IMG/VR virus record: IMGVR_UViG_3300000052_000006
Length of the DNA: 64,000 nt
Origin: a virus
Direction: 5' to 3' (one strand)
In this document: positions 1-64,000 of the stretch, piece by piece
How positions within the stretch are numbered: the first letter of the stretch is position 1
Layout: the number at the start of each line of letters is the position of its first letter
Position numbers and translations under genes: made by a program
The notes under the pieces: generated by a model
The model's input: the letters and a program-made list of their open reading frames with translations, nothing else
What the model was told of the DNA's origin: nothing
Databases searched by the model: none

Positions 1-646
1 CGTCGGCCTCGCTCTGCGGATCCGGGGCGACGTCGTTCTCGACGTGCTGGCGCCACCACTCCGCGGCACGGCGCAGGAGTTCGTCCTCGAGATCGGCGTC
101 GCGGGCCATGTGATAGACGCGCAGCTCCTGATTGCCGAACAGCACGGCCAGGTCGGCGTACTGGCAGCCGGTGAGGGCCTCGTACACGCTCACCTGCACG
201 AGATACGACGCGGGCACCTGGTCGGTACCGGCCGCGCCCCATTCACTCGCATCGCTTGCGGCAAAGGCCGATGCCGTCTTCGCCTCGAACAAGCGGTCGG
301 TTCGGATCTCGCCGCGGTGCGACGCCACCTTTGCGCCCTCGGGGATCACCAGGCGATCGACGTGGCCGATCACCATCGGATAGTCGGGGTGGCGCAACAT
401 GGCGTTGTAGCGCTGCACGCGGCGCCCGGTCTTGCGGGTGTATTCGTCGGCGACGAACTGCTCGGCGTAGCTGCCGAAGCGCATCTGAAGCGTTTCGTCG
501 GCGCCCGGTGCCCGGCCGGTTTTCTCCATCCAGACCTCGACCGGGCTGCGGTATTTCGACAGGCCGAGGACGGCGCCGATGTCGGAGCCTCCCAGTCCGC
601 TCCGGCGCTCGGCGAGGAACGCGGCGCGTTTGTCCGGGGCGTTCAT
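1..646 (-). CDS. YqaJ-like recombination exonuclease, 5' part (runs off the window start; full copy 44577-45548)
   Basis: MNAPDKRAAFLAERRSGLGGSDIGAVLGLSKYRSP N-terminus typical of YqaJ. Confidence 0.85.
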   Translation of the reverse strand, partial: MNAPDKRAAFLAERRSGLGGSDIGAVLGLSKYRSPVEVWMEKTGRAPGADETLQMRFGSYAEQFVADEYTRKTGRRVQRYNAMLRHPDYPMVIGHVDRLVIPEGAKVASHRGEIRTDRLFEAKTASAFAASDASEWGAAGTDQVPASYLVQVSVYEALTGCQYADLAVLFGNQELRVYHMARDADLEDELLRRAAEWWRQHVENDVAPDPQSEAD

Positions 647-873
647 GCCACCCCCTTCGCGCGCCGGTCCATACCCCGCGCGATGTCCTGCGCGGTCAGT
701 TCTGCCCGCTGCGCACGGCGCAGCTCGTCGAGCTTCGCTTCGAGCCCGGCGATGTGCGTATCGAACGAGGCTCGCGCCCAGTCGATGTCGGACTCCAGCC
801 GGCGGATCGTGGCGGCGCGCAGGTCGTGCCGGGCGCGGCGCAGGCTGCGGCGCACGAGGGTGACGATGCTCAC
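643..873 (-). CDS. Hypothetical coiled-coil early protein (GTG start)
   Basis: 4-nt overlaps with both neighbours; helical sequence. Confidence 0.6.
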   Translation of the reverse strand: MSIVTLVRRSLRRARHDLRAATIRRLESDIDWARASFDTHIAGLEAKLDELRRAQRAELTAQDIARGMDRRAKGVA

Positions 874-1091
874 GGCCGCGCCTCCGCAACGATCACCCGG
901 CGCGAGGGGCGGGCAGGTACGCTGAAGGGCGGGCATTCGCCGGCGGCGGCCTCGCTGCTCGCCTGGGTGTGCTCGGGCTGCGCCGGGGCAGCGTGCTCGG
1001 CGGCATGTCTGGTGGCGTTGGCGGTCACCGCCACGCCGAGGCCAAAGGCGCACACCAGCGGCAGCAACGTTTTTTCGATCCAGACGTTCAT
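870..1091 (-). CDS. Small membrane or secreted early protein
   Basis: MNVWIEKTLLPLVCAFGLGVAV hydrophobic N-terminus; GGAG RBS; coupled stops and starts. Confidence 0.6.
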   Translation of the reverse strand: MNVWIEKTLLPLVCAFGLGVAVTANATRHAAEHAAPAQPEHTQASSEAAAGECPPFSVPARPSRRVIVAEARP

Positions 1092-1369
1092 TTGTCCTCT
1101 CCTGTCGTGGTGCCGGCGCGGCGGCACGCGGAGTCGTGCTGAGCGGCAATCGCCTGCTCGGCGACATCGAACGACGAGGCACGAATCACCGCCTCGCGCT
1201 CGTGGTAGCGCGTCGTGCCTTCCCCGTCGACGCCGTGGCGGGCGTTCATCCGCCCCCACGAGTTCTTTTCCTCCGGCGTCATGATGTGCAGCGCGTTCAG
1301 AATGATCTGGTGGGCGAAGACCAGCTCTCGCAGAAGGTCCGCCGCGGTTTCCGTCATTGCTCTGGCCAT
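1088..1369 (-). CDS. Hypothetical early protein
   Basis: GGGGAG RBS, overlap with the next gene, phage-like composition. Confidence 0.65.
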   Translation of the reverse strand: MARAMTETAADLLRELVFAHQIILNALHIMTPEEKNSWGRMNARHGVDGEGTTRYHEREAVIRASSFDVAEQAIAAQHDSACRRAGTTTGEDK

Positions 1370-1385
1370 GGCCGTCTCCCCTCTC

Positions 1386-1745
1386 CTAGTCCTGTTCCTG
1401 TTCGGCCAGGCGATCCGCCTCGTCCTCGCGCTCCATCACCGCGACGATGCGTTCGGCTTCTGCACGGGCCTGTGCCTTGAGCGCCCGCCGCAGGGCCGTC
1501 TTCGTCGCCTGCCAGTACGCCATCGGGCCTTCGTCGTAAGCGGCGTTGATCGCCGCGTATTCGTCGTCGGTCAGCGTCGTCATGGCTTCGCCGCGGCTTG
1601 CCTCGTCCTTCATGAGCTCATCGAGCTCGATCTCGGCGAGAATCTCGACCGCCCGCTCGCGCACCTCTTCGCGATCGGAGGTTTCCGGCGGCAACGCGTC
1701 GCCGGGCCCGGGGATGTCCTTCCAGTTCGTGTGCGACATGCTCAC
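1386..1745 (-). CDS. Acidic hypothetical early protein
   Basis: GAGG RBS, ATGA overlap with the upstream gene. Confidence 0.7.
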   Translation of the reverse strand: MSMSHTNWKDIPGPGDALPPETSDREEVRERAVEILAEIELDELMKDEASRGEAMTTLTDDEYAAINAAYDEGPMAYWQATKTALRRALKAQARAEAERIVAVMEREDEADRLAEQEQD

Positions 1746-1930
1746 TTCCTCCTGTGCAGATGACTGCCGATGTGCCAGCCCGAGCAGTGCGGGCAGTGGT
1801 ACGGAGCGATGCGCTCGCAGTGCCTGTGGGCGCTGCGGGTTGCTGCTTTCCGGGCCCGGCCGTGCGAGGTGAACCGGTGCTTGCCGGAGCAGGTCGCCAC
1901 CGGATCGGTGGGGTCGCCTTTCAGGGACAT
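1742..1930 (-). CDS. Small Zn-finger-like protein
   Basis: CSGKHRF...YHCPHCSGWH motif common in phage small proteins. Confidence 0.7.
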   Translation of the reverse strand: MSLKGDPTDPVATCSGKHRFTSHGRARKAATRSAHRHCERIAPYHCPHCSGWHIGSHLHRRK

Positions 1931-2106
1931 TTCAGCGCCCCCCCCGGCAGGCCGCTGGCAAGCGCGGCCGCGACTTCATTGAACCCGGCGAGCACGAACG
2001 AGGCTGCGGCCAGGGAAACCGCCGCGGCGACGAGTAGGATGACGACGACCAGCAGGCCGCGGCCGGCGCGGCGGGTCTGGATGTGATGGCGGGGTAGGTT
2101 CGACAT
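1921..2106 (-). CDS. First PL gene, small membrane protein
   Basis: Basic N-terminus followed by long hydrophobic segment LLVVVILLVAAAVSLAAASFVLAGF. Confidence 0.55.
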   Translation of the reverse strand: MSNLPRHHIQTRRAGRGLLVVVILLVAAAVSLAAASFVLAGFNEVAAALASGLPGGALKCP

Positions 2107-2149
2107 GGCTGGCTCCCGGGGGGCCGACGTGGTTTCGTCGGCTGATTGG

Positions 2150-2191
2150 ATATTAGGCGCGCCTAACAGATAATGCAATAGGTGCTCCTAA
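2150..2191 (-). promoter_or_regulatory. PL promoter with two operators (OL)
   Basis: Minus strand TTGCAT-N17-TAATAT (2178-2173, 2155-2150); operators TTAGGCGCGCCTAA 2153-2166 (perfect palindrome) and ATAGGTGCTCCTAA 2178-2191. Confidence 0.85.
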
Positions 2192-2315
2192 TTTTTTTCT
2201 CGCGCCAGTTCCGCCATGACATTTGTCCCGCCGCACCCCGGGCATATCCGGCCATGGCATCCAACCCGTGTGGGCACTACGTTGAAGGTGGGAATAACTA
2301 CGTCATGGAGCGATC

Positions 2316-3145
2316 ATGAAACAGAGCTACGCAGTGCTCATTCCGCTTGCGGTTGTCGTTGTCGGGTGCGCATCGCCGGTACCGGTTGCGCAAAACTTCG
2401 AACTGACGCGCCAGAAGGTCGCGCGGGCGGCGCACCACTGGGACGTGGTGGCCGAGGACGTGGTCGACCAGACGCTCCGCTCGGTGGCCGAGAAGCCGCA
2501 GCTGCAAGGCCGTGGCCTCTATGTGGGGCAGGCCCGAAGCACGGCTTTCGATGTGGCGTTTCGCAATTTCTGATCACCCACCTTGTTCAGCGCGGCGCGA
2601 CCGTCAGCGAATGCAAGATCGGCTCGCCGGCGGTGGCCGGCTTTGCCCGCGACGGGGCGGACGTCGAGGTCCGCTATCACACGCAGCTCATCGTCCATAG
2701 CGGAAGAGGGTGGGATTACCAGCCGCCGCGGCTGACGATCCTGGCCTCTGGGGTGGCCGTGCTACGCGAAATCTTCCTGGCCGATCACGAGGTGGCCGGG
2801 GCGCTCACCGGTGCGGCGCTCACGGATTGGTGGGCTGGGCACATGGCACGCCCGACCAGAACGGAGGTGATCGTTACGACGACGGTGGTTGAGAACAACC
2901 GCTTCGTCATGCGGACGAAGGACATCTACTACGTCCCGGATGGCGATGCGACCCTCTTCACGCAGAAGGTCGCGCAGCGCGGCATGTGCCCGGAAGAGAA
3001 GACGATGGCCGCCAACGACGACGCCGAGACTCTGCCGCAGGAGATCGTGACCGAGCTGTCGCGGCAGGAAATGCTCAAGCGCGACATGCGCCGGACCAAC
3101 CCCGACTGGAAGCCGACCACGCAACCGACGGCATATTCGTTCTGA
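2316..3145 (+). pseudogene. Lipoprotein moron interrupted by a 1-nt frameshift at about 2568-2573
   Basis: Lipobox LAVVVVG-C in 2316-2573; the reading continues in the -1 frame (RNF|LITHLVQRG) to 3145; span is 830 nt, one short of a multiple of 3. Confidence 0.75.
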
Positions 3146-3252
3146 GTGAAAGCCCCCGCGCTGAGTGTGCCGGGTGAGGGGGCTGCTGCGGCGGCGAGGC
3201 CGCGCCGGGCCGTGCTATCCTCTTGCCACCAACAGCGTGACATAAGGTGGCA

Positions 3253-3495
3253 ATGCGCAAGCCTCGCCTCTACAGCATCCAGTCCCGGCATGCCCGGGAG
3301 TGCGAGCAGATCCTGAGCGAACTGCTCGAACTGGCGAAGGCGGGGCGGCTCACCGGAATCAACTGGTCAGCGGTCACCGACGGGCGCGGAGTGGTTTCCG
3401 GCCGGGCCGGCGTGATGGCGCGCGACGACGGCCTTGCGTTGCTGTCGTCCTTCCGCAAGGCGACCGATATCGCCGGAGAATCGCAGCCACGCTGA
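3253..3495 (+). CDS. Small hypothetical protein of the immunity region
   Basis: AAGGTGG RBS then ATG 3253 (GTG 3247 alternative); extended -10 TGcTATCCT at 3213-3221. Confidence 0.65.
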   Translation: MRKPRLYSIQSRHARECEQILSELLELAKAGRLTGINWSAVTDGRGVVSGRAGVMARDDGLALLSSFRKATDIAGESQPR

Positions 3496-3509
3496 GCCCG
3501 CGGTAGAAT
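3481..3509 (+). promoter_or_regulatory. Sigma70-type promoter for the candidate sRNA
   Basis: TCGCAG (3481-3486)-N17-TAGAAT (3504-3509) followed by a GC-rich discriminator. Confidence 0.65.
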
Positions 3510-3516
3510 CCCGCGC

Positions 3517-3636
3517 TTGCAGGCGTGGAGAGCCACCTCCATGTAGCCTGCGTCCAGACGGCTGCGGGGCCCGAAGAGCCCCCCGACCCAGGCGCGCTGC
3601 ATCCCCCCCTCGGCCCGCTCACGCGGGTTTCTTTTT
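3517..3636 (+). ncRNA. Candidate ~120-nt trans-antisense sRNA against the cII ribosome-binding site
   Basis: Own promoter; hairpin P1 3519-3551, hairpin P2 about 3560-3588, unpaired seed CATCCCCCCCTC 3600-3611 (reverse complement of 4737-4748), intrinsic terminator; no credible ORF. Confidence 0.65.
3614..3636 (+). terminator. Intrinsic terminator ending the sRNA, overlapping the cI stop codon
   Basis: CCCGC-TCAC-GCGGG followed by TTTCTTTTT. Confidence 0.8.
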
Positions 3637-4182
3637 GCGCCCTGCCTCGCGTTGCCGCGGGATCATCGCCTCATTTTCGTTTCTCACCCATTTTGCATCA
3701 AGCTTTTTGACGTCGATCTCCCGCGCCGGCCGGGCTGATGCAGCCGGTTTGGATGCTCCCTGCAGCGCGAGTTCGATGCGCAGCCTGGCCGCCCCTTCGT
3801 CCTCGACCAGGTCTTCGTAGCGGACCCCGAGCGCTTGCAGGGTGCCCGACACGACATCTCTGATCACTTCATAGGTGATCTCACGAGCAGCGCGCTCGGT
3901 TTCGGGTATGCAATCAGGGGGAAGCGGTGCGGATGATAGGTCGTTATCGTGCGCCACGGATTCGTCTGGCGTCTTCGGGCCGCGCCCTTCCGTGAGCCAC
4001 AGCATATTTACACCAAGGAAGGCCGCTGCCCTTTGTGCGGGGACCGCTTTCATGCTCCGCGTCTTGCCGCTGAGCCAGTCGTTCACTGATGGGGTCTTCA
4101 CGCCGCACGCGCGGGCGAGTTCAGTCTGCGTCTTGCCGGAATTGGCAAGGGCTTCGCTGATGCGGTCTTTGAGTGTACTCAT
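3619..4182 (-). CDS. cI: CI-like repressor (XRE/HTH_3 N-terminus, no S24 peptidase domain)
   Basis: MSTLKDRISEALANSGKTQTELARACGVKTPSVNDWLSGKT...LGVNMLWLTEGRG HTH; divergent from cro; flanked by operators. Confidence 0.85.
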   Translation of the reverse strand: MSTLKDRISEALANSGKTQTELARACGVKTPSVNDWLSGKTRSMKAVPAQRAAAFLGVNMLWLTEGRGPKTPDESVAHDNDLSSAPLPPDCIPETERAAREITYEVIRDVVSGTLQALGVRYEDLVEDEGAARLRIELALQGASKPAASARPAREIDVKKLDAKWVRNENEAMIPRQREAGRKKKPA

Positions 4183-4248
4183 ATAGGCAATCCTAACCGG
4201 CAGGCTATTAGGCATTCCTTGACTCTTGAAGTTAGGTGCGCCTAAAAT
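4183..4248. promoter_or_regulatory. OR1-OR3 operators with PR (rightward) and PRM-like (leftward) promoters
   Basis: ATAGGCAATCCTAA 4183-4196, TTAGGCATTCCTTG 4208-4221, TTAGGTGCGCCTAA 4232-4245; PR TTGACT 4219-4224 and TAAAAT 4243-4248; minus-strand -10 TAGGAT 4195-4190. Confidence 0.85.
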
Positions 4249-4255
4249 CTGTGAC

Positions 4256-4633
4256 ATGGACTCGAACCTCGACGCATCCGCAATCATCGACGCACTTGGC
4301 GGCACGTCCGCTGTTGCTGACATGTTTGATATCAAGCCTCCGTCTGTTTCCGAGTGGAGGGAGCGCAACCACATCCCGAAAGCGCGCCTGATGTACCTGA
4401 AGCTCGCGCGCCCGGACGTCTTCGATGGCCTGCCGGTCGGGCAGTGCGCCGACGCTGCAATGCCCGAAGGCGCACAGCCGCCGCTGTCCATACGGAGCCC
4501 CCAGACCGCGTCTGGGCTGGGGGCGAGGCCGGAATCACAGACTTGCGCAGTGGGCTCGACCGTCGCGGGGGCGCTGACCGACGAGTCCGCCGCGGACGGC
4601 GCAACGAGAACGGTCGAGCCGGCTGGCGACTGA
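4256..4633 (+). CDS. cro: Cro-like HTH regulator with a low-complexity C-terminal extension
   Basis: IIDALGGTSAVADMFDIKPPSVSEWRERNHIP is Cro/YdaS-like; first gene of PR. Confidence 0.8.
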   Translation: MDSNLDASAIIDALGGTSAVADMFDIKPPSVSEWRERNHIPKARLMYLKLARPDVFDGLPVGQCADAAMPEGAQPPLSIRSPQTASGLGARPESQTCAVGSTVAGALTDESAADGATRTVEPAGD

Positions 4634-4692
4634 AATGACACACCTTGCACGTCCATCCCGTTTGCTCCTCGTTTCGCTTGCTGCGGGGGCCC

Positions 4693-4726
4693 GCCCAGTC
4701 GGCGTGAGTCGGCTGGGCATCTTTTT
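4693..4726 (+). terminator. tR1-like intrinsic terminator
   Basis: GCCCAGTCGGC-GTGA-GTCGGCTGGGC followed by ATCTTTTT. Confidence 0.8.
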
Positions 4727-4729
4727 GTG

Positions 4730-4762
4730 AGCCTAGGAGGGGGGGATGGAAAGCGCTGGAAA
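4730..4762 (-). promoter_or_regulatory. PRE-like CII-activated promoter
   Basis: Minus strand TTTC-CAGCGC-TTTC tetrad repeat around a poor -35, 17-bp spacer, -10 TAGGCT; same position relative to cII as lambda PRE. Confidence 0.6.
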
Positions 4763-4970
4763 AGCCTTTTCAAAGTTGGTCGCGGCCTACGAGGCCGCCG
4801 GCAAAAAAACGGCGCTCGCATCCGAGCTCGGCGAGCGCGACAGCCAGCTCTCGAAGCTGGTGCACATGCATGGGCCGAAGCTGTGCCGGCTGTTCGACCT
4901 GCTCGGCCTCGAGCTGCACGACGCCGGCTATGTGAAAGCGATCGAGAAGGCGTTGAAGGAGAAGCTGTGA
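4746..4970 (+). CDS. cII: Lambda CII-like transcriptional activator
   Basis: Aligns by eye to lambda CII (G-x-x-x-A-x-x-x-G-x-x-x-SQ[IL]S ... PK[FL]-x-x-L); lies downstream of cro and tR1. Confidence 0.75.
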   Translation: MESAGKAFSKLVAAYEAAGKKTALASELGERDSQLSKLVHMHGPKLCRLFDLLGLELHDAGYVKAIEKALKEKL

Positions 4971-5212
4971 TGGGTGCATCCGATATGACCGCGCAGGCCG
5001 CCGACTTAGTGGCGGCGACGTCGGGCGGCCCGCATGCATGCCATGCGTTCGATAAAGAAATTGTGACGGGCGCGTTTGTGGAAGCCGTCAAGGACGGCAT
5101 CTGCAAGCACGCCGAGTGTCGCCATGGCGGCCGTCGTGGTCTTGGCGATCACCACAAAACGCGAGGCGTCATGACGCACGATGGAGAAGACGATGGCGAC
5201 CCCGAGCAGTGA
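4970..5212 (+). CDS. Hypothetical protein
   Basis: TGATG coupling to the cII stop; no recognisable motif. Confidence 0.35.
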   Translation: MGASDMTAQAADLVAATSGGPHACHAFDKEIVTGAFVEAVKDGICKHAECRHGGRRGLGDHHKTRGVMTHDGEDDGDPEQ

Positions 5213-5453
5213 CGACAGAAATGCCATGGAACGGCCCAGAAATGCGCCCCGGAAGAACTGTCGGCGCCGAAAGAGCCGGAAGACGTGCCTGGTCATGATC
5301 TTCCTGCTGGCTCTGGCTGCCCAGCTCAGCGGCGGAATGGCACTGATCGCCATCCTCGCAGCCCAGATCCTTTTCTTGATCGCATTGATTATCACGGCGA
5401 CTCCGATGACGACTGAGCGTCGTCGCGATTCTAGTCGCATGGGGGAGCGGTGA
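5181..5453 (+). CDS. Putative small membrane protein
   Basis: Basic/Cys stretch then two hydrophobic segments; GTGA overlap with the helicase start. Confidence 0.4.
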   Translation: MEKTMATPSSDDRNAMERPRNAPRKNCRRRKSRKTCLVMIFLLALAAQLSGGMALIAILAAQILFLIALIITATPMTTERRRDSSRMGER

Positions 5454-7957
5454 TGGAAGCGCACGCCGACTACCTCGAGTTTCTGCGCGAGAAGATGCCG
5501 CTCGCGACCTTCGACGGCTACGAGGTCGAGGACTGTGAGATCCACCCGCTGCTGAAACCGCACCAGCGCGCCGTGGTGCGCTGGGCGGTGAAGGGCGGCA
5601 ACCGGGCGCTGTTCGAGGCCTTCGGCCTGGGCAAGTCCCTGCAGCAGATCGAGACGGTGCGCCTTACCCGTGCGCGCTGTGGTGGCAAGGCGCTGATCGT
5701 GTGCCCGCTGGGCGTGCGCCAGGAATTCCGCCGTGACGGCGAGAAGGTCGGCGTTCGGTTCCAGTTCATCCGTAGGCCCGAAGAGATGGAAGAGGGCTGC
5801 GATTTCTACCTGACGAACTACGAGTCGATCCGCGACGGCCGGCTCGATCCGCGGCAGTTCTCGGTGGTGAGCCTCGACGAGGCGAGCGTGCTGCGCTCCT
5901 ACGGTTCGAAGACCTACCAGGAGTTCCTGCCGCTCTTCGCCGGGGTGAAGCATAAGTTCGTCGCGACCGCGACGCCGAGCCCGAACCGGTACAAGGAGCT
6001 GATCCACTACGCCGGCTTCCTCGGGATCATGGACACCGGGCAGGCCCTGACGCGGTTCTTCCAGCGCGACAGCACGCAGGCGAACAACCTGACGCTGTAC
6101 CCGCACAAGGAACAGGAATTCTGGCTGTGGCTGAATTCGTGGGCGGTGTTTCTGCAGCGCCCGTCCGACCTTGGCTTCGATGACGCCGGCTACGACCTGC
6201 CGCCGCTCGACGTGCGCTACCACGAGGTGACGACGAACCACGCCGCGGCCGGCGCCGAGAAGGACGGCCAGGGCCTGCTCTTCAAGGATGCCGCGATCGG
6301 CCTGCAGGCGGCGGCGCACGAGAAGCGCGACAGCCTGCCCGTGCGTATCGCGAAGATGCGCGAGATCCTCGCTGCGGACCCGGACAGCCACTACATCCTG
6401 TGGCACGACCTCGAGGCCGAGCGCCATGCGATCCAGGCGGCGGTGCCCTCGGCGGTGGCGATCTACGGAACGCAGGATCTGGACGAGCGCGAACAGGCAA
6501 TCGTCGATTTCTCCGACGGCAAGTTCCAGTACCTGAGCGCGAAGCCGGAGATCGCCGGCAGCGGCTGCAACTTCCAGCGCCACTGCCACAAGGCGATCTT
6601 CCTGGGCATCGGCTACAGCTTCAACGACTTCATTCAGGCCATCCACCGGATCCAGCGCTTCCTGCAGGCGTACCCGGTGGAGATCCACATCATCCACTCG
6701 GAGGCCGAGCGCGAAATCCTGCGCACCCTGCAGGCGAAGTGGGTGCAGCACGAGGAGATGGTGGCGAACATGACCCAGATCATCAAGGAACACGGCCTGA
6801 ACCATCTGTCGCTCGCCGACGTGCTCACGCGCACGATCGGGGTCGAGCGCATCGAGGTGCAGGGCGACCGCTTCACTGTCGCGAACAACGACTGCGTCAT
6901 CGAGGCGCGGCGCCAGCCGGCGGGTCACGTCGACCTGATCGTGACCTCGATCCCGTTCGCGAACCACTACGAATACACGCCGAGCTACAACGACTTCGGC
7001 CACACCGCGAACAACGATCACTTCTGGCGCCAGATGGATTTCCTGACGCCCGAGCTGCTGCGCATCCTGCGGCCCGGCCGGATCTACGCCTGCCACGTGA
7101 AGGACCGCATCCTGTTCGGCAACGTCACCGGCGCCGGCGCGCCGACGGTGTCGCCGTTCCACTGCGAGGCGATCATGCACGGCCTCAAGCACGGCTTCGA
7201 CTACATGGGGATGATCACGGTCGTCACCGATGTCGTGCGCGAGAACAACCAGACCTACCGCCTGGGCTGGTCGGAGCAGTGCAAGGACGGCACGAAGATG
7301 GGCGTCGGCTCGCCGGAGTATGTGCTGCTGTTCCGCAAGCCGCAGACCGACCGCAGCCGCGGCTATGCCGACCTGCCGGTGACGAAGAGCAAGGCCGACT
7401 ACACCCGCGCGCGCTGGCAGGTCGATGCGCATGCGTTCTGGCGCTCGAGCGGCAACCGCCAGCTGACGGCCGAGGAGCTCGCAGGCCTGGGCCCCGACAA
7501 GCTCGCCAAGGCCTTCACCGAGTACAGCCTCGCCAACGTCTATGACTACGATTTCCACGTTCGCATCGGTGAGGAGCTGGAAGCGCGGGGATCGCTGCCG
7601 TCGTCGTTCATGAGCCTCGCCCCGGGCAGCCACCACGCTGAGGTCTGGCATGACGTCAATCGCATGCTCACGCTCAACGGGCAGCAGACGCAGCGCGGCC
7701 TGCAGAACCACGTTTGCCCGCTGCAGTTCGACATCGTCGATCGGCTGATCACGCGCTACAGCAACGCGGGCGAGCTGGTCTATGACCCGTTTTGCGGCCT
7801 CGGAACCGTGCCGTATCGCGCACTGAAGCTCGGGCGTCGCGGGCAGGGCTCCGAACTCAACACCGGCTACTTCTTCGACTCCGTGCAGTACCTGAAGGCG
7901 ATGGAGCGCGAGGTTTCGATGCCGAGCCTGTTCGATGTGATGGACGAGGCTGCCTGA
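5450..7957 (+). CDS. SNF2-like helicase fused to a beta-class N4/N6 DNA methyltransferase
   Basis: Walker A GLGKS, DEAS box, TATP, motif VI QAIHRIQR; C-terminal TSIPF (motif IV) and DPFCGLGT (motif I). Confidence 0.88.
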   Translation: MMEAHADYLEFLREKMPLATFDGYEVEDCEIHPLLKPHQRAVVRWAVKGGNRALFEAFGLGKSLQQIETVRLTRARCGGKALIVCPLGVRQEFRRDGEKVGVRFQFIRRPEEMEEGCDFYLTNYESIRDGRLDPRQFSVVSLDEASVLRSYGSKTYQEFLPLFAGVKHKFVATATPSPNRYKELIHYAGFLGIMDTGQALTRFFQRDSTQANNLTLYPHKEQEFWLWLNSWAVFLQRPSDLGFDDAGYDLPPLDVRYHEVTTNHAAAGAEKDGQGLLFKDAAIGLQAAAHEKRDSLPVRIAKMREILAADPDSHYILWHDLEAERHAIQAAVPSAVAIYGTQDLDEREQAIVDFSDGKFQYLSAKPEIAGSGCNFQRHCHKAIFLGIGYSFNDFIQAIHRIQRFLQAYPVEIHIIHSEAEREILRTLQAKWVQHEEMVANMTQIIKEHGLNHLSLADVLTRTIGVERIEVQGDRFTVANNDCVIEARRQPAGHVDLIVTSIPFANHYEYTPSYNDFGHTANNDHFWRQMDFLTPELLRILRPGRIYACHVKDRILFGNVTGAGAPTVSPFHCEAIMHGLKHGFDYMGMITVVTDVVRENNQTYRLGWSEQCKDGTKMGVGSPEYVLLFRKPQTDRSRGYADLPVTKSKADYTRARWQVDAHAFWRSSGNRQLTAEELAGLGPDKLAKAFTEYSLANVYDYDFHVRIGEELEARGSLPSSFMSLAPGSHHAEVWHDVNRMLTLNGQQTQRGLQNHVCPLQFDIVDRLITRYSNAGELVYDPFCGLGTVPYRALKLGRRGQGSELNTGYFFDSVQYLKAMEREVSMPSLFDVMDEAA

Positions 7958-7968
7958 CGAGCGCCGCC

Positions 7969-8883
7969 ATGAACTACTACCCATTCCACATCGGCGACTA
8001 CCTCAGCGCAACCCGGCATCTGAGCTGGGCCGAGGACTGCGCCTACCGCCGCCTGCTCGACACCTACTACGTGTCGGAGAAGCCGCTTCCGTCCGATCTG
8101 CGCGCCGTCTGCCGCCTTGTCCTGGCGACGACCGATGAGCAGCGTGAGGCCGTGAAGGTGGTGCTCGAAGAGTTCTTCGAGCTCGCCGAGGACGGCTGGA
8201 TCAACGCGCGTGCCGATCGGGAAATCGCCGCGATGCGGGAGAAGCAGGAGAAGCAGCGCGCGAAGGCAAACAAGCGCTGGCAGAAGCCACGCGAGGAACC
8301 CGGCAATGCATCGGCACTGCCGCAGCATGAAGAAAGCGATGCCGCGGCACAAAAAACCGATGCCGATGCAATGCCACCAACACCAACACCAACACCAAAA
8401 GGTAAACCCCCTACCTCTCCTGTCGGAGAGGTATCCCCCCCAAGCGATGAAACGCCGAGCGTTACCGAAACGCCCGATGCGTCGCCTTCGGCTCCGCCGC
8501 ATCTGGACGGCGAGCAATGCAGCCTGGTCTCGCTCCCTGCAAAACCCGATGCACGAGGAACCAGGCTCTCTGCCGACTGGCGGCTACCGAAGGCCTGGGG
8601 CGAATGGGCATTGCAGGAGCGCCCGACCTGGAACGCGGATGCCGTCCGTGCCGTGAGCGAGCGCTTCCGCGATCACTGGATCGCGAAGCCCGGCAAGGAC
8701 GGCCGCAAAGCCGACTGGCTCGCGACCTGGCGCAACTGGGTGCGCCGCGAATCTGATCCGCAACCCGCATCCGCACCGAGGAGATCGATCCATGACCAGC
8801 GCAGCGCGACAATCGCCGCCCTCACCGGGGCATCGGGCAGCAGTGACGACATCCTCGATGGCCAGCTCCGTGTCCTTGGTTGA
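7969..8883 (+). CDS. Replication initiator, YdaU/DUF1376 (O-like)
   Basis: MNYYPFHIGDYLSATRHLS...AYRRLLDTYY; C-terminal RGTRL..DW...F.DHW...K.DW.ATWRNW motif. Confidence 0.88.
   Translation: MNYYPFHIGDYLSATRHLSWAEDCAYRRLLDTYYVSEKPLPSDLRAVCRLVLATTDEQREAVKVVLEEFFELAEDGWINARADREIAAMREKQEKQRAKANKRWQKPREEPGNASALPQHEESDAAAQKTDADAMPPTPTPTPKGKPPTSPVGEVSPPSDETPSVTETPDASPSAPPHLDGEQCSLVSLPAKPDARGTRLSADWRLPKAWGEWALQERPTWNADAVRAVSERFRDHWIAKPGKDGRKADWLATWRNWVRRESDPQPASAPRRSIHDQRSATIAALTGASGSSDDILDGQLRVLG
8303..8399 (+). repeat. Probable replication origin (iteron-like repeats inside O)
   Basis: GCAATGC at 8303 and 8368, several GATGC(C), A6 tract, (ACCAAC)3-ACCAAA at 8376-8399. Confidence 0.5.
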
Positions 8884-9391
8884 GCGCATCTTCGCCCGCA
8901 TGGCCGCGTTCTACGGTTCGCGCTTTGCCGACATGTGGCGCGACGCCGACCCGGCCGAGCTCAAGCGGGTATGGGCCGAGGAGCTGGCCGACCTCACCCC
9001 CGCGGAGATCGCCCGCGGCATCGACGGCTGCCGCACCCGCGACTGGCCGCCGACGCTGCCCGAGTTCCTGCGCCTGTGCCGGCCTGCACCCGACTACGAG
9101 GCCGCGTTCTGCGAGGCCGCCGAGCAGATGTACCGCCGCCAGCAGGGGGAGGACCGCTGGAGCGATGTGGCGATCTACTGGGCCGCGACGTGGATGGGGC
9201 GCGACGTGATGGCGGTGGCCTACGAGCCGGTGAAGGGGCGCTGGAGGGCGAATCTCGACCTCGCCCGGCAGGCGATCCGCGCCGGCGAGCTGCCCGACGT
9301 GGTGCCGCCGCGCATGACGGCGCTGCCCACGCCGGGCGCGACCGTGGCCTCGGCCGACGATGCCCGGGCGATCCTGCGGGGCGGGGCATGA
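8858..9391 (+). CDS. Lambda P-like helicase loader
   Basis: FARMAAFYGSRFADMW...W.EEL...I.RG...WPPTLPEF..LC signature; lies between O and DnaB. Confidence 0.75.
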   Translation: MASSVSLVERIFARMAAFYGSRFADMWRDADPAELKRVWAEELADLTPAEIARGIDGCRTRDWPPTLPEFLRLCRPAPDYEAAFCEAAEQMYRRQQGEDRWSDVAIYWAATWMGRDVMAVAYEPVKGRWRANLDLARQAIRAGELPDVVPPRMTALPTPGATVASADDARAILRGGA

Positions 9392-10761
9392 ATGCGCCGC
9401 TGCCGCTGAATGCGGTGTCGATCGAGGCCGAGCAGTCGCTGCTGGGCGGGCTGCTGATCGACAACGGCGCATTCGATCGCATCGCCGGGCTGGTGACGGA
9501 GGCGGACCTGTACCGCGAGGACCACCGCCGCATCTTTCGCACCATCGCCCGCCTGCTCGAGGCGGGCAAGCCGGCCGACTTCCTGACCGTGACCGAGGCG
9601 CTGGAGACGGCCGGAGAGCTCGGCCAGTCGGGCGGCATGGCCTACCTGGCCGAGCTCGCGGACGCGACCGCGTCGACGGCCAACATTCGCCGCTATGCCG
9701 AGATCGTGCGTGAGCGCGGCGCGGTGCGCCGACTGCTCGCCGCCGGCGACGAGATCACCGCGATCGCCACTGCGGCCGGGATGACGCTGGCGGAGAAGAC
9801 CGATCGGGCGCAGGCGCTGGTGATGGCCGCCGGGGGCGAGTCGGCTGGCGAGGACCTCGTCGGCATGGACCGGCTGGCGCAGCTGCTCACCGTCGATCTG
9901 CAGCAGCGCGCCGAGCGGGGAGGGCGGCCGACCGGGCTCGCGACGGGCTTTGTCGATCTCGACGAGATCACCAGCGGGCTGCAGCGCTCGGATCTGATCG
10001 TCGTTGCGGGGCGGCCGGGCATGGGGAAGACGGCGATCGCGCTCAACGCCGGGCGCGCGATCGCAAGCACCGGGGAGCCGGCGCTGGTGATCACCCTCGA
10101 GATGCCCGCCGTGCAACTCGGCCACCGCCTCGTCGCGGACATCGGCCGGGTGTCGATGAGCAAGATCCGCAAGGGCCAGCTCACGCACGACGAGTGGCAC
10201 GAGGTCAGCCACGCGATGGAGCGCATCCGGGCGCTGCCGATGCGGATCTCGGATGCCGCAGCGCCGACCGTGATGCAGGTGCGGGCGATGGCCAGGAAGG
10301 CGCGGCGCGAGATGGGCGGCCTGGGCGTGGTGGTGGTCGATTACCTGCAGCTGATGACCGGCAGCGGCGAGCACCGCGCCGAGCAGATCGCGAGCATCAG
10401 CCGCGGCTTGAAGGCGCTGGCGAAGGAGCTCGACTGCGTGGTGATCGCGCTGAGCCAGCTCAACCGCGCGCTCGAGCAGCGCCCGAACAAGCGCCCGGTG
10501 ATGTCGGACCTGCGCGAGTCCGGCGCGATCGAGCAGGACGCCGACCTGATCCTGTTCGTGTATCGCGACGAGATCTACAACCCGAATTCGGCCGACGCCG
10601 GTACCGCCGAGCTGATCCTCGGCAAGCACCGAAACGGCCCGCTCGGAACTGTCCGCCTGGCCTACCTGGGCGAGAACGTGCGCTTCGAGAACCTTGCGAA
10701 GGGCTGGAAGCCGAGCGCACCGGTGAAGTTCAGTGGATACGACGATGGATTCGAGGAGTAG
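9388..10761 (+). CDS. dnaB: Phage DnaB-like replicative helicase
   Basis: SIEAEQSLLGGLL, GRPGMGKT, VVDYLQL, LSQLNR, SDLRESGAIEQDAD. Confidence 0.95.
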   Translation: MNAPLPLNAVSIEAEQSLLGGLLIDNGAFDRIAGLVTEADLYREDHRRIFRTIARLLEAGKPADFLTVTEALETAGELGQSGGMAYLAELADATASTANIRRYAEIVRERGAVRRLLAAGDEITAIATAAGMTLAEKTDRAQALVMAAGGESAGEDLVGMDRLAQLLTVDLQQRAERGGRPTGLATGFVDLDEITSGLQRSDLIVVAGRPGMGKTAIALNAGRAIASTGEPALVITLEMPAVQLGHRLVADIGRVSMSKIRKGQLTHDEWHEVSHAMERIRALPMRISDAAAPTVMQVRAMARKARREMGGLGVVVVDYLQLMTGSGEHRAEQIASISRGLKALAKELDCVVIALSQLNRALEQRPNKRPVMSDLRESGAIEQDADLILFVYRDEIYNPNSADAGTAELILGKHRNGPLGTVRLAYLGENVRFENLAKGWKPSAPVKFSGYDDGFEE

Positions 10762-10939
10762 GGGGCAGACATGGACCGAATCGCACAAACGAGCCTGCTT
10801 GATCCGCTGGGTGATGCGCCTGCAGAAGGAGGCGAGGCAGACGTTCTACGAGACGTGGGCGAGGCGGCACGGCAAGGCGAGCACGCTGGTGCTGATCGAG
10901 GAGGTGAAGCAGGCGCACCGCTCGACATCCGCTTCGTGA
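10733..10939 (+). CDS. Small conserved-looking phage protein overlapping dnaB and rusA
   Basis: TWTESHKRAC..RWV...R..F...W..RHG resembles small nin-region proteins; GTGA junction at 10936. Confidence 0.5.
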   Translation: MDTTMDSRSRGQTWTESHKRACLIRWVMRLQKEARQTFYETWARRHGKASTLVLIEEVKQAHRSTSAS

Positions 10940-11370
10940 TCCCCGGCGAGCCGAAGGGGAAGGGCCGCCACCGCTCGCGGATCGCGAAGATGGGCAACGG
11001 CAAGCAGTTCGTCGCGCACTACGCCCCGAAGGACACCGTCGAGTACGAAAACCTGGTGCGCATGGCCGCAATGCAGGCGATGGCAGGGCGCGTGCCGAGC
11101 GAACGCCCGGTGCTGGTCGAACTCGTTGCCACCTGCTCGGTACCGGCCAGCTGGTCGCAGAAGAAGCGGCGCGCGGCACTGATGGGCGAGGTGATGCCGA
11201 CCGGGAAGCCCGATCTGGATAACGGGCTGAAGGCCGTGCTCGACGGGCTGAACAAGATCGTGGTGAAGGACGACGCCCAGGTGTGCCGTGTCGGCATGAG
11301 CAAACAGTACGGCGAGACCCCGCGTGTGTTCGTACGGGTGGTGGAGCTGCATGCGAGGAGTGCGCGGTGA
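10771..11370 (+). CDS. rusA: RusA-family Holliday junction resolvase (start uncertain: ATG 10771 or GTG 10936)
   Basis: IPGEPKGKGR ... KPDLDN..KAVLDGLN..V.KDDAQV. Confidence 0.88.
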   Translation: MDRIAQTSLLDPLGDAPAEGGEADVLRDVGEAARQGEHAGADRGGEAGAPLDIRFVIPGEPKGKGRHRSRIAKMGNGKQFVAHYAPKDTVEYENLVRMAAMQAMAGRVPSERPVLVELVATCSVPASWSQKKRRAALMGEVMPTGKPDLDNGLKAVLDGLNKIVVKDDAQVCRVGMSKQYGETPRVFVRVVELHARSAR

Positions 11371-11492
11371 TCGCGGCCCTCAAAGCGATTGGCTGGGCGG
11401 TTCTGGTGATCTGCATCTTGATCTTCGCCATCGGCCTGGTCGCTGTTCGCGACATGCTGCGGCGGATGGACAACGATCCGGAGGGATATTGA
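11367..11492 (+). CDS. Small single-TM protein
   Basis: GTG start overlapping the rusA stop; IGWAVLVICILIFAIGLVAV. Confidence 0.55.
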   Translation: MIAALKAIGWAVLVICILIFAIGLVAVRDMLRRMDNDPEGY

Positions 11493-11743
11493 TGGCCGAC
11501 CTGGTCCACCGCCTGCGCCAGCTCGCCGCGCTCGGCGTCGACATCGCCGGGGAGGCGGCTGATGCGCTGGAGCGCGAGCAGGCGGCCACCACTCCGATGC
11601 GATCGGCGCTGGCCTGGTATGCCGAAACCGGGAACTGGAAACGTTCGACGCGAGGCCGCTCGTGGTCGAACTCGTCGGCGGCAGAAGACCGCGGCTCGCT
11701 GGCGCGGATGGTGCTGCTCGAGCAGGGAGGCGGGCAGGGATGA
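11492..11743 (+). CDS. Hypothetical nin-region protein
   Basis: TGATG and ATGA coupling at the two ends. Confidence 0.65.
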   Translation: MADLVHRLRQLAALGVDIAGEAADALEREQAATTPMRSALAWYAETGNWKRSTRGRSWSNSSAAEDRGSLARMVLLEQGGGQG

Positions 11744-12165
11744 GCGCGGTCACGCAGACGCTGTTCAGGGAGTTCGTGATCCGGACGCCGGACGTCGCGT
11801 TCGCGCTTGCCGGCTACCTGAAGCAGCACGCCGGCCTTGCCGCGGCCCGCGGGCGGCCGCTGCGGGTGCTCGTCGTGGAAGCGGACCAGCCGCGGACGCT
11901 CGCGCAGAACAAACGGTATTTCGGCTTTCTCCTGAAGGCCATCGCCGCTCAGGCGTGGGTCGACGGCCGTCAGTATTCCGCAGAGGTATGGCACGACCAC
12001 CTGGCGGCTGAAATGGGCTTCCTGCAGGAGGTCGTCATGCCGTCGGGCGAGATCGTCGTACGCCGCCGCAGCACGACCGAGATGTCCGTCGCCGAGTTCT
12101 CCGACTTCATGCAACGCGTCGAGGCCTACGCCGCGACCGAACTGGGAGTGCGATTCCATGAGTAA
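11740..12165 (+). CDS. ninB: NinB/YbcN-family recombination protein
   Basis: RTLAQNKRY ... EVWH ... STTEMSVAEFSDFMQRVEAYAA-E-GV. Confidence 0.85.
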   Translation: MSAVTQTLFREFVIRTPDVAFALAGYLKQHAGLAAARGRPLRVLVVEADQPRTLAQNKRYFGFLLKAIAAQAWVDGRQYSAEVWHDHLAAEMGFLQEVVMPSGEIVVRRRSTTEMSVAEFSDFMQRVEAYAATELGVRFHE

Positions 12166-12433
12166 CGCAGCAAAGCGGCACATGGGCCGCGTGGCACAGC
12201 TTCCATGCTGCCTGTGCGGCGCGATTCCCGTGCAGGTCCACCACCTCCGGGAAGGCGATACCGCCGGCGCTGGCCAGCGTGCGAATGACTGGCTGACGAT
12301 CCCGCTGTGCCCAGAGCACCACACCGGTGCCACCGGCGTGCATGGCGACAAGTCGATGCTGCGGCTCGTCGGAAAGAACGAGCACGACCTGCTCGGCGAG
12401 ACACTGGAGCGGCTGTATGGGGGGCTGCGCTGA
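12158..12433 (+). CDS. DUF968/Ref-like HNH-type Zn nuclease
   Basis: LPCCLCG...VHH...R.NDWLTIPLC.EHH. Confidence 0.7.
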   Translation: MSNAAKRHMGRVAQLPCCLCGAIPVQVHHLREGDTAGAGQRANDWLTIPLCPEHHTGATGVHGDKSMLRLVGKNEHDLLGETLERLYGGLR

Positions 12434-12645
12434 TGGCCGGCTACCGCTCACCCCTGGGCCGGCTGCTGCCCGATCCCATCGACGCCGAACGCATCAAGCG
12501 TGAGGCCTGGCGCGACGACAAGATCCTCGTGGTGAACCTCAACGATGAGCGCCTGGATTTCGTGCAGCGCGAGTTCGTGCGCCAGATCGGAGACAAGCTG
12601 TTCGGGCGACCGAAGGTTTTCACGAGCAAGGCCCCGCCGCGATGA
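12433..12645 (+). CDS. Hypothetical protein
   Basis: Translationally coupled at both ends. Confidence 0.6.
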   Translation: MAGYRSPLGRLLPDPIDAERIKREAWRDDKILVVNLNDERLDFVQREFVRQIGDKLFGRPKVFTSKAPPR

Positions 12646-12830
12646 ACGCCGCAGATGAGCGACTGACCGCGCCGATCCCAGAGCCCTGCAGGACATGCCA
12701 GAACCGGGAGCAGTGGATGGTTCTTGGAGTGGAGCGCAATCGATGCCTTTCCGGACACCCGATGCATGAAGGCTGCGGCTGGTACAGGCCAGCGGCCAGC
12801 TCACTGAGCAAGGAGCACGCCACGACATGA
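12642..12830 (+). CDS. Small Cys-containing hypothetical protein
   Basis: CRTC...C...H...C; ATGA overlaps. Confidence 0.5.
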   Translation: MNAADERLTAPIPEPCRTCQNREQWMVLGVERNRCLSGHPMHEGCGWYRPAASSLSKEHATT

Positions 12831-13426
12831 CGACATCCACGGAGACTTTGCGCATGACGACTGCCGTCGAACCGATATTCGAGAGCACGCACAACGCGCT
12901 CACCTTCGCTTTCAACTACAGCCTGCAGCAATATGACGCGCCGCCAATGGCGCGGCTCATGCGCAAGGCGATTGGTAGCGGGAAAGGCCTGGTCGGACTT
13001 GATGGCGCGGCCCAGTCCGGCTTCATCAGGGCCGAGGTGGCGCGCCTGCCGATCGAGCAGCAGATGGTTCTGATTGCCCGCTTTGCGCCATCCACGCAAG
13101 AGTGCGATTGCGGCCGACCGTGCTGCAGCGGGAAGACCGCGGGGAAGGAGTGGTATGAAGCGATTGGGTGGCTGACCAGCTATGCCATGCGCGCCGCCCT
13201 TACTGGGTGCGTGTCGCATCACAGGCTGCGCCAGGCGCTTGTGATGCGCGCCTTCGGATTCAAGACAGCCAGCCTGGACGCTCTCGCCGAGACCGCGTCG
13301 GTGCATCGGAATACCGTCAGCGACCAGAACCAGCGGGTGCAGCGGCACATGAGGGAGATCGAGACCGCCGCCGCTCGGGCGATCGACGAGCGGCTGCGAA
13401 ACTGCGGGATGGTTGGCAACGGGTGA
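12827..13426 (+). CDS. Putative late-gene regulator (Q position; Cys cluster plus C-terminal HTH)
   Basis: CDCGRPCC; SLDALAETASVHRNTVS HTH; immediately upstream of the late promoter and terminator. Confidence 0.6.
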   Translation: MTTSTETLRMTTAVEPIFESTHNALTFAFNYSLQQYDAPPMARLMRKAIGSGKGLVGLDGAAQSGFIRAEVARLPIEQQMVLIARFAPSTQECDCGRPCCSGKTAGKEWYEAIGWLTSYAMRAALTGCVSHHRLRQALVMRAFGFKTASLDALAETASVHRNTVSDQNQRVQRHMREIETAAARAIDERLRNCGMVGNG

Positions 13427-13439
13427 GGATGCGCGGCGC

Positions 13440-13468
13440 TTGACTGTGCAGCAGATGCACTGTATAAG
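13440..13468 (+). promoter_or_regulatory. Late promoter (PR'-like)
   Basis: TTGACT-N17-TATAAG; spacer carries the inverted repeat GTGCA-N5-TGCAC. Confidence 0.65.
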
Positions 13469-13500
13469 CCGAAAACATATACACGGGATCAGTCCCGATG

Positions 13501-13537
13501 AAGCCCGCCGCCGGAAGGTCGCGGGCTTTTGCTTTTC
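13501..13537 (+). terminator. tR'-like intrinsic terminator
   Basis: AAGCCCGC...GCGGGCTT followed by TTGCTTTT. Confidence 0.8.
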
Positions 13538-13538
13538 A

Positions 13539-13614
13539 GGATGCATCGCCCGAAAGGAGGTGGTCTGTGTCCGAGCGGGTGCAAGGCCCGCGGCGCTGAG
13601 AAGCGCACACATCC
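13539..13614 (+). ncRNA. Candidate multi-hairpin structured RNA in the late leader
   Basis: GGATG/CATCC closing stem; CC-GAAA-GG tetraloop; GCGGG-TGCAAGG-CCCGC and GCGC-TGAGAA-GCGC hairpins. Confidence 0.4.
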
Positions 13615-13629
13615 CGCAGCAGGAACACG

Positions 13630-13959
13630 GTGAAACTCAAAACGTTGAAGAGTCGTCTGCCGACGCTGGGCAGCAGCCTGTCGAACGTGCCTCGGATCGG
13701 TGCGACCCCACGGCAGCGCGGCTCGGTGTGGATGAGACGCCGTGAGCAGTGGCTGCACCACAACCCGCTTTGTGTCGAATGCATGCGAGCGGGCAGGGCG
13801 GCCGCAGCAGAGGAAGTCGACCACGTGATCCCGCTCGCAGACGGTGGGGATGACGACGAAAGCAACCTGCAGTCGCTCTGCAAGCCATGCCACATGGCGA
13901 AAACAGCGCGGGAGGCTGCGGCGAGGGCGAGAGGGGAGATAAGCCCCCCCGGGGGGTGA
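13630..13959 (+). CDS. HNH endonuclease (terminase-associated, HK97 gp74-like)
   Basis: PLCVEC...EVDHVIPL..GG.D.ESNLQSLCKPCH..KT. Confidence 0.9.
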   Translation: MKLKTLKSRLPTLGSSLSNVPRIGATPRQRGSVWMRRREQWLHHNPLCVECMRAGRAAAAEEVDHVIPLADGGDDDESNLQSLCKPCHMAKTAREAAARARGEISPPGG

Positions 13960-14020
13960 ATCTTTACGCCATGGGGGTGCCGACACCGCGCTCCCTCTCA
14001 CGCGCAGGTTTTTTTTCATC
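13944..14020 (+). other. Probable cos packaging region
   Basis: C7G6 palindrome at the HNH end, GC-rich ACCGCGCTCCC core and T8 tract just before terS; location typical of HNH/HK97-type cos phages. Confidence 0.5.
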
Positions 14021-14065
14021 CGTGTGAATTTTCGGCTGGTGTCCATTTTTGCGCAGAAACCCGAC

Positions 14066-14470
14066 ATGACACGACCCGCCTACAAACCGACCGCCGCAGC
14101 CAGGCGCCGCGTGGCAATCGCGGCCGGCGCGGGCATGTCGCACGAGGAGATCGCGGTCGCACTCGGGATCTCGCGCAACACGCTGGAAAAGCACTTCGAG
14201 CACGATCTCTCGGTGGGGGCCTACCAGCGGAGAATGGAAGTGCTCGCCGCGATGCATGCGGCTGCGAAAAAGGGCAATGTGGCCGCGTGCAAGGCCTACA
14301 TCGCCATGACGCCAAATCTGGCGGCACCACCGACGCCCGACGGAGACAGCAAGCCCGCCGCGAAGGCCCCGCCGATCGGCAAGAAGGCCCAGGCGCAAGA
14401 GGGCGCGAAGACAGCGCACCTCGGCACCGATTGGGCAGACTTGCTCGATAGGCCTGCGCTGCCGCAGTGA
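14066..14470 (+). CDS. terS: Terminase small subunit
   Basis: HTH (SHEEIAVALGISRNTLEKHF..L); GTGA overlap with terL. Confidence 0.8.
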   Translation: MTRPAYKPTAAARRRVAIAAGAGMSHEEIAVALGISRNTLEKHFEHDLSVGAYQRRMEVLAAMHAAAKKGNVAACKAYIAMTPNLAAPPTPDGDSKPAAKAPPIGKKAQAQEGAKTAHLGTDWADLLDRPALPQ

Positions 14471-16143
14471 GCTGGGATCTCAGCTGCCCAGACTGGGTCG
14501 AGCGGCTCAAGTCGGGTCGCTCGCTCGTGCCGACGCTGCCACTCAATGTCGCCGAGGGCGAGCGTGCGGTCGCGGTATTCAACAAGCTGCGCCTGGCCGA
14601 CGTGCCGGGTACGCCGGCGATGGCGGAAGCCGGAGGCGACTGGTTTCGTGACATCGTCCGCGCGCTGTTCGGTTCGCTCGACCCGGTCACCAAGGCGCGG
14701 ATGATCCGCGAGCTGTTCCTGCTGGTACCGAAAAAGAACAGCAAGACGACCAATGGCGCGCTGCTGATGCTGACCGCGCTGCTCCTGAACGAGCGGCCGC
14801 GCGCTCCTTTCCTACTGACTGCCCCGGTGCAGAAGACGGCCGATGAGGCGTTCTCTGCGATTGCCGGCGCGATCGCGCTCGACCCGGTGCTCGATGCGAA
14901 GCTTCATGTGCGCGATCACCTGAAGATGATCCTTCACCGCGAGACGAATGCGCGACTGGAGATCACCACCTTCGACCCAGCCATCATGACCGGCAAGAAG
15001 GTCGTCGGTGCGCTGGTCGATGAAGAGCATGTGCTCGGCAAGATGGCGCGGGCCGACAAGGCGATGCTGCAGTTGCGTGGCGGCATGCAGCCGTTCCCCG
15101 AGGCGTTCCTCGCGATCATCACGACGCAGAGCGACGAAGCCCCTGCCGGGGTCTTCCGGGACGATTTGAAGAAAGCGCGTGATGTGCGTGACGGCAAGCG
15201 GCAGAGCGCCATCCTGCCGGTGCTCTACGAGTTCCCGGACGAGATGCAGCGCGACCGGAACAAGCCGTGGCGCGATCCGGCGGTGTGGTCGCTCGTAACA
15301 CCGAACGTCAATCGCTCGATCTCGATCGACCGCCTGGCTGCCGACTTCGCCGACGAAGAGGCAAAAGGCGAGGCGGCACTGCGGCTATGGGCCTCGCAGC
15401 ACCTGAATATCGAGATCGGCGTGGTGCTGCGCTCTGACGGTTGGGCTGGGGCTGACTTCTGGGAACAGGCGACTGACTTTGCGGTAACGCTCGACTACGT
15501 CCTTGCGCGCTGTGAGGTCGCGGTGATCGGGATCGACGGGGGCGGCCTGGACGATCTGCTCGGCCTGACGGTGGTCGGGCGCGAGCGCGAGACGCGCCGC
15601 TGGCTCACATGGAGCCACGCTTGGGCGCACAAGATCGTGCTCGAGCGCCGCAAGGAAATTGCCCCTCGGCTGCTCGACTTCGTGCAGGCGGGCGACCTGA
15701 CGCTGGTCGAGCGCCCGGGCGACGACGTCCAGGGGGTGGCCGACGCCGTGTGCCGCGTGAAGGACGCTGGCCTGCTGCCAGACGAGAAGGCGGTCGGCGT
15801 TGATGCGGCCGGGATCACCGATGTCGTCGACGAGCTCGTCACCGAGACACGCGGCATCACCCTCGATCAGATCGTTGCGATCAGCCAGGGTTGGCGGCTG
15901 AACGGGGCGATCAAGACCACCGAGCGCAAGGTCGCCGGACGCGAACTGATCCACGGCGGGCAGCCGCTCATGGCTTGGTGCGTCGGAAATGCCCGCGTCG
16001 AAGAGAAGGGCAACGCGATCTCGGTGACCAAGCAGGCGAGCGGCAAAGCCAAGATCGATCCGCTGATGGCGCTTTTCGACGCTGTGTCGCTGATGGCGCT
16101 GAACCCGGCTGCGTCCGGGCGTTCATTTTGGGAGTCCGCGTGA
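14467..16143 (+). CDS. terL: Terminase large subunit
   Basis: Walker A VPKKNSKT, Walker B LVDEEH, nuclease GIDGG, C-terminal KIDPLMA. Confidence 0.95.
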   Translation: MSWDLSCPDWVERLKSGRSLVPTLPLNVAEGERAVAVFNKLRLADVPGTPAMAEAGGDWFRDIVRALFGSLDPVTKARMIRELFLLVPKKNSKTTNGALLMLTALLLNERPRAPFLLTAPVQKTADEAFSAIAGAIALDPVLDAKLHVRDHLKMILHRETNARLEITTFDPAIMTGKKVVGALVDEEHVLGKMARADKAMLQLRGGMQPFPEAFLAIITTQSDEAPAGVFRDDLKKARDVRDGKRQSAILPVLYEFPDEMQRDRNKPWRDPAVWSLVTPNVNRSISIDRLAADFADEEAKGEAALRLWASQHLNIEIGVVLRSDGWAGADFWEQATDFAVTLDYVLARCEVAVIGIDGGGLDDLLGLTVVGRERETRRWLTWSHAWAHKIVLERRKEIAPRLLDFVQAGDLTLVERPGDDVQGVADAVCRVKDAGLLPDEKAVGVDAAGITDVVDELVTETRGITLDQIVAISQGWRLNGAIKTTERKVAGRELIHGGQPLMAWCVGNARVEEKGNAISVTKQASGKAKIDPLMALFDAVSLMALNPAASGRSFWESA

Positions 16144-16298
16144 AATCACTGCTCCAATCGATGCTACCGGACGCGCTGATGGTCGCCGGGACAGCCTGCG
16201 TGTCATATGGTGCGTGGCTGGTGTATGAACCGGCCGGATTTATCGCGGGCGGCGTGCTGCTGGTGACGGCCGGCGTCCTGACCGCGAGGGTGAAGTAA
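16140..16298 (+). CDS. Small membrane protein between terL and portal
   Basis: DALMVAG...YGAWLVYEPAGFIAGGVLL, typical of HK97-like packaging modules. Confidence 0.7.
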   Translation: MKSLLQSMLPDALMVAGTACVSYGAWLVYEPAGFIAGGVLLVTAGVLTARVK

Positions 16299-17494
16299 TG
16301 GGCATCCTGGCTCGTGCCTTCGAACAGAAAGCGGTTGATCCGCTATCCGTTTGGGCCGAAATGATGCGTGCTGGCCGTGCGTCCAAGTCCGGGCAGACGA
16401 TCAACCTGGAGAACACCCTTCGCGTCGGAACGGCACTCGCCTGCATGCGCGAGATCGCGCAGGGCTGCGCACAGGTTCCGTTCAAGCTGTTCCTCGGCGA
16501 TGAGAAGGCGGAAGGTCATCCGCTGTACGACCTGCTGGCGATGCAGCCGAACGACTGGAGTACGTCGTTCGAATTCATCGAGACGCTGCTCATGCATGCG
16601 AGCCTGGGCAACGGCTATGTGTTCAAGAACGTGGTCCGCGGGCGTATTGCCGAGCTGATCATTCTGAACCCGGGGCGCGTCCAGAAAGAGCAGAAGCCGG
16701 ATTACAGCGTCATTTACAAGGTGACCGCACCCAGCGGCGCCGAGCAGGAATTCCCCGCCGAGGCGATCTGGCATGTCCGTGGGCCGAGTTGGGACGGCGT
16801 GACCGGCATGGACATCATGAGCCTGGCGCGCGAAGCGCTCGGACTGTCGATCGCGACAGAAGGGAGCCACGCCAAGCTGCACGAGAAAGGGGTCAGGCCG
16901 TCTGGCGTCTATTCGGTTGAGGGGTCGCTGAGCGAACCGCAGTACAAGGCCCTGAAGCGCTGGATCGAGATGGAGTTCGGCGGCGCAGAGAACGCCGGTA
17001 CCCCGATGATCCTTGACCGCGCGGCGAAGTGGATCAGCACTGCGATGTCCGGTGTTGATTCCCAGCACCTGGAGACGCGAAAGCACCAGATCGAGGAGGT
17101 GTGCCGGTTCTTCGGCGTCTTCCCGATGATCGTCTTCCACAGCGACAAGACCAGCACCTTCGCGTCATCGGAGTCGTTTTTCGAGGCGAACAACAAGCTC
17201 ACGCTCTCGCGCTGGTACCGACGTGTCGAGATGTCGGCGACGGTGAACCTGCTGACCAGGCGCGAGCGGCAATCGGGCCTCTTTTTCAAGTTCGTCGCAA
17301 ACGGGCTGCTGCGCGGCTCCGCGAAGGATCGTGCCGAGTACTACGCTCGAGCGCTCGGCTCTGGCGGCCACCCGGGCTGGATGACGCCGGACGAAGTGCG
17401 GGCACTCGAAGAACTGAACCCGATGGGCGGCGACGCGGCCAAGCTGCCGGCGCCAACCAATCAGACATCTGTACCGGCCAAGGAAACGCCATGA
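16298..17494 (+). CDS. HK97-family portal protein
   Basis: HPLYDLL..QPN, GNGY, IWHVRG, FGGAENAG, IEEVCRFFGV, WMTPDEVR. Confidence 0.95.
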   Translation: MGILARAFEQKAVDPLSVWAEMMRAGRASKSGQTINLENTLRVGTALACMREIAQGCAQVPFKLFLGDEKAEGHPLYDLLAMQPNDWSTSFEFIETLLMHASLGNGYVFKNVVRGRIAELIILNPGRVQKEQKPDYSVIYKVTAPSGAEQEFPAEAIWHVRGPSWDGVTGMDIMSLAREALGLSIATEGSHAKLHEKGVRPSGVYSVEGSLSEPQYKALKRWIEMEFGGAENAGTPMILDRAAKWISTAMSGVDSQHLETRKHQIEEVCRFFGVFPMIVFHSDKTSTFASSESFFEANNKLTLSRWYRRVEMSATVNLLTRRERQSGLFFKFVANGLLRGSAKDRAEYYARALGSGGHPGWMTPDEVRALEELNPMGGDAAKLPAPTNQTSVPAKETP

Positions 17495-18153
17495 CGACAC
17501 AGACCATCGATTTTCCCTGCGAACTGAAGGCCACCGGCGACGCCGGCACCTTCGAGGGCTACGGCAGCGTCTTCAACATCACCGACCTCGGTGGCGACAT
17601 CGTTGTGCCGGGGGCGTTTGCCGAGACCCTGGCCGCCGCCAAGGCCGCAGGCCGGCTGCCGGCCATGCTGTGGCAGCACCGCCAGGCCGAGCCGATCGGC
17701 GTCTATACGTCGATGGAAGAGGACAGCGTCGGCCTGAAGGTGGCCGGCACGCTCGCGCTCAAGACCACCCGCGGGGCAGAGGCGTACGAACTACTGAAGA
17801 TGGGTGCGCTCAGCGGCCTGTCGATCGGTTACCGCGTGCGCGACGACAGCTGGGACCGCGTGACCGGTATTCGCACGATCAAGAAGGCCGACCTGATCGA
17901 GCTCTCGCTCGTCACCATGCCGATGAACGATTTGGCGCGCGTTTCTGCGGTCAAGGCCATCGAAGAACTGGAGAACCTGTCGGACATCGAACGCCACCTG
18001 CGTGATGCTTGTGGCCTGTCGAGGAGCGAGGCGACCGCGCTGGTGTCTCGCATGAAGGGCGTTGTCGGCCGGAGTGATTCCGGGGAGAGCGCGGACCTGC
18101 TGATGGTTCAACGTGCGGTCGATTCCGCGTTGCGCGCCATCTGCAAACGGTAG
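17491..18153 (+). CDS. HK97-family prohead protease
   Basis: FEGYGSVF, MLWQH, GLSIGY, ELSLVTMPMN. Confidence 0.95.
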   Translation: MTTQTIDFPCELKATGDAGTFEGYGSVFNITDLGGDIVVPGAFAETLAAAKAAGRLPAMLWQHRQAEPIGVYTSMEEDSVGLKVAGTLALKTTRGAEAYELLKMGALSGLSIGYRVRDDSWDRVTGIRTIKKADLIELSLVTMPMNDLARVSAVKAIEELENLSDIERHLRDACGLSRSEATALVSRMKGVVGRSDSGESADLLMVQRAVDSALRAICKR

Positions 18154-18217
18154 AACCCCGAAGTCACAACACTTGAGCCGCCTGCGGGCGGCGCTTTCGT
18201 TCCAACAAGGAGCAATC

Positions 18218-19534
18218 ATGGAAATCAAGCAACTGGCCGACACCATCGAAAAGCTGGGGCAGGCGTGGGAAGAGCATCGCAAGACGAACGACGAACTGCT
18301 CAAGGCGAAGGCCGAGGGGAAGGCGGTCGCCGACCTCGAGGCCAAGCTCGACAAGATCGGCAAGGACATGGACGCTCTCACCGAGCTGAAGGATCAGTTC
18401 GACGCCATCGAGAAGAAGCTGAACCGTCCGCAGACCGATTCCGAGGTCAAGGCTGCGGCAGACCTCGCCGCCGAGACCAAGGGGTTCAACATCGCGCTGC
18501 GCGCAGACTACCAGCTGCGCGGCAAGGCCTTCCCGGGTGAGCTGACCGCCGATCAATACACGGCCTACAAGTCCGCCTTCTTCAAGGTCTCCGTCGGCGT
18601 GAAGGCCGAGGATCTGCCGGATGCCGAGCGCAAGGCTTTGCAGGCCGGCAGCGACCCGGACGGCGGCTACCTGCTGCCGCAGGCCACGACCGGTCGAGCC
18701 CTGTCGAAGATTTACGAGCAATCCGTGATGCGCCAGCTCGCCACGGTGCAGACGATCAGCACCAATGACATCGAGGGCCTGCTCGACAACGATGAGGCGG
18801 ATGCCGGCTGGGTCACTGAACTCGGCACCCGCAGCGAAACCGACACCCCGCAGGTCGGCAAGTGGCGCATCGAGGCGCACGAGATGTACGCCATGCCGAA
18901 GGCGAGCCAGAAGATCCTGGACGATGCGGCCACCGACGTCGAAGGCTGGCTGGCCGGCAAGATCGCCGACAAGTTCGCCCGCGTCGAAGGCGCCGCCTTC
19001 TGGACTGGAAACGGCGTCGGCAAGCCACGCGGCCTGGCGGACTACCCGACGGCGGCGACTGCGGACGCTTCCCGCGCATGGGGCACGTTCGAACACGTCC
19101 TCTCGGGTGCGAACGGAGACTTCCACACCACCAAGGCCGACCCGATCCAGGACCTCATCGGCGCGTTCAAGGATCAGTACCTGAACGGCGCGCAGTTCGC
19201 GATGCGCCGCGAGGTGCGTACCAAGATCCGCAAGATGAAGGAGGCCACGTCCGATCGCTACCTGTGGGAGCCTGGGCTGCAGGCCGGCCAGCCGGATCGG
19301 CTGCTCGGTTATCCGGTGCGGATCGATCAGTACATGCCCGCCCTGGCCACCGGCGCGCTGTCGCTCGCGTTCGGCGACTTCCGGCAGGCGTACCTGATCG
19401 TCGACCGCATGGGCATCCGCACGCTGCGCGACCCCTTCACCGCCAAGCCCTACGTGGTGTTCTACACCACCAAGCGCTGCGGCGCCGGCGCGCAGAACAC
19501 CGAGGCAGTGAAGTTCCTCAAGTTCTCGGCCTGA
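18218..19534 (+). CDS. HK97-fold major capsid protein
   Basis: Coiled-coil delta domain, DGGYLLP, F..G.G.GKPRG, LLGYPV, FGDF. Confidence 0.95.
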   Translation: MEIKQLADTIEKLGQAWEEHRKTNDELLKAKAEGKAVADLEAKLDKIGKDMDALTELKDQFDAIEKKLNRPQTDSEVKAAADLAAETKGFNIALRADYQLRGKAFPGELTADQYTAYKSAFFKVSVGVKAEDLPDAERKALQAGSDPDGGYLLPQATTGRALSKIYEQSVMRQLATVQTISTNDIEGLLDNDEADAGWVTELGTRSETDTPQVGKWRIEAHEMYAMPKASQKILDDAATDVEGWLAGKIADKFARVEGAAFWTGNGVGKPRGLADYPTAATADASRAWGTFEHVLSGANGDFHTTKADPIQDLIGAFKDQYLNGAQFAMRREVRTKIRKMKEATSDRYLWEPGLQAGQPDRLLGYPVRIDQYMPALATGALSLAFGDFRQAYLIVDRMGIRTLRDPFTAKPYVVFYTTKRCGAGAQNTEAVKFLKFSA

Positions 19535-19585
19535 TGAAACGGGCCGGATTGCTCCGGCCCAATCGCACTGAACAGGAGATGCACC

Positions 19586-20005
19586 ATGAAAGACTTGCTC
19601 AACAACATCCATCCGACCGGCGTTGCGGTGGTCACCGTGACCGACGATACCGCGGTGGTGTCCGGCATCATCGATCGGCGGGGCCATGACAGCCTGACCT
19701 TCCTGATCGCCTCCGGCACCTTGGCCGATGCCGATGCCACGTTTGCGGTGCTGGTGGAGGAGGGCGACGCCGCCAACCTCTCCGACGCCGCGGCAGTGGC
19801 TGATGCCGACCTGATCGGTACCGAGGCCCTGGCTGGCCTCACCTTCGCCGACGACTCCAAGGCACGCAAGGTGGGGTACAAGGGTTCGAAGCGCTACGTC
19901 CGCTGCAGCGTGACGCCGGCCAACAACACCGGCAGCGCACCGATCGCGGTCATCCCGGTTTTGGGGCATCCGAGCTTGGCCCCGACCGCCAACCCGCCCG
20001 CCTGA
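19586..20005 (+). CDS. Putative capsid cement/decoration protein (Bbp16-like)
   Basis: Beta-rich 139 aa immediately after the MCP; VGYKGSKRYVR motif. Confidence 0.55.
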   Translation: MKDLLNNIHPTGVAVVTVTDDTAVVSGIIDRRGHDSLTFLIASGTLADADATFAVLVEEGDAANLSDAAAVADADLIGTEALAGLTFADDSKARKVGYKGSKRYVRCSVTPANNTGSAPIAVIPVLGHPSLAPTANPPA

Positions 20006-20076
20006 CCGTAGCTGTTTGACGGTCGCCCCCTGCGCTGCAGGGGGTATCCGTGAACCAGCACCGCACGAGGATCCTG

Positions 20077-20661
20077 ATGGGCCTGACCCTTACCGTAGCG
20101 CCGAACGAGGAGCCGATCGGCCTCGCCGAGGCAAAGCTCCATCTGCGGGTGGACGGCAACACCGAAGATGCGCTCATCGGCGCGATCATCGTCGCCGCGC
20201 GTCAGCAGGCCGAGTACCTCACTGGCCGGGCCCTTGTCACCCAGGAGTGGTCGCTTACCGCTCCTGCGTTTCCGTACGGCGGCGATCTCTCTATCTACCT
20301 GCCGCGCCCGCCGCTGCAGGCGATCGATTCCATCACCTACCTTGATGCCGACGGCTCGCCGCAGACGCTGGCCATGGCGGCCTATCAGGTGGTGACCGAC
20401 GAACTCGTCGGCCGGGCGGTGCCCGCCTATGGTCAGTCGTGGCCGACTTGCCGGGAGATGCCCGGCGCGGTGGAGGTTGCCTTTACCGCTGGCTATGGCG
20501 CGGCCGCGGACGTACCTCAGGACATCAAGCATTGGATGCTGCTGACCATTGCGACGCTGTACGCGCAGCGCGAGGCGATCGTCATCGGCACGATCGGTGA
20601 GATCCCGCGGCAGTTCCACGATGGACTGCTCGACGGGTATCGGCTCTGGAGGGTTGCATGA
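20077..20661 (+). CDS. Head-tail connector (gp6-like)
   Basis: EPIGLAEAKLHLRVD...EDALI..I.AAR..AE..TGRAL; VPQDIK.WMLL..ATLY..RE. Confidence 0.9.
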   Translation: MGLTLTVAPNEEPIGLAEAKLHLRVDGNTEDALIGAIIVAARQQAEYLTGRALVTQEWSLTAPAFPYGGDLSIYLPRPPLQAIDSITYLDADGSPQTLAMAAYQVVTDELVGRAVPAYGQSWPTCREMPGAVEVAFTAGYGAAADVPQDIKHWMLLTIATLYAQREAIVIGTIGEIPRQFHDGLLDGYRLWRVA

Positions 20662-20984
20662 AAGCCGGGGCCCTGCGCGACCGTATCACGCTGCAGGCGA
20701 AGAGCGTGACGCGCGACGCATTCGGCGGGGAGGTCGTCAGCTGGACGACCGTTTCCACCGTATGGGCCGAGCTCAATCCGTGGCACCTGCGCGAGCAGAC
20801 GGCGCTCCGCCGCCAGTCGGGCAGGGCGACCGTGTCGTTTCGGGTGCGCACGCCGCTCGCGCTGTCGCTCGACAAGAGCGTGCTCTTCGGCGGCGTGCGC
20901 TACGACATCGCGGAGATCGACGCCTCGCGAAAGCACCTTGGCGAGCTGATGTTCATCGCACACGGAGAGGACATCACAGCATGA
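20658..20984 (+). CDS. Head closure / head-tail adaptor
   Basis: MKAGALRDRITLQ...D.FG...W..V.TVWA. Confidence 0.9.
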   Translation: MKAGALRDRITLQAKSVTRDAFGGEVVSWTTVSTVWAELNPWHLREQTALRRQSGRATVSFRVRTPLALSLDKSVLFGGVRYDIAEIDASRKHLGELMFIAHGEDITA

Positions 20985-21520
20985 ACGACGGCATCGATAT
21001 CCGGACAAACCTGCCGGCGCTGAAGGCGCACCTCAATCGCATCAGCGCGGACTTCGAGCAGAAGGTCATGCGCCAGGCGACGTCCGCCGCGGCAGTCTCG
21101 TTTCGCGGGGCCGTCAAGGCGAAGGCGCCGGTTCTGGCTGCGCCAAGAAAAGGCCGTGTCGCCGGCACCTTGAAGCGCGCGATCTACGTGAAGCGCTCAC
21201 GGGATCGGTCCTCTGGGCGCGAGCACTACTACCTGGGTGTGCGTAAGGGAAGGTCCGCGCAAAAGAGTGGGCGCGATGCCTTCTACTGGTACTTCCTCGA
21301 AGCGGGCTGGATTCCGCGCGGACGCGGCAAGAAGCTCAAGGGTGGGGAGCGCAGCCGGGCATTGCAGCGCAAGCGACTCCTCGCCGGCGGCGCCCAGAAG
21401 ATCGAGCGGCCCTTCATCAAGCCTGGATTCGAGTCCGGGAAGGGCGCAGCCCTGAAGGCGTTCTACGCGCGCGCCGAAAAGGCGATCGCCAAGTACAGCA
21501 CCGAGCAGACCCCGAGATGA
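20981..21520 (+). CDS. HK97 gp10-family tail component
   Basis: AP...GTLKRAI...DAFYWYFLE.G...RPFIKPG. Confidence 0.88.
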   Translation: MNDGIDIRTNLPALKAHLNRISADFEQKVMRQATSAAAVSFRGAVKAKAPVLAAPRKGRVAGTLKRAIYVKRSRDRSSGREHYYLGVRKGRSAQKSGRDAFYWYFLEAGWIPRGRGKKLKGGERSRALQRKRLLAGGAQKIERPFIKPGFESGKGAALKAFYARAEKAIAKYSTEQTPR

Positions 21521-21873
21521 GCGCAGAAACCGAAGCCTATGCCGTGCTGGCCACGGCAGGCACCGTCACGTCCATCACCGGCACGCGCATCTATCCGGAC
21601 TTTGTGCCGGAAGACAAGGAACTCCCGGCGATCGCGATCACGCGGACCGGGACCGAGTACATCAACACCATCCACGGCGCGGCGCCGGCGCTCGCTATCG
21701 CCACGCTCGAATTGTGGTGCATGGCGTCGAGCCGATCGGACGCGGAATCCCTCGCCGATGCCGCGCGGGACGCCATCGCCGTCAGCGATTTCACGGTCAC
21801 CGGGCGGCGCCCGGAATACGAGCCGGAAGAGAAGCTGTTCGCCGCGGTGATCACCGCAGATTTCTGGGAATAG
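21517..21873 (+). CDS. Tail terminator (DUF3168-like)
   Basis: RIYPD..PE...LPAI; position before the tail tube gene. Confidence 0.75.
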   Translation: MSAETEAYAVLATAGTVTSITGTRIYPDFVPEDKELPAIAITRTGTEYINTIHGAAPALAIATLELWCMASSRSDAESLADAARDAIAVSDFTVTGRRPEYEPEEKLFAAVITADFWE

Positions 21874-21892
21874 GGAGCAACCGCCCCTGAAC

Positions 21893-21918
21893 GAACCGGC
21901 TGCCTGGCCGGTTTTTTA
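21893..21918 (+). terminator. Intrinsic terminator-like hairpin before the tail tube gene
   Basis: AACCGGC-TGCCTG-GCCGGTT followed by TTTT. Confidence 0.6.
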
Positions 21919-21934
21919 CTTGTGGAGAAATGAA

Positions 21935-22576
21935 ATGGGAACTGCAACGAAGTGGAGCAAGGTGGCGGTGGCAATGCAGTCGGCATTGGCTGCTGCGGAC
22001 ACGATCACCGGCATTACCAAGGCGAGCACGGGCGTCGTGACGGCTACCGCGCACGGGATGGCCAACGGCGATTATGTCGTGATCACTGCGCAGGGCATGC
22101 ATCAGGTCGACGGCCGTATTTTTCGCGTTGCCAACACAACGACCGACACGTTCGAAATCGAGGGCGAGAACACCACCGATTACGACACCTTCACCTCGGG
22201 CTCCTGCCAGGCCATCACCTTCGGCACGACGATGACGACCGCGCTGGGCCTGTCCGGCTCCGGTGGCGACTTCGACTTCATCGACATCACGACCATCCAC
22301 GACAGCGTGCGCAAGCAGCTGCCCGGCCTGGCCTCGCCGGCCGCCTACACGTTCGACCACATCTGGGACGTGTCGGATGCCTGCCTTCAGGCGATGAAGG
22401 TTGCCGCCGACAACCAGGCGCTGCGCGCATTCCGTTTCACCTTCGCCAACGGGCAGAAGGTGCTCTTCACCGGCTACGTCGGCACCACGCTGCTGCCGAC
22501 CGGCAACGCGCAGGACGTCGTGAAGACGCCGAGCGTCGTGACGATGTTCGGGCGCCCCACGGTGTACGCGTCCTGA
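21935..22576 (+). CDS. Major tail tube protein
   Basis: 218-aa ORF (ATG 21935); RAFRFTFANG...F.GYV; position. Confidence 0.85.
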   Translation: MGTATKWSKVAVAMQSALAAADTITGITKASTGVVTATAHGMANGDYVVITAQGMHQVDGRIFRVANTTTDTFEIEGENTTDYDTFTSGSCQAITFGTTMTTALGLSGSGGDFDFIDITTIHDSVRKQLPGLASPAAYTFDHIWDVSDACLQAMKVAADNQALRAFRFTFANGQKVLFTGYVGTTLLPTGNAQDVVKTPSVVTMFGRPTVYAS

Positions 22577-22578
22577 TC

Positions 22579-22899
22579 ATGGTCATCCGAAAAGCTGACC
22601 TGCCGGCGCAGGATCCACTGCCGCGCGAGGAGATCGAGGTGCCCGAGCTTGGCGGCAGCGTCATCGTCCGCGGGGTCGGGCTTACCTACCGGCTGGCGAT
22701 GGCGACCGACCGCAGTTCGAAGGCGCGCGGCGTCTCGACGATGCTGGCGAACTGCGTGCTGGATGCCGACGACGAGCCGCTGATGTCTGCCGAAGCGTGG
22801 GAGGCGTGGGGCGCGAAACACATCGAGGCGTCGATGCGGCTCGCCGACGTCGCGCTGCGCCTGTCCGGGTTCAACGCCGAGGACACGGCAAAAAACTAG
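22579..22899 (+). CDS. Tail assembly chaperone (gpG-like)
   Basis: VPELGGSV.VRG; ends in slippery GCA AAA AAC TAG. Confidence 0.85.
   Translation: MVIRKADLPAQDPLPREEIEVPELGGSVIVRGVGLTYRLAMATDRSSKARGVSTMLANCVLDADDEPLMSAEAWEAWGAKHIEASMRLADVALRLSGFNAEDTAKN
22890..22896 (+). other. Programmed -1 frameshift site A AAA AAC (gpG/gpGT)
   Basis: X XXY YYZ heptamer just before the TAC stop; the -1 frame is open to 23231. Confidence 0.85.
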
Positions 22900-23231
22900 C
22901 GTGCCCGGAGCTGCGGCTGGCGATGCGGTTGGCGCTGCGGCTCGGGCGAACCCTGGAAGAACTCGGCCGCACGATGAGCGCGGCCGAGTTCGCGCTGTGG
23001 CTCGAGCTCTACCGCGAAGAGCCGTGGGACGACAGCCGCGACGATCTGCGCGCCGGGATCATCGCGGCCACCGTCGCCAACTATGCCGGGAAGGTGCGCA
23101 AGGAAGGCGTGCAGCCGGCCACGCCGCTGGACTTCATGCCGTTCGTTGCAGACGCGGGCGACGCAGAGCCGGACGAGATCGAGACGGACGAAGAGCCCGA
23201 CCCGCTGCAGCACTTCTCCCAGTACAAGTGA
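22896..23231 (+). CDS. Tail chaperone extension (gpT-like, -1 frame)
   Basis: LALRLGRTLEEL..TMSAAEF..W..LY..EPW...R.DLRAG. Confidence 0.8.
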   Translation, partial: LACPELRLAMRLALRLGRTLEELGRTMSAAEFALWLELYREEPWDDSRDDLRAGIIAATVANYAGKVRKEGVQPATPLDFMPFVADAGDAEPDEIETDEEPDPLQHFSQYK

Positions 23232-23237
23232 GCGACC

Positions 23238-26108
23238 ATGCCCTCTCTGTTGATTGACGTCGAAGCGCGGTACGCGCAGTTCCGCGACACGATGGACCGT
23301 GTCGGCCGGGACGCTGAGCGCACCGGCAAGCGCATCACGTCGGCCTTCGGAGGCGTGAAGACGCTGCTTGCCGGGCTGGGTGTCGGGCTCAGCGTCGGCG
23401 CCCTTGCGGCGTCCATCAAGAGTGTCGCCAACGAAGCGGACCGCTTGTCCAAGACGGCGCAGCGAATCGGCATCGCCGTCGAGTCTCTGGCCGCCCTGGA
23501 GCACGTCGCCAGCCTGTCGGACCTCTCGGTCGGCAGCCTCAGTAACGGGGTGAAGAAGTTGTCCGAGGCGCTGGTCCAGGCGAAGGCCAATGCCGGCGAG
23601 GGGGCGAAGGCGTTCCGGGCGCTGGGGATCGATCCGCGGCCGATCGAGGCGGCCGACGATGCGCTCCTGGCCATCGCCGACCGGTTCGCGCAGATGCCGA
23701 ACGGCATCGAGAAAACGACGCTCGCGATGAAGCTGTTCGGGAAGGCCGGGCTCGACTGGATCCCGCTGCTGAACCAGGGCGCCGCGGGCATCAAGGCAAC
23801 GATGGAAGAGGCCAAGCGCCTCGGCCTCGTCCTGTCTGCGGATGTCGCCGCCTCGGCCGAGCGGTTCAACGACTCCATCACCCGCCTGACCAAGATCGGC
23901 GAGGGGATGAAGCGCCAGTTCATCGGCCCGCTGATTCCGCTGCTGGCCGACTTCGGTGAAGGGTTGTTCGCCAGCGCCACCGGCGCCAACGGCCTGCACA
24001 ACGAAATGCTTGCCATGACGCGCACAGGGCGCGACGTGGTCGATTTCGCCGAGAAGGTCGCCTATGGCCTCGCCTTCATGGGCGACGCGGCGGCCGGCGC
24101 GAAAGACGTCATCGCCGAAGCCGGCTCCCAGATCGCGGTGCTGGCGAAGAACATCGAGACGGCCGGCAAGGTCCTGGCGCTATCCGGCGGCATTCTGCCG
24201 AACCCGGTCAGCTTCGCGAAGAACTTCGACGAGATCCAGCGCGTCCTGAACGAAGACGCAGCCTTCACCGACGCCGCCAACGAGGCTCTGGCGGGTCGCC
24301 TCAACCGCAAGCAGTTCCGCGCGTCGGTCGGGGAGTTCTTCGACGAGCAGCGGCGCACGGTGCGGGTGCTCGGCCAGAAGTTCGTACTCGACACGCAGGC
24401 TCAGGCCGAACAGGTCCAGCGGGCCTACGACGAGTTCCTGTCTTCTGCAGAGGGGCGGAAGTTCCTGCGCAACCGTGGCGCTGCGCCGGACTTGGGCGAA
24501 GTCGCCGGCGCGCCCGGGGCGGGTGACCTCGCGAAGGCGGCGCTCGACGCGAACCTGAAGGCGCTGGAGCGCACCATTGCTGTGGAGCGCGAGCTGCTCG
24601 GCGATCGCAACCAGATGCTGGAGCGCTACAACAGCGCGAACCTGATCTCGTTCAAAGCCTACTACGACGCACGCGCCGCGGCGCAGGCCGAGGCGACCGA
24701 GAAGAGCCGCGCCGCCTACGACGATGAGATCGCGCTGCTGCAAAAGCGCCTTTCCACTGCGCCCGAAAAGGAGCGGCTCGCGCTGCAAGAGAAGATCGCC
24801 GAGGCCGTCGCCAAGCGCGCCAGGCTGGAGCAGGATGCCGCCAGCCAGGGCGTGCAAGCCTGGCTCAACGAGAAACGCGCAGCCGAGCAGTACAACGCCC
24901 AGATCATCGACATCACGGCCCGCCTCGCAGAACTGCGCGGCGATACCAGCAAGGCGGTGCTGCTGCGCTTCGACGTGCAGAACGCCGCGGTGCGCCAGCG
25001 CCTCGAGGTAGAGGCGAGCGACCCGGCCGGCGACGAGGCCTCTCGGGCTCGCGCCCGGGGGGCGCTGGAAGAACTCGACGCCATCCGTGCGCTCACCGAA
25101 GCGCACTCGCGCATGAACGAGCTGCGCGGCGAGGCCGAGGCGATTCAGGCTCGGCTGCGCACCACGGAGGAAAGTCTTTCTGTCGATCGTGAAGCGGGGA
25201 TCATCACCGAGCTTGCGATGATGGGACAACTCGGCGAGGCCCGCGCGGCCTCCGTTGCCGATCTCGCGCGAATCGCAGACGAGATGCGCGCCATCGCGGC
25301 CCTCTCCAACGACCCGAAGATGCTCGATCTCGCGAAGGCGTTCGGCGTCCAGGTCAAGCAGATCGAGGCGTCTGCGGACGTCCTCGGGCGGAAGTTCGAG
25401 TCGGTATTCGAAGGGGCCTTCACGGACAACTTCGCCGCCGTTCTCGATGGCACCAAGAAGCTATCGACCGCCTTCAACGACATGGCGAACGATATCCTGC
25501 GCGCCTTCAGCCGGATCATCGCGCAGAACATCGCGGAGAGGATCTTCGGCGGAGCGAGCGGCCTGGCTTCCGGGCTGACCGGACTCTTCTCGAGCGCCAA
25601 CGGCTCGGCCTACGCCGCGGGCGGGGCCATCACCCCGTTTGCTGCCGGTGGTGCCTTCTCGAACACGATCGTCCGCTCGCCGACCCTGTTCCGCTTCATG
25701 CGCGGCGGGCAGATGCAGCTCGGGGAAATGGGCGAGGCCGGGCCGGAGGCGATCATGCCGCTCAAGAGCGACGGCGCCGGACGCCTGGGCGTGCTGGTGG
25801 CCGGCAGCAGCAAGGTGCTGCCGCTCGCCCGCGACGGCAGCGGCCGGCTCGCCGTGCAGTTCACGCAGGCCGATGGCGGCGCGGCTGCGAAGAAGTTCGC
25901 GGCAGGAGGCGTGTTTGAGCGTGCCCGAGGGGTCTTCGCCGGGGCGGCCGAAAGCGTGACCCGGGTCTCTGCCGGACCGAGCGCGACCACCGGAACGCCC
26001 GGCAGCGGCGCCATGACGATCAGGCCGCTGATCACGCCGGAGATGGCAGACATCACGATGCGCGACTGGGTTGAAACCTGGCTCGCGCGCGAACTGGCGA
26101 CACGCTGA
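23238..26108 (+). CDS. Tail tape measure protein
   Basis: 956 aa, Ala/Leu-rich helical; C-terminal FAAGG...PTLF...MGEAGPEAIMPL motif. Confidence 0.92.
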   Translation: MPSLLIDVEARYAQFRDTMDRVGRDAERTGKRITSAFGGVKTLLAGLGVGLSVGALAASIKSVANEADRLSKTAQRIGIAVESLAALEHVASLSDLSVGSLSNGVKKLSEALVQAKANAGEGAKAFRALGIDPRPIEAADDALLAIADRFAQMPNGIEKTTLAMKLFGKAGLDWIPLLNQGAAGIKATMEEAKRLGLVLSADVAASAERFNDSITRLTKIGEGMKRQFIGPLIPLLADFGEGLFASATGANGLHNEMLAMTRTGRDVVDFAEKVAYGLAFMGDAAAGAKDVIAEAGSQIAVLAKNIETAGKVLALSGGILPNPVSFAKNFDEIQRVLNEDAAFTDAANEALAGRLNRKQFRASVGEFFDEQRRTVRVLGQKFVLDTQAQAEQVQRAYDEFLSSAEGRKFLRNRGAAPDLGEVAGAPGAGDLAKAALDANLKALERTIAVERELLGDRNQMLERYNSANLISFKAYYDARAAAQAEATEKSRAAYDDEIALLQKRLSTAPEKERLALQEKIAEAVAKRARLEQDAASQGVQAWLNEKRAAEQYNAQIIDITARLAELRGDTSKAVLLRFDVQNAAVRQRLEVEASDPAGDEASRARARGALEELDAIRALTEAHSRMNELRGEAEAIQARLRTTEESLSVDREAGIITELAMMGQLGEARAASVADLARIADEMRAIAALSNDPKMLDLAKAFGVQVKQIEASADVLGRKFESVFEGAFTDNFAAVLDGTKKLSTAFNDMANDILRAFSRIIAQNIAERIFGGASGLASGLTGLFSSANGSAYAAGGAITPFAAGGAFSNTIVRSPTLFRFMRGGQMQLGEMGEAGPEAIMPLKSDGAGRLGVLVAGSSKVLPLARDGSGRLAVQFTQADGGAAAKKFAAGGVFERARGVFAGAAESVTRVSAGPSATTGTPGSGAMTIRPLITPEMADITMRDWVETWLARELATR

Positions 26109-26323
26109 TGACGATCTCGCTTCTCTCCTCTCCTGTCCGCGAAGATGCGCCCGTCCTGGTGCTGTTCTCCGGTCCTGCGGATCGCGTCGTGGCGTGGTCG
26201 CTCAGCGGCCCCGGCACGCTCACGCCGCTCGCCTCGGCCACTGACCGCAACGGCCAGGCCGCTGCGCGCTACACACCGGCCGGCGTCGGTACCGCGACGA
26301 TCAGCGTGGAATACGGGGCATGA
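26108..26323 (+). CDS. Stand-alone Ig-like (Big_1-like) tail protein
   Basis: VAWSLSGPGTL...TDRNGQA..RY; paralogous to the C-terminus of 26327-27277. Confidence 0.6.
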   Translation: MTISLLSSPVREDAPVLVLFSGPADRVVAWSLSGPGTLTPLASATDRNGQAAARYTPAGVGTATISVEYGA

Positions 26324-26326
26324 CCG

Positions 26327-27277
26327 ATGGCACTTGAACTGCTCGCCGGGCCATTCACGGTTACGAACGGGCTGACCGGCGCTGCCGTCGGCGACAGCAT
26401 TTCCGGTTTCCCCACATGGATCGATGGGCGCGGCCTCGTGCTGCCGATCACCAATGAGGGCGTTCATGTCGTGCAGCTGGATGGCGCGGCTTATCCGGTG
26501 ATCGACGATCGCTCGCTCGCCTACGGACTCGCCTTGCAGGGCGCCGGATCAAATCCGCGCGCGGGCGTGCGGTGGCACGGACTCTCCGACAGCCTCGGCG
26601 CCTACGGCGAGTGGGACATCGACCCGGTCACGCTGTACAAGACCTTGCAGGTCGGTAGCAGCTACATCGTCCTCGGCAGAAACTATGCGCGCCTGCATGA
26701 CCGCTACATCTATCCGATTGGCGGACGTATCGACTGGCGGCCGCTGGACCTTTCGGCCGCCGGGTCCGTGGAAACTTCGCTGGCCGGTCTCGCGAACGCC
26801 GTGTCCCTGTCGTGGGGCACCCTACGCGACGAGATCGTCGTCGGCACCTCGGACGGCCGCGCCGTGCGTTACGACTGGGTCGCGAAGGCATTCCGCGGTT
26901 CGGTCAACACGATCGGCATGAGCTGCAAGGGCATCTGGTGGAGCGCACGGCACGGCGTCTACCTCTCCCTGCACGACGCCGGCTCGACGCTCGAACTGCG
27001 GGTGTGGGCCGCCACGGTCCAGCCTGCCAGCGTGAGCGCCCCAGCGCCTGACGCCACGATCACCGCCGGGCGGCGCACCCGAATTACGGCGCGCGTGCTC
27101 GGCGCGAACGCGGACCCGTGCGAAGGGGAGGTCGTCGCCTGGTCGCTGACCGGTGTCGGGTCGCTCACGCAGGCGGCGAGCTACACGGATGCCGACGGCT
27201 ACGCCGTGACCTACTACGAGGCCCCGCTCGACGGCGCCAGTGCCGCGATCGAGATCACCGCGGAGGTCGCCATCTGA
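26327..27277 (+). CDS. Tail-tip protein, beta-rich with C-terminal Big_1-like domain
   Basis: C-terminal G.P.EGEVVAWSLTG.GSL...YTDADGYA..YY. Confidence 0.65.
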   Translation: MALELLAGPFTVTNGLTGAAVGDSISGFPTWIDGRGLVLPITNEGVHVVQLDGAAYPVIDDRSLAYGLALQGAGSNPRAGVRWHGLSDSLGAYGEWDIDPVTLYKTLQVGSSYIVLGRNYARLHDRYIYPIGGRIDWRPLDLSAAGSVETSLAGLANAVSLSWGTLRDEIVVGTSDGRAVRYDWVAKAFRGSVNTIGMSCKGIWWSARHGVYLSLHDAGSTLELRVWAATVQPASVSAPAPDATITAGRRTRITARVLGANADPCEGEVVAWSLTGVGSLTQAASYTDADGYAVTYYEAPLDGASAAIEITAEVAI

Positions 27278-28356
27278 TGCTGTGCCAGACCTACGAAGCG
27301 GATCTGATCCAGCATCGCACCGTAGCGGACTACGCCGCCGAGAACCCGACAAGGATCATCCCGAGCGCCAGCTACAACGAGAGCATCCTCGGCGAAGACG
27401 GCTTCGAGTGCATCGACCGCATCGACGGGCTCTACTTCTCGGCCGACGTCGGCGGGCTGGCCGACTCCGGCGGCATCGTCGTTACTGGCTGGACGCGGCA
27501 GCGCTGGTGGCCGGGGTGGAATCGCTACCGCTGGGAATTCGATGCCGAAACGGGGGCTTTCCTGCGCCGCGGCGAAGCGCCCGGTGGCTACTACGCGCAG
27601 GACATCTACCAGGGCGCAGGCGGCGAACTGTGGCTCTTGCTTGTCACAGGCCCGCTGCAACTGCTCGGGCCGGATTACCAGCCCAGCGGCACCCAGCTGC
27701 TGCCCGCAACGTACGGCGCAATCATGTTCAGGGCCGTGCTCGTGGATCGCATGCGCAACCGCATCGTGATGACGCGCGATACGAACATCACGATCGAGGT
27801 CCGCGCCCTCGACACCGGCACGCTGCTGCACTCGATCATCGCCCCGACCCGCCCGCGCGACATCTGCCACGAGGAAGGCTCGCGCTGCTACGTCCTCACC
27901 GACACGCGCGATGTCCTGCTGCTCGACTACATGACCGGCCGCTGGATGGGGGCGGTGAAGCTCACCGGCATCAGCGGCAGCAATGCACGCATCGGATGGG
28001 ACAAACGGTACCGCAGGCTCGCCGCGATCGAGCAGCCGGCTCCTCCGATCGGATTCGGCAACCAGGTCGGCGCGGTCGGCTTCTCGATGCGCCCCGTCGC
28101 GACGCACCTCTGCACCCCGATCCCGCTGAAGCGCCTACGAGCGGGGGAGTCCGTGCCGGTGCTGGTGAAGGCGATCGGCGACATGGGCGAGGGCATCCCG
28201 TCCGCCGTCTCGGTCAGCGTCGATGGTCCCGCGCTGTCCGCGCCGCGCAACGTGGTTGCCCTGGATGGCGCAGGGGAGGGCATCGCGATCGTCGATGCAC
28301 TCGCCGCGGGCTCGGACACCCTCTCACTCTCGATGGACGTGCCATGCCAACCCTGA
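27277..28356 (+). CDS. Tail-tip protein, beta-propeller-like with C-terminal Ig-like domain
   Basis: Repeating beta-strand/aromatic pattern; C-terminal GDMGEGIP...LDGAGEG. Confidence 0.6.
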   Translation: MLCQTYEADLIQHRTVADYAAENPTRIIPSASYNESILGEDGFECIDRIDGLYFSADVGGLADSGGIVVTGWTRQRWWPGWNRYRWEFDAETGAFLRRGEAPGGYYAQDIYQGAGGELWLLLVTGPLQLLGPDYQPSGTQLLPATYGAIMFRAVLVDRMRNRIVMTRDTNITIEVRALDTGTLLHSIIAPTRPRDICHEEGSRCYVLTDTRDVLLLDYMTGRWMGAVKLTGISGSNARIGWDKRYRRLAAIEQPAPPIGFGNQVGAVGFSMRPVATHLCTPIPLKRLRAGESVPVLVKAIGDMGEGIPSAVSVSVDGPALSAPRNVVALDGAGEGIAIVDALAAGSDTLSLSMDVPCQP

Positions 28357-28871
28357 CCGCATCCTCTCCATTCACGATCGGTTCCGGATCGTCGGAAGTC
28401 GAGTCCGAAACGATCACGATCCTGCCCGCGGTCACCTCCGGCCAGGGCCGCGGGCGTCTCATCCACCCGACGTTCGGCGCCTACGATTACTCGCACATGC
28501 CCGACCGGTGGACGAATATCGACGGCGACCTGATCGTCGCGCCCATCTGGTCGTCTGCGAAGACGTTGCTCGGCGCCGCCAACACGCTGATGACGGGCCA
28601 CATCCGCGACGTCACCGTGACCGAACGATGGACCTTCGCGGTGCCGATCGCGCACCTGCGCGCGCTGCTCATGTACTGGCAGAACCCGCCTGACCCGGAC
28701 AACGGCTTTGTCGAGTGGTGGCCGAGCTACACCAGCGCCGAGGGCTTCAAGGTCGCAATGGTCGATCTCACCGTGGGCGGCGAAGCGGTGACACTGAACT
28801 GGGTGTCGTTGCGCCACTCGATGGTGATCGACGACGTCGCGCTGCGCATGCGCATCATCGATCGGGTGTAG
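28344..28871 (+). CDS. Distal tail (Dit)-like protein
   Basis: 175 aa with size and position typical of Dit, before the hub. Confidence 0.5.
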   Translation: MPTLTASSPFTIGSGSSEVESETITILPAVTSGQGRGRLIHPTFGAYDYSHMPDRWTNIDGDLIVAPIWSSAKTLLGAANTLMTGHIRDVTVTERWTFAVPIAHLRALLMYWQNPPDPDNGFVEWWPSYTSAEGFKVAMVDLTVGGEAVTLNWVSLRHSMVIDDVALRMRIIDRV

Positions 28872-28873
28872 CG

Positions 28874-30325
28874 GTGCGCACCGACTGCAATCAAACCGCT
28901 CGCGACAGCCTGCGGACGGGCACCGTCACGCTCTATCAGGACGCCACGCTGGCCGAACTCCTGTCCGGCGCAGCGACGGGCGGGATCGACCTGTCGCCGT
29001 TCATTACCGGGGGCAGCCAGTCAGACCAAGAGGTGTCGCTGCGGCTCATGTGGCACAGCGAACTGTATGGCGCCAGCCAGCCGGCCCCCGGCCATCTCCT
29101 GCGGGTGGAGATGAACGGGCTGACGCTGTGGGTCGGGATTGTCGAGGGGATCAGCAACTACCGCCTCGCCTCCGGCGAGCGGACGATGACGCTCACCGCA
29201 CGCAGCCGCGACGCCTTCCCGAACTGGCGCAGCGTCCGGCGCGTGACCGACATCTACCCGATGGCGACGCGCATCGAGATGATCGCCCGCGACGTCGCCG
29301 CCGCTGTAGGCCTCACCGACGTCGAGATCGCGCTGCCACCGATCCTCTACGCCGTCCCCCACAGCAACGTCCAGCTCGCCGACCTGCCGGCCTGGGACAT
29401 GCTCGAATCGCTCCTGCTGCCCGCCGGCCTGTCGCCGTTCATCGACGGGCTCGGCCGCCTGCGCGCCCGCAGCCGCGATGTCACCCGCGCCGCGGACATC
29501 ACGATCACCGAGGACCGCATCATCGCCGTCACAGGGGGGCGCGCCCGGCCGCCGCTCAGCAGCGTGCAGGTGAAGTGGCTCGACCCGCTGCTGACCGAGG
29601 TTGCCCAGCAGGACCAGGCGCTCGCGGGCGCGAACATCACTGCGGGCTTCTTCCAGATCCGTCAGACGCAGGACGTCTATTGGTCCGACGACCGCACCCA
29701 GCGCGCGAAGAACACCCGGCTGGTTGTGAAACAGTCCGCCAACAGCGGAATCCTGCCGGTGTGCGACGAGGACTATCGCGAGACCGCGCATACGGGCGGG
29801 GTGATCGAACTGGAAACGGCAGCTTGGGTGCCTGGGCTGGTGGGGGTCTTCATGGCGGTGAAGGCGGCGGGCGCCTTGCCCGACATTGCGCCATCCAGCG
29901 GCGGCCCGACGTCGCCGATCGGCAAGAAGGTGCACGCTGCCCTCGAACTCTCGGTCTTGCTCACCATCGCGAGCATCGGCACAGGGGTCTATGAAGTGTG
30001 GGGCACCCCCTACGACTTCGTGCACGCCCGCCACACGACCGAGGCCTACGACGCCGCTGCGCCGGAGTGGATGGAAGCATCCGAGGTGGTTGAGACCGAT
30101 CTTGTGCAGGACGATGCCCACGCACAGGCGATCGCCGCACGCGAGCTGATCTACCGCGCCCGCGCCGCCCAGTCCTACGGCATGACCATTGTCGATGATC
30201 CGCGCATCGAGCCCGGCGACATCATCGGCCTGCCGGACGGCACGCGGCTCTATGTCACCGGCTACCGGCGCAACCTCACACATGGCGCGCCGGCCGTCCT
30301 CGAACTGGATGGCTTCGCCGCATGA
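28874..30325 (+). CDS. Tail tip / baseplate hub-like protein
   Basis: Hub-like C-terminus DDPRIEPGDII...YV; FIDGLG.LR. Confidence 0.65.
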   Translation: MRTDCNQTARDSLRTGTVTLYQDATLAELLSGAATGGIDLSPFITGGSQSDQEVSLRLMWHSELYGASQPAPGHLLRVEMNGLTLWVGIVEGISNYRLASGERTMTLTARSRDAFPNWRSVRRVTDIYPMATRIEMIARDVAAAVGLTDVEIALPPILYAVPHSNVQLADLPAWDMLESLLLPAGLSPFIDGLGRLRARSRDVTRAADITITEDRIIAVTGGRARPPLSSVQVKWLDPLLTEVAQQDQALAGANITAGFFQIRQTQDVYWSDDRTQRAKNTRLVVKQSANSGILPVCDEDYRETAHTGGVIELETAAWVPGLVGVFMAVKAAGALPDIAPSSGGPTSPIGKKVHAALELSVLLTIASIGTGVYEVWGTPYDFVHARHTTEAYDAAAPEWMEASEVVETDLVQDDAHAQAIAARELIYRARAAQSYGMTIVDDPRIEPGDIIGLPDGTRLYVTGYRRNLTHGAPAVLELDGFAA

Positions 30326-30786
30326 GCCTGCTCACCAACATCACTCAGGCGCAGATCGACGCCAGCAAGACCGAGCTCGACGGCAAGGTGCTGACGCGCC
30401 CGGCGCTGCTCGTCACCGACGGCATTGCGCTGGTGTACGCGGTCGACGTCGACATCGGCGCCAAGGGCGAGATGCTCAAGAACGTCCCGCTCGCCCGGGC
30501 GAATCACGACCTGCTCTACGCCGAACCGGGCAACGCCTGCCGCCTGCGCCGCAGCGCCGACGGCAAGTTCGAAGTCGTCGGCTTCTCGAAGGAACTCCCG
30601 GGCCGCTATGACCGCTTCGCGGTCGATCTGGGCACCTTCGCGATCGGCCCCACCGTGGCCTTCGGGCTGGACGCCCGCCCCCTGACCTATGCCGAACTCG
30701 CCACGCTGCCCGGCGGGTATGGAACCGCACCCTACGGCGCTACTGGGATCTTCCAGGGTGGCGTCTTGATCGAGGTGAAAACCTGA
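30322..30786 (+). CDS. Tail structural protein
   Basis: Coupled ORF in the tail-tip operon. Confidence 0.6.
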   Translation: MSLLTNITQAQIDASKTELDGKVLTRPALLVTDGIALVYAVDVDIGAKGEMLKNVPLARANHDLLYAEPGNACRLRRSADGKFEVVGFSKELPGRYDRFAVDLGTFAIGPTVAFGLDARPLTYAELATLPGGYGTAPYGATGIFQGGVLIEVKT

Positions 30787-31673
30787 TGGCTCTCGCGCTC
30801 CAACGCTTCACCAACGGCGACATCAACTACGTCGCCAAGCACAACGCCAACGCCGACGCTCTCGAGGCCGAGGCCGCCGGCGTGCGCCAGTCGCTCTCGT
30901 CCGGCCTCGGCGCCGCCGTGTCGCTCGGCGCCGCGTTCCCCGCCCTATTCGGCGCTTCGCCGGCCGTCATCGGTGCCACCAGCTACAAATGCACCGGCAG
31001 CGGCTCGACGCTGACCGTGCAGGCCGGCTACGCGTGGCTGTCGGCGGCCGGGATGGTCGTGTCGCGGTCGTCTTCCGCGACGCTGTCGTTCTCCGGCCTC
31101 GCCGCTGCCACCTACTACGTGAGCGCCGATGCGACTGGCACGCCGGTCCGTAACACCGGCGCGACCGACGCCCTCTACAGCGTCGTCTGGACAGGCAGCG
31201 CCTTCGGCACGATCACGCGCCTGGCGCAGATCGTGTGGGGCGCGGCAGACCAGATCGCCGCGCAGGCGAGTGCGGCACTGGGGCAGAGCTTCGAAAGCCT
31301 GGATGCCCGCCTGGAGGCCGGCGAGGCCGCCGCCAGCGCGGGGGCGAAGCCATACATCCCGGCGATCGCCACCGTCTCCTACAGCGCATCGATCACCGCC
31401 AGCTTCGCCGCGGCTGACGTTGTGCGCGTGACGCTCGCGGGTGATCCGACGATCACGCTCGCCGGGGCCGCGGACGGGCAGAAGTGCGTGCTCGAACTGA
31501 AGCAGGACGCGACCGGAGGTCGGACGGTGACCTGGAGCGCGAACGTGCGCTTCGGCACCGATCTTCCGAGCATCACGCTTTCGACGGCCGGCGGGGCGCT
31601 CGACCGCATTGGCCTGATCTACAACGCGGCCGCGGGGAAGTATGACGTCGTGGCCCTGCAGAGGGGGTTCTGA
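30786..31673 (+). CDS. Tail fibre-like protein
   Basis: Ala/Gly/Ser/Thr-rich; C-terminal LKQDATGGRTVTW beta module. Confidence 0.65.
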   Translation: MALALQRFTNGDINYVAKHNANADALEAEAAGVRQSLSSGLGAAVSLGAAFPALFGASPAVIGATSYKCTGSGSTLTVQAGYAWLSAAGMVVSRSSSATLSFSGLAAATYYVSADATGTPVRNTGATDALYSVVWTGSAFGTITRLAQIVWGAADQIAAQASAALGQSFESLDARLEAGEAAASAGAKPYIPAIATVSYSASITASFAAADVVRVTLAGDPTITLAGAADGQKCVLELKQDATGGRTVTWSANVRFGTDLPSITLSTAGGALDRIGLIYNAAAGKYDVVALQRGF

Positions 31674-31675
31674 TC

Positions 31676-33142
31676 ATGGCACTGCTTTTCATGGATGGGT
31701 TCGATCATTATCTCGCGCCGCACTTCACGCAGAAGTGGGACGTTGCAGAGGAGGGCGGCGCCAGCGCCATCCTTGATATCAGCCAAAGCGGTGGCCGTAG
31801 GGGAGGCGGCGCATTCCGGTGCAGCGCGTCGAGTGGTAGTAGCGCGCACGCCAGAATCACGAAAGCCGTCCAGAACTCGAGCTCACTTGTCGTCGGGTTT
31901 GCCTTCAGCATCGACGTTGCGCCGTCCGCCACGACCTACCTGCTGTCATTCCTTGACGGTACTTCCTTCCAGGGGGGATTAAGACTGACATCCAGCCTCA
32001 CCCTTCAGCTGTGGGGTAACGGCGTTGCCTTGACTGGCGGCACTTCGACCGAAACTATCCCGCAAAACACGTGGGTCTATATCGAAGTGAAAATGACGTT
32101 CGCCTCATCCGTGAGTGAGGGGGCGTGCGTCGCCATGCTAAACGGCGTCCAGGTTATCAATGCCACGGGCGGGAACACGGCGCCCTCCGGCAACGCCTAC
32201 GCCAACCGGGTGAGGATTGGTGCCAACGGCGGCGTCTACAACCACATCAACTGGTATGACGACCTGTATGTGTGCGATCTGCTCGGGGATGTGAATAACG
32301 ATTTCCTCGGAGACGTCAGGATCGAGAGGCTGCGTCCTCAGGCTGTCGGTACCTATGACTCTTTTTCTCGGTCCCCGACGGTGGCTGAAGCAACGGCCGC
32401 ATACCCATACTGGCGAGTTCACATCCGGTCTTGGAACAACTCGACTACCCGTCGTATCGCTGAAATCCAGATGCGTGCGACGGTTGGCGGCGCCAACCAG
32501 TGTACCGGGGGGACTGCATCGTCCAGTTCTGGCACTGCCGCATACGCCTTCGACAACAACGCAGACACCATATGTGAATTCTCGTCCAGCGATCAGTGGA
32601 TCCAGTATGCCTTCCCGTCCCCTGTCTCCGTTGCGGAGTTGGCGATGCAGGCGAGCAGTTCCAGCTCTGACTACGGCCCCAGCTACTTCAACCTGGAGGC
32701 GTCCAACGACGGCGTGACCTTCGAGACAATTGCTGTGTTCCGAGCCGTGGGGTCGTGGATCTCTGGCGCATGGCGCACGTTTGGGGTCGTGACGGAGGTG
32801 GGCATACTCAAGCCTCAATATCCCAAGTCGGGCACCCATTTCACCGGCCTTGCAGCGGAGGACAAGCAGAGTTTCACCGTCGAGGGGGTATCGGAACTGC
32901 CCTCTACCGACCTGATCGTGGCTGTGCAGGTCAATAACTACGCGATGAAGTCGCAGGCGGGCGGTGCAGCGGTGGCGAATTTGGTCCGCTCCGGGTTGCA
33001 GGAGGAGAAGGGGCCAACGCAGGCACTGATCGCCACGCCGAGATATGTGCGATCAATTCACGAACTCAACCCGGCGACCGGTCAGCCTTGGCTGCTCTCC
33101 GAAGTGCTGAACATGGAGGTCGGGCTTGAGGTTGTGTCGTGA
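31676..33142 (+). CDS. Putative receptor-binding protein (lectin-like with an inserted discoidin-like domain)
   Basis: MALLFMDGFDHY N-terminus, DDLYVCD..G..NNDFLGDV, insert YPYWR...AFD...WIQY.F...LEASNDG. Confidence 0.6.
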   Translation: MALLFMDGFDHYLAPHFTQKWDVAEEGGASAILDISQSGGRRGGGAFRCSASSGSSAHARITKAVQNSSSLVVGFAFSIDVAPSATTYLLSFLDGTSFQGGLRLTSSLTLQLWGNGVALTGGTSTETIPQNTWVYIEVKMTFASSVSEGACVAMLNGVQVINATGGNTAPSGNAYANRVRIGANGGVYNHINWYDDLYVCDLLGDVNNDFLGDVRIERLRPQAVGTYDSFSRSPTVAEATAAYPYWRVHIRSWNNSTTRRIAEIQMRATVGGANQCTGGTASSSSGTAAYAFDNNADTICEFSSSDQWIQYAFPSPVSVAELAMQASSSSSDYGPSYFNLEASNDGVTFETIAVFRAVGSWISGAWRTFGVVTEVGILKPQYPKSGTHFTGLAAEDKQSFTVEGVSELPSTDLIVAVQVNNYAMKSQAGGAAVANLVRSGLQEEKGPTQALIATPRYVRSIHELNPATGQPWLLSEVLNMEVGLEVVS

Positions 33143-34050
33143 CCGCCTCCCCCTTCGTCCTTGACTCCTTCACAGAGGGCGCGGACAGAGAGCTTTCCCT
33201 GCACGCGCCGGAGACCGGGGACGCTTGGCAGAAGCACCCGTCCTATTCCCCGAACGCGACCATTTTGTCCGCGGAAGGGCGGGTGCGGGGCGGCTCGTCG
33301 ACGGTAACGTCCCGGTACGTCAATCTCGCCACGCCACCGTCCACCGACTACGAGGTCCGCGCGACATGCCGTGTCACAACAACGTCCAGCAACAACCGGA
33401 CGGGCGTGCTGGCGCGGTACAGCAGCAGCACTGACACAGGCTACGCGCTCTGGTCTGACCGCAGCACGTGGTATCTGGCTCGTAACAACGGCGGCACCCA
33501 GACCACCCTGGCGACCTACAGTCATACCCTGTCGACGAACACGAACTATGCGGTTCGTCTCATCGTGTCCGGGAGCCTGATTGAGTGCTACGTAGACGGT
33601 GCTCTGGTCATCCTGCACGAAGACGACAGTCCCATCGTCGATGCGGGGTACGCGGGCATCAGCGTCCGCACGGACTCGCGCGTAGATAACCTAGAGGTCA
33701 TAGCAGGCGACTCAGACGCCCTGCTGTCTCAAAGCGCGGTGGAGGCCCTCATCCTCCAGCACGCGACGAGTGAATGGCATCAGTCCACGGCCGAAGTCAT
33801 GCTCCGGGACAGCGGCGCGACCACCACGCCGGTCTCCGGAGAGATTGCTGGCAGCCTCACCGGCACCGCAGACATCTCCCTCGGCGCCCCGCTATCCGGC
33901 GCCATCTCCGCGCCCATCTCCGCCACAGCCAACCTCGACAACGGCGCCACCCTGATCGCTGCCGGTCGCATCGAGGCCACTCCGCGCGCGCGCCTCGCCG
34001 GCGCCGCAGCGCCCGTCGCCAACACCGGCAACTTCTTTCTACTCTTCTGA
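33139..34050 (+). CDS. Putative ConA-like lectin tail protein
   Basis: DYEVRA...GVLARY...GY...Y.VRL.V.GS.I..YVDG...GYAG; C-terminal GNFFLLF. Confidence 0.6.
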   Translation: MTASPFVLDSFTEGADRELSLHAPETGDAWQKHPSYSPNATILSAEGRVRGGSSTVTSRYVNLATPPSTDYEVRATCRVTTTSSNNRTGVLARYSSSTDTGYALWSDRSTWYLARNNGGTQTTLATYSHTLSTNTNYAVRLIVSGSLIECYVDGALVILHEDDSPIVDAGYAGISVRTDSRVDNLEVIAGDSDALLSQSAVEALILQHATSEWHQSTAEVMLRDSGATTTPVSGEIAGSLTGTADISLGAPLSGAISAPISATANLDNGATLIAAGRIEATPRARLAGAAAPVANTGNFFLLF

Positions 34051-34063
34051 CCGAGGCCCCGAC

Positions 34064-34873
34064 ATGAGCCTGTCCAACTACACCGAAGCCGCGATCCTCA
34101 ACCATCTGCTGCGAGCGACCGCGTGGTTGAAGCCGCTCGAGATCCATGTCGCGCTCTTCACGGCCGACCCCGGCGAGAACGGGAGCTTGGCATCGGAGGT
34201 CAGCGGCGGCAGCTACGCGCGGGTCTCCTGCGGCCCGAGCGATGCGACGTGGAATCTTCCTGTCAGCGGCGACAAAACCTTCACCAACGCCGCGGCCGTC
34301 ACCTTCCCCGCGCCGACTGCGGCCTGGGGCGACGTCACCCACTTCGGCCTCTGCGACGCCTCGAGCGGCGGCATCTGCCTCGCCTCCGGCGCGCTCGACA
34401 CGCCGACCACCATCGGCAGCGGTGCCCCGGCGCCGGAGTTTGCCGCAGGCGACCTGCGCATCGTGTTTAGCGGCCACCTCTCCGACGCCCTCATCGAGGC
34501 CATCGGCACGCACCTGCTGCGCACGGATGAATGGACCGCGCCGGCAGCGCTCTACGCGGGCCTGCTCACCAGCGTGGCGGGGGCAGGGGCGGGCGCAGAG
34601 ATCGCCGCCGCCGACTACGAGCGCCAGCCCGCCGGCCCGAGCACCGGCGTCTGGACCGCACCGACCGACGAAGGCGGCAGCGGCAACGCCGACTACATCG
34701 TCTGGCCCAGCCCGGCCGAGGACTGGATCGATGCGGAAAAGGTCGTGATCTTCGACGCCGCCACCGCGGGCAACGCGCTGATCACGATCCCGCTCGCCGT
34801 CACCCGCACGCTGCCGCTCGCCGCCCTGGCGCCGAACTTCCCCCCTGGAGCCCTCACCATCACCGCCAACTGA
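34064..34873 (+). CDS. Virion/tail protein with an internally duplicated domain
   Basis: MSLSNY.EAAILNHLLR...VALFTADP...SYAR...VTF.APTA.WG.VTHF module present twice. Confidence 0.7.
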   Translation: MSLSNYTEAAILNHLLRATAWLKPLEIHVALFTADPGENGSLASEVSGGSYARVSCGPSDATWNLPVSGDKTFTNAAAVTFPAPTAAWGDVTHFGLCDASSGGICLASGALDTPTTIGSGAPAPEFAAGDLRIVFSGHLSDALIEAIGTHLLRTDEWTAPAALYAGLLTSVAGAGAGAEIAAADYERQPAGPSTGVWTAPTDEGGSGNADYIVWPSPAEDWIDAEKVVIFDAATAGNALITIPLAVTRTLPLAALAPNFPPGALTITAN

Positions 34874-34882
34874 GTCACCGCC

Positions 34883-35227
34883 ATGGAGAGCCAGACGATG
34901 CAACTGCTGCTGATCTTTCTACCCCCGTCGATCGTCGGCGCAGTCGCGATCATCCTCTGCCTCGCCCCACGCTCCGCCATGGCGGCCGACACCGCCTCGA
35001 CGCTCACCAAGACGTCGACGGCCGCCACCTACGCTGCCGCCGGCAACGCCGTCTTCCTCGGGCTCACTGCCAACGAACTCGCTGCCATCGGCGGCTTGGC
35101 GGTCGCGGTGCTCTCGATGGTCGTCGGGCACGCGATCAACGTCTGGTTCAAGTACCAGCACCTGAAGCTCGCGCGCGAGCGAAAGCAGCTCCGCGCAGTA
35201 GCCGTGCCGGAGATCGACGATGAGTAG
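34883..35227 (+). CDS. Holin (HP1-like C-terminus), possible dual start
   Basis: Hydrophobic segments; ELAAIGG..V......INVWFKY; directly upstream of the endolysin. Confidence 0.75.
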   Translation: MESQTMQLLLIFLPPSIVGAVAIILCLAPRSAMAADTASTLTKTSTAATYAAAGNAVFLGLTANELAAIGGLAVAVLSMVVGHAINVWFKYQHLKLARERKQLRAVAVPEIDDE

Positions 35228-35741
35228 GGCGCGGATTCTCGTCGCGGCGCTGACGGTCTCTGCAGCAGGCTTCCTGATTCCACTCGCGACGAGCGAGCAC
35301 TACGTCGGTGAAGCGATGATCCCGACGAAGAACGACCGCCCGACGATCGGTTTCGGCTCCACCTTCAACGAGGACGGATCGCCTGTGAAGTTGGGCGACA
35401 AGACGACGCCGGTGCGCGCTCTGGTGAAGCTGCAGGCCCATGTCGCGCGCGAGGAGGCGATCTTTCAAAGGTCGCTCGACGGCGCCTACCTGCACCAGGC
35501 CGAATACGACCTCTACATGGACTGGGTCTATCAGTACGGCACCGGCAGATGGCGCGCGTCATCAATGCGCCGTCACATCCTCGCCGGGGAGTATCGCGCC
35601 GCCTGCAATGCGCTGCTGCTCTACCGGTACTCGGGCGGGTTCGACTGCTCCGACCCGAAGAACTGGGGGAGAGGCGGCGACTGCAAAGGCGTCTGGACCC
35701 GCCAACTCGCGCGCCACGCGAAGTGTCTGGAGGCACAGTAA
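35220..35741 (+). CDS. SAR endolysin (GH24 lysozyme)
   Basis: Weakly hydrophobic N-terminal SAR, then E...D.PTIGFGST; C-terminal CKGVWTRQ..R..KC. Confidence 0.88.
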   Translation: MSRARILVAALTVSAAGFLIPLATSEHYVGEAMIPTKNDRPTIGFGSTFNEDGSPVKLGDKTTPVRALVKLQAHVAREEAIFQRSLDGAYLHQAEYDLYMDWVYQYGTGRWRASSMRRHILAGEYRAACNALLLYRYSGGFDCSDPKNWGRGGDCKGVWTRQLARHAKCLEAQ

Positions 35742-35926
35742 TGGACCGCAAGACCTTCGATGTCGTCTCGATCATCACCGCAATCGTGCTGCTCCCGCTG
35801 GTCGTCGTGTCGGTCGTTGCGTACATCCGCGGCGACCTGCCGTTCAGCGAGTACGCCGCAGCCTGGCGCGAACCGCTCGCGCTGCTGCTCGGCTTCTGGT
35901 TTCGTGGTTTCGGCTCGGCCGCATAG
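35741..35926 (+). CDS. Small membrane protein in the lysis cassette
   Basis: Two hydrophobic segments; TAATG coupling to the endolysin. Confidence 0.65.
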   Translation: MDRKTFDVVSIITAIVLLPLVVVSVVAYIRGDLPFSEYAAAWREPLALLLGFWFRGFGSAA

Positions 35927-35939
35927 AAGGAGGAGTGAT

Positions 35940-36359
35940 GTGCAGACTCTGGTCACTGTGGGTGCTGTCGCCCTGCTGCTGGGCGGCGGCGTGGGCTGGT
36001 GGGTGGGCGACGGGCTGGCAACTGGGCGCTGCGCGATACGCGAGCACGATGTGGCCGTCCAGTACGCCGAGAACGGAAACCAGCGCATCGAGGACGCCCG
36101 GCGAGCCCTCGCCGACCAGCACCGGCGAGCCGTCGCCCGCGCCGAACGGGACGCCGCATCTGAGGCTCTGCGACTGAAGGAGGCCGCCGACTATGAACTT
36201 CTCATCGCCCACACGGCTCGCCCTGAGTGCAGCCGTGATCCTGATGCTTTCGAGCGGCTGCGCGCCGCGATTCGTGCGGCCAACGCCCGAACTGCAGGTG
36301 AAGCCCCAGGAGTGCGTGCGGGCCTGCCCGGCGATCCCGGAGCCGACCGGCCCCAGTGA
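35940..36359 (+). CDS. i-spanin (Rz-like)
   Basis: GGAGG RBS, GTG start, N-terminal TM then coiled coil. Confidence 0.8.
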   Translation: MQTLVTVGAVALLLGGGVGWWVGDGLATGRCAIREHDVAVQYAENGNQRIEDARRALADQHRRAVARAERDAASEALRLKEAADYELLIAHTARPECSRDPDAFERLRAAIRAANARTAGEAPGVRAGLPGDPGADRPQ

Positions 36360-36450
36360 GGCCGAGATGATGCGCTGGGAGCTTCAGATGGTGCAGTGGG
36401 GCGAGCGCTGCACCCGGGTGTCGCAGGACTGCGCAGAGGCGTCACGGTGA
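36193..36450 (+). CDS. o-spanin (Rz1-like lipoprotein), overlapping Rz
   Basis: Lipobox LSSG-C, Pro-rich, GGAGG RBS inside Rz. Confidence 0.8.
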   Translation: MNFSSPTRLALSAAVILMLSSGCAPRFVRPTPELQVKPQECVRACPAIPEPTGPSEAEMMRWELQMVQWGERCTRVSQDCAEASR

Positions 36451-36503
36451 TGTACGAGTCCTGACGACAGAGCATCATGCGCTTCGCGCTATGCCATTTG
36501 TGC

Positions 36504-36706
36504 GTCTAAGACCGGCCCGCAAACCCGCGCCGCCATTGGGCACGAAGTAGTGAAATTTATAGTCCAGTCTTAGACGTTCGCCCACCGAAAAACGAAAGCC
36601 AACAGCACGTTACACGTGAATTATCGGATATTGATTCCGTATATGCGACAGGCCGAAAGGCCCGTGTTTGCTTGGGGTTTCGTCAATTTGTCTTAGACTG
36701 TCTAAG
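36504..36706. other. attP region with arm-type repeats and a candidate core
   Basis: GTCTWAGAC at 36504, 36567, 36690 plus GTCTAAG at 36700; CGGA-TATTGAT-TCCG at 36625-36639; AT-rich; adjacent to the int 3' end. Confidence 0.65.
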
Positions 36707-37642
36707 TTTTACCGGCTGCGCGACAGGAATCTCCTTGCTGCGCAGGTATCTGGCATGCGCTGAATCGGATGCGTGACCGAGCAGCGCCTTGCTGTCCAGG
36801 CCCTGCGCTTTCGCGTCCGTCGCAGCCTTTGCGCGAAGATCGTGGATGTGGGCGTCCTCGATACCGGCCGCGAGTGTAGCGCGGTCCCATAGCGTGCGCA
36901 CGGTCCAATACGCGAAGGGCTTCCCCCCTCTGGTGTGAAAGAGGGTCATTCCGCGAAGGTTGTCGTGCAGGGCCTTCGCCTGGGCGACTGCAGCAGACAG
37001 GTCCGGCGTCATTGCGATCCGCACGCGGTTTCCGGTCTTCTGCTGCTTGAAGTAGATCCCGTCGTCGGTGATGTCGGCGTGGCGGATGGCCAGCACGTCG
37101 CCGATTCGCTGCCCCGTCAGATAGCAGATGTCGATGATCGCCCGAAGCGTCGGCGTCGCCTTCGCCTTGATCGAGGTGATCTCCGCATCGGTCAGGTAGC
37201 GGTCGCGCTTCCGTTCCTTCTGGGGCTTCACGAACTGCACCGGGTTGATGTCGCAGTCGCCGCGCACAACCGCCTTCGCGAATACCTGCTTCAGGACGTT
37301 CCGCATCACGTTCGCAATCGAGGGCTTGCTCTTGTAGTGATCGAGCACGAGCGCGACATGCTTAGGCTTCACATCCTGCGGGCCGAATTCACGCAAGGCC
37401 GACTTCAGCTTCTCCGCGGCGACCGAGTAGGATCGGAAAGTGCTTTGCGCCACCGTCGGCTTGATATCGAGTATCCACTGGGAGATGAGATCGACCATGC
37501 CGCCCTTCATCGGGGCGACCAACTTCCCGTACTCGGCGAGGGCGACGTGGAAGTCTTTCGAGAGCGCGTGCCACTTGTTCGCGTGGACGTAGTAGTACCG
37601 TCCGTGCTTGAGATGCATCTTCGGGGGCAGGTTGCGGGCCAT
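36683..37642 (-). CDS. int: Tyrosine recombinase (phage integrase)
   Basis: TGQRIGDVL (R), KQQKTG (K), HIHDLRAK (HxxR), LLGH, ARY. Confidence 0.95.
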   Translation of the reverse strand: MARNLPPKMHLKHGRYYYVHANKWHALSKDFHVALAEYGKLVAPMKGGMVDLISQWILDIKPTVAQSTFRSYSVAAEKLKSALREFGPQDVKPKHVALVLDHYKSKPSIANVMRNVLKQVFAKAVVRGDCDINPVQFVKPQKERKRDRYLTDAEITSIKAKATPTLRAIIDICYLTGQRIGDVLAIRHADITDDGIYFKQQKTGNRVRIAMTPDLSAAVAQAKALHDNLRGMTLFHTRGGKPFAYWTVRTLWDRATLAAGIEDAHIHDLRAKAATDAKAQGLDSKALLGHASDSAHARYLRSKEIPVAQPVKLRQSKTN

Positions 37643-37712
37643 GTCGTGTTACCCCAGCGAATCGGACGTTATCCGACGGGAGATGTCGTTCAATTGTAGT
37701 TCGGCGTCAATG

Positions 37713-37994
37713 TCAGTCCCATCCGACGTTCTCGGCCCGCGCCCGCTCCCGCAGCAGAGGGCAGCAGTCCATCGCGCACCAGTTGCCGCATTGCGGGTGG
37801 GCATCGTGCAGGCATTGCCGGCCGTCCGTGTCGTCCTTGATGCCGGTGTAGTTGTCGCAGCTTTCGCGCATCTTCCAAAATCCCGCCACCACATGCCGCG
37901 CCGGGTGGTCCTCTCGCATTACGTCGTTTGCCATCGCTTCATCTCCGTAGTCGCCCCTGCCGCCGAACATGGCGGTCGAGCTGACCTCGCGCAT
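37713..37994 (-). CDS. Small Cys-rich hypothetical protein (likely start 37934)
   Basis: C..Y...QC.H..H..C..WC..DCCP; GGAG RBS before ATG 37934. Confidence 0.5.
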   Translation of the reverse strand: MREVSSTAMFGGRGDYGDEAMANDVMREDHPARHVVAGFWKMRESCDNYTGIKDDTDGRQCLHDAHPQCGNWCAMDCCPLLRERARAENVGWD

Positions 37995-38030
37995 AAAGCC
38001 GCGCGAGTCAGCTCACCTCTACGTTGGGCG

Positions 38031-38258
38031 TCAGTGCGGCGCCCCGGCCGCACTCGGCCGCTTCACCATGTCCAGCACGTCGGGCTGTCCTTCCGCCGTC
38101 ATTCGCACTCGCACCATTTCTCCGGTCCATTCGCTCATCAGGCTGCCCAGCGCGTCCAGAAGCCCCGCGACGGCTACCAGCGTTGTCGTGGGGTCGTTGG
38201 TCTTCACCAGCAGGTTCGCCTGCTCCAGCAGCTTGCGCTTCATTGCGGCTTCGCTCAT
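38031..38258 (-). CDS. Hypothetical protein
   Basis: GAGGAAGG RBS then ATG 38258; helical. Confidence 0.5.
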   Translation of the reverse strand: MSEAAMKRKLLEQANLLVKTNDPTTTLVAVAGLLDALGSLMSEWTGEMVRVRMTAEGQPDVLDMVKRPSAAGAPH

Positions 38259-38326
38259 GTCATCCTTCCTCGCGCCTAACTGGCGCATCGAGAGCGAACG
38301 GCGTTGCCGTCGCTCATGCTTTGTCG

Positions 38327-38539
38327 TTACGCCAGATGCAGCCGCGGTTCGCGCTTCGGCTGCTGGCTTTCCCCGAGCCGCGCACAGATCACCGCGCGCG
38401 ACACCCGTGGCCATCCGTCCGCGCTCACGATGTAGGGGATGTGCTCGGCGTCGAGCCATTCCCGGATGCGGGACTTCTGCTTCCTGCCGCTCAGGTCGGC
38501 GAGTTCTTCGCCGGTGAGGAAAAGCGGGTCGGATGTCAT
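38327..38539 (-). CDS. xis: Excisionase-like (DUF4224) protein
   Basis: FLTGEELADLSGRKQK....WL....IPY....DGWPRV signature. Confidence 0.8.
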   Translation of the reverse strand: MTSDPLFLTGEELADLSGRKQKSRIREWLDAEHIPYIVSADGWPRVSRAVICARLGESQQPKREPRLHLA

Positions 38540-38904
38540 GCCGTTACCTCCTGGACACCAACCATAATCGACGGTGGCGTGGGTAGCACGGCCCCCACCG
38601 GCCGCCACAGGTGCAGGCAATACGGATGGGTGTTCACGTATTCGCTCGCCGGCGGGTGGTACTGCACGACGCAGGCGTCGGGGCCCCAGAACAGCGCCTT
38701 GACCTGGCACATCTCGTCCCACGTCGGGCAGCGGTCGCGCCGGCTGACGCTGACGTGCTCCCAGCCGAGCTGATCGGACGCGATCACGAAGACCGTCTGG
38801 CCGTGGCGCAGCTTCACCTCGAAGGCGCCGTTGTTGCCGTACCGCTGGTCGCTGCCGGCGCGGCCGGTGCGGATGCGGAATTTCTCGGGGACGCGGAAGG
38901 TCAT
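38536..38904 (-). CDS. Conserved phage hypothetical protein
   Basis: GWEHVSVS...RCPTWDEMC.VK.LFW...QYHP...YVN.HP.CLHLWRP. Confidence 0.8.
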   Translation of the reverse strand: MTFRVPEKFRIRTGRAGSDQRYGNNGAFEVKLRHGQTVFVIASDQLGWEHVSVSRRDRCPTWDEMCQVKALFWGPDACVVQYHPPASEYVNTHPYCLHLWRPVGAVLPTPPSIMVGVQEVTA

Positions 38905-39866
38905 CGCTGCGTCTCCGGGTATCCATCGTGCTGAACGCCGTCGAGCAGGCGTCCGGCGGCCTTCTTTCCGACGCGCTCGACAATGGCGCAAGCGCCGAAG
39001 CTGGTGAAGGCGCGCGGGTAGCGGTCGGTAAGGACGAAGCGATCGGGTTCATGCTCGTAATCACCAAACGCGAATTGACCTGATGTCTCGCTCGGTCGAA
39101 CTCTCGCAGGAGCCCACTCGCCCCACTGCTTGAACAGAAACGGCACCCCGGCTGCGGCGCACTGATTGCGGAGGTCGCGCGCCCACCGTATGCTCATCGG
39201 CCGCGCCTTCGGGCCGCTCTCGCCGCCGGCGACGACCCAGTCGAGCTGGCCGGGCCCGCCGTGCAAGCCGTGCTCGGCCAGATAGACCAGCCCCAGCAGC
39301 GGCTCCGCGCTGATCCACCGCACCGCTGCCGGCGTGTCGAGCAGCAGCGGGATGCGTTCGTCGGCCGCGGCCTGATTTTCGACGCTGACGCCAAGCCAGA
39401 CGTTCGGCAGCGGGAACGGCCATCGCTGCGATAGCGTTTCGGTGTGCCGATCCAGCCCGCCAATCGCTTCGGCCTCAATGCCGACCATCTCGGCTCTTGC
39501 GCCGCTGGAGAGATAGGCCAACATCCGATCAGGGCGCTTGGTGAGCACTTGGAACGTATGCTGATTGGCGAGCGCCATCACTGCGAACACGCGGTCGATG
39601 AATTCTTCCGGCACGTCGGCATGGAACAGGTCGCTCATCGAGTTCACGAAGATCCGACGCGGCCGGCGCCAGCGCAGCGGCTGGTCGAGCCGATCGGCAT
39701 GCGTCGCCACGTCCGTGAAGGCCCTCCCGGCGTAGGCCGGCAGGTGCAGCAGCCGTCCCCAGTCGCGCTCGGCGTAGCAGTGCTTGCAGCCCTGCGAGAC
39801 CTTCGCGCAACCGGTGACGGGGTTCCAGGTGGCCTCGGTCCATTCGATTCCGGTTTTGTCGGCCAT
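38901..39866 (-). CDS. DUF5131 (Gp37/Gp68) three-Cys family protein
   Basis: IEWTEATWNPVTGC.KVS.GCKHCYA; IFVNSMSDLFH; WVVAGGESG; FKQWG. Confidence 0.9.
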   Translation of the reverse strand: MADKTGIEWTEATWNPVTGCAKVSQGCKHCYAERDWGRLLHLPAYAGRAFTDVATHADRLDQPLRWRRPRRIFVNSMSDLFHADVPEEFIDRVFAVMALANQHTFQVLTKRPDRMLAYLSSGARAEMVGIEAEAIGGLDRHTETLSQRWPFPLPNVWLGVSVENQAAADERIPLLLDTPAAVRWISAEPLLGLVYLAEHGLHGGPGQLDWVVAGGESGPKARPMSIRWARDLRNQCAAAGVPFLFKQWGEWAPARVRPSETSGQFAFGDYEHEPDRFVLTDRYPRAFTSFGACAIVERVGKKAAGRLLDGVQHDGYPETQR

Positions 39867-41419
39867 CACGCAATCCTCCACGCCTTCTCGTGCTCGAAGT
39901 TCGCAGTCACCAGCGCTTGCGCCACCGGCGGGCAGACCGAGTTCCCGCACATCCGCACCTGAGCGGACTTCGTCAGGCTCAGGCCCTGCGCTGGGTCGTC
40001 GCCGATGATGTAGTGCTCGGGGAAGCCCTGTGCGCGGAACAACTCGCGAGGGGCGAGCATGCGCATGCCGATGTCGGCGATCTGGTACTGCTCGCCGGCG
40101 ACGGTGACGAGGCCGAAGCGGTCCTTCGTGGTCACCGTGTGCAGCGGCTCCTCGAGGCGCGGATCCTGGTCGCTGCCGTAATACTTCACGAGGAAGGCGC
40201 GGACCTCGCCGAAGTGTTCGCCACCGCCGGTGATCGTGTGAAGCGGCTCGCGGTGATCGCTGCCGACGCCGTTGTTGCGGAGCTTGACCAAGTGCGATGC
40301 GACGAGCGCGTTGTGGTCCGAGCTGGTGACGGTGTGCAGCGGTTCGCCGTGCAACTCGTGTCCGACGACGCCGCCGTAGTGCTTCGCCATGAACGCGGCG
40401 ATGAGGGCGTGCTTTGCGCCGCCTGCGACGATCGTTCCCAGCGGCTTATCGAGGCCCGGGACGCGAGGCGATTGGCCGACACGCTCGCCGTAGCCGGTCT
40501 GGATGAGCGTCGGGGATACGAGGGCGAGCTCGCCACGATGCGCGGCCGTGATGGTGCGGAACGGCTCCGCCATCCCGTAGCCGCGATCGGCGCCGTGGTG
40601 CGTCAGCGGCACGATGAACGGCTCGGCGGTCTCGACGACGTACCGCATCACCCCCTTCGCGATCCTGCGCAGCGTGGCATCCGCCAGCGGCCGCTTGCGC
40701 CCGAAGATCGACGGGCAGGGGAGGGTCCAGTCGATGCACTCGGCGGCGGTGCGCCACGGCTTGCGGTGGCCGGCGAGCACCTCGCGGCTGTGCGGGTGGC
40801 CGTGCGTCGGCTCGGGCCAGCGGATCGGCAGGCCATCGCGGCGGGCGACGAGGAAGAAGCGTTTGCGGATCGTAGGCGCGCCGTAGTCGCACGCGCGCAG
40901 CTCGCGCCAATCGACGGAGTAGCCCTGCCGGCGCAGCGCGTTGATGAAGGCCGCGAACTCGCGCCCCTTGCGCCGCGGGCACGGCCGCATCGTGCCGTCG
41001 GGCTGCTCGACGAGCGGGCCCCAGGTCACGAATTCTTCGACGTTCTCGAGCATGATCACCCGCGGGCGCTTCACCGCCGCCCAGCGCAGCGCGACCCACG
41101 CGAGGCCGCGGATGCGCTTCTCGACCGGCTTGCCACCCTTGGCCTTGCTGAAGTGCTTGCAGTCCGGCGAGAGCCATACCAGGCCGACCGGCCCCTTGAT
41201 CTCGCGCGGATCGACGTCCCACACCGATTCGCACAGGTGCCGCGTGTGCGGATGATTCGCCGCGTGCATCGCCAGCGCCTCGGGGTCGTGGTTGATCGCG
41301 ATATCGACGGGGCGACCGAAGGCGGCCTCGAGGCCGGTCGATGTGCCGCCGCCTCCGGCGAAGTTGTCGATGATCAGTTCCTCGGCGAGCAGGGGCAGAG
41401 TGAAGGCGTCGCGCTTCAT
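39866..41419 (-). CDS. C5-cytosine DNA methyltransferase
   Basis: DNFAGGGG, SPDCKHFS, LENVEEF, TIRKRFF, ELFRAQGF, GNSVCP. Confidence 0.92.
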   Translation of the reverse strand: MKRDAFTLPLLAEELIIDNFAGGGGTSTGLEAAFGRPVDIAINHDPEALAMHAANHPHTRHLCESVWDVDPREIKGPVGLVWLSPDCKHFSKAKGGKPVEKRIRGLAWVALRWAAVKRPRVIMLENVEEFVTWGPLVEQPDGTMRPCPRRKGREFAAFINALRRQGYSVDWRELRACDYGAPTIRKRFFLVARRDGLPIRWPEPTHGHPHSREVLAGHRKPWRTAAECIDWTLPCPSIFGRKRPLADATLRRIAKGVMRYVVETAEPFIVPLTHHGADRGYGMAEPFRTITAAHRGELALVSPTLIQTGYGERVGQSPRVPGLDKPLGTIVAGGAKHALIAAFMAKHYGGVVGHELHGEPLHTVTSSDHNALVASHLVKLRNNGVGSDHREPLHTITGGGEHFGEVRAFLVKYYGSDQDPRLEEPLHTVTTKDRFGLVTVAGEQYQIADIGMRMLAPRELFRAQGFPEHYIIGDDPAQGLSLTKSAQVRMCGNSVCPPVAQALVTANFEHEKAWRIA

Positions 41420-41850
41420 GTCTCCACCCCCGTCAGCCCGCGCAACTCCACCTCGTTGGCGATCAGCTGGGTCCGCACGAGGCTGCCGATCTCATAGACG
41501 TCCATCCGGCGGTAGGCGCGCTTGCAGGCCGTGATGATCTCGATGCAGGCCGCGACCTCGGCGGGCTGCAGGGGCACACCGTGGTTCAACTTCGCGGCGA
41601 GTTTGGCGAGCGGCTTCAGGTCGATGTCGAGCGAGCGTTTCGCAACGATGCGCTGCCACAGATCGATCCAGCCGGCGAGCGCGGCCGGGATGTCGTACCA
41701 GGTTTCGTCGGCGGGGTTCTTGAACACCGGCTGGCCCTGGATCTCGTGGATCCATCCCTGGCTGAGCTTGTCCAGCATCGCGTCGACGCAGCCGAAGGCC
41801 TTGGCCATGTCGGCGATCGTGGGGCGGGCGCGGAGGCGGCGGCGGTTCAT
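41416..41850 (-). CDS. Hypothetical protein
   Basis: Coupled ORF in the early left operon. Confidence 0.7.
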   Translation of the reverse strand: MNRRRLRARPTIADMAKAFGCVDAMLDKLSQGWIHEIQGQPVFKNPADETWYDIPAALAGWIDLWQRIVAKRSLDIDLKPLAKLAAKLNHGVPLQPAEVAACIEIITACKRAYRRMDVYEIGSLVRTQLIANEVELRGLTGVET

Positions 41851-42947
41851 CTGCCCGCCCCTTTCCATTCAGCACCGCGCACGGCGCGGCCGATCGGCAC
41901 CAGCGCGAAGACGTCGCCGCGCCGGCTGCCGTTGCGTGCGGCCGCCATCGCCGCGGCCACGGCGCTGTCATGCACGGTGAACCGACGCATCGGGCGCTTC
42001 GGCACGACCACGGCGTAGCTGTCGATGAGGGCCCCGTCGATCTCCGGCTCGCCGCCGTGCGTGATGTGGTCGATCTGCTCGCGCAGCGCCGCGTTCGCGG
42101 TGCGCTCGACGCCGAGGAGGTGCTCGAGCTTCGTGTTCAGAGCAGTGGCGTTCGCGAGGTCGGCACGCATGCGCGCGACCTGCTCGGCGAGCGTCACGCT
42201 GCCGCCGTCGGGCGGGTCCATGTAGCGCGCGCCGGGGAGCGCTGCGGCGATGGCGTCGAGCTGGGCCCTCAACTTGAACTCCTCGGCTTCCAGCATGCTG
42301 ACCTTGTGCTGCAGGTCAGCAATCTCTCCATCCTTCGGGTCGAGGGCGTCGAGCTGACCGCGCATTTCCGCGTTGATCCGACGCGCAGCGTCGCGCTCTG
42401 CCTTCAGGTTCTCGATCGCCTCGACGGCACTACCGACGCCGTCCTCGCCGACGGCGTCCATCATCGATCGCTCCCACTGCATGCATGCCCACTTGTGCGC
42501 CTCGCCAAGATCAACGTGCGTGCGGATGTGCTTGGCCAGATCGCCGAGCATGACCTTGCCGGTCGGGTCGCCGACGGCCGCACGAATGTCGGCGATGACA
42601 TTCAGCAGGGACATTTCAGTGTCGGTCGGTATGCGCGGCTGCGAGCGGACATCCGCTTCGCCACCCTCGCTGTCGGCGTCAGTCCTGGCCTCATCAGCGG
42701 GGGAAACGGCGGCGGATGCTACCCTCGGCTCAGCCACCTCGATCGGCCGCAGCAGCCCATACCGGCCGTCGTACCGCCCACGCCCGGGGATGTGCTCGAT
42801 CTGGCCATGCCGCGCCAGCGTCTTGATCTGGTCGCGGACCTCCTGCTCGGCGAGGCCGGTGGCGGCACGCAGTTCGATCACCGTCTGCAGCTTGTGGGAG
42901 GCGGCCATCGCCGCTTCGACCGAGGGGAATTTGTCGACGGCGCCCAT
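41847..42947 (-). CDS. wHTH plus coiled-coil hypothetical protein
   Basis: N-terminal TVIELRAATGL.E.EVRDQI..L...GQI; long heptad region. Confidence 0.65.
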   Translation of the reverse strand: MGAVDKFPSVEAAMAASHKLQTVIELRAATGLAEQEVRDQIKTLARHGQIEHIPGRGRYDGRYGLLRPIEVAEPRVASAAVSPADEARTDADSEGGEADVRSQPRIPTDTEMSLLNVIADIRAAVGDPTGKVMLGDLAKHIRTHVDLGEAHKWACMQWERSMMDAVGEDGVGSAVEAIENLKAERDAARRINAEMRGQLDALDPKDGEIADLQHKVSMLEAEEFKLRAQLDAIAAALPGARYMDPPDGGSVTLAEQVARMRADLANATALNTKLEHLLGVERTANAALREQIDHITHGGEPEIDGALIDSYAVVVPKRPMRRFTVHDSAVAAAMAAARNGSRRGDVFALVPIGRAVRGAEWKGAGR

Positions 42948-43465
42948 CAGAAGACCCCTTCTTCGTCGTCCCCGAATCCGCCGTCGGGCGGCTCCAGGCT
43001 CATCGTGATGTCCTGCTGGATCAGCTCGCACAGCCGCCCCATCTGCTCCGGAGACGGATGGCACTGCAGGCGCAGGCCGAGCGATACACTGCCGCCTTCG
43101 ATGGGGGCGAAGGTGAGCCGGCTGAGTTTGCAGTCGGGCAGCCGGATGTCGGCCTGGCCGGTCACGCCCAGATGGACGTGGAAGGTGTAGCCGGCGCTGT
43201 CCCAGTCCCACTTGATCGGGCTCTTGATCTGCGGGAAGCGAAGCTGCGGCAGGTGGCCGGGTTCGTCGGCGAGCAGATCGCCATGGGAGTCGTCCTTGCG
43301 GAAGAACGAGCATTTCAGGCTGGGGTGGATCTCGGACAGGACGTCGTTCGTCGTCTTGATCTCGAGCTTGATGTCGGCGCCAAGGGCCTTGTCCTCGCCG
43401 TGGCACTCGGCACGGGGATTGACGGACGACAGGCGGGCGGTGTGCTCTTCGAAGCAGAGTTGCAT
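42947..43465 (-). CDS. Conserved phage hypothetical protein
   Basis: VNPRAECHGEDK.LG.DIKL...GGSV.L..R.Q.HP; TGATG coupling. Confidence 0.7.
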   Translation of the reverse strand: MQLCFEEHTARLSSVNPRAECHGEDKALGADIKLEIKTTNDVLSEIHPSLKCSFFRKDDSHGDLLADEPGHLPQLRFPQIKSPIKWDWDSAGYTFHVHLGVTGQADIRLPDCKLSRLTFAPIEGGSVSLGLRLQCHPSPEQMGRLCELIQQDITMSLEPPDGGFGDDEEGVF

Positions 43466-43494
43466 GGTGGTGTGGCTCCGGTGGTGGGAGAGGG

Positions 43495-44568
43495 TTACTC
43501 GCCTGCCTTCTCGGCGGCTTCGTAGTCGCGCAGGAAGTCGTCCTGATCGCTGCTGACTTCCCCTGTTTCGGGATCGACGGTCGCAGTAGCGGCAGCCTGT
43601 TGCTCGGCTTGTGCCTTCAGTGCGGTGACGCGGCGCTGGTAGGCCTCGATCGCGCGGGTTTTGTCGGGGCCGTCGGGCAGCTGCGCTCCGAGCGACTTCG
43701 CCGCGGCCATGCTCTCGCCGTCGTGGGCGGACTCGATGGCGTTGAGGACCTGCTCCAGGGTGACCGCCGGGGGCTGGGGCGGCGCGCTCGGGGCGGCCTT
43801 CCTGCCGGCGCCGAGGCGGGACTTCAGGGCATCGGTCTTGGTGGCGGGCGTCTGCGGTGGGTCGACAACTTCGGCGGCGCCCATGTCGCGCTCGGCGGGG
43901 TTGATCTGCTCGAGCTCCTCGGGCGCATACACGCCGAGGATCACGTCCGGGGTGTAGCGGCGCGCCCACTTGCGGATTGCGACGTAGGTGATCTGCTGCT
44001 GCGGGTCGGTAGCCCACTGCGTCGAGAAGCGCGGGTAGCACTGCGACATCATCACCGTGATCTCGCGTGGCGCGTCCTCGCCGCGAAGCTGGCAGCGGCA
44101 GACCACGCCAAGCCCGGCCTCGTCCTTCTTGTCCCACGCGGCGACGTAGTATTTGCCGCCCTTGTCGGACTTACGTTCCTCGACCTTGCCGAGGATCTTG
44201 TCCCAGTCGCCGAGGAATTCGAACTCGGGGCGACGCTCGATCGGCGCGAGGGTCGTCACGACGGCATTGATCAGTTGCGCTTCATAGCCGAGCGCACCGC
44301 CCTGGGTGACGTGGGTCTTCTGGGCGACCGCGAACGGGTTCATCCGCCACTGCACCGCCTGCATTGCCACTGCCAGGCAGTCGCCGGTGTTACGCAGGTG
44401 CTGCGGGATGGTCGCGCGGCCGGTGGCCATCAGTTCGGCCACGCGGATCAGGCGGTCCATACTCTGGTCGTCGAGGATCAGCGCAGCGGAACTTGTCGCG
44501 ACCATCGGGACATCATGGATGTGCGGCGCGTCCGGGACGACGGTGAGCGGGGCGGTTCGGGTGTTCAT
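43495..44568 (-). CDS. recT: RecT-family ssDNA annealing protein
   Basis: PQHLR..GDCLAV.MQA..W.MNPFAVAQKT; W.TDP.QQ..Y...R.WARRY.PDVILGVY.PEE. Confidence 0.88.
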   Translation of the reverse strand: MNTRTAPLTVVPDAPHIHDVPMVATSSAALILDDQSMDRLIRVAELMATGRATIPQHLRNTGDCLAVAMQAVQWRMNPFAVAQKTHVTQGGALGYEAQLINAVVTTLAPIERRPEFEFLGDWDKILGKVEERKSDKGGKYYVAAWDKKDEAGLGVVCRCQLRGEDAPREITVMMSQCYPRFSTQWATDPQQQITYVAIRKWARRYTPDVILGVYAPEELEQINPAERDMGAAEVVDPPQTPATKTDALKSRLGAGRKAAPSAPPQPPAVTLEQVLNAIESAHDGESMAAAKSLGAQLPDGPDKTRAIEAYQRRVTALKAQAEQQAAATATVDPETGEVSSDQDDFLRDYEAAEKAGE

Positions 44569-44576
44569 AGGTTTCC

Positions 44577-45548
44577 TCACTTGATGAGCAGGCGCCTGCT
44601 TCCTGCGGTTTCGGTGGTGTGCTGCTCGATCACGCTGTCGGGGACGCCTGCGGCCTTGCAGGCGGCCTTCCAGTCCGTACGGCTGCTCGGGCGGGCGGTC
44701 TTGTAGGTGGCCAGGGTGGCGCCCTGGTAGCGCAGCACGGCGGCCGCCCCCATGTAGGTGGTGAGCATGTCGCGTGCAGCTTGCTCGTCGGTTTCCAGGG
44801 CCTTGATGCGGGCCTTCAGGTCGGCGAGTTCAGCAATGAGTTGCGCGATGTCCTCGCTCGCCTCGATCTGCCGCTCGTTGTCCTGCGGGTACAGCAGGCG
44901 CACGTCGGCCTCGCTCTGCGGATCCGGGGCGACGTCGTTCTCGACGTGCTGGCGCCACCACTCCGCGGCACGGCGCAGGAGTTCGTCCTCGAGATCGGCG
45001 TCGCGGGCCATGTGATAGACGCGCAGCTCCTGATTGCCGAACAGCACGGCCAGGTCGGCGTACTGGCAGCCGGTGAGGGCCTCGTACACGCTCACCTGCA
45101 CGAGATACGACGCGGGCACCTGGTCGGTACCGGCCGCGCCCCATTCACTCGCATCGCTTGCGGCAAAGGCCGATGCCGTCTTCGCCTCGAACAAGCGGTC
45201 GGTTCGGATCTCGCCGCGGTGCGACGCCACCTTTGCGCCCTCGGGGATCACCAGGCGATCGACGTGGCCGATCACCATCGGATAGTCGGGGTGGCGCAAC
45301 ATGGCGTTGTAGCGCTGCACGCGGCGCCCGGTCTTGCGGGTGTATTCGTCGGCGACGAACTGCTCGGCGTAGCTGCCGAAGCGCATCTGAAGCGTTTCGT
45401 CGGCGCCCGGTGCCCGGCCGGTTTTCTCCATCCAGACCTCGACCGGGCTGCGGTATTTCGACAGGCCGAGGACGGCGCCGATGTCGGAGCCTCCCAGTCC
45501 GCTCCGGCGCTCGGCGAGGAACGCGGCGCGTTTGTCCGGGGCGTTCAT
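44577..45548 (-). CDS. YqaJ-like recombination exonuclease
   Basis: GGSDIGAVLG.S.Y; IGHVDR...FEAKT; VP.SY..QV. Confidence 0.9.
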   Translation of the reverse strand: MNAPDKRAAFLAERRSGLGGSDIGAVLGLSKYRSPVEVWMEKTGRAPGADETLQMRFGSYAEQFVADEYTRKTGRRVQRYNAMLRHPDYPMVIGHVDRLVIPEGAKVASHRGEIRTDRLFEAKTASAFAASDASEWGAAGTDQVPASYLVQVSVYEALTGCQYADLAVLFGNQELRVYHMARDADLEDELLRRAAEWWRQHVENDVAPDPQSEADVRLLYPQDNERQIEASEDIAQLIAELADLKARIKALETDEQAARDMLTTYMGAAAVLRYQGATLATYKTARPSSRTDWKAACKAAGVPDSVIEQHTTETAGSRRLLIK

Positions 45549-45775
45549 GCCACCCCCTTCGCGCGCCGGTCCATACCCCGCGCGATGTCCTGCGCGGTCA
45601 GTTCTGCCCGCTGCGCACGGCGCAGCTCGTCGAGCTTCGCTTCGAGCCCGGCGATGTGCGTATCGAACGAGGCTCGCGCCCAGTCGATGTCGGACTCCAG
45701 CCGGCGGATCGTGGCGGCGCGCAGGTCGTGCCGGGCGCGGCGCAGGCTGCGGCGCACGAGGGTGACGATGCTCAC
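45545..45775 (-). CDS. Copy 2 of 643-873
   Basis: Identical at +44,902. Confidence 0.55.
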   Translation of the reverse strand: MSIVTLVRRSLRRARHDLRAATIRRLESDIDWARASFDTHIAGLEAKLDELRRAQRAELTAQDIARGMDRRAKGVA

Positions 45776-45993
45776 GGCCGCGCCTCCGCAACGATCACCC
45801 GGCGCGAGGGGCGGGCAGGTACGCTGAAGGGCGGGCATTCGCCGGCGGCGGCCTCGCTGCTCGCCTGGGTGTGCTCGGGCTGCGCCGGGGCAGCGTGCTC
45901 GGCGGCATGTCTGGTGGCGTTGGCGGTCACCGCCACGCCGAGGCCAAAGGCGCACACCAGCGGCAGCAACGTTTTTTCGATCCAGACGTTCAT
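45772..45993 (-). CDS. Copy 2 of 870-1091
   Basis: Identical at +44,902. Confidence 0.55.
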   Translation of the reverse strand: MNVWIEKTLLPLVCAFGLGVAVTANATRHAAEHAAPAQPEHTQASSEAAAGECPPFSVPARPSRRVIVAEARP

Positions 45994-46271
45994 TTGTCCT
46001 CTCCTGTCGTGGTGCCGGCGCGGCGGCACGCGGAGTCGTGCTGAGCGGCAATCGCCTGCTCGGCGACATCGAACGACGAGGCACGAATCACCGCCTCGCG
46101 CTCGTGGTAGCGCGTCGTGCCTTCCCCGTCGACGCCGTGGCGGGCGTTCATCCGCCCCCACGAGTTCTTTTCCTCCGGCGTCATGATGTGCAGCGCGTTC
46201 AGAATGATCTGGTGGGCGAAGACCAGCTCTCGCAGAAGGTCCGCCGCGGTTTCCGTCATTGCTCTGGCCAT
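45990..46271 (-). CDS. Copy 2 of 1088-1369
   Basis: Identical at +44,902. Confidence 0.6.
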   Translation of the reverse strand: MARAMTETAADLLRELVFAHQIILNALHIMTPEEKNSWGRMNARHGVDGEGTTRYHEREAVIRASSFDVAEQAIAAQHDSACRRAGTTTGEDK

Positions 46272-46287
46272 GGCCGTCTCCCCTCTC

Positions 46288-46647
46288 CTAGTCCTGTTCC
46301 TGTTCGGCCAGGCGATCCGCCTCGTCCTCGCGCTCCATCACCGCGACGATGCGTTCGGCTTCTGCACGGGCCTGTGCCTTGAGCGCCCGCCGCAGGGCCG
46401 TCTTCGTCGCCTGCCAGTACGCCATCGGGCCTTCGTCGTAAGCGGCGTTGATCGCCGCGTATTCGTCGTCGGTCAGCGTCGTCATGGCTTCGCCGCGGCT
46501 TGCCTCGTCCTTCATGAGCTCATCGAGCTCGATCTCGGCGAGAATCTCGACCGCCCGCTCGCGCACCTCTTCGCGATCGGAGGTTTCCGGCGGCAACGCG
46601 TCGCCGGGCCCGGGGATGTCCTTCCAGTTCGTGTGCGACATGCTCAC
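46288..46647 (-). CDS. Copy 2 of 1386-1745
   Basis: Identical at +44,902. Confidence 0.65.
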   Translation of the reverse strand: MSMSHTNWKDIPGPGDALPPETSDREEVRERAVEILAEIELDELMKDEASRGEAMTTLTDDEYAAINAAYDEGPMAYWQATKTALRRALKAQARAEAERIVAVMEREDEADRLAEQEQD

Positions 46648-46832
46648 TTCCTCCTGTGCAGATGACTGCCGATGTGCCAGCCCGAGCAGTGCGGGCAGTG
46701 GTACGGAGCGATGCGCTCGCAGTGCCTGTGGGCGCTGCGGGTTGCTGCTTTCCGGGCCCGGCCGTGCGAGGTGAACCGGTGCTTGCCGGAGCAGGTCGCC
46801 ACCGGATCGGTGGGGTCGCCTTTCAGGGACAT
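46644..46832 (-). CDS. Copy 2 of the Zn-finger-like protein
   Basis: Identical at +44,902. Confidence 0.65.
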   Translation of the reverse strand: MSLKGDPTDPVATCSGKHRFTSHGRARKAATRSAHRHCERIAPYHCPHCSGWHIGSHLHRRK

Positions 46833-47008
46833 TTCAGCGCCCCCCCCGGCAGGCCGCTGGCAAGCGCGGCCGCGACTTCATTGAACCCGGCGAGCACGAA
46901 CGAGGCTGCGGCCAGGGAAACCGCCGCGGCGACGAGTAGGATGACGACGACCAGCAGGCCGCGGCCGGCGCGGCGGGTCTGGATGTGATGGCGGGGTAGG
47001 TTCGACAT
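46823..47008 (-). CDS. Copy 2 of the first PL gene
   Basis: Identical at +44,902. Confidence 0.5.
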   Translation of the reverse strand: MSNLPRHHIQTRRAGRGLLVVVILLVAAAVSLAAASFVLAGFNEVAAALASGLPGGALKCP

Positions 47009-47051
47009 GGCTGGCTCCCGGGGGGCCGACGTGGTTTCGTCGGCTGATTGG

Positions 47052-47093
47052 ATATTAGGCGCGCCTAACAGATAATGCAATAGGTGCTCCTAA
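47052..47093 (-). promoter_or_regulatory. Copy 2 of PL/OL
   Basis: Identical at +44,902. Confidence 0.8.
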
Positions 47094-47217
47094 TTTTTTT
47101 CTCGCGCCAGTTCCGCCATGACATTTGTCCCGCCGCACCCCGGGCATATCCGGCCATGGCATCCAACCCGTGTGGGCACTACGTTGAAGGTGGGAATAAC
47201 TACGTCATGGAGCGATC

Positions 47218-48047
47218 ATGAAACAGAGCTACGCAGTGCTCATTCCGCTTGCGGTTGTCGTTGTCGGGTGCGCATCGCCGGTACCGGTTGCGCAAAACTT
47301 CGAACTGACGCGCCAGAAGGTCGCGCGGGCGGCGCACCACTGGGACGTGGTGGCCGAGGACGTGGTCGACCAGACGCTCCGCTCGGTGGCCGAGAAGCCG
47401 CAGCTGCAAGGCCGTGGCCTCTATGTGGGGCAGGCCCGAAGCACGGCTTTCGATGTGGCGTTTCGCAATTTCTGATCACCCACCTTGTTCAGCGCGGCGC
47501 GACCGTCAGCGAATGCAAGATCGGCTCGCCGGCGGTGGCCGGCTTTGCCCGCGACGGGGCGGACGTCGAGGTCCGCTATCACACGCAGCTCATCGTCCAT
47601 AGCGGAAGAGGGTGGGATTACCAGCCGCCGCGGCTGACGATCCTGGCCTCTGGGGTGGCCGTGCTACGCGAAATCTTCCTGGCCGATCACGAGGTGGCCG
47701 GGGCGCTCACCGGTGCGGCGCTCACGGATTGGTGGGCTGGGCACATGGCACGCCCGACCAGAACGGAGGTGATCGTTACGACGACGGTGGTTGAGAACAA
47801 CCGCTTCGTCATGCGGACGAAGGACATCTACTACGTCCCGGATGGCGATGCGACCCTCTTCACGCAGAAGGTCGCGCAGCGCGGCATGTGCCCGGAAGAG
47901 AAGACGATGGCCGCCAACGACGACGCCGAGACTCTGCCGCAGGAGATCGTGACCGAGCTGTCGCGGCAGGAAATGCTCAAGCGCGACATGCGCCGGACCA
48001 ACCCCGACTGGAAGCCGACCACGCAACCGACGGCATATTCGTTCTGA
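47218..48047 (+). pseudogene. Copy 2 of the frameshifted lipoprotein
   Basis: Same frameshift as copy 1. Confidence 0.7.
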
Positions 48048-48154
48048 GTGAAAGCCCCCGCGCTGAGTGTGCCGGGTGAGGGGGCTGCTGCGGCGGCGAG
48101 GCCGCGCCGGGCCGTGCTATCCTCTTGCCACCAACAGCGTGACATAAGGTGGCA

Positions 48155-48397
48155 ATGCGCAAGCCTCGCCTCTACAGCATCCAGTCCCGGCATGCCCGGG
48201 AGTGCGAGCAGATCCTGAGCGAACTGCTCGAACTGGCGAAGGCGGGGCGGCTCACCGGAATCAACTGGTCAGCGGTCACCGACGGGCGCGGAGTGGTTTC
48301 CGGCCGGGCCGGCGTGATGGCGCGCGACGACGGCCTTGCGTTGCTGTCGTCCTTCCGCAAGGCGACCGATATCGCCGGAGAATCGCAGCCACGCTGA
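48155..48397 (+). CDS. Copy 2 of 3253-3495
   Basis: Identical at +44,902. Confidence 0.6.
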   Translation: MRKPRLYSIQSRHARECEQILSELLELAKAGRLTGINWSAVTDGRGVVSGRAGVMARDDGLALLSSFRKATDIAGESQPR

Positions 48398-48418
48398 GCC
48401 CGCGGTAGAATCCCGCGC

Positions 48419-48538
48419 TTGCAGGCGTGGAGAGCCACCTCCATGTAGCCTGCGTCCAGACGGCTGCGGGGCCCGAAGAGCCCCCCGACCCAGGCGCGCT
48501 GCATCCCCCCCTCGGCCCGCTCACGCGGGTTTCTTTTT
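48419..48538 (+). ncRNA. Copy 2 of the candidate anti-cII sRNA
   Basis: Identical at +44,902; seed 48502-48513 complementary to 49639-49650. Confidence 0.6.
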
Positions 48539-49084
48539 GCGCCCTGCCTCGCGTTGCCGCGGGATCATCGCCTCATTTTCGTTTCTCACCCATTTTGCAT
48601 CAAGCTTTTTGACGTCGATCTCCCGCGCCGGCCGGGCTGATGCAGCCGGTTTGGATGCTCCCTGCAGCGCGAGTTCGATGCGCAGCCTGGCCGCCCCTTC
48701 GTCCTCGACCAGGTCTTCGTAGCGGACCCCGAGCGCTTGCAGGGTGCCCGACACGACATCTCTGATCACTTCATAGGTGATCTCACGAGCAGCGCGCTCG
48801 GTTTCGGGTATGCAATCAGGGGGAAGCGGTGCGGATGATAGGTCGTTATCGTGCGCCACGGATTCGTCTGGCGTCTTCGGGCCGCGCCCTTCCGTGAGCC
48901 ACAGCATATTTACACCAAGGAAGGCCGCTGCCCTTTGTGCGGGGACCGCTTTCATGCTCCGCGTCTTGCCGCTGAGCCAGTCGTTCACTGATGGGGTCTT
49001 CACGCCGCACGCGCGGGCGAGTTCAGTCTGCGTCTTGCCGGAATTGGCAAGGGCTTCGCTGATGCGGTCTTTGAGTGTACTCAT
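48521..49084 (-). CDS. cI: Copy 2 of the CI-like repressor
   Basis: Identical at +44,902. Confidence 0.85.
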   Translation of the reverse strand: MSTLKDRISEALANSGKTQTELARACGVKTPSVNDWLSGKTRSMKAVPAQRAAAFLGVNMLWLTEGRGPKTPDESVAHDNDLSSAPLPPDCIPETERAAREITYEVIRDVVSGTLQALGVRYEDLVEDEGAARLRIELALQGASKPAASARPAREIDVKKLDAKWVRNENEAMIPRQREAGRKKKPA

Positions 49085-49150
49085 ATAGGCAATCCTAACC
49101 GGCAGGCTATTAGGCATTCCTTGACTCTTGAAGTTAGGTGCGCCTAAAAT
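49085..49150. promoter_or_regulatory. Copy 2 of OR/PR/PRM
   Basis: Identical at +44,902. Confidence 0.8.
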
Positions 49151-49157
49151 CTGTGAC

Positions 49158-49535
49158 ATGGACTCGAACCTCGACGCATCCGCAATCATCGACGCACTTG
49201 GCGGCACGTCCGCTGTTGCTGACATGTTTGATATCAAGCCTCCGTCTGTTTCCGAGTGGAGGGAGCGCAACCACATCCCGAAAGCGCGCCTGATGTACCT
49301 GAAGCTCGCGCGCCCGGACGTCTTCGATGGCCTGCCGGTCGGGCAGTGCGCCGACGCTGCAATGCCCGAAGGCGCACAGCCGCCGCTGTCCATACGGAGC
49401 CCCCAGACCGCGTCTGGGCTGGGGGCGAGGCCGGAATCACAGACTTGCGCAGTGGGCTCGACCGTCGCGGGGGCGCTGACCGACGAGTCCGCCGCGGACG
49501 GCGCAACGAGAACGGTCGAGCCGGCTGGCGACTGA
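49158..49535 (+). CDS. cro: Copy 2 of the Cro-like regulator
   Basis: Identical at +44,902. Confidence 0.8.
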   Translation: MDSNLDASAIIDALGGTSAVADMFDIKPPSVSEWRERNHIPKARLMYLKLARPDVFDGLPVGQCADAAMPEGAQPPLSIRSPQTASGLGARPESQTCAVGSTVAGALTDESAADGATRTVEPAGD

Positions 49536-49647
49536 AATGACACACCTTGCACGTCCATCCCGTTTGCTCCTCGTTTCGCTTGCTGCGGGGGCCCGCCCAG
49601 TCGGCGTGAGTCGGCTGGGCATCTTTTTGTGAGCCTAGGAGGGGGGG

Positions 49648-49872
49648 ATGGAAAGCGCTGGAAAAGCCTTTTCAAAGTTGGTCGCGGCCTACGAGGCCGC
49701 CGGCAAAAAAACGGCGCTCGCATCCGAGCTCGGCGAGCGCGACAGCCAGCTCTCGAAGCTGGTGCACATGCATGGGCCGAAGCTGTGCCGGCTGTTCGAC
49801 CTGCTCGGCCTCGAGCTGCACGACGCCGGCTATGTGAAAGCGATCGAGAAGGCGTTGAAGGAGAAGCTGTGA
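49648..49872 (+). CDS. cII: Copy 2 of the CII-like activator
   Basis: Identical at +44,902. Confidence 0.75.
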   Translation: MESAGKAFSKLVAAYEAAGKKTALASELGERDSQLSKLVHMHGPKLCRLFDLLGLELHDAGYVKAIEKALKEKL

Positions 49873-50351
49873 TGGGTGCATCCGATATGACCGCGCAGGC
49901 CGCCGACTTAGTGGCGGCGACGTCGGGCGGCCCGCATGCATGCCATGCGTTCGATAAAGAAATTGTGACGGGCGCGTTTGTGGAAGCCGTCAAGGACGGC
50001 ATCTGCAAGCACGCCGAGTGTCGCCATGGCGGCCGTCGTGGTCTTGGCGATCACCACAAAACGCGAGGCGTCATGACGCACGATGGAGAAGACGATGGCG
50101 ACCCCGAGCAGTGACGACAGAAATGCCATGGAACGGCCCAGAAATGCGCCCCGGAAGAACTGTCGGCGCCGAAAGAGCCGGAAGACGTGCCTGGTCATGA
50201 TCTTCCTGCTGGCTCTGGCTGCCCAGCTCAGCGGCGGAATGGCACTGATCGCCATCCTCGCAGCCCAGATCCTTTTCTTGATCGCATTGATTATCACGGC
50301 GACTCCGATGACGACTGAGCGTCGTCGCGATTCTAGTCGCATGGGGGAGCG

Positions 50352-52859
50352 GTGATGGAAGCGCACGCCGACTACCTCGAGTTTCTGCGCGAGAAGATGC
50401 CGCTCGCGACCTTCGACGGCTACGAGGTCGAGGACTGTGAGATCCACCCGCTGCTGAAACCGCACCAGCGCGCCGTGGTGCGCTGGGCGGTGAAGGGCGG
50501 CAACCGGGCGCTGTTCGAGGCCTTCGGCCTGGGCAAGTCCCTGCAGCAGATCGAGACGGTGCGCCTTACCCGTGCGCGCTGTGGTGGCAAGGCGCTGATC
50601 GTGTGCCCGCTGGGCGTGCGCCAGGAATTCCGCCGTGACGGCGAGAAGGTCGGCGTTCGGTTCCAGTTCATCCGTAGGCCCGAAGAGATGGAAGAGGGCT
50701 GCGATTTCTACCTGACGAACTACGAGTCGATCCGCGACGGCCGGCTCGATCCGCGGCAGTTCTCGGTGGTGAGCCTCGACGAGGCGAGCGTGCTGCGCTC
50801 CTACGGTTCGAAGACCTACCAGGAGTTCCTGCCGCTCTTCGCCGGGGTGAAGCATAAGTTCGTCGCGACCGCGACGCCGAGCCCGAACCGGTACAAGGAG
50901 CTGATCCACTACGCCGGCTTCCTCGGGATCATGGACACCGGGCAGGCCCTGACGCGGTTCTTCCAGCGCGACAGCACGCAGGCGAACAACCTGACGCTGT
51001 ACCCGCACAAGGAACAGGAATTCTGGCTGTGGCTGAATTCGTGGGCGGTGTTTCTGCAGCGCCCGTCCGACCTTGGCTTCGATGACGCCGGCTACGACCT
51101 GCCGCCGCTCGACGTGCGCTACCACGAGGTGACGACGAACCACGCCGCGGCCGGCGCCGAGAAGGACGGCCAGGGCCTGCTCTTCAAGGATGCCGCGATC
51201 GGCCTGCAGGCGGCGGCGCACGAGAAGCGCGACAGCCTGCCCGTGCGTATCGCGAAGATGCGCGAGATCCTCGCTGCGGACCCGGACAGCCACTACATCC
51301 TGTGGCACGACCTCGAGGCCGAGCGCCATGCGATCCAGGCGGCGGTGCCCTCGGCGGTGGCGATCTACGGAACGCAGGATCTGGACGAGCGCGAACAGGC
51401 AATCGTCGATTTCTCCGACGGCAAGTTCCAGTACCTGAGCGCGAAGCCGGAGATCGCCGGCAGCGGCTGCAACTTCCAGCGCCACTGCCACAAGGCGATC
51501 TTCCTGGGCATCGGCTACAGCTTCAACGACTTCATTCAGGCCATCCACCGGATCCAGCGCTTCCTGCAGGCGTACCCGGTGGAGATCCACATCATCCACT
51601 CGGAGGCCGAGCGCGAAATCCTGCGCACCCTGCAGGCGAAGTGGGTGCAGCACGAGGAGATGGTGGCGAACATGACCCAGATCATCAAGGAACACGGCCT
51701 GAACCATCTGTCGCTCGCCGACGTGCTCACGCGCACGATCGGGGTCGAGCGCATCGAGGTGCAGGGCGACCGCTTCACTGTCGCGAACAACGACTGCGTC
51801 ATCGAGGCGCGGCGCCAGCCGGCGGGTCACGTCGACCTGATCGTGACCTCGATCCCGTTCGCGAACCACTACGAATACACGCCGAGCTACAACGACTTCG
51901 GCCACACCGCGAACAACGATCACTTCTGGCGCCAGATGGATTTCCTGACGCCCGAGCTGCTGCGCATCCTGCGGCCCGGCCGGATCTACGCCTGCCACGT
52001 GAAGGACCGCATCCTGTTCGGCAACGTCACCGGCGCCGGCGCGCCGACGGTGTCGCCGTTCCACTGCGAGGCGATCATGCACGGCCTCAAGCACGGCTTC
52101 GACTACATGGGGATGATCACGGTCGTCACCGATGTCGTGCGCGAGAACAACCAGACCTACCGCCTGGGCTGGTCGGAGCAGTGCAAGGACGGCACGAAGA
52201 TGGGCGTCGGCTCGCCGGAGTATGTGCTGCTGTTCCGCAAGCCGCAGACCGACCGCAGCCGCGGCTATGCCGACCTGCCGGTGACGAAGAGCAAGGCCGA
52301 CTACACCCGCGCGCGCTGGCAGGTCGATGCGCATGCGTTCTGGCGCTCGAGCGGCAACCGCCAGCTGACGGCCGAGGAGCTCGCAGGCCTGGGCCCCGAC
52401 AAGCTCGCCAAGGCCTTCACCGAGTACAGCCTCGCCAACGTCTATGACTACGATTTCCACGTTCGCATCGGTGAGGAGCTGGAAGCGCGGGGATCGCTGC
52501 CGTCGTCGTTCATGAGCCTCGCCCCGGGCAGCCACCACGCTGAGGTCTGGCATGACGTCAATCGCATGCTCACGCTCAACGGGCAGCAGACGCAGCGCGG
52601 CCTGCAGAACCACGTTTGCCCGCTGCAGTTCGACATCGTCGATCGGCTGATCACGCGCTACAGCAACGCGGGCGAGCTGGTCTATGACCCGTTTTGCGGC
52701 CTCGGAACCGTGCCGTATCGCGCACTGAAGCTCGGGCGTCGCGGGCAGGGCTCCGAACTCAACACCGGCTACTTCTTCGACTCCGTGCAGTACCTGAAGG
52801 CGATGGAGCGCGAGGTTTCGATGCCGAGCCTGTTCGATGTGATGGACGAGGCTGCCTGA
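50352..52859 (+). CDS. Copy 2 of the helicase-methyltransferase fusion
   Basis: Identical at +44,902. Confidence 0.88.
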   Translation: MMEAHADYLEFLREKMPLATFDGYEVEDCEIHPLLKPHQRAVVRWAVKGGNRALFEAFGLGKSLQQIETVRLTRARCGGKALIVCPLGVRQEFRRDGEKVGVRFQFIRRPEEMEEGCDFYLTNYESIRDGRLDPRQFSVVSLDEASVLRSYGSKTYQEFLPLFAGVKHKFVATATPSPNRYKELIHYAGFLGIMDTGQALTRFFQRDSTQANNLTLYPHKEQEFWLWLNSWAVFLQRPSDLGFDDAGYDLPPLDVRYHEVTTNHAAAGAEKDGQGLLFKDAAIGLQAAAHEKRDSLPVRIAKMREILAADPDSHYILWHDLEAERHAIQAAVPSAVAIYGTQDLDEREQAIVDFSDGKFQYLSAKPEIAGSGCNFQRHCHKAIFLGIGYSFNDFIQAIHRIQRFLQAYPVEIHIIHSEAEREILRTLQAKWVQHEEMVANMTQIIKEHGLNHLSLADVLTRTIGVERIEVQGDRFTVANNDCVIEARRQPAGHVDLIVTSIPFANHYEYTPSYNDFGHTANNDHFWRQMDFLTPELLRILRPGRIYACHVKDRILFGNVTGAGAPTVSPFHCEAIMHGLKHGFDYMGMITVVTDVVRENNQTYRLGWSEQCKDGTKMGVGSPEYVLLFRKPQTDRSRGYADLPVTKSKADYTRARWQVDAHAFWRSSGNRQLTAEELAGLGPDKLAKAFTEYSLANVYDYDFHVRIGEELEARGSLPSSFMSLAPGSHHAEVWHDVNRMLTLNGQQTQRGLQNHVCPLQFDIVDRLITRYSNAGELVYDPFCGLGTVPYRALKLGRRGQGSELNTGYFFDSVQYLKAMEREVSMPSLFDVMDEAA

Positions 52860-52870
52860 CGAGCGCCGCC

Positions 52871-53785
52871 ATGAACTACTACCCATTCCACATCGGCGAC
52901 TACCTCAGCGCAACCCGGCATCTGAGCTGGGCCGAGGACTGCGCCTACCGCCGCCTGCTCGACACCTACTACGTGTCGGAGAAGCCGCTTCCGTCCGATC
53001 TGCGCGCCGTCTGCCGCCTTGTCCTGGCGACGACCGATGAGCAGCGTGAGGCCGTGAAGGTGGTGCTCGAAGAGTTCTTCGAGCTCGCCGAGGACGGCTG
53101 GATCAACGCGCGTGCCGATCGGGAAATCGCCGCGATGCGGGAGAAGCAGGAGAAGCAGCGCGCGAAGGCAAACAAGCGCTGGCAGAAGCCACGCGAGGAA
53201 CCCGGCAATGCATCGGCACTGCCGCAGCATGAAGAAAGCGATGCCGCGGCACAAAAAACCGATGCCGATGCAATGCCACCAACACCAACACCAACACCAA
53301 AAGGTAAACCCCCTACCTCTCCTGTCGGAGAGGTATCCCCCCCAAGCGATGAAACGCCGAGCGTTACCGAAACGCCCGATGCGTCGCCTTCGGCTCCGCC
53401 GCATCTGGACGGCGAGCAATGCAGCCTGGTCTCGCTCCCTGCAAAACCCGATGCACGAGGAACCAGGCTCTCTGCCGACTGGCGGCTACCGAAGGCCTGG
53501 GGCGAATGGGCATTGCAGGAGCGCCCGACCTGGAACGCGGATGCCGTCCGTGCCGTGAGCGAGCGCTTCCGCGATCACTGGATCGCGAAGCCCGGCAAGG
53601 ACGGCCGCAAAGCCGACTGGCTCGCGACCTGGCGCAACTGGGTGCGCCGCGAATCTGATCCGCAACCCGCATCCGCACCGAGGAGATCGATCCATGACCA
53701 GCGCAGCGCGACAATCGCCGCCCTCACCGGGGCATCGGGCAGCAGTGACGACATCCTCGATGGCCAGCTCCGTGTCCTTGGTTGA
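52871..53785 (+). CDS. Copy 2 of the YdaU/O-like initiator
   Basis: Identical at +44,902. Confidence 0.88.
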   Translation: MNYYPFHIGDYLSATRHLSWAEDCAYRRLLDTYYVSEKPLPSDLRAVCRLVLATTDEQREAVKVVLEEFFELAEDGWINARADREIAAMREKQEKQRAKANKRWQKPREEPGNASALPQHEESDAAAQKTDADAMPPTPTPTPKGKPPTSPVGEVSPPSDETPSVTETPDASPSAPPHLDGEQCSLVSLPAKPDARGTRLSADWRLPKAWGEWALQERPTWNADAVRAVSERFRDHWIAKPGKDGRKADWLATWRNWVRRESDPQPASAPRRSIHDQRSATIAALTGASGSSDDILDGQLRVLG

Positions 53786-54293
53786 GCGCATCTTCGCCCG
53801 CATGGCCGCGTTCTACGGTTCGCGCTTTGCCGACATGTGGCGCGACGCCGACCCGGCCGAGCTCAAGCGGGTATGGGCCGAGGAGCTGGCCGACCTCACC
53901 CCCGCGGAGATCGCCCGCGGCATCGACGGCTGCCGCACCCGCGACTGGCCGCCGACGCTGCCCGAGTTCCTGCGCCTGTGCCGGCCTGCACCCGACTACG
54001 AGGCCGCGTTCTGCGAGGCCGCCGAGCAGATGTACCGCCGCCAGCAGGGGGAGGACCGCTGGAGCGATGTGGCGATCTACTGGGCCGCGACGTGGATGGG
54101 GCGCGACGTGATGGCGGTGGCCTACGAGCCGGTGAAGGGGCGCTGGAGGGCGAATCTCGACCTCGCCCGGCAGGCGATCCGCGCCGGCGAGCTGCCCGAC
54201 GTGGTGCCGCCGCGCATGACGGCGCTGCCCACGCCGGGCGCGACCGTGGCCTCGGCCGACGATGCCCGGGCGATCCTGCGGGGCGGGGCATGA
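53760..54293 (+). CDS. Copy 2 of the P-like loader
   Basis: Identical at +44,902. Confidence 0.75.
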   Translation: MASSVSLVERIFARMAAFYGSRFADMWRDADPAELKRVWAEELADLTPAEIARGIDGCRTRDWPPTLPEFLRLCRPAPDYEAAFCEAAEQMYRRQQGEDRWSDVAIYWAATWMGRDVMAVAYEPVKGRWRANLDLARQAIRAGELPDVVPPRMTALPTPGATVASADDARAILRGGA

Positions 54294-55663
54294 ATGCGCC
54301 GCTGCCGCTGAATGCGGTGTCGATCGAGGCCGAGCAGTCGCTGCTGGGCGGGCTGCTGATCGACAACGGCGCATTCGATCGCATCGCCGGGCTGGTGACG
54401 GAGGCGGACCTGTACCGCGAGGACCACCGCCGCATCTTTCGCACCATCGCCCGCCTGCTCGAGGCGGGCAAGCCGGCCGACTTCCTGACCGTGACCGAGG
54501 CGCTGGAGACGGCCGGAGAGCTCGGCCAGTCGGGCGGCATGGCCTACCTGGCCGAGCTCGCGGACGCGACCGCGTCGACGGCCAACATTCGCCGCTATGC
54601 CGAGATCGTGCGTGAGCGCGGCGCGGTGCGCCGACTGCTCGCCGCCGGCGACGAGATCACCGCGATCGCCACTGCGGCCGGGATGACGCTGGCGGAGAAG
54701 ACCGATCGGGCGCAGGCGCTGGTGATGGCCGCCGGGGGCGAGTCGGCTGGCGAGGACCTCGTCGGCATGGACCGGCTGGCGCAGCTGCTCACCGTCGATC
54801 TGCAGCAGCGCGCCGAGCGGGGAGGGCGGCCGACCGGGCTCGCGACGGGCTTTGTCGATCTCGACGAGATCACCAGCGGGCTGCAGCGCTCGGATCTGAT
54901 CGTCGTTGCGGGGCGGCCGGGCATGGGGAAGACGGCGATCGCGCTCAACGCCGGGCGCGCGATCGCAAGCACCGGGGAGCCGGCGCTGGTGATCACCCTC
55001 GAGATGCCCGCCGTGCAACTCGGCCACCGCCTCGTCGCGGACATCGGCCGGGTGTCGATGAGCAAGATCCGCAAGGGCCAGCTCACGCACGACGAGTGGC
55101 ACGAGGTCAGCCACGCGATGGAGCGCATCCGGGCGCTGCCGATGCGGATCTCGGATGCCGCAGCGCCGACCGTGATGCAGGTGCGGGCGATGGCCAGGAA
55201 GGCGCGGCGCGAGATGGGCGGCCTGGGCGTGGTGGTGGTCGATTACCTGCAGCTGATGACCGGCAGCGGCGAGCACCGCGCCGAGCAGATCGCGAGCATC
55301 AGCCGCGGCTTGAAGGCGCTGGCGAAGGAGCTCGACTGCGTGGTGATCGCGCTGAGCCAGCTCAACCGCGCGCTCGAGCAGCGCCCGAACAAGCGCCCGG
55401 TGATGTCGGACCTGCGCGAGTCCGGCGCGATCGAGCAGGACGCCGACCTGATCCTGTTCGTGTATCGCGACGAGATCTACAACCCGAATTCGGCCGACGC
55501 CGGTACCGCCGAGCTGATCCTCGGCAAGCACCGAAACGGCCCGCTCGGAACTGTCCGCCTGGCCTACCTGGGCGAGAACGTGCGCTTCGAGAACCTTGCG
55601 AAGGGCTGGAAGCCGAGCGCACCGGTGAAGTTCAGTGGATACGACGATGGATTCGAGGAGTAG
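54290..55663 (+). CDS. dnaB: Copy 2 of the DnaB helicase
   Basis: Identical at +44,902. Confidence 0.95.
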   Translation: MNAPLPLNAVSIEAEQSLLGGLLIDNGAFDRIAGLVTEADLYREDHRRIFRTIARLLEAGKPADFLTVTEALETAGELGQSGGMAYLAELADATASTANIRRYAEIVRERGAVRRLLAAGDEITAIATAAGMTLAEKTDRAQALVMAAGGESAGEDLVGMDRLAQLLTVDLQQRAERGGRPTGLATGFVDLDEITSGLQRSDLIVVAGRPGMGKTAIALNAGRAIASTGEPALVITLEMPAVQLGHRLVADIGRVSMSKIRKGQLTHDEWHEVSHAMERIRALPMRISDAAAPTVMQVRAMARKARREMGGLGVVVVDYLQLMTGSGEHRAEQIASISRGLKALAKELDCVVIALSQLNRALEQRPNKRPVMSDLRESGAIEQDADLILFVYRDEIYNPNSADAGTAELILGKHRNGPLGTVRLAYLGENVRFENLAKGWKPSAPVKFSGYDDGFEE

Positions 55664-55672
55664 GGGGCAGAC

Positions 55673-56272
55673 ATGGACCGAATCGCACAAACGAGCCTGC
55701 TTGATCCGCTGGGTGATGCGCCTGCAGAAGGAGGCGAGGCAGACGTTCTACGAGACGTGGGCGAGGCGGCACGGCAAGGCGAGCACGCTGGTGCTGATCG
55801 AGGAGGTGAAGCAGGCGCACCGCTCGACATCCGCTTCGTGATCCCCGGCGAGCCGAAGGGGAAGGGCCGCCACCGCTCGCGGATCGCGAAGATGGGCAAC
55901 GGCAAGCAGTTCGTCGCGCACTACGCCCCGAAGGACACCGTCGAGTACGAAAACCTGGTGCGCATGGCCGCAATGCAGGCGATGGCAGGGCGCGTGCCGA
56001 GCGAACGCCCGGTGCTGGTCGAACTCGTTGCCACCTGCTCGGTACCGGCCAGCTGGTCGCAGAAGAAGCGGCGCGCGGCACTGATGGGCGAGGTGATGCC
56101 GACCGGGAAGCCCGATCTGGATAACGGGCTGAAGGCCGTGCTCGACGGGCTGAACAAGATCGTGGTGAAGGACGACGCCCAGGTGTGCCGTGTCGGCATG
56201 AGCAAACAGTACGGCGAGACCCCGCGTGTGTTCGTACGGGTGGTGGAGCTGCATGCGAGGAGTGCGCGGTGA
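55673..56272 (+). CDS. rusA: Copy 2 of RusA
   Basis: Identical at +44,902. Confidence 0.88.
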   Translation: MDRIAQTSLLDPLGDAPAEGGEADVLRDVGEAARQGEHAGADRGGEAGAPLDIRFVIPGEPKGKGRHRSRIAKMGNGKQFVAHYAPKDTVEYENLVRMAAMQAMAGRVPSERPVLVELVATCSVPASWSQKKRRAALMGEVMPTGKPDLDNGLKAVLDGLNKIVVKDDAQVCRVGMSKQYGETPRVFVRVVELHARSAR

Positions 56273-56393
56273 TCGCGGCCCTCAAAGCGATTGGCTGGGC
56301 GGTTCTGGTGATCTGCATCTTGATCTTCGCCATCGGCCTGGTCGCTGTTCGCGACATGCTGCGGCGGATGGACAACGATCCGGAGGGATATTG

Positions 56394-56645
56394 ATGGCCG
56401 ACCTGGTCCACCGCCTGCGCCAGCTCGCCGCGCTCGGCGTCGACATCGCCGGGGAGGCGGCTGATGCGCTGGAGCGCGAGCAGGCGGCCACCACTCCGAT
56501 GCGATCGGCGCTGGCCTGGTATGCCGAAACCGGGAACTGGAAACGTTCGACGCGAGGCCGCTCGTGGTCGAACTCGTCGGCGGCAGAAGACCGCGGCTCG
56601 CTGGCGCGGATGGTGCTGCTCGAGCAGGGAGGCGGGCAGGGATGA
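56394..56645 (+). CDS. Copy 2 of 11492-11743
   Basis: Identical at +44,902. Confidence 0.6.
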   Translation: MADLVHRLRQLAALGVDIAGEAADALEREQAATTPMRSALAWYAETGNWKRSTRGRSWSNSSAAEDRGSLARMVLLEQGGGQG

Positions 56646-57067
56646 GCGCGGTCACGCAGACGCTGTTCAGGGAGTTCGTGATCCGGACGCCGGACGTCGC
56701 GTTCGCGCTTGCCGGCTACCTGAAGCAGCACGCCGGCCTTGCCGCGGCCCGCGGGCGGCCGCTGCGGGTGCTCGTCGTGGAAGCGGACCAGCCGCGGACG
56801 CTCGCGCAGAACAAACGGTATTTCGGCTTTCTCCTGAAGGCCATCGCCGCTCAGGCGTGGGTCGACGGCCGTCAGTATTCCGCAGAGGTATGGCACGACC
56901 ACCTGGCGGCTGAAATGGGCTTCCTGCAGGAGGTCGTCATGCCGTCGGGCGAGATCGTCGTACGCCGCCGCAGCACGACCGAGATGTCCGTCGCCGAGTT
57001 CTCCGACTTCATGCAACGCGTCGAGGCCTACGCCGCGACCGAACTGGGAGTGCGATTCCATGAGTAA
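56642..57067 (+). CDS. ninB: Copy 2 of NinB
   Basis: Identical at +44,902. Confidence 0.85.
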   Translation: MSAVTQTLFREFVIRTPDVAFALAGYLKQHAGLAAARGRPLRVLVVEADQPRTLAQNKRYFGFLLKAIAAQAWVDGRQYSAEVWHDHLAAEMGFLQEVVMPSGEIVVRRRSTTEMSVAEFSDFMQRVEAYAATELGVRFHE

Positions 57068-57335
57068 CGCAGCAAAGCGGCACATGGGCCGCGTGGCACA
57101 GCTTCCATGCTGCCTGTGCGGCGCGATTCCCGTGCAGGTCCACCACCTCCGGGAAGGCGATACCGCCGGCGCTGGCCAGCGTGCGAATGACTGGCTGACG
57201 ATCCCGCTGTGCCCAGAGCACCACACCGGTGCCACCGGCGTGCATGGCGACAAGTCGATGCTGCGGCTCGTCGGAAAGAACGAGCACGACCTGCTCGGCG
57301 AGACACTGGAGCGGCTGTATGGGGGGCTGCGCTGA
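57060..57335 (+). CDS. Copy 2 of the DUF968/Ref-like nuclease
   Basis: Identical at +44,902. Confidence 0.7.
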   Translation: MSNAAKRHMGRVAQLPCCLCGAIPVQVHHLREGDTAGAGQRANDWLTIPLCPEHHTGATGVHGDKSMLRLVGKNEHDLLGETLERLYGGLR

Positions 57336-57547
57336 TGGCCGGCTACCGCTCACCCCTGGGCCGGCTGCTGCCCGATCCCATCGACGCCGAACGCATCAAG
57401 CGTGAGGCCTGGCGCGACGACAAGATCCTCGTGGTGAACCTCAACGATGAGCGCCTGGATTTCGTGCAGCGCGAGTTCGTGCGCCAGATCGGAGACAAGC
57501 TGTTCGGGCGACCGAAGGTTTTCACGAGCAAGGCCCCGCCGCGATGA
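57335..57547 (+). CDS. Copy 2 of 12433-12645
   Basis: Identical at +44,902. Confidence 0.55.
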   Translation: MAGYRSPLGRLLPDPIDAERIKREAWRDDKILVVNLNDERLDFVQREFVRQIGDKLFGRPKVFTSKAPPR

Positions 57548-57732
57548 ACGCCGCAGATGAGCGACTGACCGCGCCGATCCCAGAGCCCTGCAGGACATGC
57601 CAGAACCGGGAGCAGTGGATGGTTCTTGGAGTGGAGCGCAATCGATGCCTTTCCGGACACCCGATGCATGAAGGCTGCGGCTGGTACAGGCCAGCGGCCA
57701 GCTCACTGAGCAAGGAGCACGCCACGACATGA
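57544..57732 (+). CDS. Copy 2 of 12642-12830
   Basis: Identical at +44,902. Confidence 0.5.
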   Translation: MNAADERLTAPIPEPCRTCQNREQWMVLGVERNRCLSGHPMHEGCGWYRPAASSLSKEHATT

Positions 57733-58328
57733 CGACATCCACGGAGACTTTGCGCATGACGACTGCCGTCGAACCGATATTCGAGAGCACGCACAACGCG
57801 CTCACCTTCGCTTTCAACTACAGCCTGCAGCAATATGACGCGCCGCCAATGGCGCGGCTCATGCGCAAGGCGATTGGTAGCGGGAAAGGCCTGGTCGGAC
57901 TTGATGGCGCGGCCCAGTCCGGCTTCATCAGGGCCGAGGTGGCGCGCCTGCCGATCGAGCAGCAGATGGTTCTGATTGCCCGCTTTGCGCCATCCACGCA
58001 AGAGTGCGATTGCGGCCGACCGTGCTGCAGCGGGAAGACCGCGGGGAAGGAGTGGTATGAAGCGATTGGGTGGCTGACCAGCTATGCCATGCGCGCCGCC
58101 CTTACTGGGTGCGTGTCGCATCACAGGCTGCGCCAGGCGCTTGTGATGCGCGCCTTCGGATTCAAGACAGCCAGCCTGGACGCTCTCGCCGAGACCGCGT
58201 CGGTGCATCGGAATACCGTCAGCGACCAGAACCAGCGGGTGCAGCGGCACATGAGGGAGATCGAGACCGCCGCCGCTCGGGCGATCGACGAGCGGCTGCG
58301 AAACTGCGGGATGGTTGGCAACGGGTGA
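57729..58328 (+). CDS. Copy 2 of the Q-position regulator
   Basis: Identical at +44,902. Confidence 0.6.
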   Translation: MTTSTETLRMTTAVEPIFESTHNALTFAFNYSLQQYDAPPMARLMRKAIGSGKGLVGLDGAAQSGFIRAEVARLPIEQQMVLIARFAPSTQECDCGRPCCSGKTAGKEWYEAIGWLTSYAMRAALTGCVSHHRLRQALVMRAFGFKTASLDALAETASVHRNTVSDQNQRVQRHMREIETAAARAIDERLRNCGMVGNG

Positions 58329-58341
58329 GGATGCGCGGCGC

Positions 58342-58516
58342 TTGACTGTGCAGCAGATGCACTGTATAAGCCGAAAACATATACACGGGATCAGTCCCGA
58401 TGAAGCCCGCCGCCGGAAGGTCGCGGGCTTTTGCTTTTCAGGATGCATCGCCCGAAAGGAGGTGGTCTGTGTCCGAGCGGGTGCAAGGCCCGCGGCGCTG
58501 AGAAGCGCACACATCC
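58342..58516 (+). promoter_or_regulatory. Copy 2 of the late promoter, tR' and structured leader
   Basis: Identical at +44,902. Confidence 0.6.
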
Positions 58517-58531
58517 CGCAGCAGGAACACG

Positions 58532-58861
58532 GTGAAACTCAAAACGTTGAAGAGTCGTCTGCCGACGCTGGGCAGCAGCCTGTCGAACGTGCCTCGGATC
58601 GGTGCGACCCCACGGCAGCGCGGCTCGGTGTGGATGAGACGCCGTGAGCAGTGGCTGCACCACAACCCGCTTTGTGTCGAATGCATGCGAGCGGGCAGGG
58701 CGGCCGCAGCAGAGGAAGTCGACCACGTGATCCCGCTCGCAGACGGTGGGGATGACGACGAAAGCAACCTGCAGTCGCTCTGCAAGCCATGCCACATGGC
58801 GAAAACAGCGCGGGAGGCTGCGGCGAGGGCGAGAGGGGAGATAAGCCCCCCCGGGGGGTGA
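58532..58861 (+). CDS. Copy 2 of the HNH endonuclease
   Basis: Identical at +44,902. Confidence 0.9.
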   Translation: MKLKTLKSRLPTLGSSLSNVPRIGATPRQRGSVWMRRREQWLHHNPLCVECMRAGRAAAAEEVDHVIPLADGGDDDESNLQSLCKPCHMAKTAREAAARARGEISPPGG

Positions 58862-58967
58862 ATCTTTACGCCATGGGGGTGCCGACACCGCGCTCCCTCT
58901 CACGCGCAGGTTTTTTTTCATCCGTGTGAATTTTCGGCTGGTGTCCATTTTTGCGCAGAAACCCGAC

Positions 58968-59372
58968 ATGACACGACCCGCCTACAAACCGACCGCCGCA
59001 GCCAGGCGCCGCGTGGCAATCGCGGCCGGCGCGGGCATGTCGCACGAGGAGATCGCGGTCGCACTCGGGATCTCGCGCAACACGCTGGAAAAGCACTTCG
59101 AGCACGATCTCTCGGTGGGGGCCTACCAGCGGAGAATGGAAGTGCTCGCCGCGATGCATGCGGCTGCGAAAAAGGGCAATGTGGCCGCGTGCAAGGCCTA
59201 CATCGCCATGACGCCAAATCTGGCGGCACCACCGACGCCCGACGGAGACAGCAAGCCCGCCGCGAAGGCCCCGCCGATCGGCAAGAAGGCCCAGGCGCAA
59301 GAGGGCGCGAAGACAGCGCACCTCGGCACCGATTGGGCAGACTTGCTCGATAGGCCTGCGCTGCCGCAGTGA
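58968..59372 (+). CDS. terS: Copy 2 of the terminase small subunit
   Basis: Identical at +44,902. Confidence 0.8.
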   Translation: MTRPAYKPTAAARRRVAIAAGAGMSHEEIAVALGISRNTLEKHFEHDLSVGAYQRRMEVLAAMHAAAKKGNVAACKAYIAMTPNLAAPPTPDGDSKPAAKAPPIGKKAQAQEGAKTAHLGTDWADLLDRPALPQ

Positions 59373-61045
59373 GCTGGGATCTCAGCTGCCCAGACTGGGT
59401 CGAGCGGCTCAAGTCGGGTCGCTCGCTCGTGCCGACGCTGCCACTCAATGTCGCCGAGGGCGAGCGTGCGGTCGCGGTATTCAACAAGCTGCGCCTGGCC
59501 GACGTGCCGGGTACGCCGGCGATGGCGGAAGCCGGAGGCGACTGGTTTCGTGACATCGTCCGCGCGCTGTTCGGTTCGCTCGACCCGGTCACCAAGGCGC
59601 GGATGATCCGCGAGCTGTTCCTGCTGGTACCGAAAAAGAACAGCAAGACGACCAATGGCGCGCTGCTGATGCTGACCGCGCTGCTCCTGAACGAGCGGCC
59701 GCGCGCTCCTTTCCTACTGACTGCCCCGGTGCAGAAGACGGCCGATGAGGCGTTCTCTGCGATTGCCGGCGCGATCGCGCTCGACCCGGTGCTCGATGCG
59801 AAGCTTCATGTGCGCGATCACCTGAAGATGATCCTTCACCGCGAGACGAATGCGCGACTGGAGATCACCACCTTCGACCCAGCCATCATGACCGGCAAGA
59901 AGGTCGTCGGTGCGCTGGTCGATGAAGAGCATGTGCTCGGCAAGATGGCGCGGGCCGACAAGGCGATGCTGCAGTTGCGTGGCGGCATGCAGCCGTTCCC
60001 CGAGGCGTTCCTCGCGATCATCACGACGCAGAGCGACGAAGCCCCTGCCGGGGTCTTCCGGGACGATTTGAAGAAAGCGCGTGATGTGCGTGACGGCAAG
60101 CGGCAGAGCGCCATCCTGCCGGTGCTCTACGAGTTCCCGGACGAGATGCAGCGCGACCGGAACAAGCCGTGGCGCGATCCGGCGGTGTGGTCGCTCGTAA
60201 CACCGAACGTCAATCGCTCGATCTCGATCGACCGCCTGGCTGCCGACTTCGCCGACGAAGAGGCAAAAGGCGAGGCGGCACTGCGGCTATGGGCCTCGCA
60301 GCACCTGAATATCGAGATCGGCGTGGTGCTGCGCTCTGACGGTTGGGCTGGGGCTGACTTCTGGGAACAGGCGACTGACTTTGCGGTAACGCTCGACTAC
60401 GTCCTTGCGCGCTGTGAGGTCGCGGTGATCGGGATCGACGGGGGCGGCCTGGACGATCTGCTCGGCCTGACGGTGGTCGGGCGCGAGCGCGAGACGCGCC
60501 GCTGGCTCACATGGAGCCACGCTTGGGCGCACAAGATCGTGCTCGAGCGCCGCAAGGAAATTGCCCCTCGGCTGCTCGACTTCGTGCAGGCGGGCGACCT
60601 GACGCTGGTCGAGCGCCCGGGCGACGACGTCCAGGGGGTGGCCGACGCCGTGTGCCGCGTGAAGGACGCTGGCCTGCTGCCAGACGAGAAGGCGGTCGGC
60701 GTTGATGCGGCCGGGATCACCGATGTCGTCGACGAGCTCGTCACCGAGACACGCGGCATCACCCTCGATCAGATCGTTGCGATCAGCCAGGGTTGGCGGC
60801 TGAACGGGGCGATCAAGACCACCGAGCGCAAGGTCGCCGGACGCGAACTGATCCACGGCGGGCAGCCGCTCATGGCTTGGTGCGTCGGAAATGCCCGCGT
60901 CGAAGAGAAGGGCAACGCGATCTCGGTGACCAAGCAGGCGAGCGGCAAAGCCAAGATCGATCCGCTGATGGCGCTTTTCGACGCTGTGTCGCTGATGGCG
61001 CTGAACCCGGCTGCGTCCGGGCGTTCATTTTGGGAGTCCGCGTGA
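59369..61045 (+). CDS. terL: Copy 2 of the terminase large subunit
   Basis: Identical at +44,902. Confidence 0.95.
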   Translation: MSWDLSCPDWVERLKSGRSLVPTLPLNVAEGERAVAVFNKLRLADVPGTPAMAEAGGDWFRDIVRALFGSLDPVTKARMIRELFLLVPKKNSKTTNGALLMLTALLLNERPRAPFLLTAPVQKTADEAFSAIAGAIALDPVLDAKLHVRDHLKMILHRETNARLEITTFDPAIMTGKKVVGALVDEEHVLGKMARADKAMLQLRGGMQPFPEAFLAIITTQSDEAPAGVFRDDLKKARDVRDGKRQSAILPVLYEFPDEMQRDRNKPWRDPAVWSLVTPNVNRSISIDRLAADFADEEAKGEAALRLWASQHLNIEIGVVLRSDGWAGADFWEQATDFAVTLDYVLARCEVAVIGIDGGGLDDLLGLTVVGRERETRRWLTWSHAWAHKIVLERRKEIAPRLLDFVQAGDLTLVERPGDDVQGVADAVCRVKDAGLLPDEKAVGVDAAGITDVVDELVTETRGITLDQIVAISQGWRLNGAIKTTERKVAGRELIHGGQPLMAWCVGNARVEEKGNAISVTKQASGKAKIDPLMALFDAVSLMALNPAASGRSFWESA

Positions 61046-61200
61046 AATCACTGCTCCAATCGATGCTACCGGACGCGCTGATGGTCGCCGGGACAGCCTG
61101 CGTGTCATATGGTGCGTGGCTGGTGTATGAACCGGCCGGATTTATCGCGGGCGGCGTGCTGCTGGTGACGGCCGGCGTCCTGACCGCGAGGGTGAAGTAA
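61042..61200 (+). CDS. Copy 2 of the small membrane protein
   Basis: Identical at +44,902. Confidence 0.65.
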   Translation: MKSLLQSMLPDALMVAGTACVSYGAWLVYEPAGFIAGGVLLVTAGVLTARVK

Positions 61201-62396
61201 TGGGCATCCTGGCTCGTGCCTTCGAACAGAAAGCGGTTGATCCGCTATCCGTTTGGGCCGAAATGATGCGTGCTGGCCGTGCGTCCAAGTCCGGGCAGAC
61301 GATCAACCTGGAGAACACCCTTCGCGTCGGAACGGCACTCGCCTGCATGCGCGAGATCGCGCAGGGCTGCGCACAGGTTCCGTTCAAGCTGTTCCTCGGC
61401 GATGAGAAGGCGGAAGGTCATCCGCTGTACGACCTGCTGGCGATGCAGCCGAACGACTGGAGTACGTCGTTCGAATTCATCGAGACGCTGCTCATGCATG
61501 CGAGCCTGGGCAACGGCTATGTGTTCAAGAACGTGGTCCGCGGGCGTATTGCCGAGCTGATCATTCTGAACCCGGGGCGCGTCCAGAAAGAGCAGAAGCC
61601 GGATTACAGCGTCATTTACAAGGTGACCGCACCCAGCGGCGCCGAGCAGGAATTCCCCGCCGAGGCGATCTGGCATGTCCGTGGGCCGAGTTGGGACGGC
61701 GTGACCGGCATGGACATCATGAGCCTGGCGCGCGAAGCGCTCGGACTGTCGATCGCGACAGAAGGGAGCCACGCCAAGCTGCACGAGAAAGGGGTCAGGC
61801 CGTCTGGCGTCTATTCGGTTGAGGGGTCGCTGAGCGAACCGCAGTACAAGGCCCTGAAGCGCTGGATCGAGATGGAGTTCGGCGGCGCAGAGAACGCCGG
61901 TACCCCGATGATCCTTGACCGCGCGGCGAAGTGGATCAGCACTGCGATGTCCGGTGTTGATTCCCAGCACCTGGAGACGCGAAAGCACCAGATCGAGGAG
62001 GTGTGCCGGTTCTTCGGCGTCTTCCCGATGATCGTCTTCCACAGCGACAAGACCAGCACCTTCGCGTCATCGGAGTCGTTTTTCGAGGCGAACAACAAGC
62101 TCACGCTCTCGCGCTGGTACCGACGTGTCGAGATGTCGGCGACGGTGAACCTGCTGACCAGGCGCGAGCGGCAATCGGGCCTCTTTTTCAAGTTCGTCGC
62201 AAACGGGCTGCTGCGCGGCTCCGCGAAGGATCGTGCCGAGTACTACGCTCGAGCGCTCGGCTCTGGCGGCCACCCGGGCTGGATGACGCCGGACGAAGTG
62301 CGGGCACTCGAAGAACTGAACCCGATGGGCGGCGACGCGGCCAAGCTGCCGGCGCCAACCAATCAGACATCTGTACCGGCCAAGGAAACGCCATGA
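61200..62396 (+). CDS. Copy 2 of the portal protein
   Basis: Identical at +44,902. Confidence 0.95.
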   Translation: MGILARAFEQKAVDPLSVWAEMMRAGRASKSGQTINLENTLRVGTALACMREIAQGCAQVPFKLFLGDEKAEGHPLYDLLAMQPNDWSTSFEFIETLLMHASLGNGYVFKNVVRGRIAELIILNPGRVQKEQKPDYSVIYKVTAPSGAEQEFPAEAIWHVRGPSWDGVTGMDIMSLAREALGLSIATEGSHAKLHEKGVRPSGVYSVEGSLSEPQYKALKRWIEMEFGGAENAGTPMILDRAAKWISTAMSGVDSQHLETRKHQIEEVCRFFGVFPMIVFHSDKTSTFASSESFFEANNKLTLSRWYRRVEMSATVNLLTRRERQSGLFFKFVANGLLRGSAKDRAEYYARALGSGGHPGWMTPDEVRALEELNPMGGDAAKLPAPTNQTSVPAKETP

Positions 62397-63055
62397 CGAC
62401 ACAGACCATCGATTTTCCCTGCGAACTGAAGGCCACCGGCGACGCCGGCACCTTCGAGGGCTACGGCAGCGTCTTCAACATCACCGACCTCGGTGGCGAC
62501 ATCGTTGTGCCGGGGGCGTTTGCCGAGACCCTGGCCGCCGCCAAGGCCGCAGGCCGGCTGCCGGCCATGCTGTGGCAGCACCGCCAGGCCGAGCCGATCG
62601 GCGTCTATACGTCGATGGAAGAGGACAGCGTCGGCCTGAAGGTGGCCGGCACGCTCGCGCTCAAGACCACCCGCGGGGCAGAGGCGTACGAACTACTGAA
62701 GATGGGTGCGCTCAGCGGCCTGTCGATCGGTTACCGCGTGCGCGACGACAGCTGGGACCGCGTGACCGGTATTCGCACGATCAAGAAGGCCGACCTGATC
62801 GAGCTCTCGCTCGTCACCATGCCGATGAACGATTTGGCGCGCGTTTCTGCGGTCAAGGCCATCGAAGAACTGGAGAACCTGTCGGACATCGAACGCCACC
62901 TGCGTGATGCTTGTGGCCTGTCGAGGAGCGAGGCGACCGCGCTGGTGTCTCGCATGAAGGGCGTTGTCGGCCGGAGTGATTCCGGGGAGAGCGCGGACCT
63001 GCTGATGGTTCAACGTGCGGTCGATTCCGCGTTGCGCGCCATCTGCAAACGGTAG
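62393..63055 (+). CDS. Copy 2 of the prohead protease
   Basis: Identical at +44,902. Confidence 0.95.
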   Translation: MTTQTIDFPCELKATGDAGTFEGYGSVFNITDLGGDIVVPGAFAETLAAAKAAGRLPAMLWQHRQAEPIGVYTSMEEDSVGLKVAGTLALKTTRGAEAYELLKMGALSGLSIGYRVRDDSWDRVTGIRTIKKADLIELSLVTMPMNDLARVSAVKAIEELENLSDIERHLRDACGLSRSEATALVSRMKGVVGRSDSGESADLLMVQRAVDSALRAICKR

Positions 63056-63119
63056 AACCCCGAAGTCACAACACTTGAGCCGCCTGCGGGCGGCGCTTTC
63101 GTTCCAACAAGGAGCAATC

Positions 63120-64000
63120 ATGGAAATCAAGCAACTGGCCGACACCATCGAAAAGCTGGGGCAGGCGTGGGAAGAGCATCGCAAGACGAACGACGAACTG
63201 CTCAAGGCGAAGGCCGAGGGGAAGGCGGTCGCCGACCTCGAGGCCAAGCTCGACAAGATCGGCAAGGACATGGACGCTCTCACCGAGCTGAAGGATCAGT
63301 TCGACGCCATCGAGAAGAAGCTGAACCGTCCGCAGACCGATTCCGAGGTCAAGGCTGCGGCAGACCTCGCCGCCGAGACCAAGGGGTTCAACATCGCGCT
63401 GCGCGCAGACTACCAGCTGCGCGGCAAGGCCTTCCCGGGTGAGCTGACCGCCGATCAATACACGGCCTACAAGTCCGCCTTCTTCAAGGTCTCCGTCGGC
63501 GTGAAGGCCGAGGATCTGCCGGATGCCGAGCGCAAGGCTTTGCAGGCCGGCAGCGACCCGGACGGCGGCTACCTGCTGCCGCAGGCCACGACCGGTCGAG
63601 CCCTGTCGAAGATTTACGAGCAATCCGTGATGCGCCAGCTCGCCACGGTGCAGACGATCAGCACCAATGACATCGAGGGCCTGCTCGACAACGATGAGGC
63701 GGATGCCGGCTGGGTCACTGAACTCGGCACCCGCAGCGAAACCGACACCCCGCAGGTCGGCAAGTGGCGCATCGAGGCGCACGAGATGTACGCCATGCCG
63801 AAGGCGAGCCAGAAGATCCTGGACGATGCGGCCACCGACGTCGAAGGCTGGCTGGCCGGCAAGATCGCCGACAAGTTCGCCCGCGTCGAAGGCGCCGCCT
63901 TCTGGACTGGAAACGGCGTCGGCAAGCCACGCGGCCTGGCGGACTACCCGACGGCGGCGACTGCGGACGCTTCCCGCGCATGGGGCACGTTCGAACACGT
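63120..64000 (+). CDS. Copy 2 of the major capsid protein (truncated by the window end)
   Basis: Identical to 18218-19098. Confidence 0.9.
   Translation, partial: MEIKQLADTIEKLGQAWEEHRKTNDELLKAKAEGKAVADLEAKLDKIGKDMDALTELKDQFDAIEKKLNRPQTDSEVKAAADLAAETKGFNIALRADYQLRGKAFPGELTADQYTAYKSAFFKVSVGVKAEDLPDAERKALQAGSDPDGGYLLPQATTGRALSKIYEQSVMRQLATVQTISTNDIEGLLDNDEADAGWVTELGTRSETDTPQVGKWRIEAHEMYAMPKASQKILDDAATDVEGWLAGKIADKFARVEGAAFWTGNGVGKPRGLADYPTAATADASRAWGTFEH

Follow-up and report, generated by a model that had tools for sequence, protein, structure and literature searches.

Small RNAs linked to the choice between lysis and lysogeny have been described in several phages, including OOP, sar, aQ, 24B_1 and VpdS, each of which acts by a different mechanism, and we know of few small RNAs of temperate phages that have been studied beyond enterobacteria. 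RsaE/RoxS, the CcsR/"cuckoo" RNAs and AbcR combine a structured body and an intrinsic terminator with an unpaired C/U-rich motif directed against G-rich Shine-Dalgarno (SD) sequences, while CpxQ and SroC are small RNAs (sRNAs) derived from 3' untranslated regions (3'UTRs). Among phage RNAs, StxS is a by-product of termination (PMC7547250), and P22 sar blocks translation initiation of a lysis/lysogeny regulator at the ribosome-binding site (RBS) (PMC12197685). A 2025 review of phage small RNAs lists no trans-acting, OOP-like, retargetable anti-cII regulator (PMC12197685).

In this report we focused on a folded non-coding element of ~120 bases with its own terminator, located on the + strand between a gene encoding 80 aa (ORF80) and the 3' end of a cI-like repressor gene. 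The phage genome is 44,902 bp (44.9 kb) long and is wrapped in the window, the whole 64,000-nt stretch of DNA that was analysed (positions 1-19098 equal 44903-64000). Like this RNA, lambda OOP is short, terminator-ended, near the immunity region and convergent with the 3' end of a regulatory gene (PMC12197685). OOP lowers CII, an effect that for this RNA is a proposal, and it does so as a cis-antisense to the 3' end of cII via RNase III, whereas this RNA overlaps the last ~6 codons of cI. Unlike OOP, it is separated by 1.1 kb from the cII-like gene, with no overlap between the two (3518-3636 and 4746-4970, respectively), and could reach the RBS of that gene only in trans. The two RNAs share no sequence or structural similarity in an Rfam scan. 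Pairing at an RBS, as for P22 sar, is likewise proposed here, but sar is fully complementary to its target because it arises by antisense transcription of the ant locus itself, whereas a short seed would act in trans here. The likeness to RsaE/RoxS, CcsR/"cuckoo" and AbcR, which is drawn from descriptions and comes with no detected homology, is limited by the fact that their C-rich motifs are conserved, usually sit in hairpin loops and are often several, whereas the one in this RNA is single and forms its most variable linker. CpxQ, SroC and StxS are similar in another respect, since this RNA lies directly past a stop codon, shares the terminator of the mRNA and has a doubtful promoter of its own in most relatives; in contrast to them, a -10-like hexamer in this phage and in one relative, L004, suggests an additional primary transcript.

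A family of structured RNAs at the cI 3' end

The main finding is that the + strand segment 3518-3636 is a member of a structured phage RNA family without earlier description. Homologues recovered via ORF80, a DNA pattern and a covariance model gave a set of six, comprising this phage, two Aromatoleum prophages and three metagenome contigs (the loci outside the window are L003, L004, L035, L037 and L038). In all six, which are related temperate phages of Aromatoleum-type hosts, the RNA adjoins the 3' end of a convergent cI-like gene. The architecture consists of an 84-nt closed multi-helix body, a C-rich single-stranded linker of ~10 nt and an intrinsic terminator (Table 1). In the consensus fold, 96.8% of alignment cells are paired, versus 27-48% when partners are slid, and four pairs change on both sides, three in P1 and one in P2 (split three versus three sequences). 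No shuffle reached the covariation score, and the G-U wobbles fit the + strand only, as they would be A-C mismatches on the - strand. With only six sequences available, the support for the remaining helices (H0, H2 and H3) comes from invariant pairs and wobbles.

A sequence-only reading of this DNA had proposed a promoter, two hairpins and a terminator in an ORF-less unit, and each of the motifs it quoted is present where it was placed. The terminator is detected at 3612-3629 plus the T-run and is conserved in six of six homologues, its stem being 100% paired in every one and followed by a U-tail (UUUCUUUUU); a T-run follows the hairpin on the + strand only, with none on the - strand. Among the hairpins, P2 and the inner P1 stem are backed by compensatory changes, whereas the outer P1 helix (GCAGGC/GCCTGC) has a rival in a closing helix (UGCAG/CUGCA plus GCCUG/CAGGC) that is just as compatible and is found in 4/6 single-sequence folds. 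The sole long frame in the unit (3270-3602, - strand) is not conserved. Covariation among homologues and the terminator bear out the view of a discrete, structured, terminator-ended non-coding RNA element on the + strand, running from the 80-aa ORF to the end of cI. The seed, which had been taken to be single-stranded, is indeed predicted to be so, with the linker unpaired in the consensus fold and in 4/6 single-sequence folds, a mean unpaired probability of 0.43-0.80 across homologues (0.57 in this phage) and an opening energy of 0.5-2.8 kcal/mol.

Conservation is distributed unevenly. DNA identity is 81-91% in the RNA body versus 66-82% in ORF80 and 45-59% in the 3' part of cI, and ~26 nt of the body are near-invariant. 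Within the family, variation is greatest in the linker, which reads UCCCCCCCUC, UCUCCCCUC, UCCCCACUC, AUCCCCUG or UGCCACUCC across the six homologues, and no other member has the C7 linker of this phage. Rfam 15 covariance models assigned the RNA to no family (best overlapping model HgcF, 12.4 bits against a cut-off of 70, E = 5.2), and a tRNA/tmRNA search at the element found none. The RNA is present in two of 20 Aromatoleum genomes, both times in a prophage, and in none of ~800 further genomes from the same family and order (Rhodocyclaceae, Burkholderiales); no close relatives were found in phage GenBank records, IMG/VR or JGI metagenomes by blastn, tblastn and pattern scans. We considered a host-gene fragment or attP and rejected both on the lack of a tRNA/tmRNA or Rfam match, the patchy occurrence in host genomes and the lack of an integrase next to the RNA at any locus. 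The importance of this family is that it is supported by covariation, absent from Rfam and fixed at a regulatory position in the immunity region of phages whose hosts are aromatic-compound-degrading Betaproteobacteria.

Table 1. Features of the RNA locus and the neighbouring immunity region, in window coordinates
Feature	Position	Strand	Basis or remark
Promoter-like TGGATA-N16-GATAAT	2147-2174 (feature 2147-2194)	+	candidate start of operon ORF85-ORF170-ORF80-RNA
Operator-like palindrome TTAGGCGCGCCTAA	2153-2166		overlaps TGGATA-N16-GATAAT; second, half-conserved copy at ~2181-2194
ORF80, 80 aa	3253-3495	+	last gene before the RNA; called on public contigs
-10-like hexamer TAGAAT	3504-3509	+	sequence; 8 nt upstream of first paired base
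RNA structured body	3518-3601	+	helices H0, P1, H2, H3, P2
H0	3518-3522 with 3597-3601	+	consensus fold
P1	3523-3530 with 3537-3544	+	consensus fold
H2	3546-3554 with 3585-3593	+	consensus fold
H3	3555-3557 with 3562-3564	+	consensus fold
P2	3566-3570 with 3578-3582	+	consensus fold
C-rich single-stranded linker UCCCCCCCUC (seed of the sequence-only reading)	3602-3611	+	with C3600 and A3601 forms the 12-mer
Intrinsic terminator GGCCCGC-UCAC-GCGGGUU + UCUUUUU	3612-3636	+	terminator scan (3612-3629 plus T-run); homologue alignment
cI-like repressor	3619-4182	-	N-terminal HTH; Pfam HTH_3 1.7e-6; PHROG repressor families
pR-like promoter TTGACT-N18-TAAAAT	4219-4248	+	promoter scan; operator palindrome 4232-4245
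Cro-like gene	4256-4633	+	P22_Cro 2.1e-5; phrog_8008 1e-13
tR1-like intrinsic terminator, gap between cro-like and cII-like genes	4693-4728	+	11-bp stem and T-run
cII-like SD-AUG GAGGGGGGGATG	4737-4748	+	SD AGGAGG 4735-4740, G-run, AUG
cII-like gene, 74-aa HTH protein	4746-4970	+	position and weak similarity

Transcription and proposed mode of action

The RNA is part of a coding gene's 3'UTR and shares the terminator of that gene, as 3'UTR-derived sRNAs do. It starts 0-3 nt past the stop codon of the upstream ORF in L003, L035, L037 and L038, and 22 nt past it in this phage. The upstream gene here, ORF80, has homologues at 64-85% identity and a GC content by codon position typical of coding sequence, with no family match in Pfam or PHROG. 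An independent promoter for the RNA is uncertain. The hexamers proposed for it are present, but the promoter is weak (TCGCAG matches two of six consensus positions at -35 and TAGAAT five of six at -10), the promoter scan makes no call, and a -10-like hexamer recurs only in L004, as TAAAAT at the same spacing within a leader identical at 20/25 positions; no -10-like hexamer is found at this spacing in L003, L035, L037 or L038. Judged by its sequence, TAGAAT/TAAAAT may nevertheless serve as the RNA's own -10 in this phage and L004. Further upstream, the candidate operon start is overlapped by an operator-like palindrome of the same type as one (TTAGGTGCGCCTAA) inside the cro promoter at 4232-4245, and we infer that cI may control this site. 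Metatranscriptome contigs from four studies cover ORF80 and the RNA, although these are strandless assemblies in which DNA carry-over or read-through from cI is possible. Two RNA-library contigs end at ~3613, beside the terminator, these being ends of contigs and not of transcripts.

The best explanation as a whole, which we favour tentatively and with less than even confidence, is a structured phage RNA family that is likely to act in trans via its variable C-rich linker. The RNA would form the 3' end of a rightward transcript of the ORF85-ORF170-ORF80 operon, with its own -10 as an additional possibility in this phage and L004, and would be released or accumulate as a terminator-ended small RNA. 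Its most likely mechanism would be base pairing in trans, in which the conserved body would be a scaffold for stability or protein binding and the exposed C-rich linker would pair with G-rich SD regions, the targets differing by lineage. In this phage, the best candidate target would be the cII-like initiation region, a pairing that could be either a lineage-specific feature or a coincidence rather than the conserved purpose of the family. Several observations count against this explanation. The seed is the worst-conserved part of this RNA, whereas it is the best-conserved part of typical base-pairing sRNAs, and the evidence for its expression consists of library contigs. No initiation region is among the top partners of the linker in L004 (40 kb) or in L035, L037 and L038 (10 kb each). 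Finally, the single-sequence fold of this phage's RNA is no better than shuffles (z = -0.58), and the family counts six sequences.

A possible alternative, to which we give a minor share of our confidence, is that the element is a cis-acting module for convergent transcription. Transcripts of cI, which would have no terminator of their own, would run antisense through the RNA, and the resulting ~120-bp duplex would be cut in an OOP/RNase III-like manner, tuning cI and/or ORF80, with the linker a mere spacer. The cI gene itself would be spared antisense transcription, since the terminator halts transcription of the rightward operon right at the stop codon of cI. In line with this, the cI stop codon (on the opposite strand) lies inside the terminator loop at all loci, the - strand has no T-run there, and RNA-library contigs bridge ORF80, the RNA and the 3' part of cI. 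The RNA also keeps with the cI 3' end when its surroundings change, whether the upstream gene (a BrnT/BrnA insert in L004, other upstream sequences in RNA contigs) or cI itself, of which L004 retains a C-terminal remnant without evident start beside an intact RNA, while ORF80 homologues occur in other contexts without the RNA. However, antisense complementarity is automatic in such an arrangement, which leaves the compensatory changes, the one-strand wobbles and the ~26 near-invariant nt unexplained, and for insulation the terminator alone would be enough.

Complementarity to the cII-like initiation region

The sequence-only reading went further and saw a dedicated trans-encoded anti-cII riboregulator, whose C7 seed co-evolved with a G7 RBS and would occlude SD and AUG, biasing the phage to lysis. 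We consider this unlikely. The complementarity is exact, 12/12, between CATCCCCCCCTC (3600-3611) and GAGGGGGGGATG (4737-4748), and the 44,902-bp genome contains no other 12-mer complementary to the 118-nt RNA, the extra matches at 48502 and 49639 being the same sites because the window wraps around. The proposed extensions of the pairing (GCGCT/AGCGC, CCA/TGG and GGC/GCC) exist as well, but only across loops of 1-3 nt. Self-matches aside, the linker's highest-ranked duplex in this genome is with the cII-like initiation region, the accessible seed matching an initiation region as in trans-encoded sRNAs; the duplex energy is -25.8 kcal/mol, opening the mRNA costs 9.4 kcal/mol, and the net energy comes to roughly -14 to -15 kcal/mol. 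As modelled, pairing with cII in this one phage is thermodynamically plausible, and we doubt that it takes place. The match between a C7 linker unique in the family and the phage's own unusual G7 RBS likewise favours a dedicated regulator.

Other features of the match speak against it. For random 118-nt segments of this GC-rich genome, which served as a segment-based null, exact 12-mer complements elsewhere number 5.1 on average, and 92% of the segments possess one or more, so the length of the match is by itself unremarkable. The match is also SD-like and of low complexity. Only its position is remarkable, a single-stranded linker against an SD-AUG, for which the expectation is roughly 0.002-0.04. 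In the consensus fold, C3600 and A3601 of the 12-mer, together with the GCGCU and CCA bases of the extensions, are paired within the RNA. The assignment of the 4746-4970 gene as cII is itself weak. Its position, first after cro and a tR1-like terminator, is that expected of the CII family, and an analogous terminator follows cro in L035, but its protein matches phrog_725 ("CII-like regulator") at E = 0.0037, has no Pfam match above the cut-off and finds weak XRE-type HTH matches only in a PDB profile search. P0051, a cII-like protein 95% identical to it, is encoded on a 2.5-kb contig (SRR22387997), a candidate for carrying both the gene and the RNA.

The comparison with relatives, in which every relative read carries either the RNA or the cII-like gene and none both, bears on co-evolution indirectly, neither showing nor directly refuting covariation of seed and RBS. 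No part of the RNA is less conserved than the seed, and the DNA available for the relatives contains no RBS that matches theirs. The A. anaerobium host genome of L004 has the RNA and no homologue of the cII-like gene, and its seed has no target within one mismatch in 40 kb. In L035, the positional cII analogue (Phage_CII E = 0.03, below the cut-off) has an unrelated RBS. Conversely, a G-run is missing from the RBSs of cII-like homologues (66-72% identity), whose contigs showed no RNA element. This comparison of sequences does not support the idea that the RNA evolved to switch off the cII-like gene, nor does it support a dedicated switch co-evolved with the G7 RBS. As for other targets, near-complements of the invariant core in two host genomes show no excess over a reversed-pattern control. 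A 14-nt match of the L004 linker region at ~9.7 kb was rejected as a target: it falls within a real gene in the sense orientation and is thus a direct repeat.

Possible roles of the body and the linker

Less likely still is a protein-binding or structure-driven RNA, whose body would be recognised by the C-terminal part of cI, by ORF80 or by a host protein and would act as a decoy or cofactor. A conserved scaffold with a variable linker is the reverse of the usual sRNA pattern, which suits this possibility, as does the co-occurrence at six of six loci with a cI C-terminal motif (ITYEV..GVRYEDLV..AAR.RIE) in a repressor that has no S24 peptidase domain. However, the RNA is intact in L004 beside a mere remnant of cI, and ORF80 occurs without the RNA. 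There is next to no chance that the 12-mer is instead, on the - strand, the RBS and start of a 110-aa gene (3270-3602) translationally coupled to cI, in which case the complementarity would be the same SD-ATG occurring twice: 7 nt past the cI stop TGA come GAGGGGGGGATG and an open frame of 110 codons, but this frame stops after four codons in L003, is shifted by 1-nt indels in other relatives, has the composition of a shadow frame (GC2 > GC1; an R/S/A/P-rich product) opposite the conserved ORF80, and has neither a call by gene callers nor a family match, which refutes it as a real feature.

Returning to the favoured reading of a trans-acting RNA with a variable C-rich linker, a more specific version is that a fixed scaffold carries a fast-evolving, "programmable" anti-SD linker that was retargeted, in this phage, to the cII-like RBS (C7 against G7). 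We regard this version as improbable. If it were true, the RNA would be a trans-acting functional analogue of lambda OOP in the decision between lysis and lysogeny, and, with the linker acting as a retargetable anti-SD seed, a cII-type regulator would for the first time be seen under the control of a trans-encoded RNA. If the body matters instead, the family would point to a new RNA-protein or convergent-transcription mechanism around an S24-less repressor. Two cultivated lysogens, Aromatoleum anaerobium LuFRes1 and A. toluolicum, carry the RNA, which is therefore directly testable.

A rare, phage-borne RNA element

The central finding of this analysis is that the ORF-less unit picked out by the sequence-only reading, all of whose quoted motifs were correctly located, is a genuine phage RNA element, new to the literature, most of whose anatomy had been correctly described. 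A competing minus-strand frame, in which one RBS sequence would serve two opposite-strand genes, was rejected. Here the 12-mer at 3600-3611 would serve as an SD-ATG, 7 nt beyond the cI stop, for a frame of 110 codons (3270-3602). However, the frame meets a stop after four codons in the Logan contig L003, is shifted by single-base indels between homologues, lies with shadow-frame composition across from the conserved 80-aa ORF (ORF80), and is uncalled by gene callers.

Searches that used the cI protein, ORF80 and a DNA pattern led to five further copies, in prophages of Aromatoleum anaerobium LuFRes1 (L004) and A. toluolicum (L035) and in contigs from public sequencing runs (Logan; L003, whose cI is 59% identical, L037 and L038). 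In all six copies, a convergent cI-like gene abuts the element with its 3' end, and its stop codon lies inside the terminator hairpin. A covariance model built from the six matches solely those loci in the 172 kb of DNA scanned, and 2 of 20 Aromatoleum genomes; BLAST finds the element in none of ~800 other genomes of the same family and order. It is also absent from the GenBank phages, IMG/VR and JGI metagenomes searched, has no Rfam family match, and coincides with no tRNA or tmRNA. This restricted distribution shows that the element is rare and phage-borne, and rules out a host gene or attP fragment. ORF80 homologues are found beside integrase genes as well, in elements of another kind (L036 1742-2038, L041 2231-2530), with genes for SSB, AAA_25 and DUF1441 and, in L041, a HigB-like toxin; the covariance model detects no RNA element at these two loci.

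Features of the RNA element and the immunity region, in window coordinates
Feature	Coordinates	Strand	Remark
Closing helix UGCAG/CUGCA	3518-3522 with 3597-3601		Consensus fold
Hairpin P1	3523-3544		Consensus fold
Long helix GCCUGCGUC/GACNCAGGC	3546-3554 with 3585-3593		Consensus fold
Small invariant hairpin	3555-3564		Enclosed by long helix
Hairpin P2	3566-3582		Enclosed by long helix
Linker	3602-3611		~10 nt
Terminator	3612-3636		
cI-like HTH repressor	3619-4182	-	Without S24 domain
pR-like promoter	4219-4248		Strong
Cro-like gene	4256-4633		
tR1-like terminator	4693-4728		
74-aa HTH protein, cII-like	4746-4970		Basis: position and weak PHROG match only

The consensus fold is well supported by comparison, with 96.8% of its cells paired versus 27-48% when the partners are slid, both-side changes at three P1 pairs and one P2 pair, and a covariation score that no shuffle reached. 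The outer P1 helix originally drawn (GCAGGC/GCCTGC) is also compatible with the data. The version with the closing helix, which leaves the linker free, arises independently in four of the six folds of single sequences. At all seven positions with a wobble pair (G-U or U-G), the opposite strand would carry an A-C mismatch, and a U-tract is found on the plus strand only, which identifies the RNA as a plus-strand product. Between loci, identity is 81-91% for the RNA body, 66-82% for ORF80 DNA, and 45-59% for the 3' part of cI.

Transcription and upstream signals

Six metatranscriptome runs from five studies contain 20-60% of the sampled 31-mer words of the element. Contigs from four runs (four studies; 90-97% identity) span ORF80, the element and partly the cI 3' region. 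Two of them, each from a different study, stop at ~3613 beside the terminator, and others have unrelated sequence upstream of the element. These contigs, which carry no information on strand, ends or abundance and could reflect DNA carry-over, are consistent with natural transcription.

The proposed promoter is weak: TAGAAT scores 5/6 and TCGCAG 2/6, and a promoter scan leaves the site uncalled. The leaders of the window and L004 are identical at 20 of 25 positions, and carry TAGAAT or TAAAAT at a distance of 8-9 nt from the closing helix, which would put the start at ~3515-3517. L004 keeps this leader despite an insert between ORF80 and the element (~1090-1640, minus strand; ~345.1-345.6 kb in A. 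anaerobium G001:C13), a BrnT/BrnA-like toxin-antitoxin pair identified only by eye from translated sequence. In the other four copies, the element starts 0-3 nt past the ORF80 stop, too close for a -10 to fit at the same distance.

A promoter-like site further upstream (2147-2174, plus strand) is overlapped by the palindrome TTAGGCGCGCCTAA, of the same type as one inside the cro promoter, which suggests that an operon of ORF85, ORF170, ORF80 and the RNA may be cI-controlled and early. Operator-like palindromes flank the immunity region (2147-2194 and 4232-4245; TTAGGCGCGCCTAA and TTAGGTGCGCCTAA, plus ATAGGTGCTCCTAA at ~2181), and the site at the left one aims rightward into this operon, which may thus be repressor-controlled and converge on cI.

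Possible pairing with the cII-like gene and alternative roles

The sequence-only reading proposed that the linker occludes the cII-like SD-AUG in trans and suggested that its C7 run co-evolved with a G7 run there. The complementarity is real: GAGGGGGGGATG occurs once per strand of the genome (3600-3611, minus; 4737-4748, plus), two further matches being wrap copies, and this is the only 12-nt complement of the whole 118-nt RNA. The cII-like initiation region ranks first among non-self partners in a duplex scan of both strands (-39.0 versus -36.9 kcal/mol for the next site), and the 12-bp duplex retains ~-14 kcal/mol after opening energies (hybrid -25.8, RNA +2.8, mRNA +9.4). However, 12-mer complements are not rare in this genome, since 92% of random 118-nt segments have at least one (mean 5.1). 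The sole unusual aspect is placement, a single-stranded linker opposite an SD-AUG, for which our own rough estimate of the chance expectation is 0.002-0.04, depending on how far SD-complementarity is taken to come naturally with a C-rich linker. The predicted opening energy of the cII-like RBS G-run (4737-4748) is high, 9.4 kcal/mol, so the G-run is probably paired inside its own mRNA leader, and such self-pairing alone could modulate translation.

Comparison of relatives does not favour a dedicated anti-cII RNA. Within the element, conservation is lowest in the linker: UCCCCCCCUC in the window, UCUCCCCUC in L003 and L004, UCCCCACUC in L035, AUCCCCUG in L037 and UGCCACUCC in L038. The A. anaerobium genome encodes no cII-like homologue, and the 40 kb around its prophage contains no site within one mismatch of the complement of its own seed. 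The gene that occupies the cII position of L035 carries an unrelated RBS, and the best linker partners in L035, L037 and L038 include no initiation region. Conversely, cII-like homologues that are 72% and 66% identical lack a G-run in their RBSs, and no RNA element was found on their contigs. The two parts are thus not inherited together in the relatives compared, none of which was seen to carry both; the one candidate for both is the contig encoding P0051, a 95% identical cII-like homologue. A 14-nt linker-region match in A. anaerobium was rejected as a target because it falls within a real gene in the sense orientation and is therefore a repeat. This copy of GCACUGCAUCUCCC (30725-30738 in the reverse-complemented L007+L008 joint; G001:C13 ~335.26 kb), ~9.7 kb from the element and in the same sense, is a chance repeat or recombination trace.

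What is conserved functionally is the folded body and its fixed position against cI, not the C-run. The single most likely mechanism, which we favour only tentatively, is a trans-acting RNA whose exposed, lineage-variable linker would pair as an anti-SD. Alternatively, the element could act in cis, in convergent transcription with cI; this fits the conservation pattern about equally well and is a less probable but serious contender. In the present phage the RNA may repress the cII-like gene, though this is rather unlikely; the 2025 phage small RNA review (PMC12197685) includes no trans-encoded cII regulator, and the anti-cII model would be new if true, but present evidence does not favour it. 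A protein-binding scaffold, which also fits conservation about equally well, is the least likely of these.

The record and its immunity region

Positions 1-19098 and 44903-64000 are identical, which shows that the window is a 44,902-bp record (66% G+C) wrapped on itself. The wrap doubles every feature of the first 19.1 kb, and the RNA/cII-like pair recurs at 48416-48542 and 49639-49650. Identical DNA (100%) is present in one ENA assembly and one independent Logan run.

The immunity region is lambda-like. A tR1-like terminator 3' of the cro-like gene is also found in L035 (6318-6350), and a C-rich leader (GTCTCCCTCCCGGC.CCTCC..GGGC) is common to the cro-distal regions of L003 (at its end) and L035. 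A C-terminal motif, ITYEV..GVRYEDLV..AAR.RIE ... KKKPA, is conserved among the cI-like repressors of the window (3619-3950, minus strand) and the five relatives, and an S24 peptidase domain is absent from these repressors; L004 retains just a remnant of the C-terminal part, behind an unrelated repressor gene.
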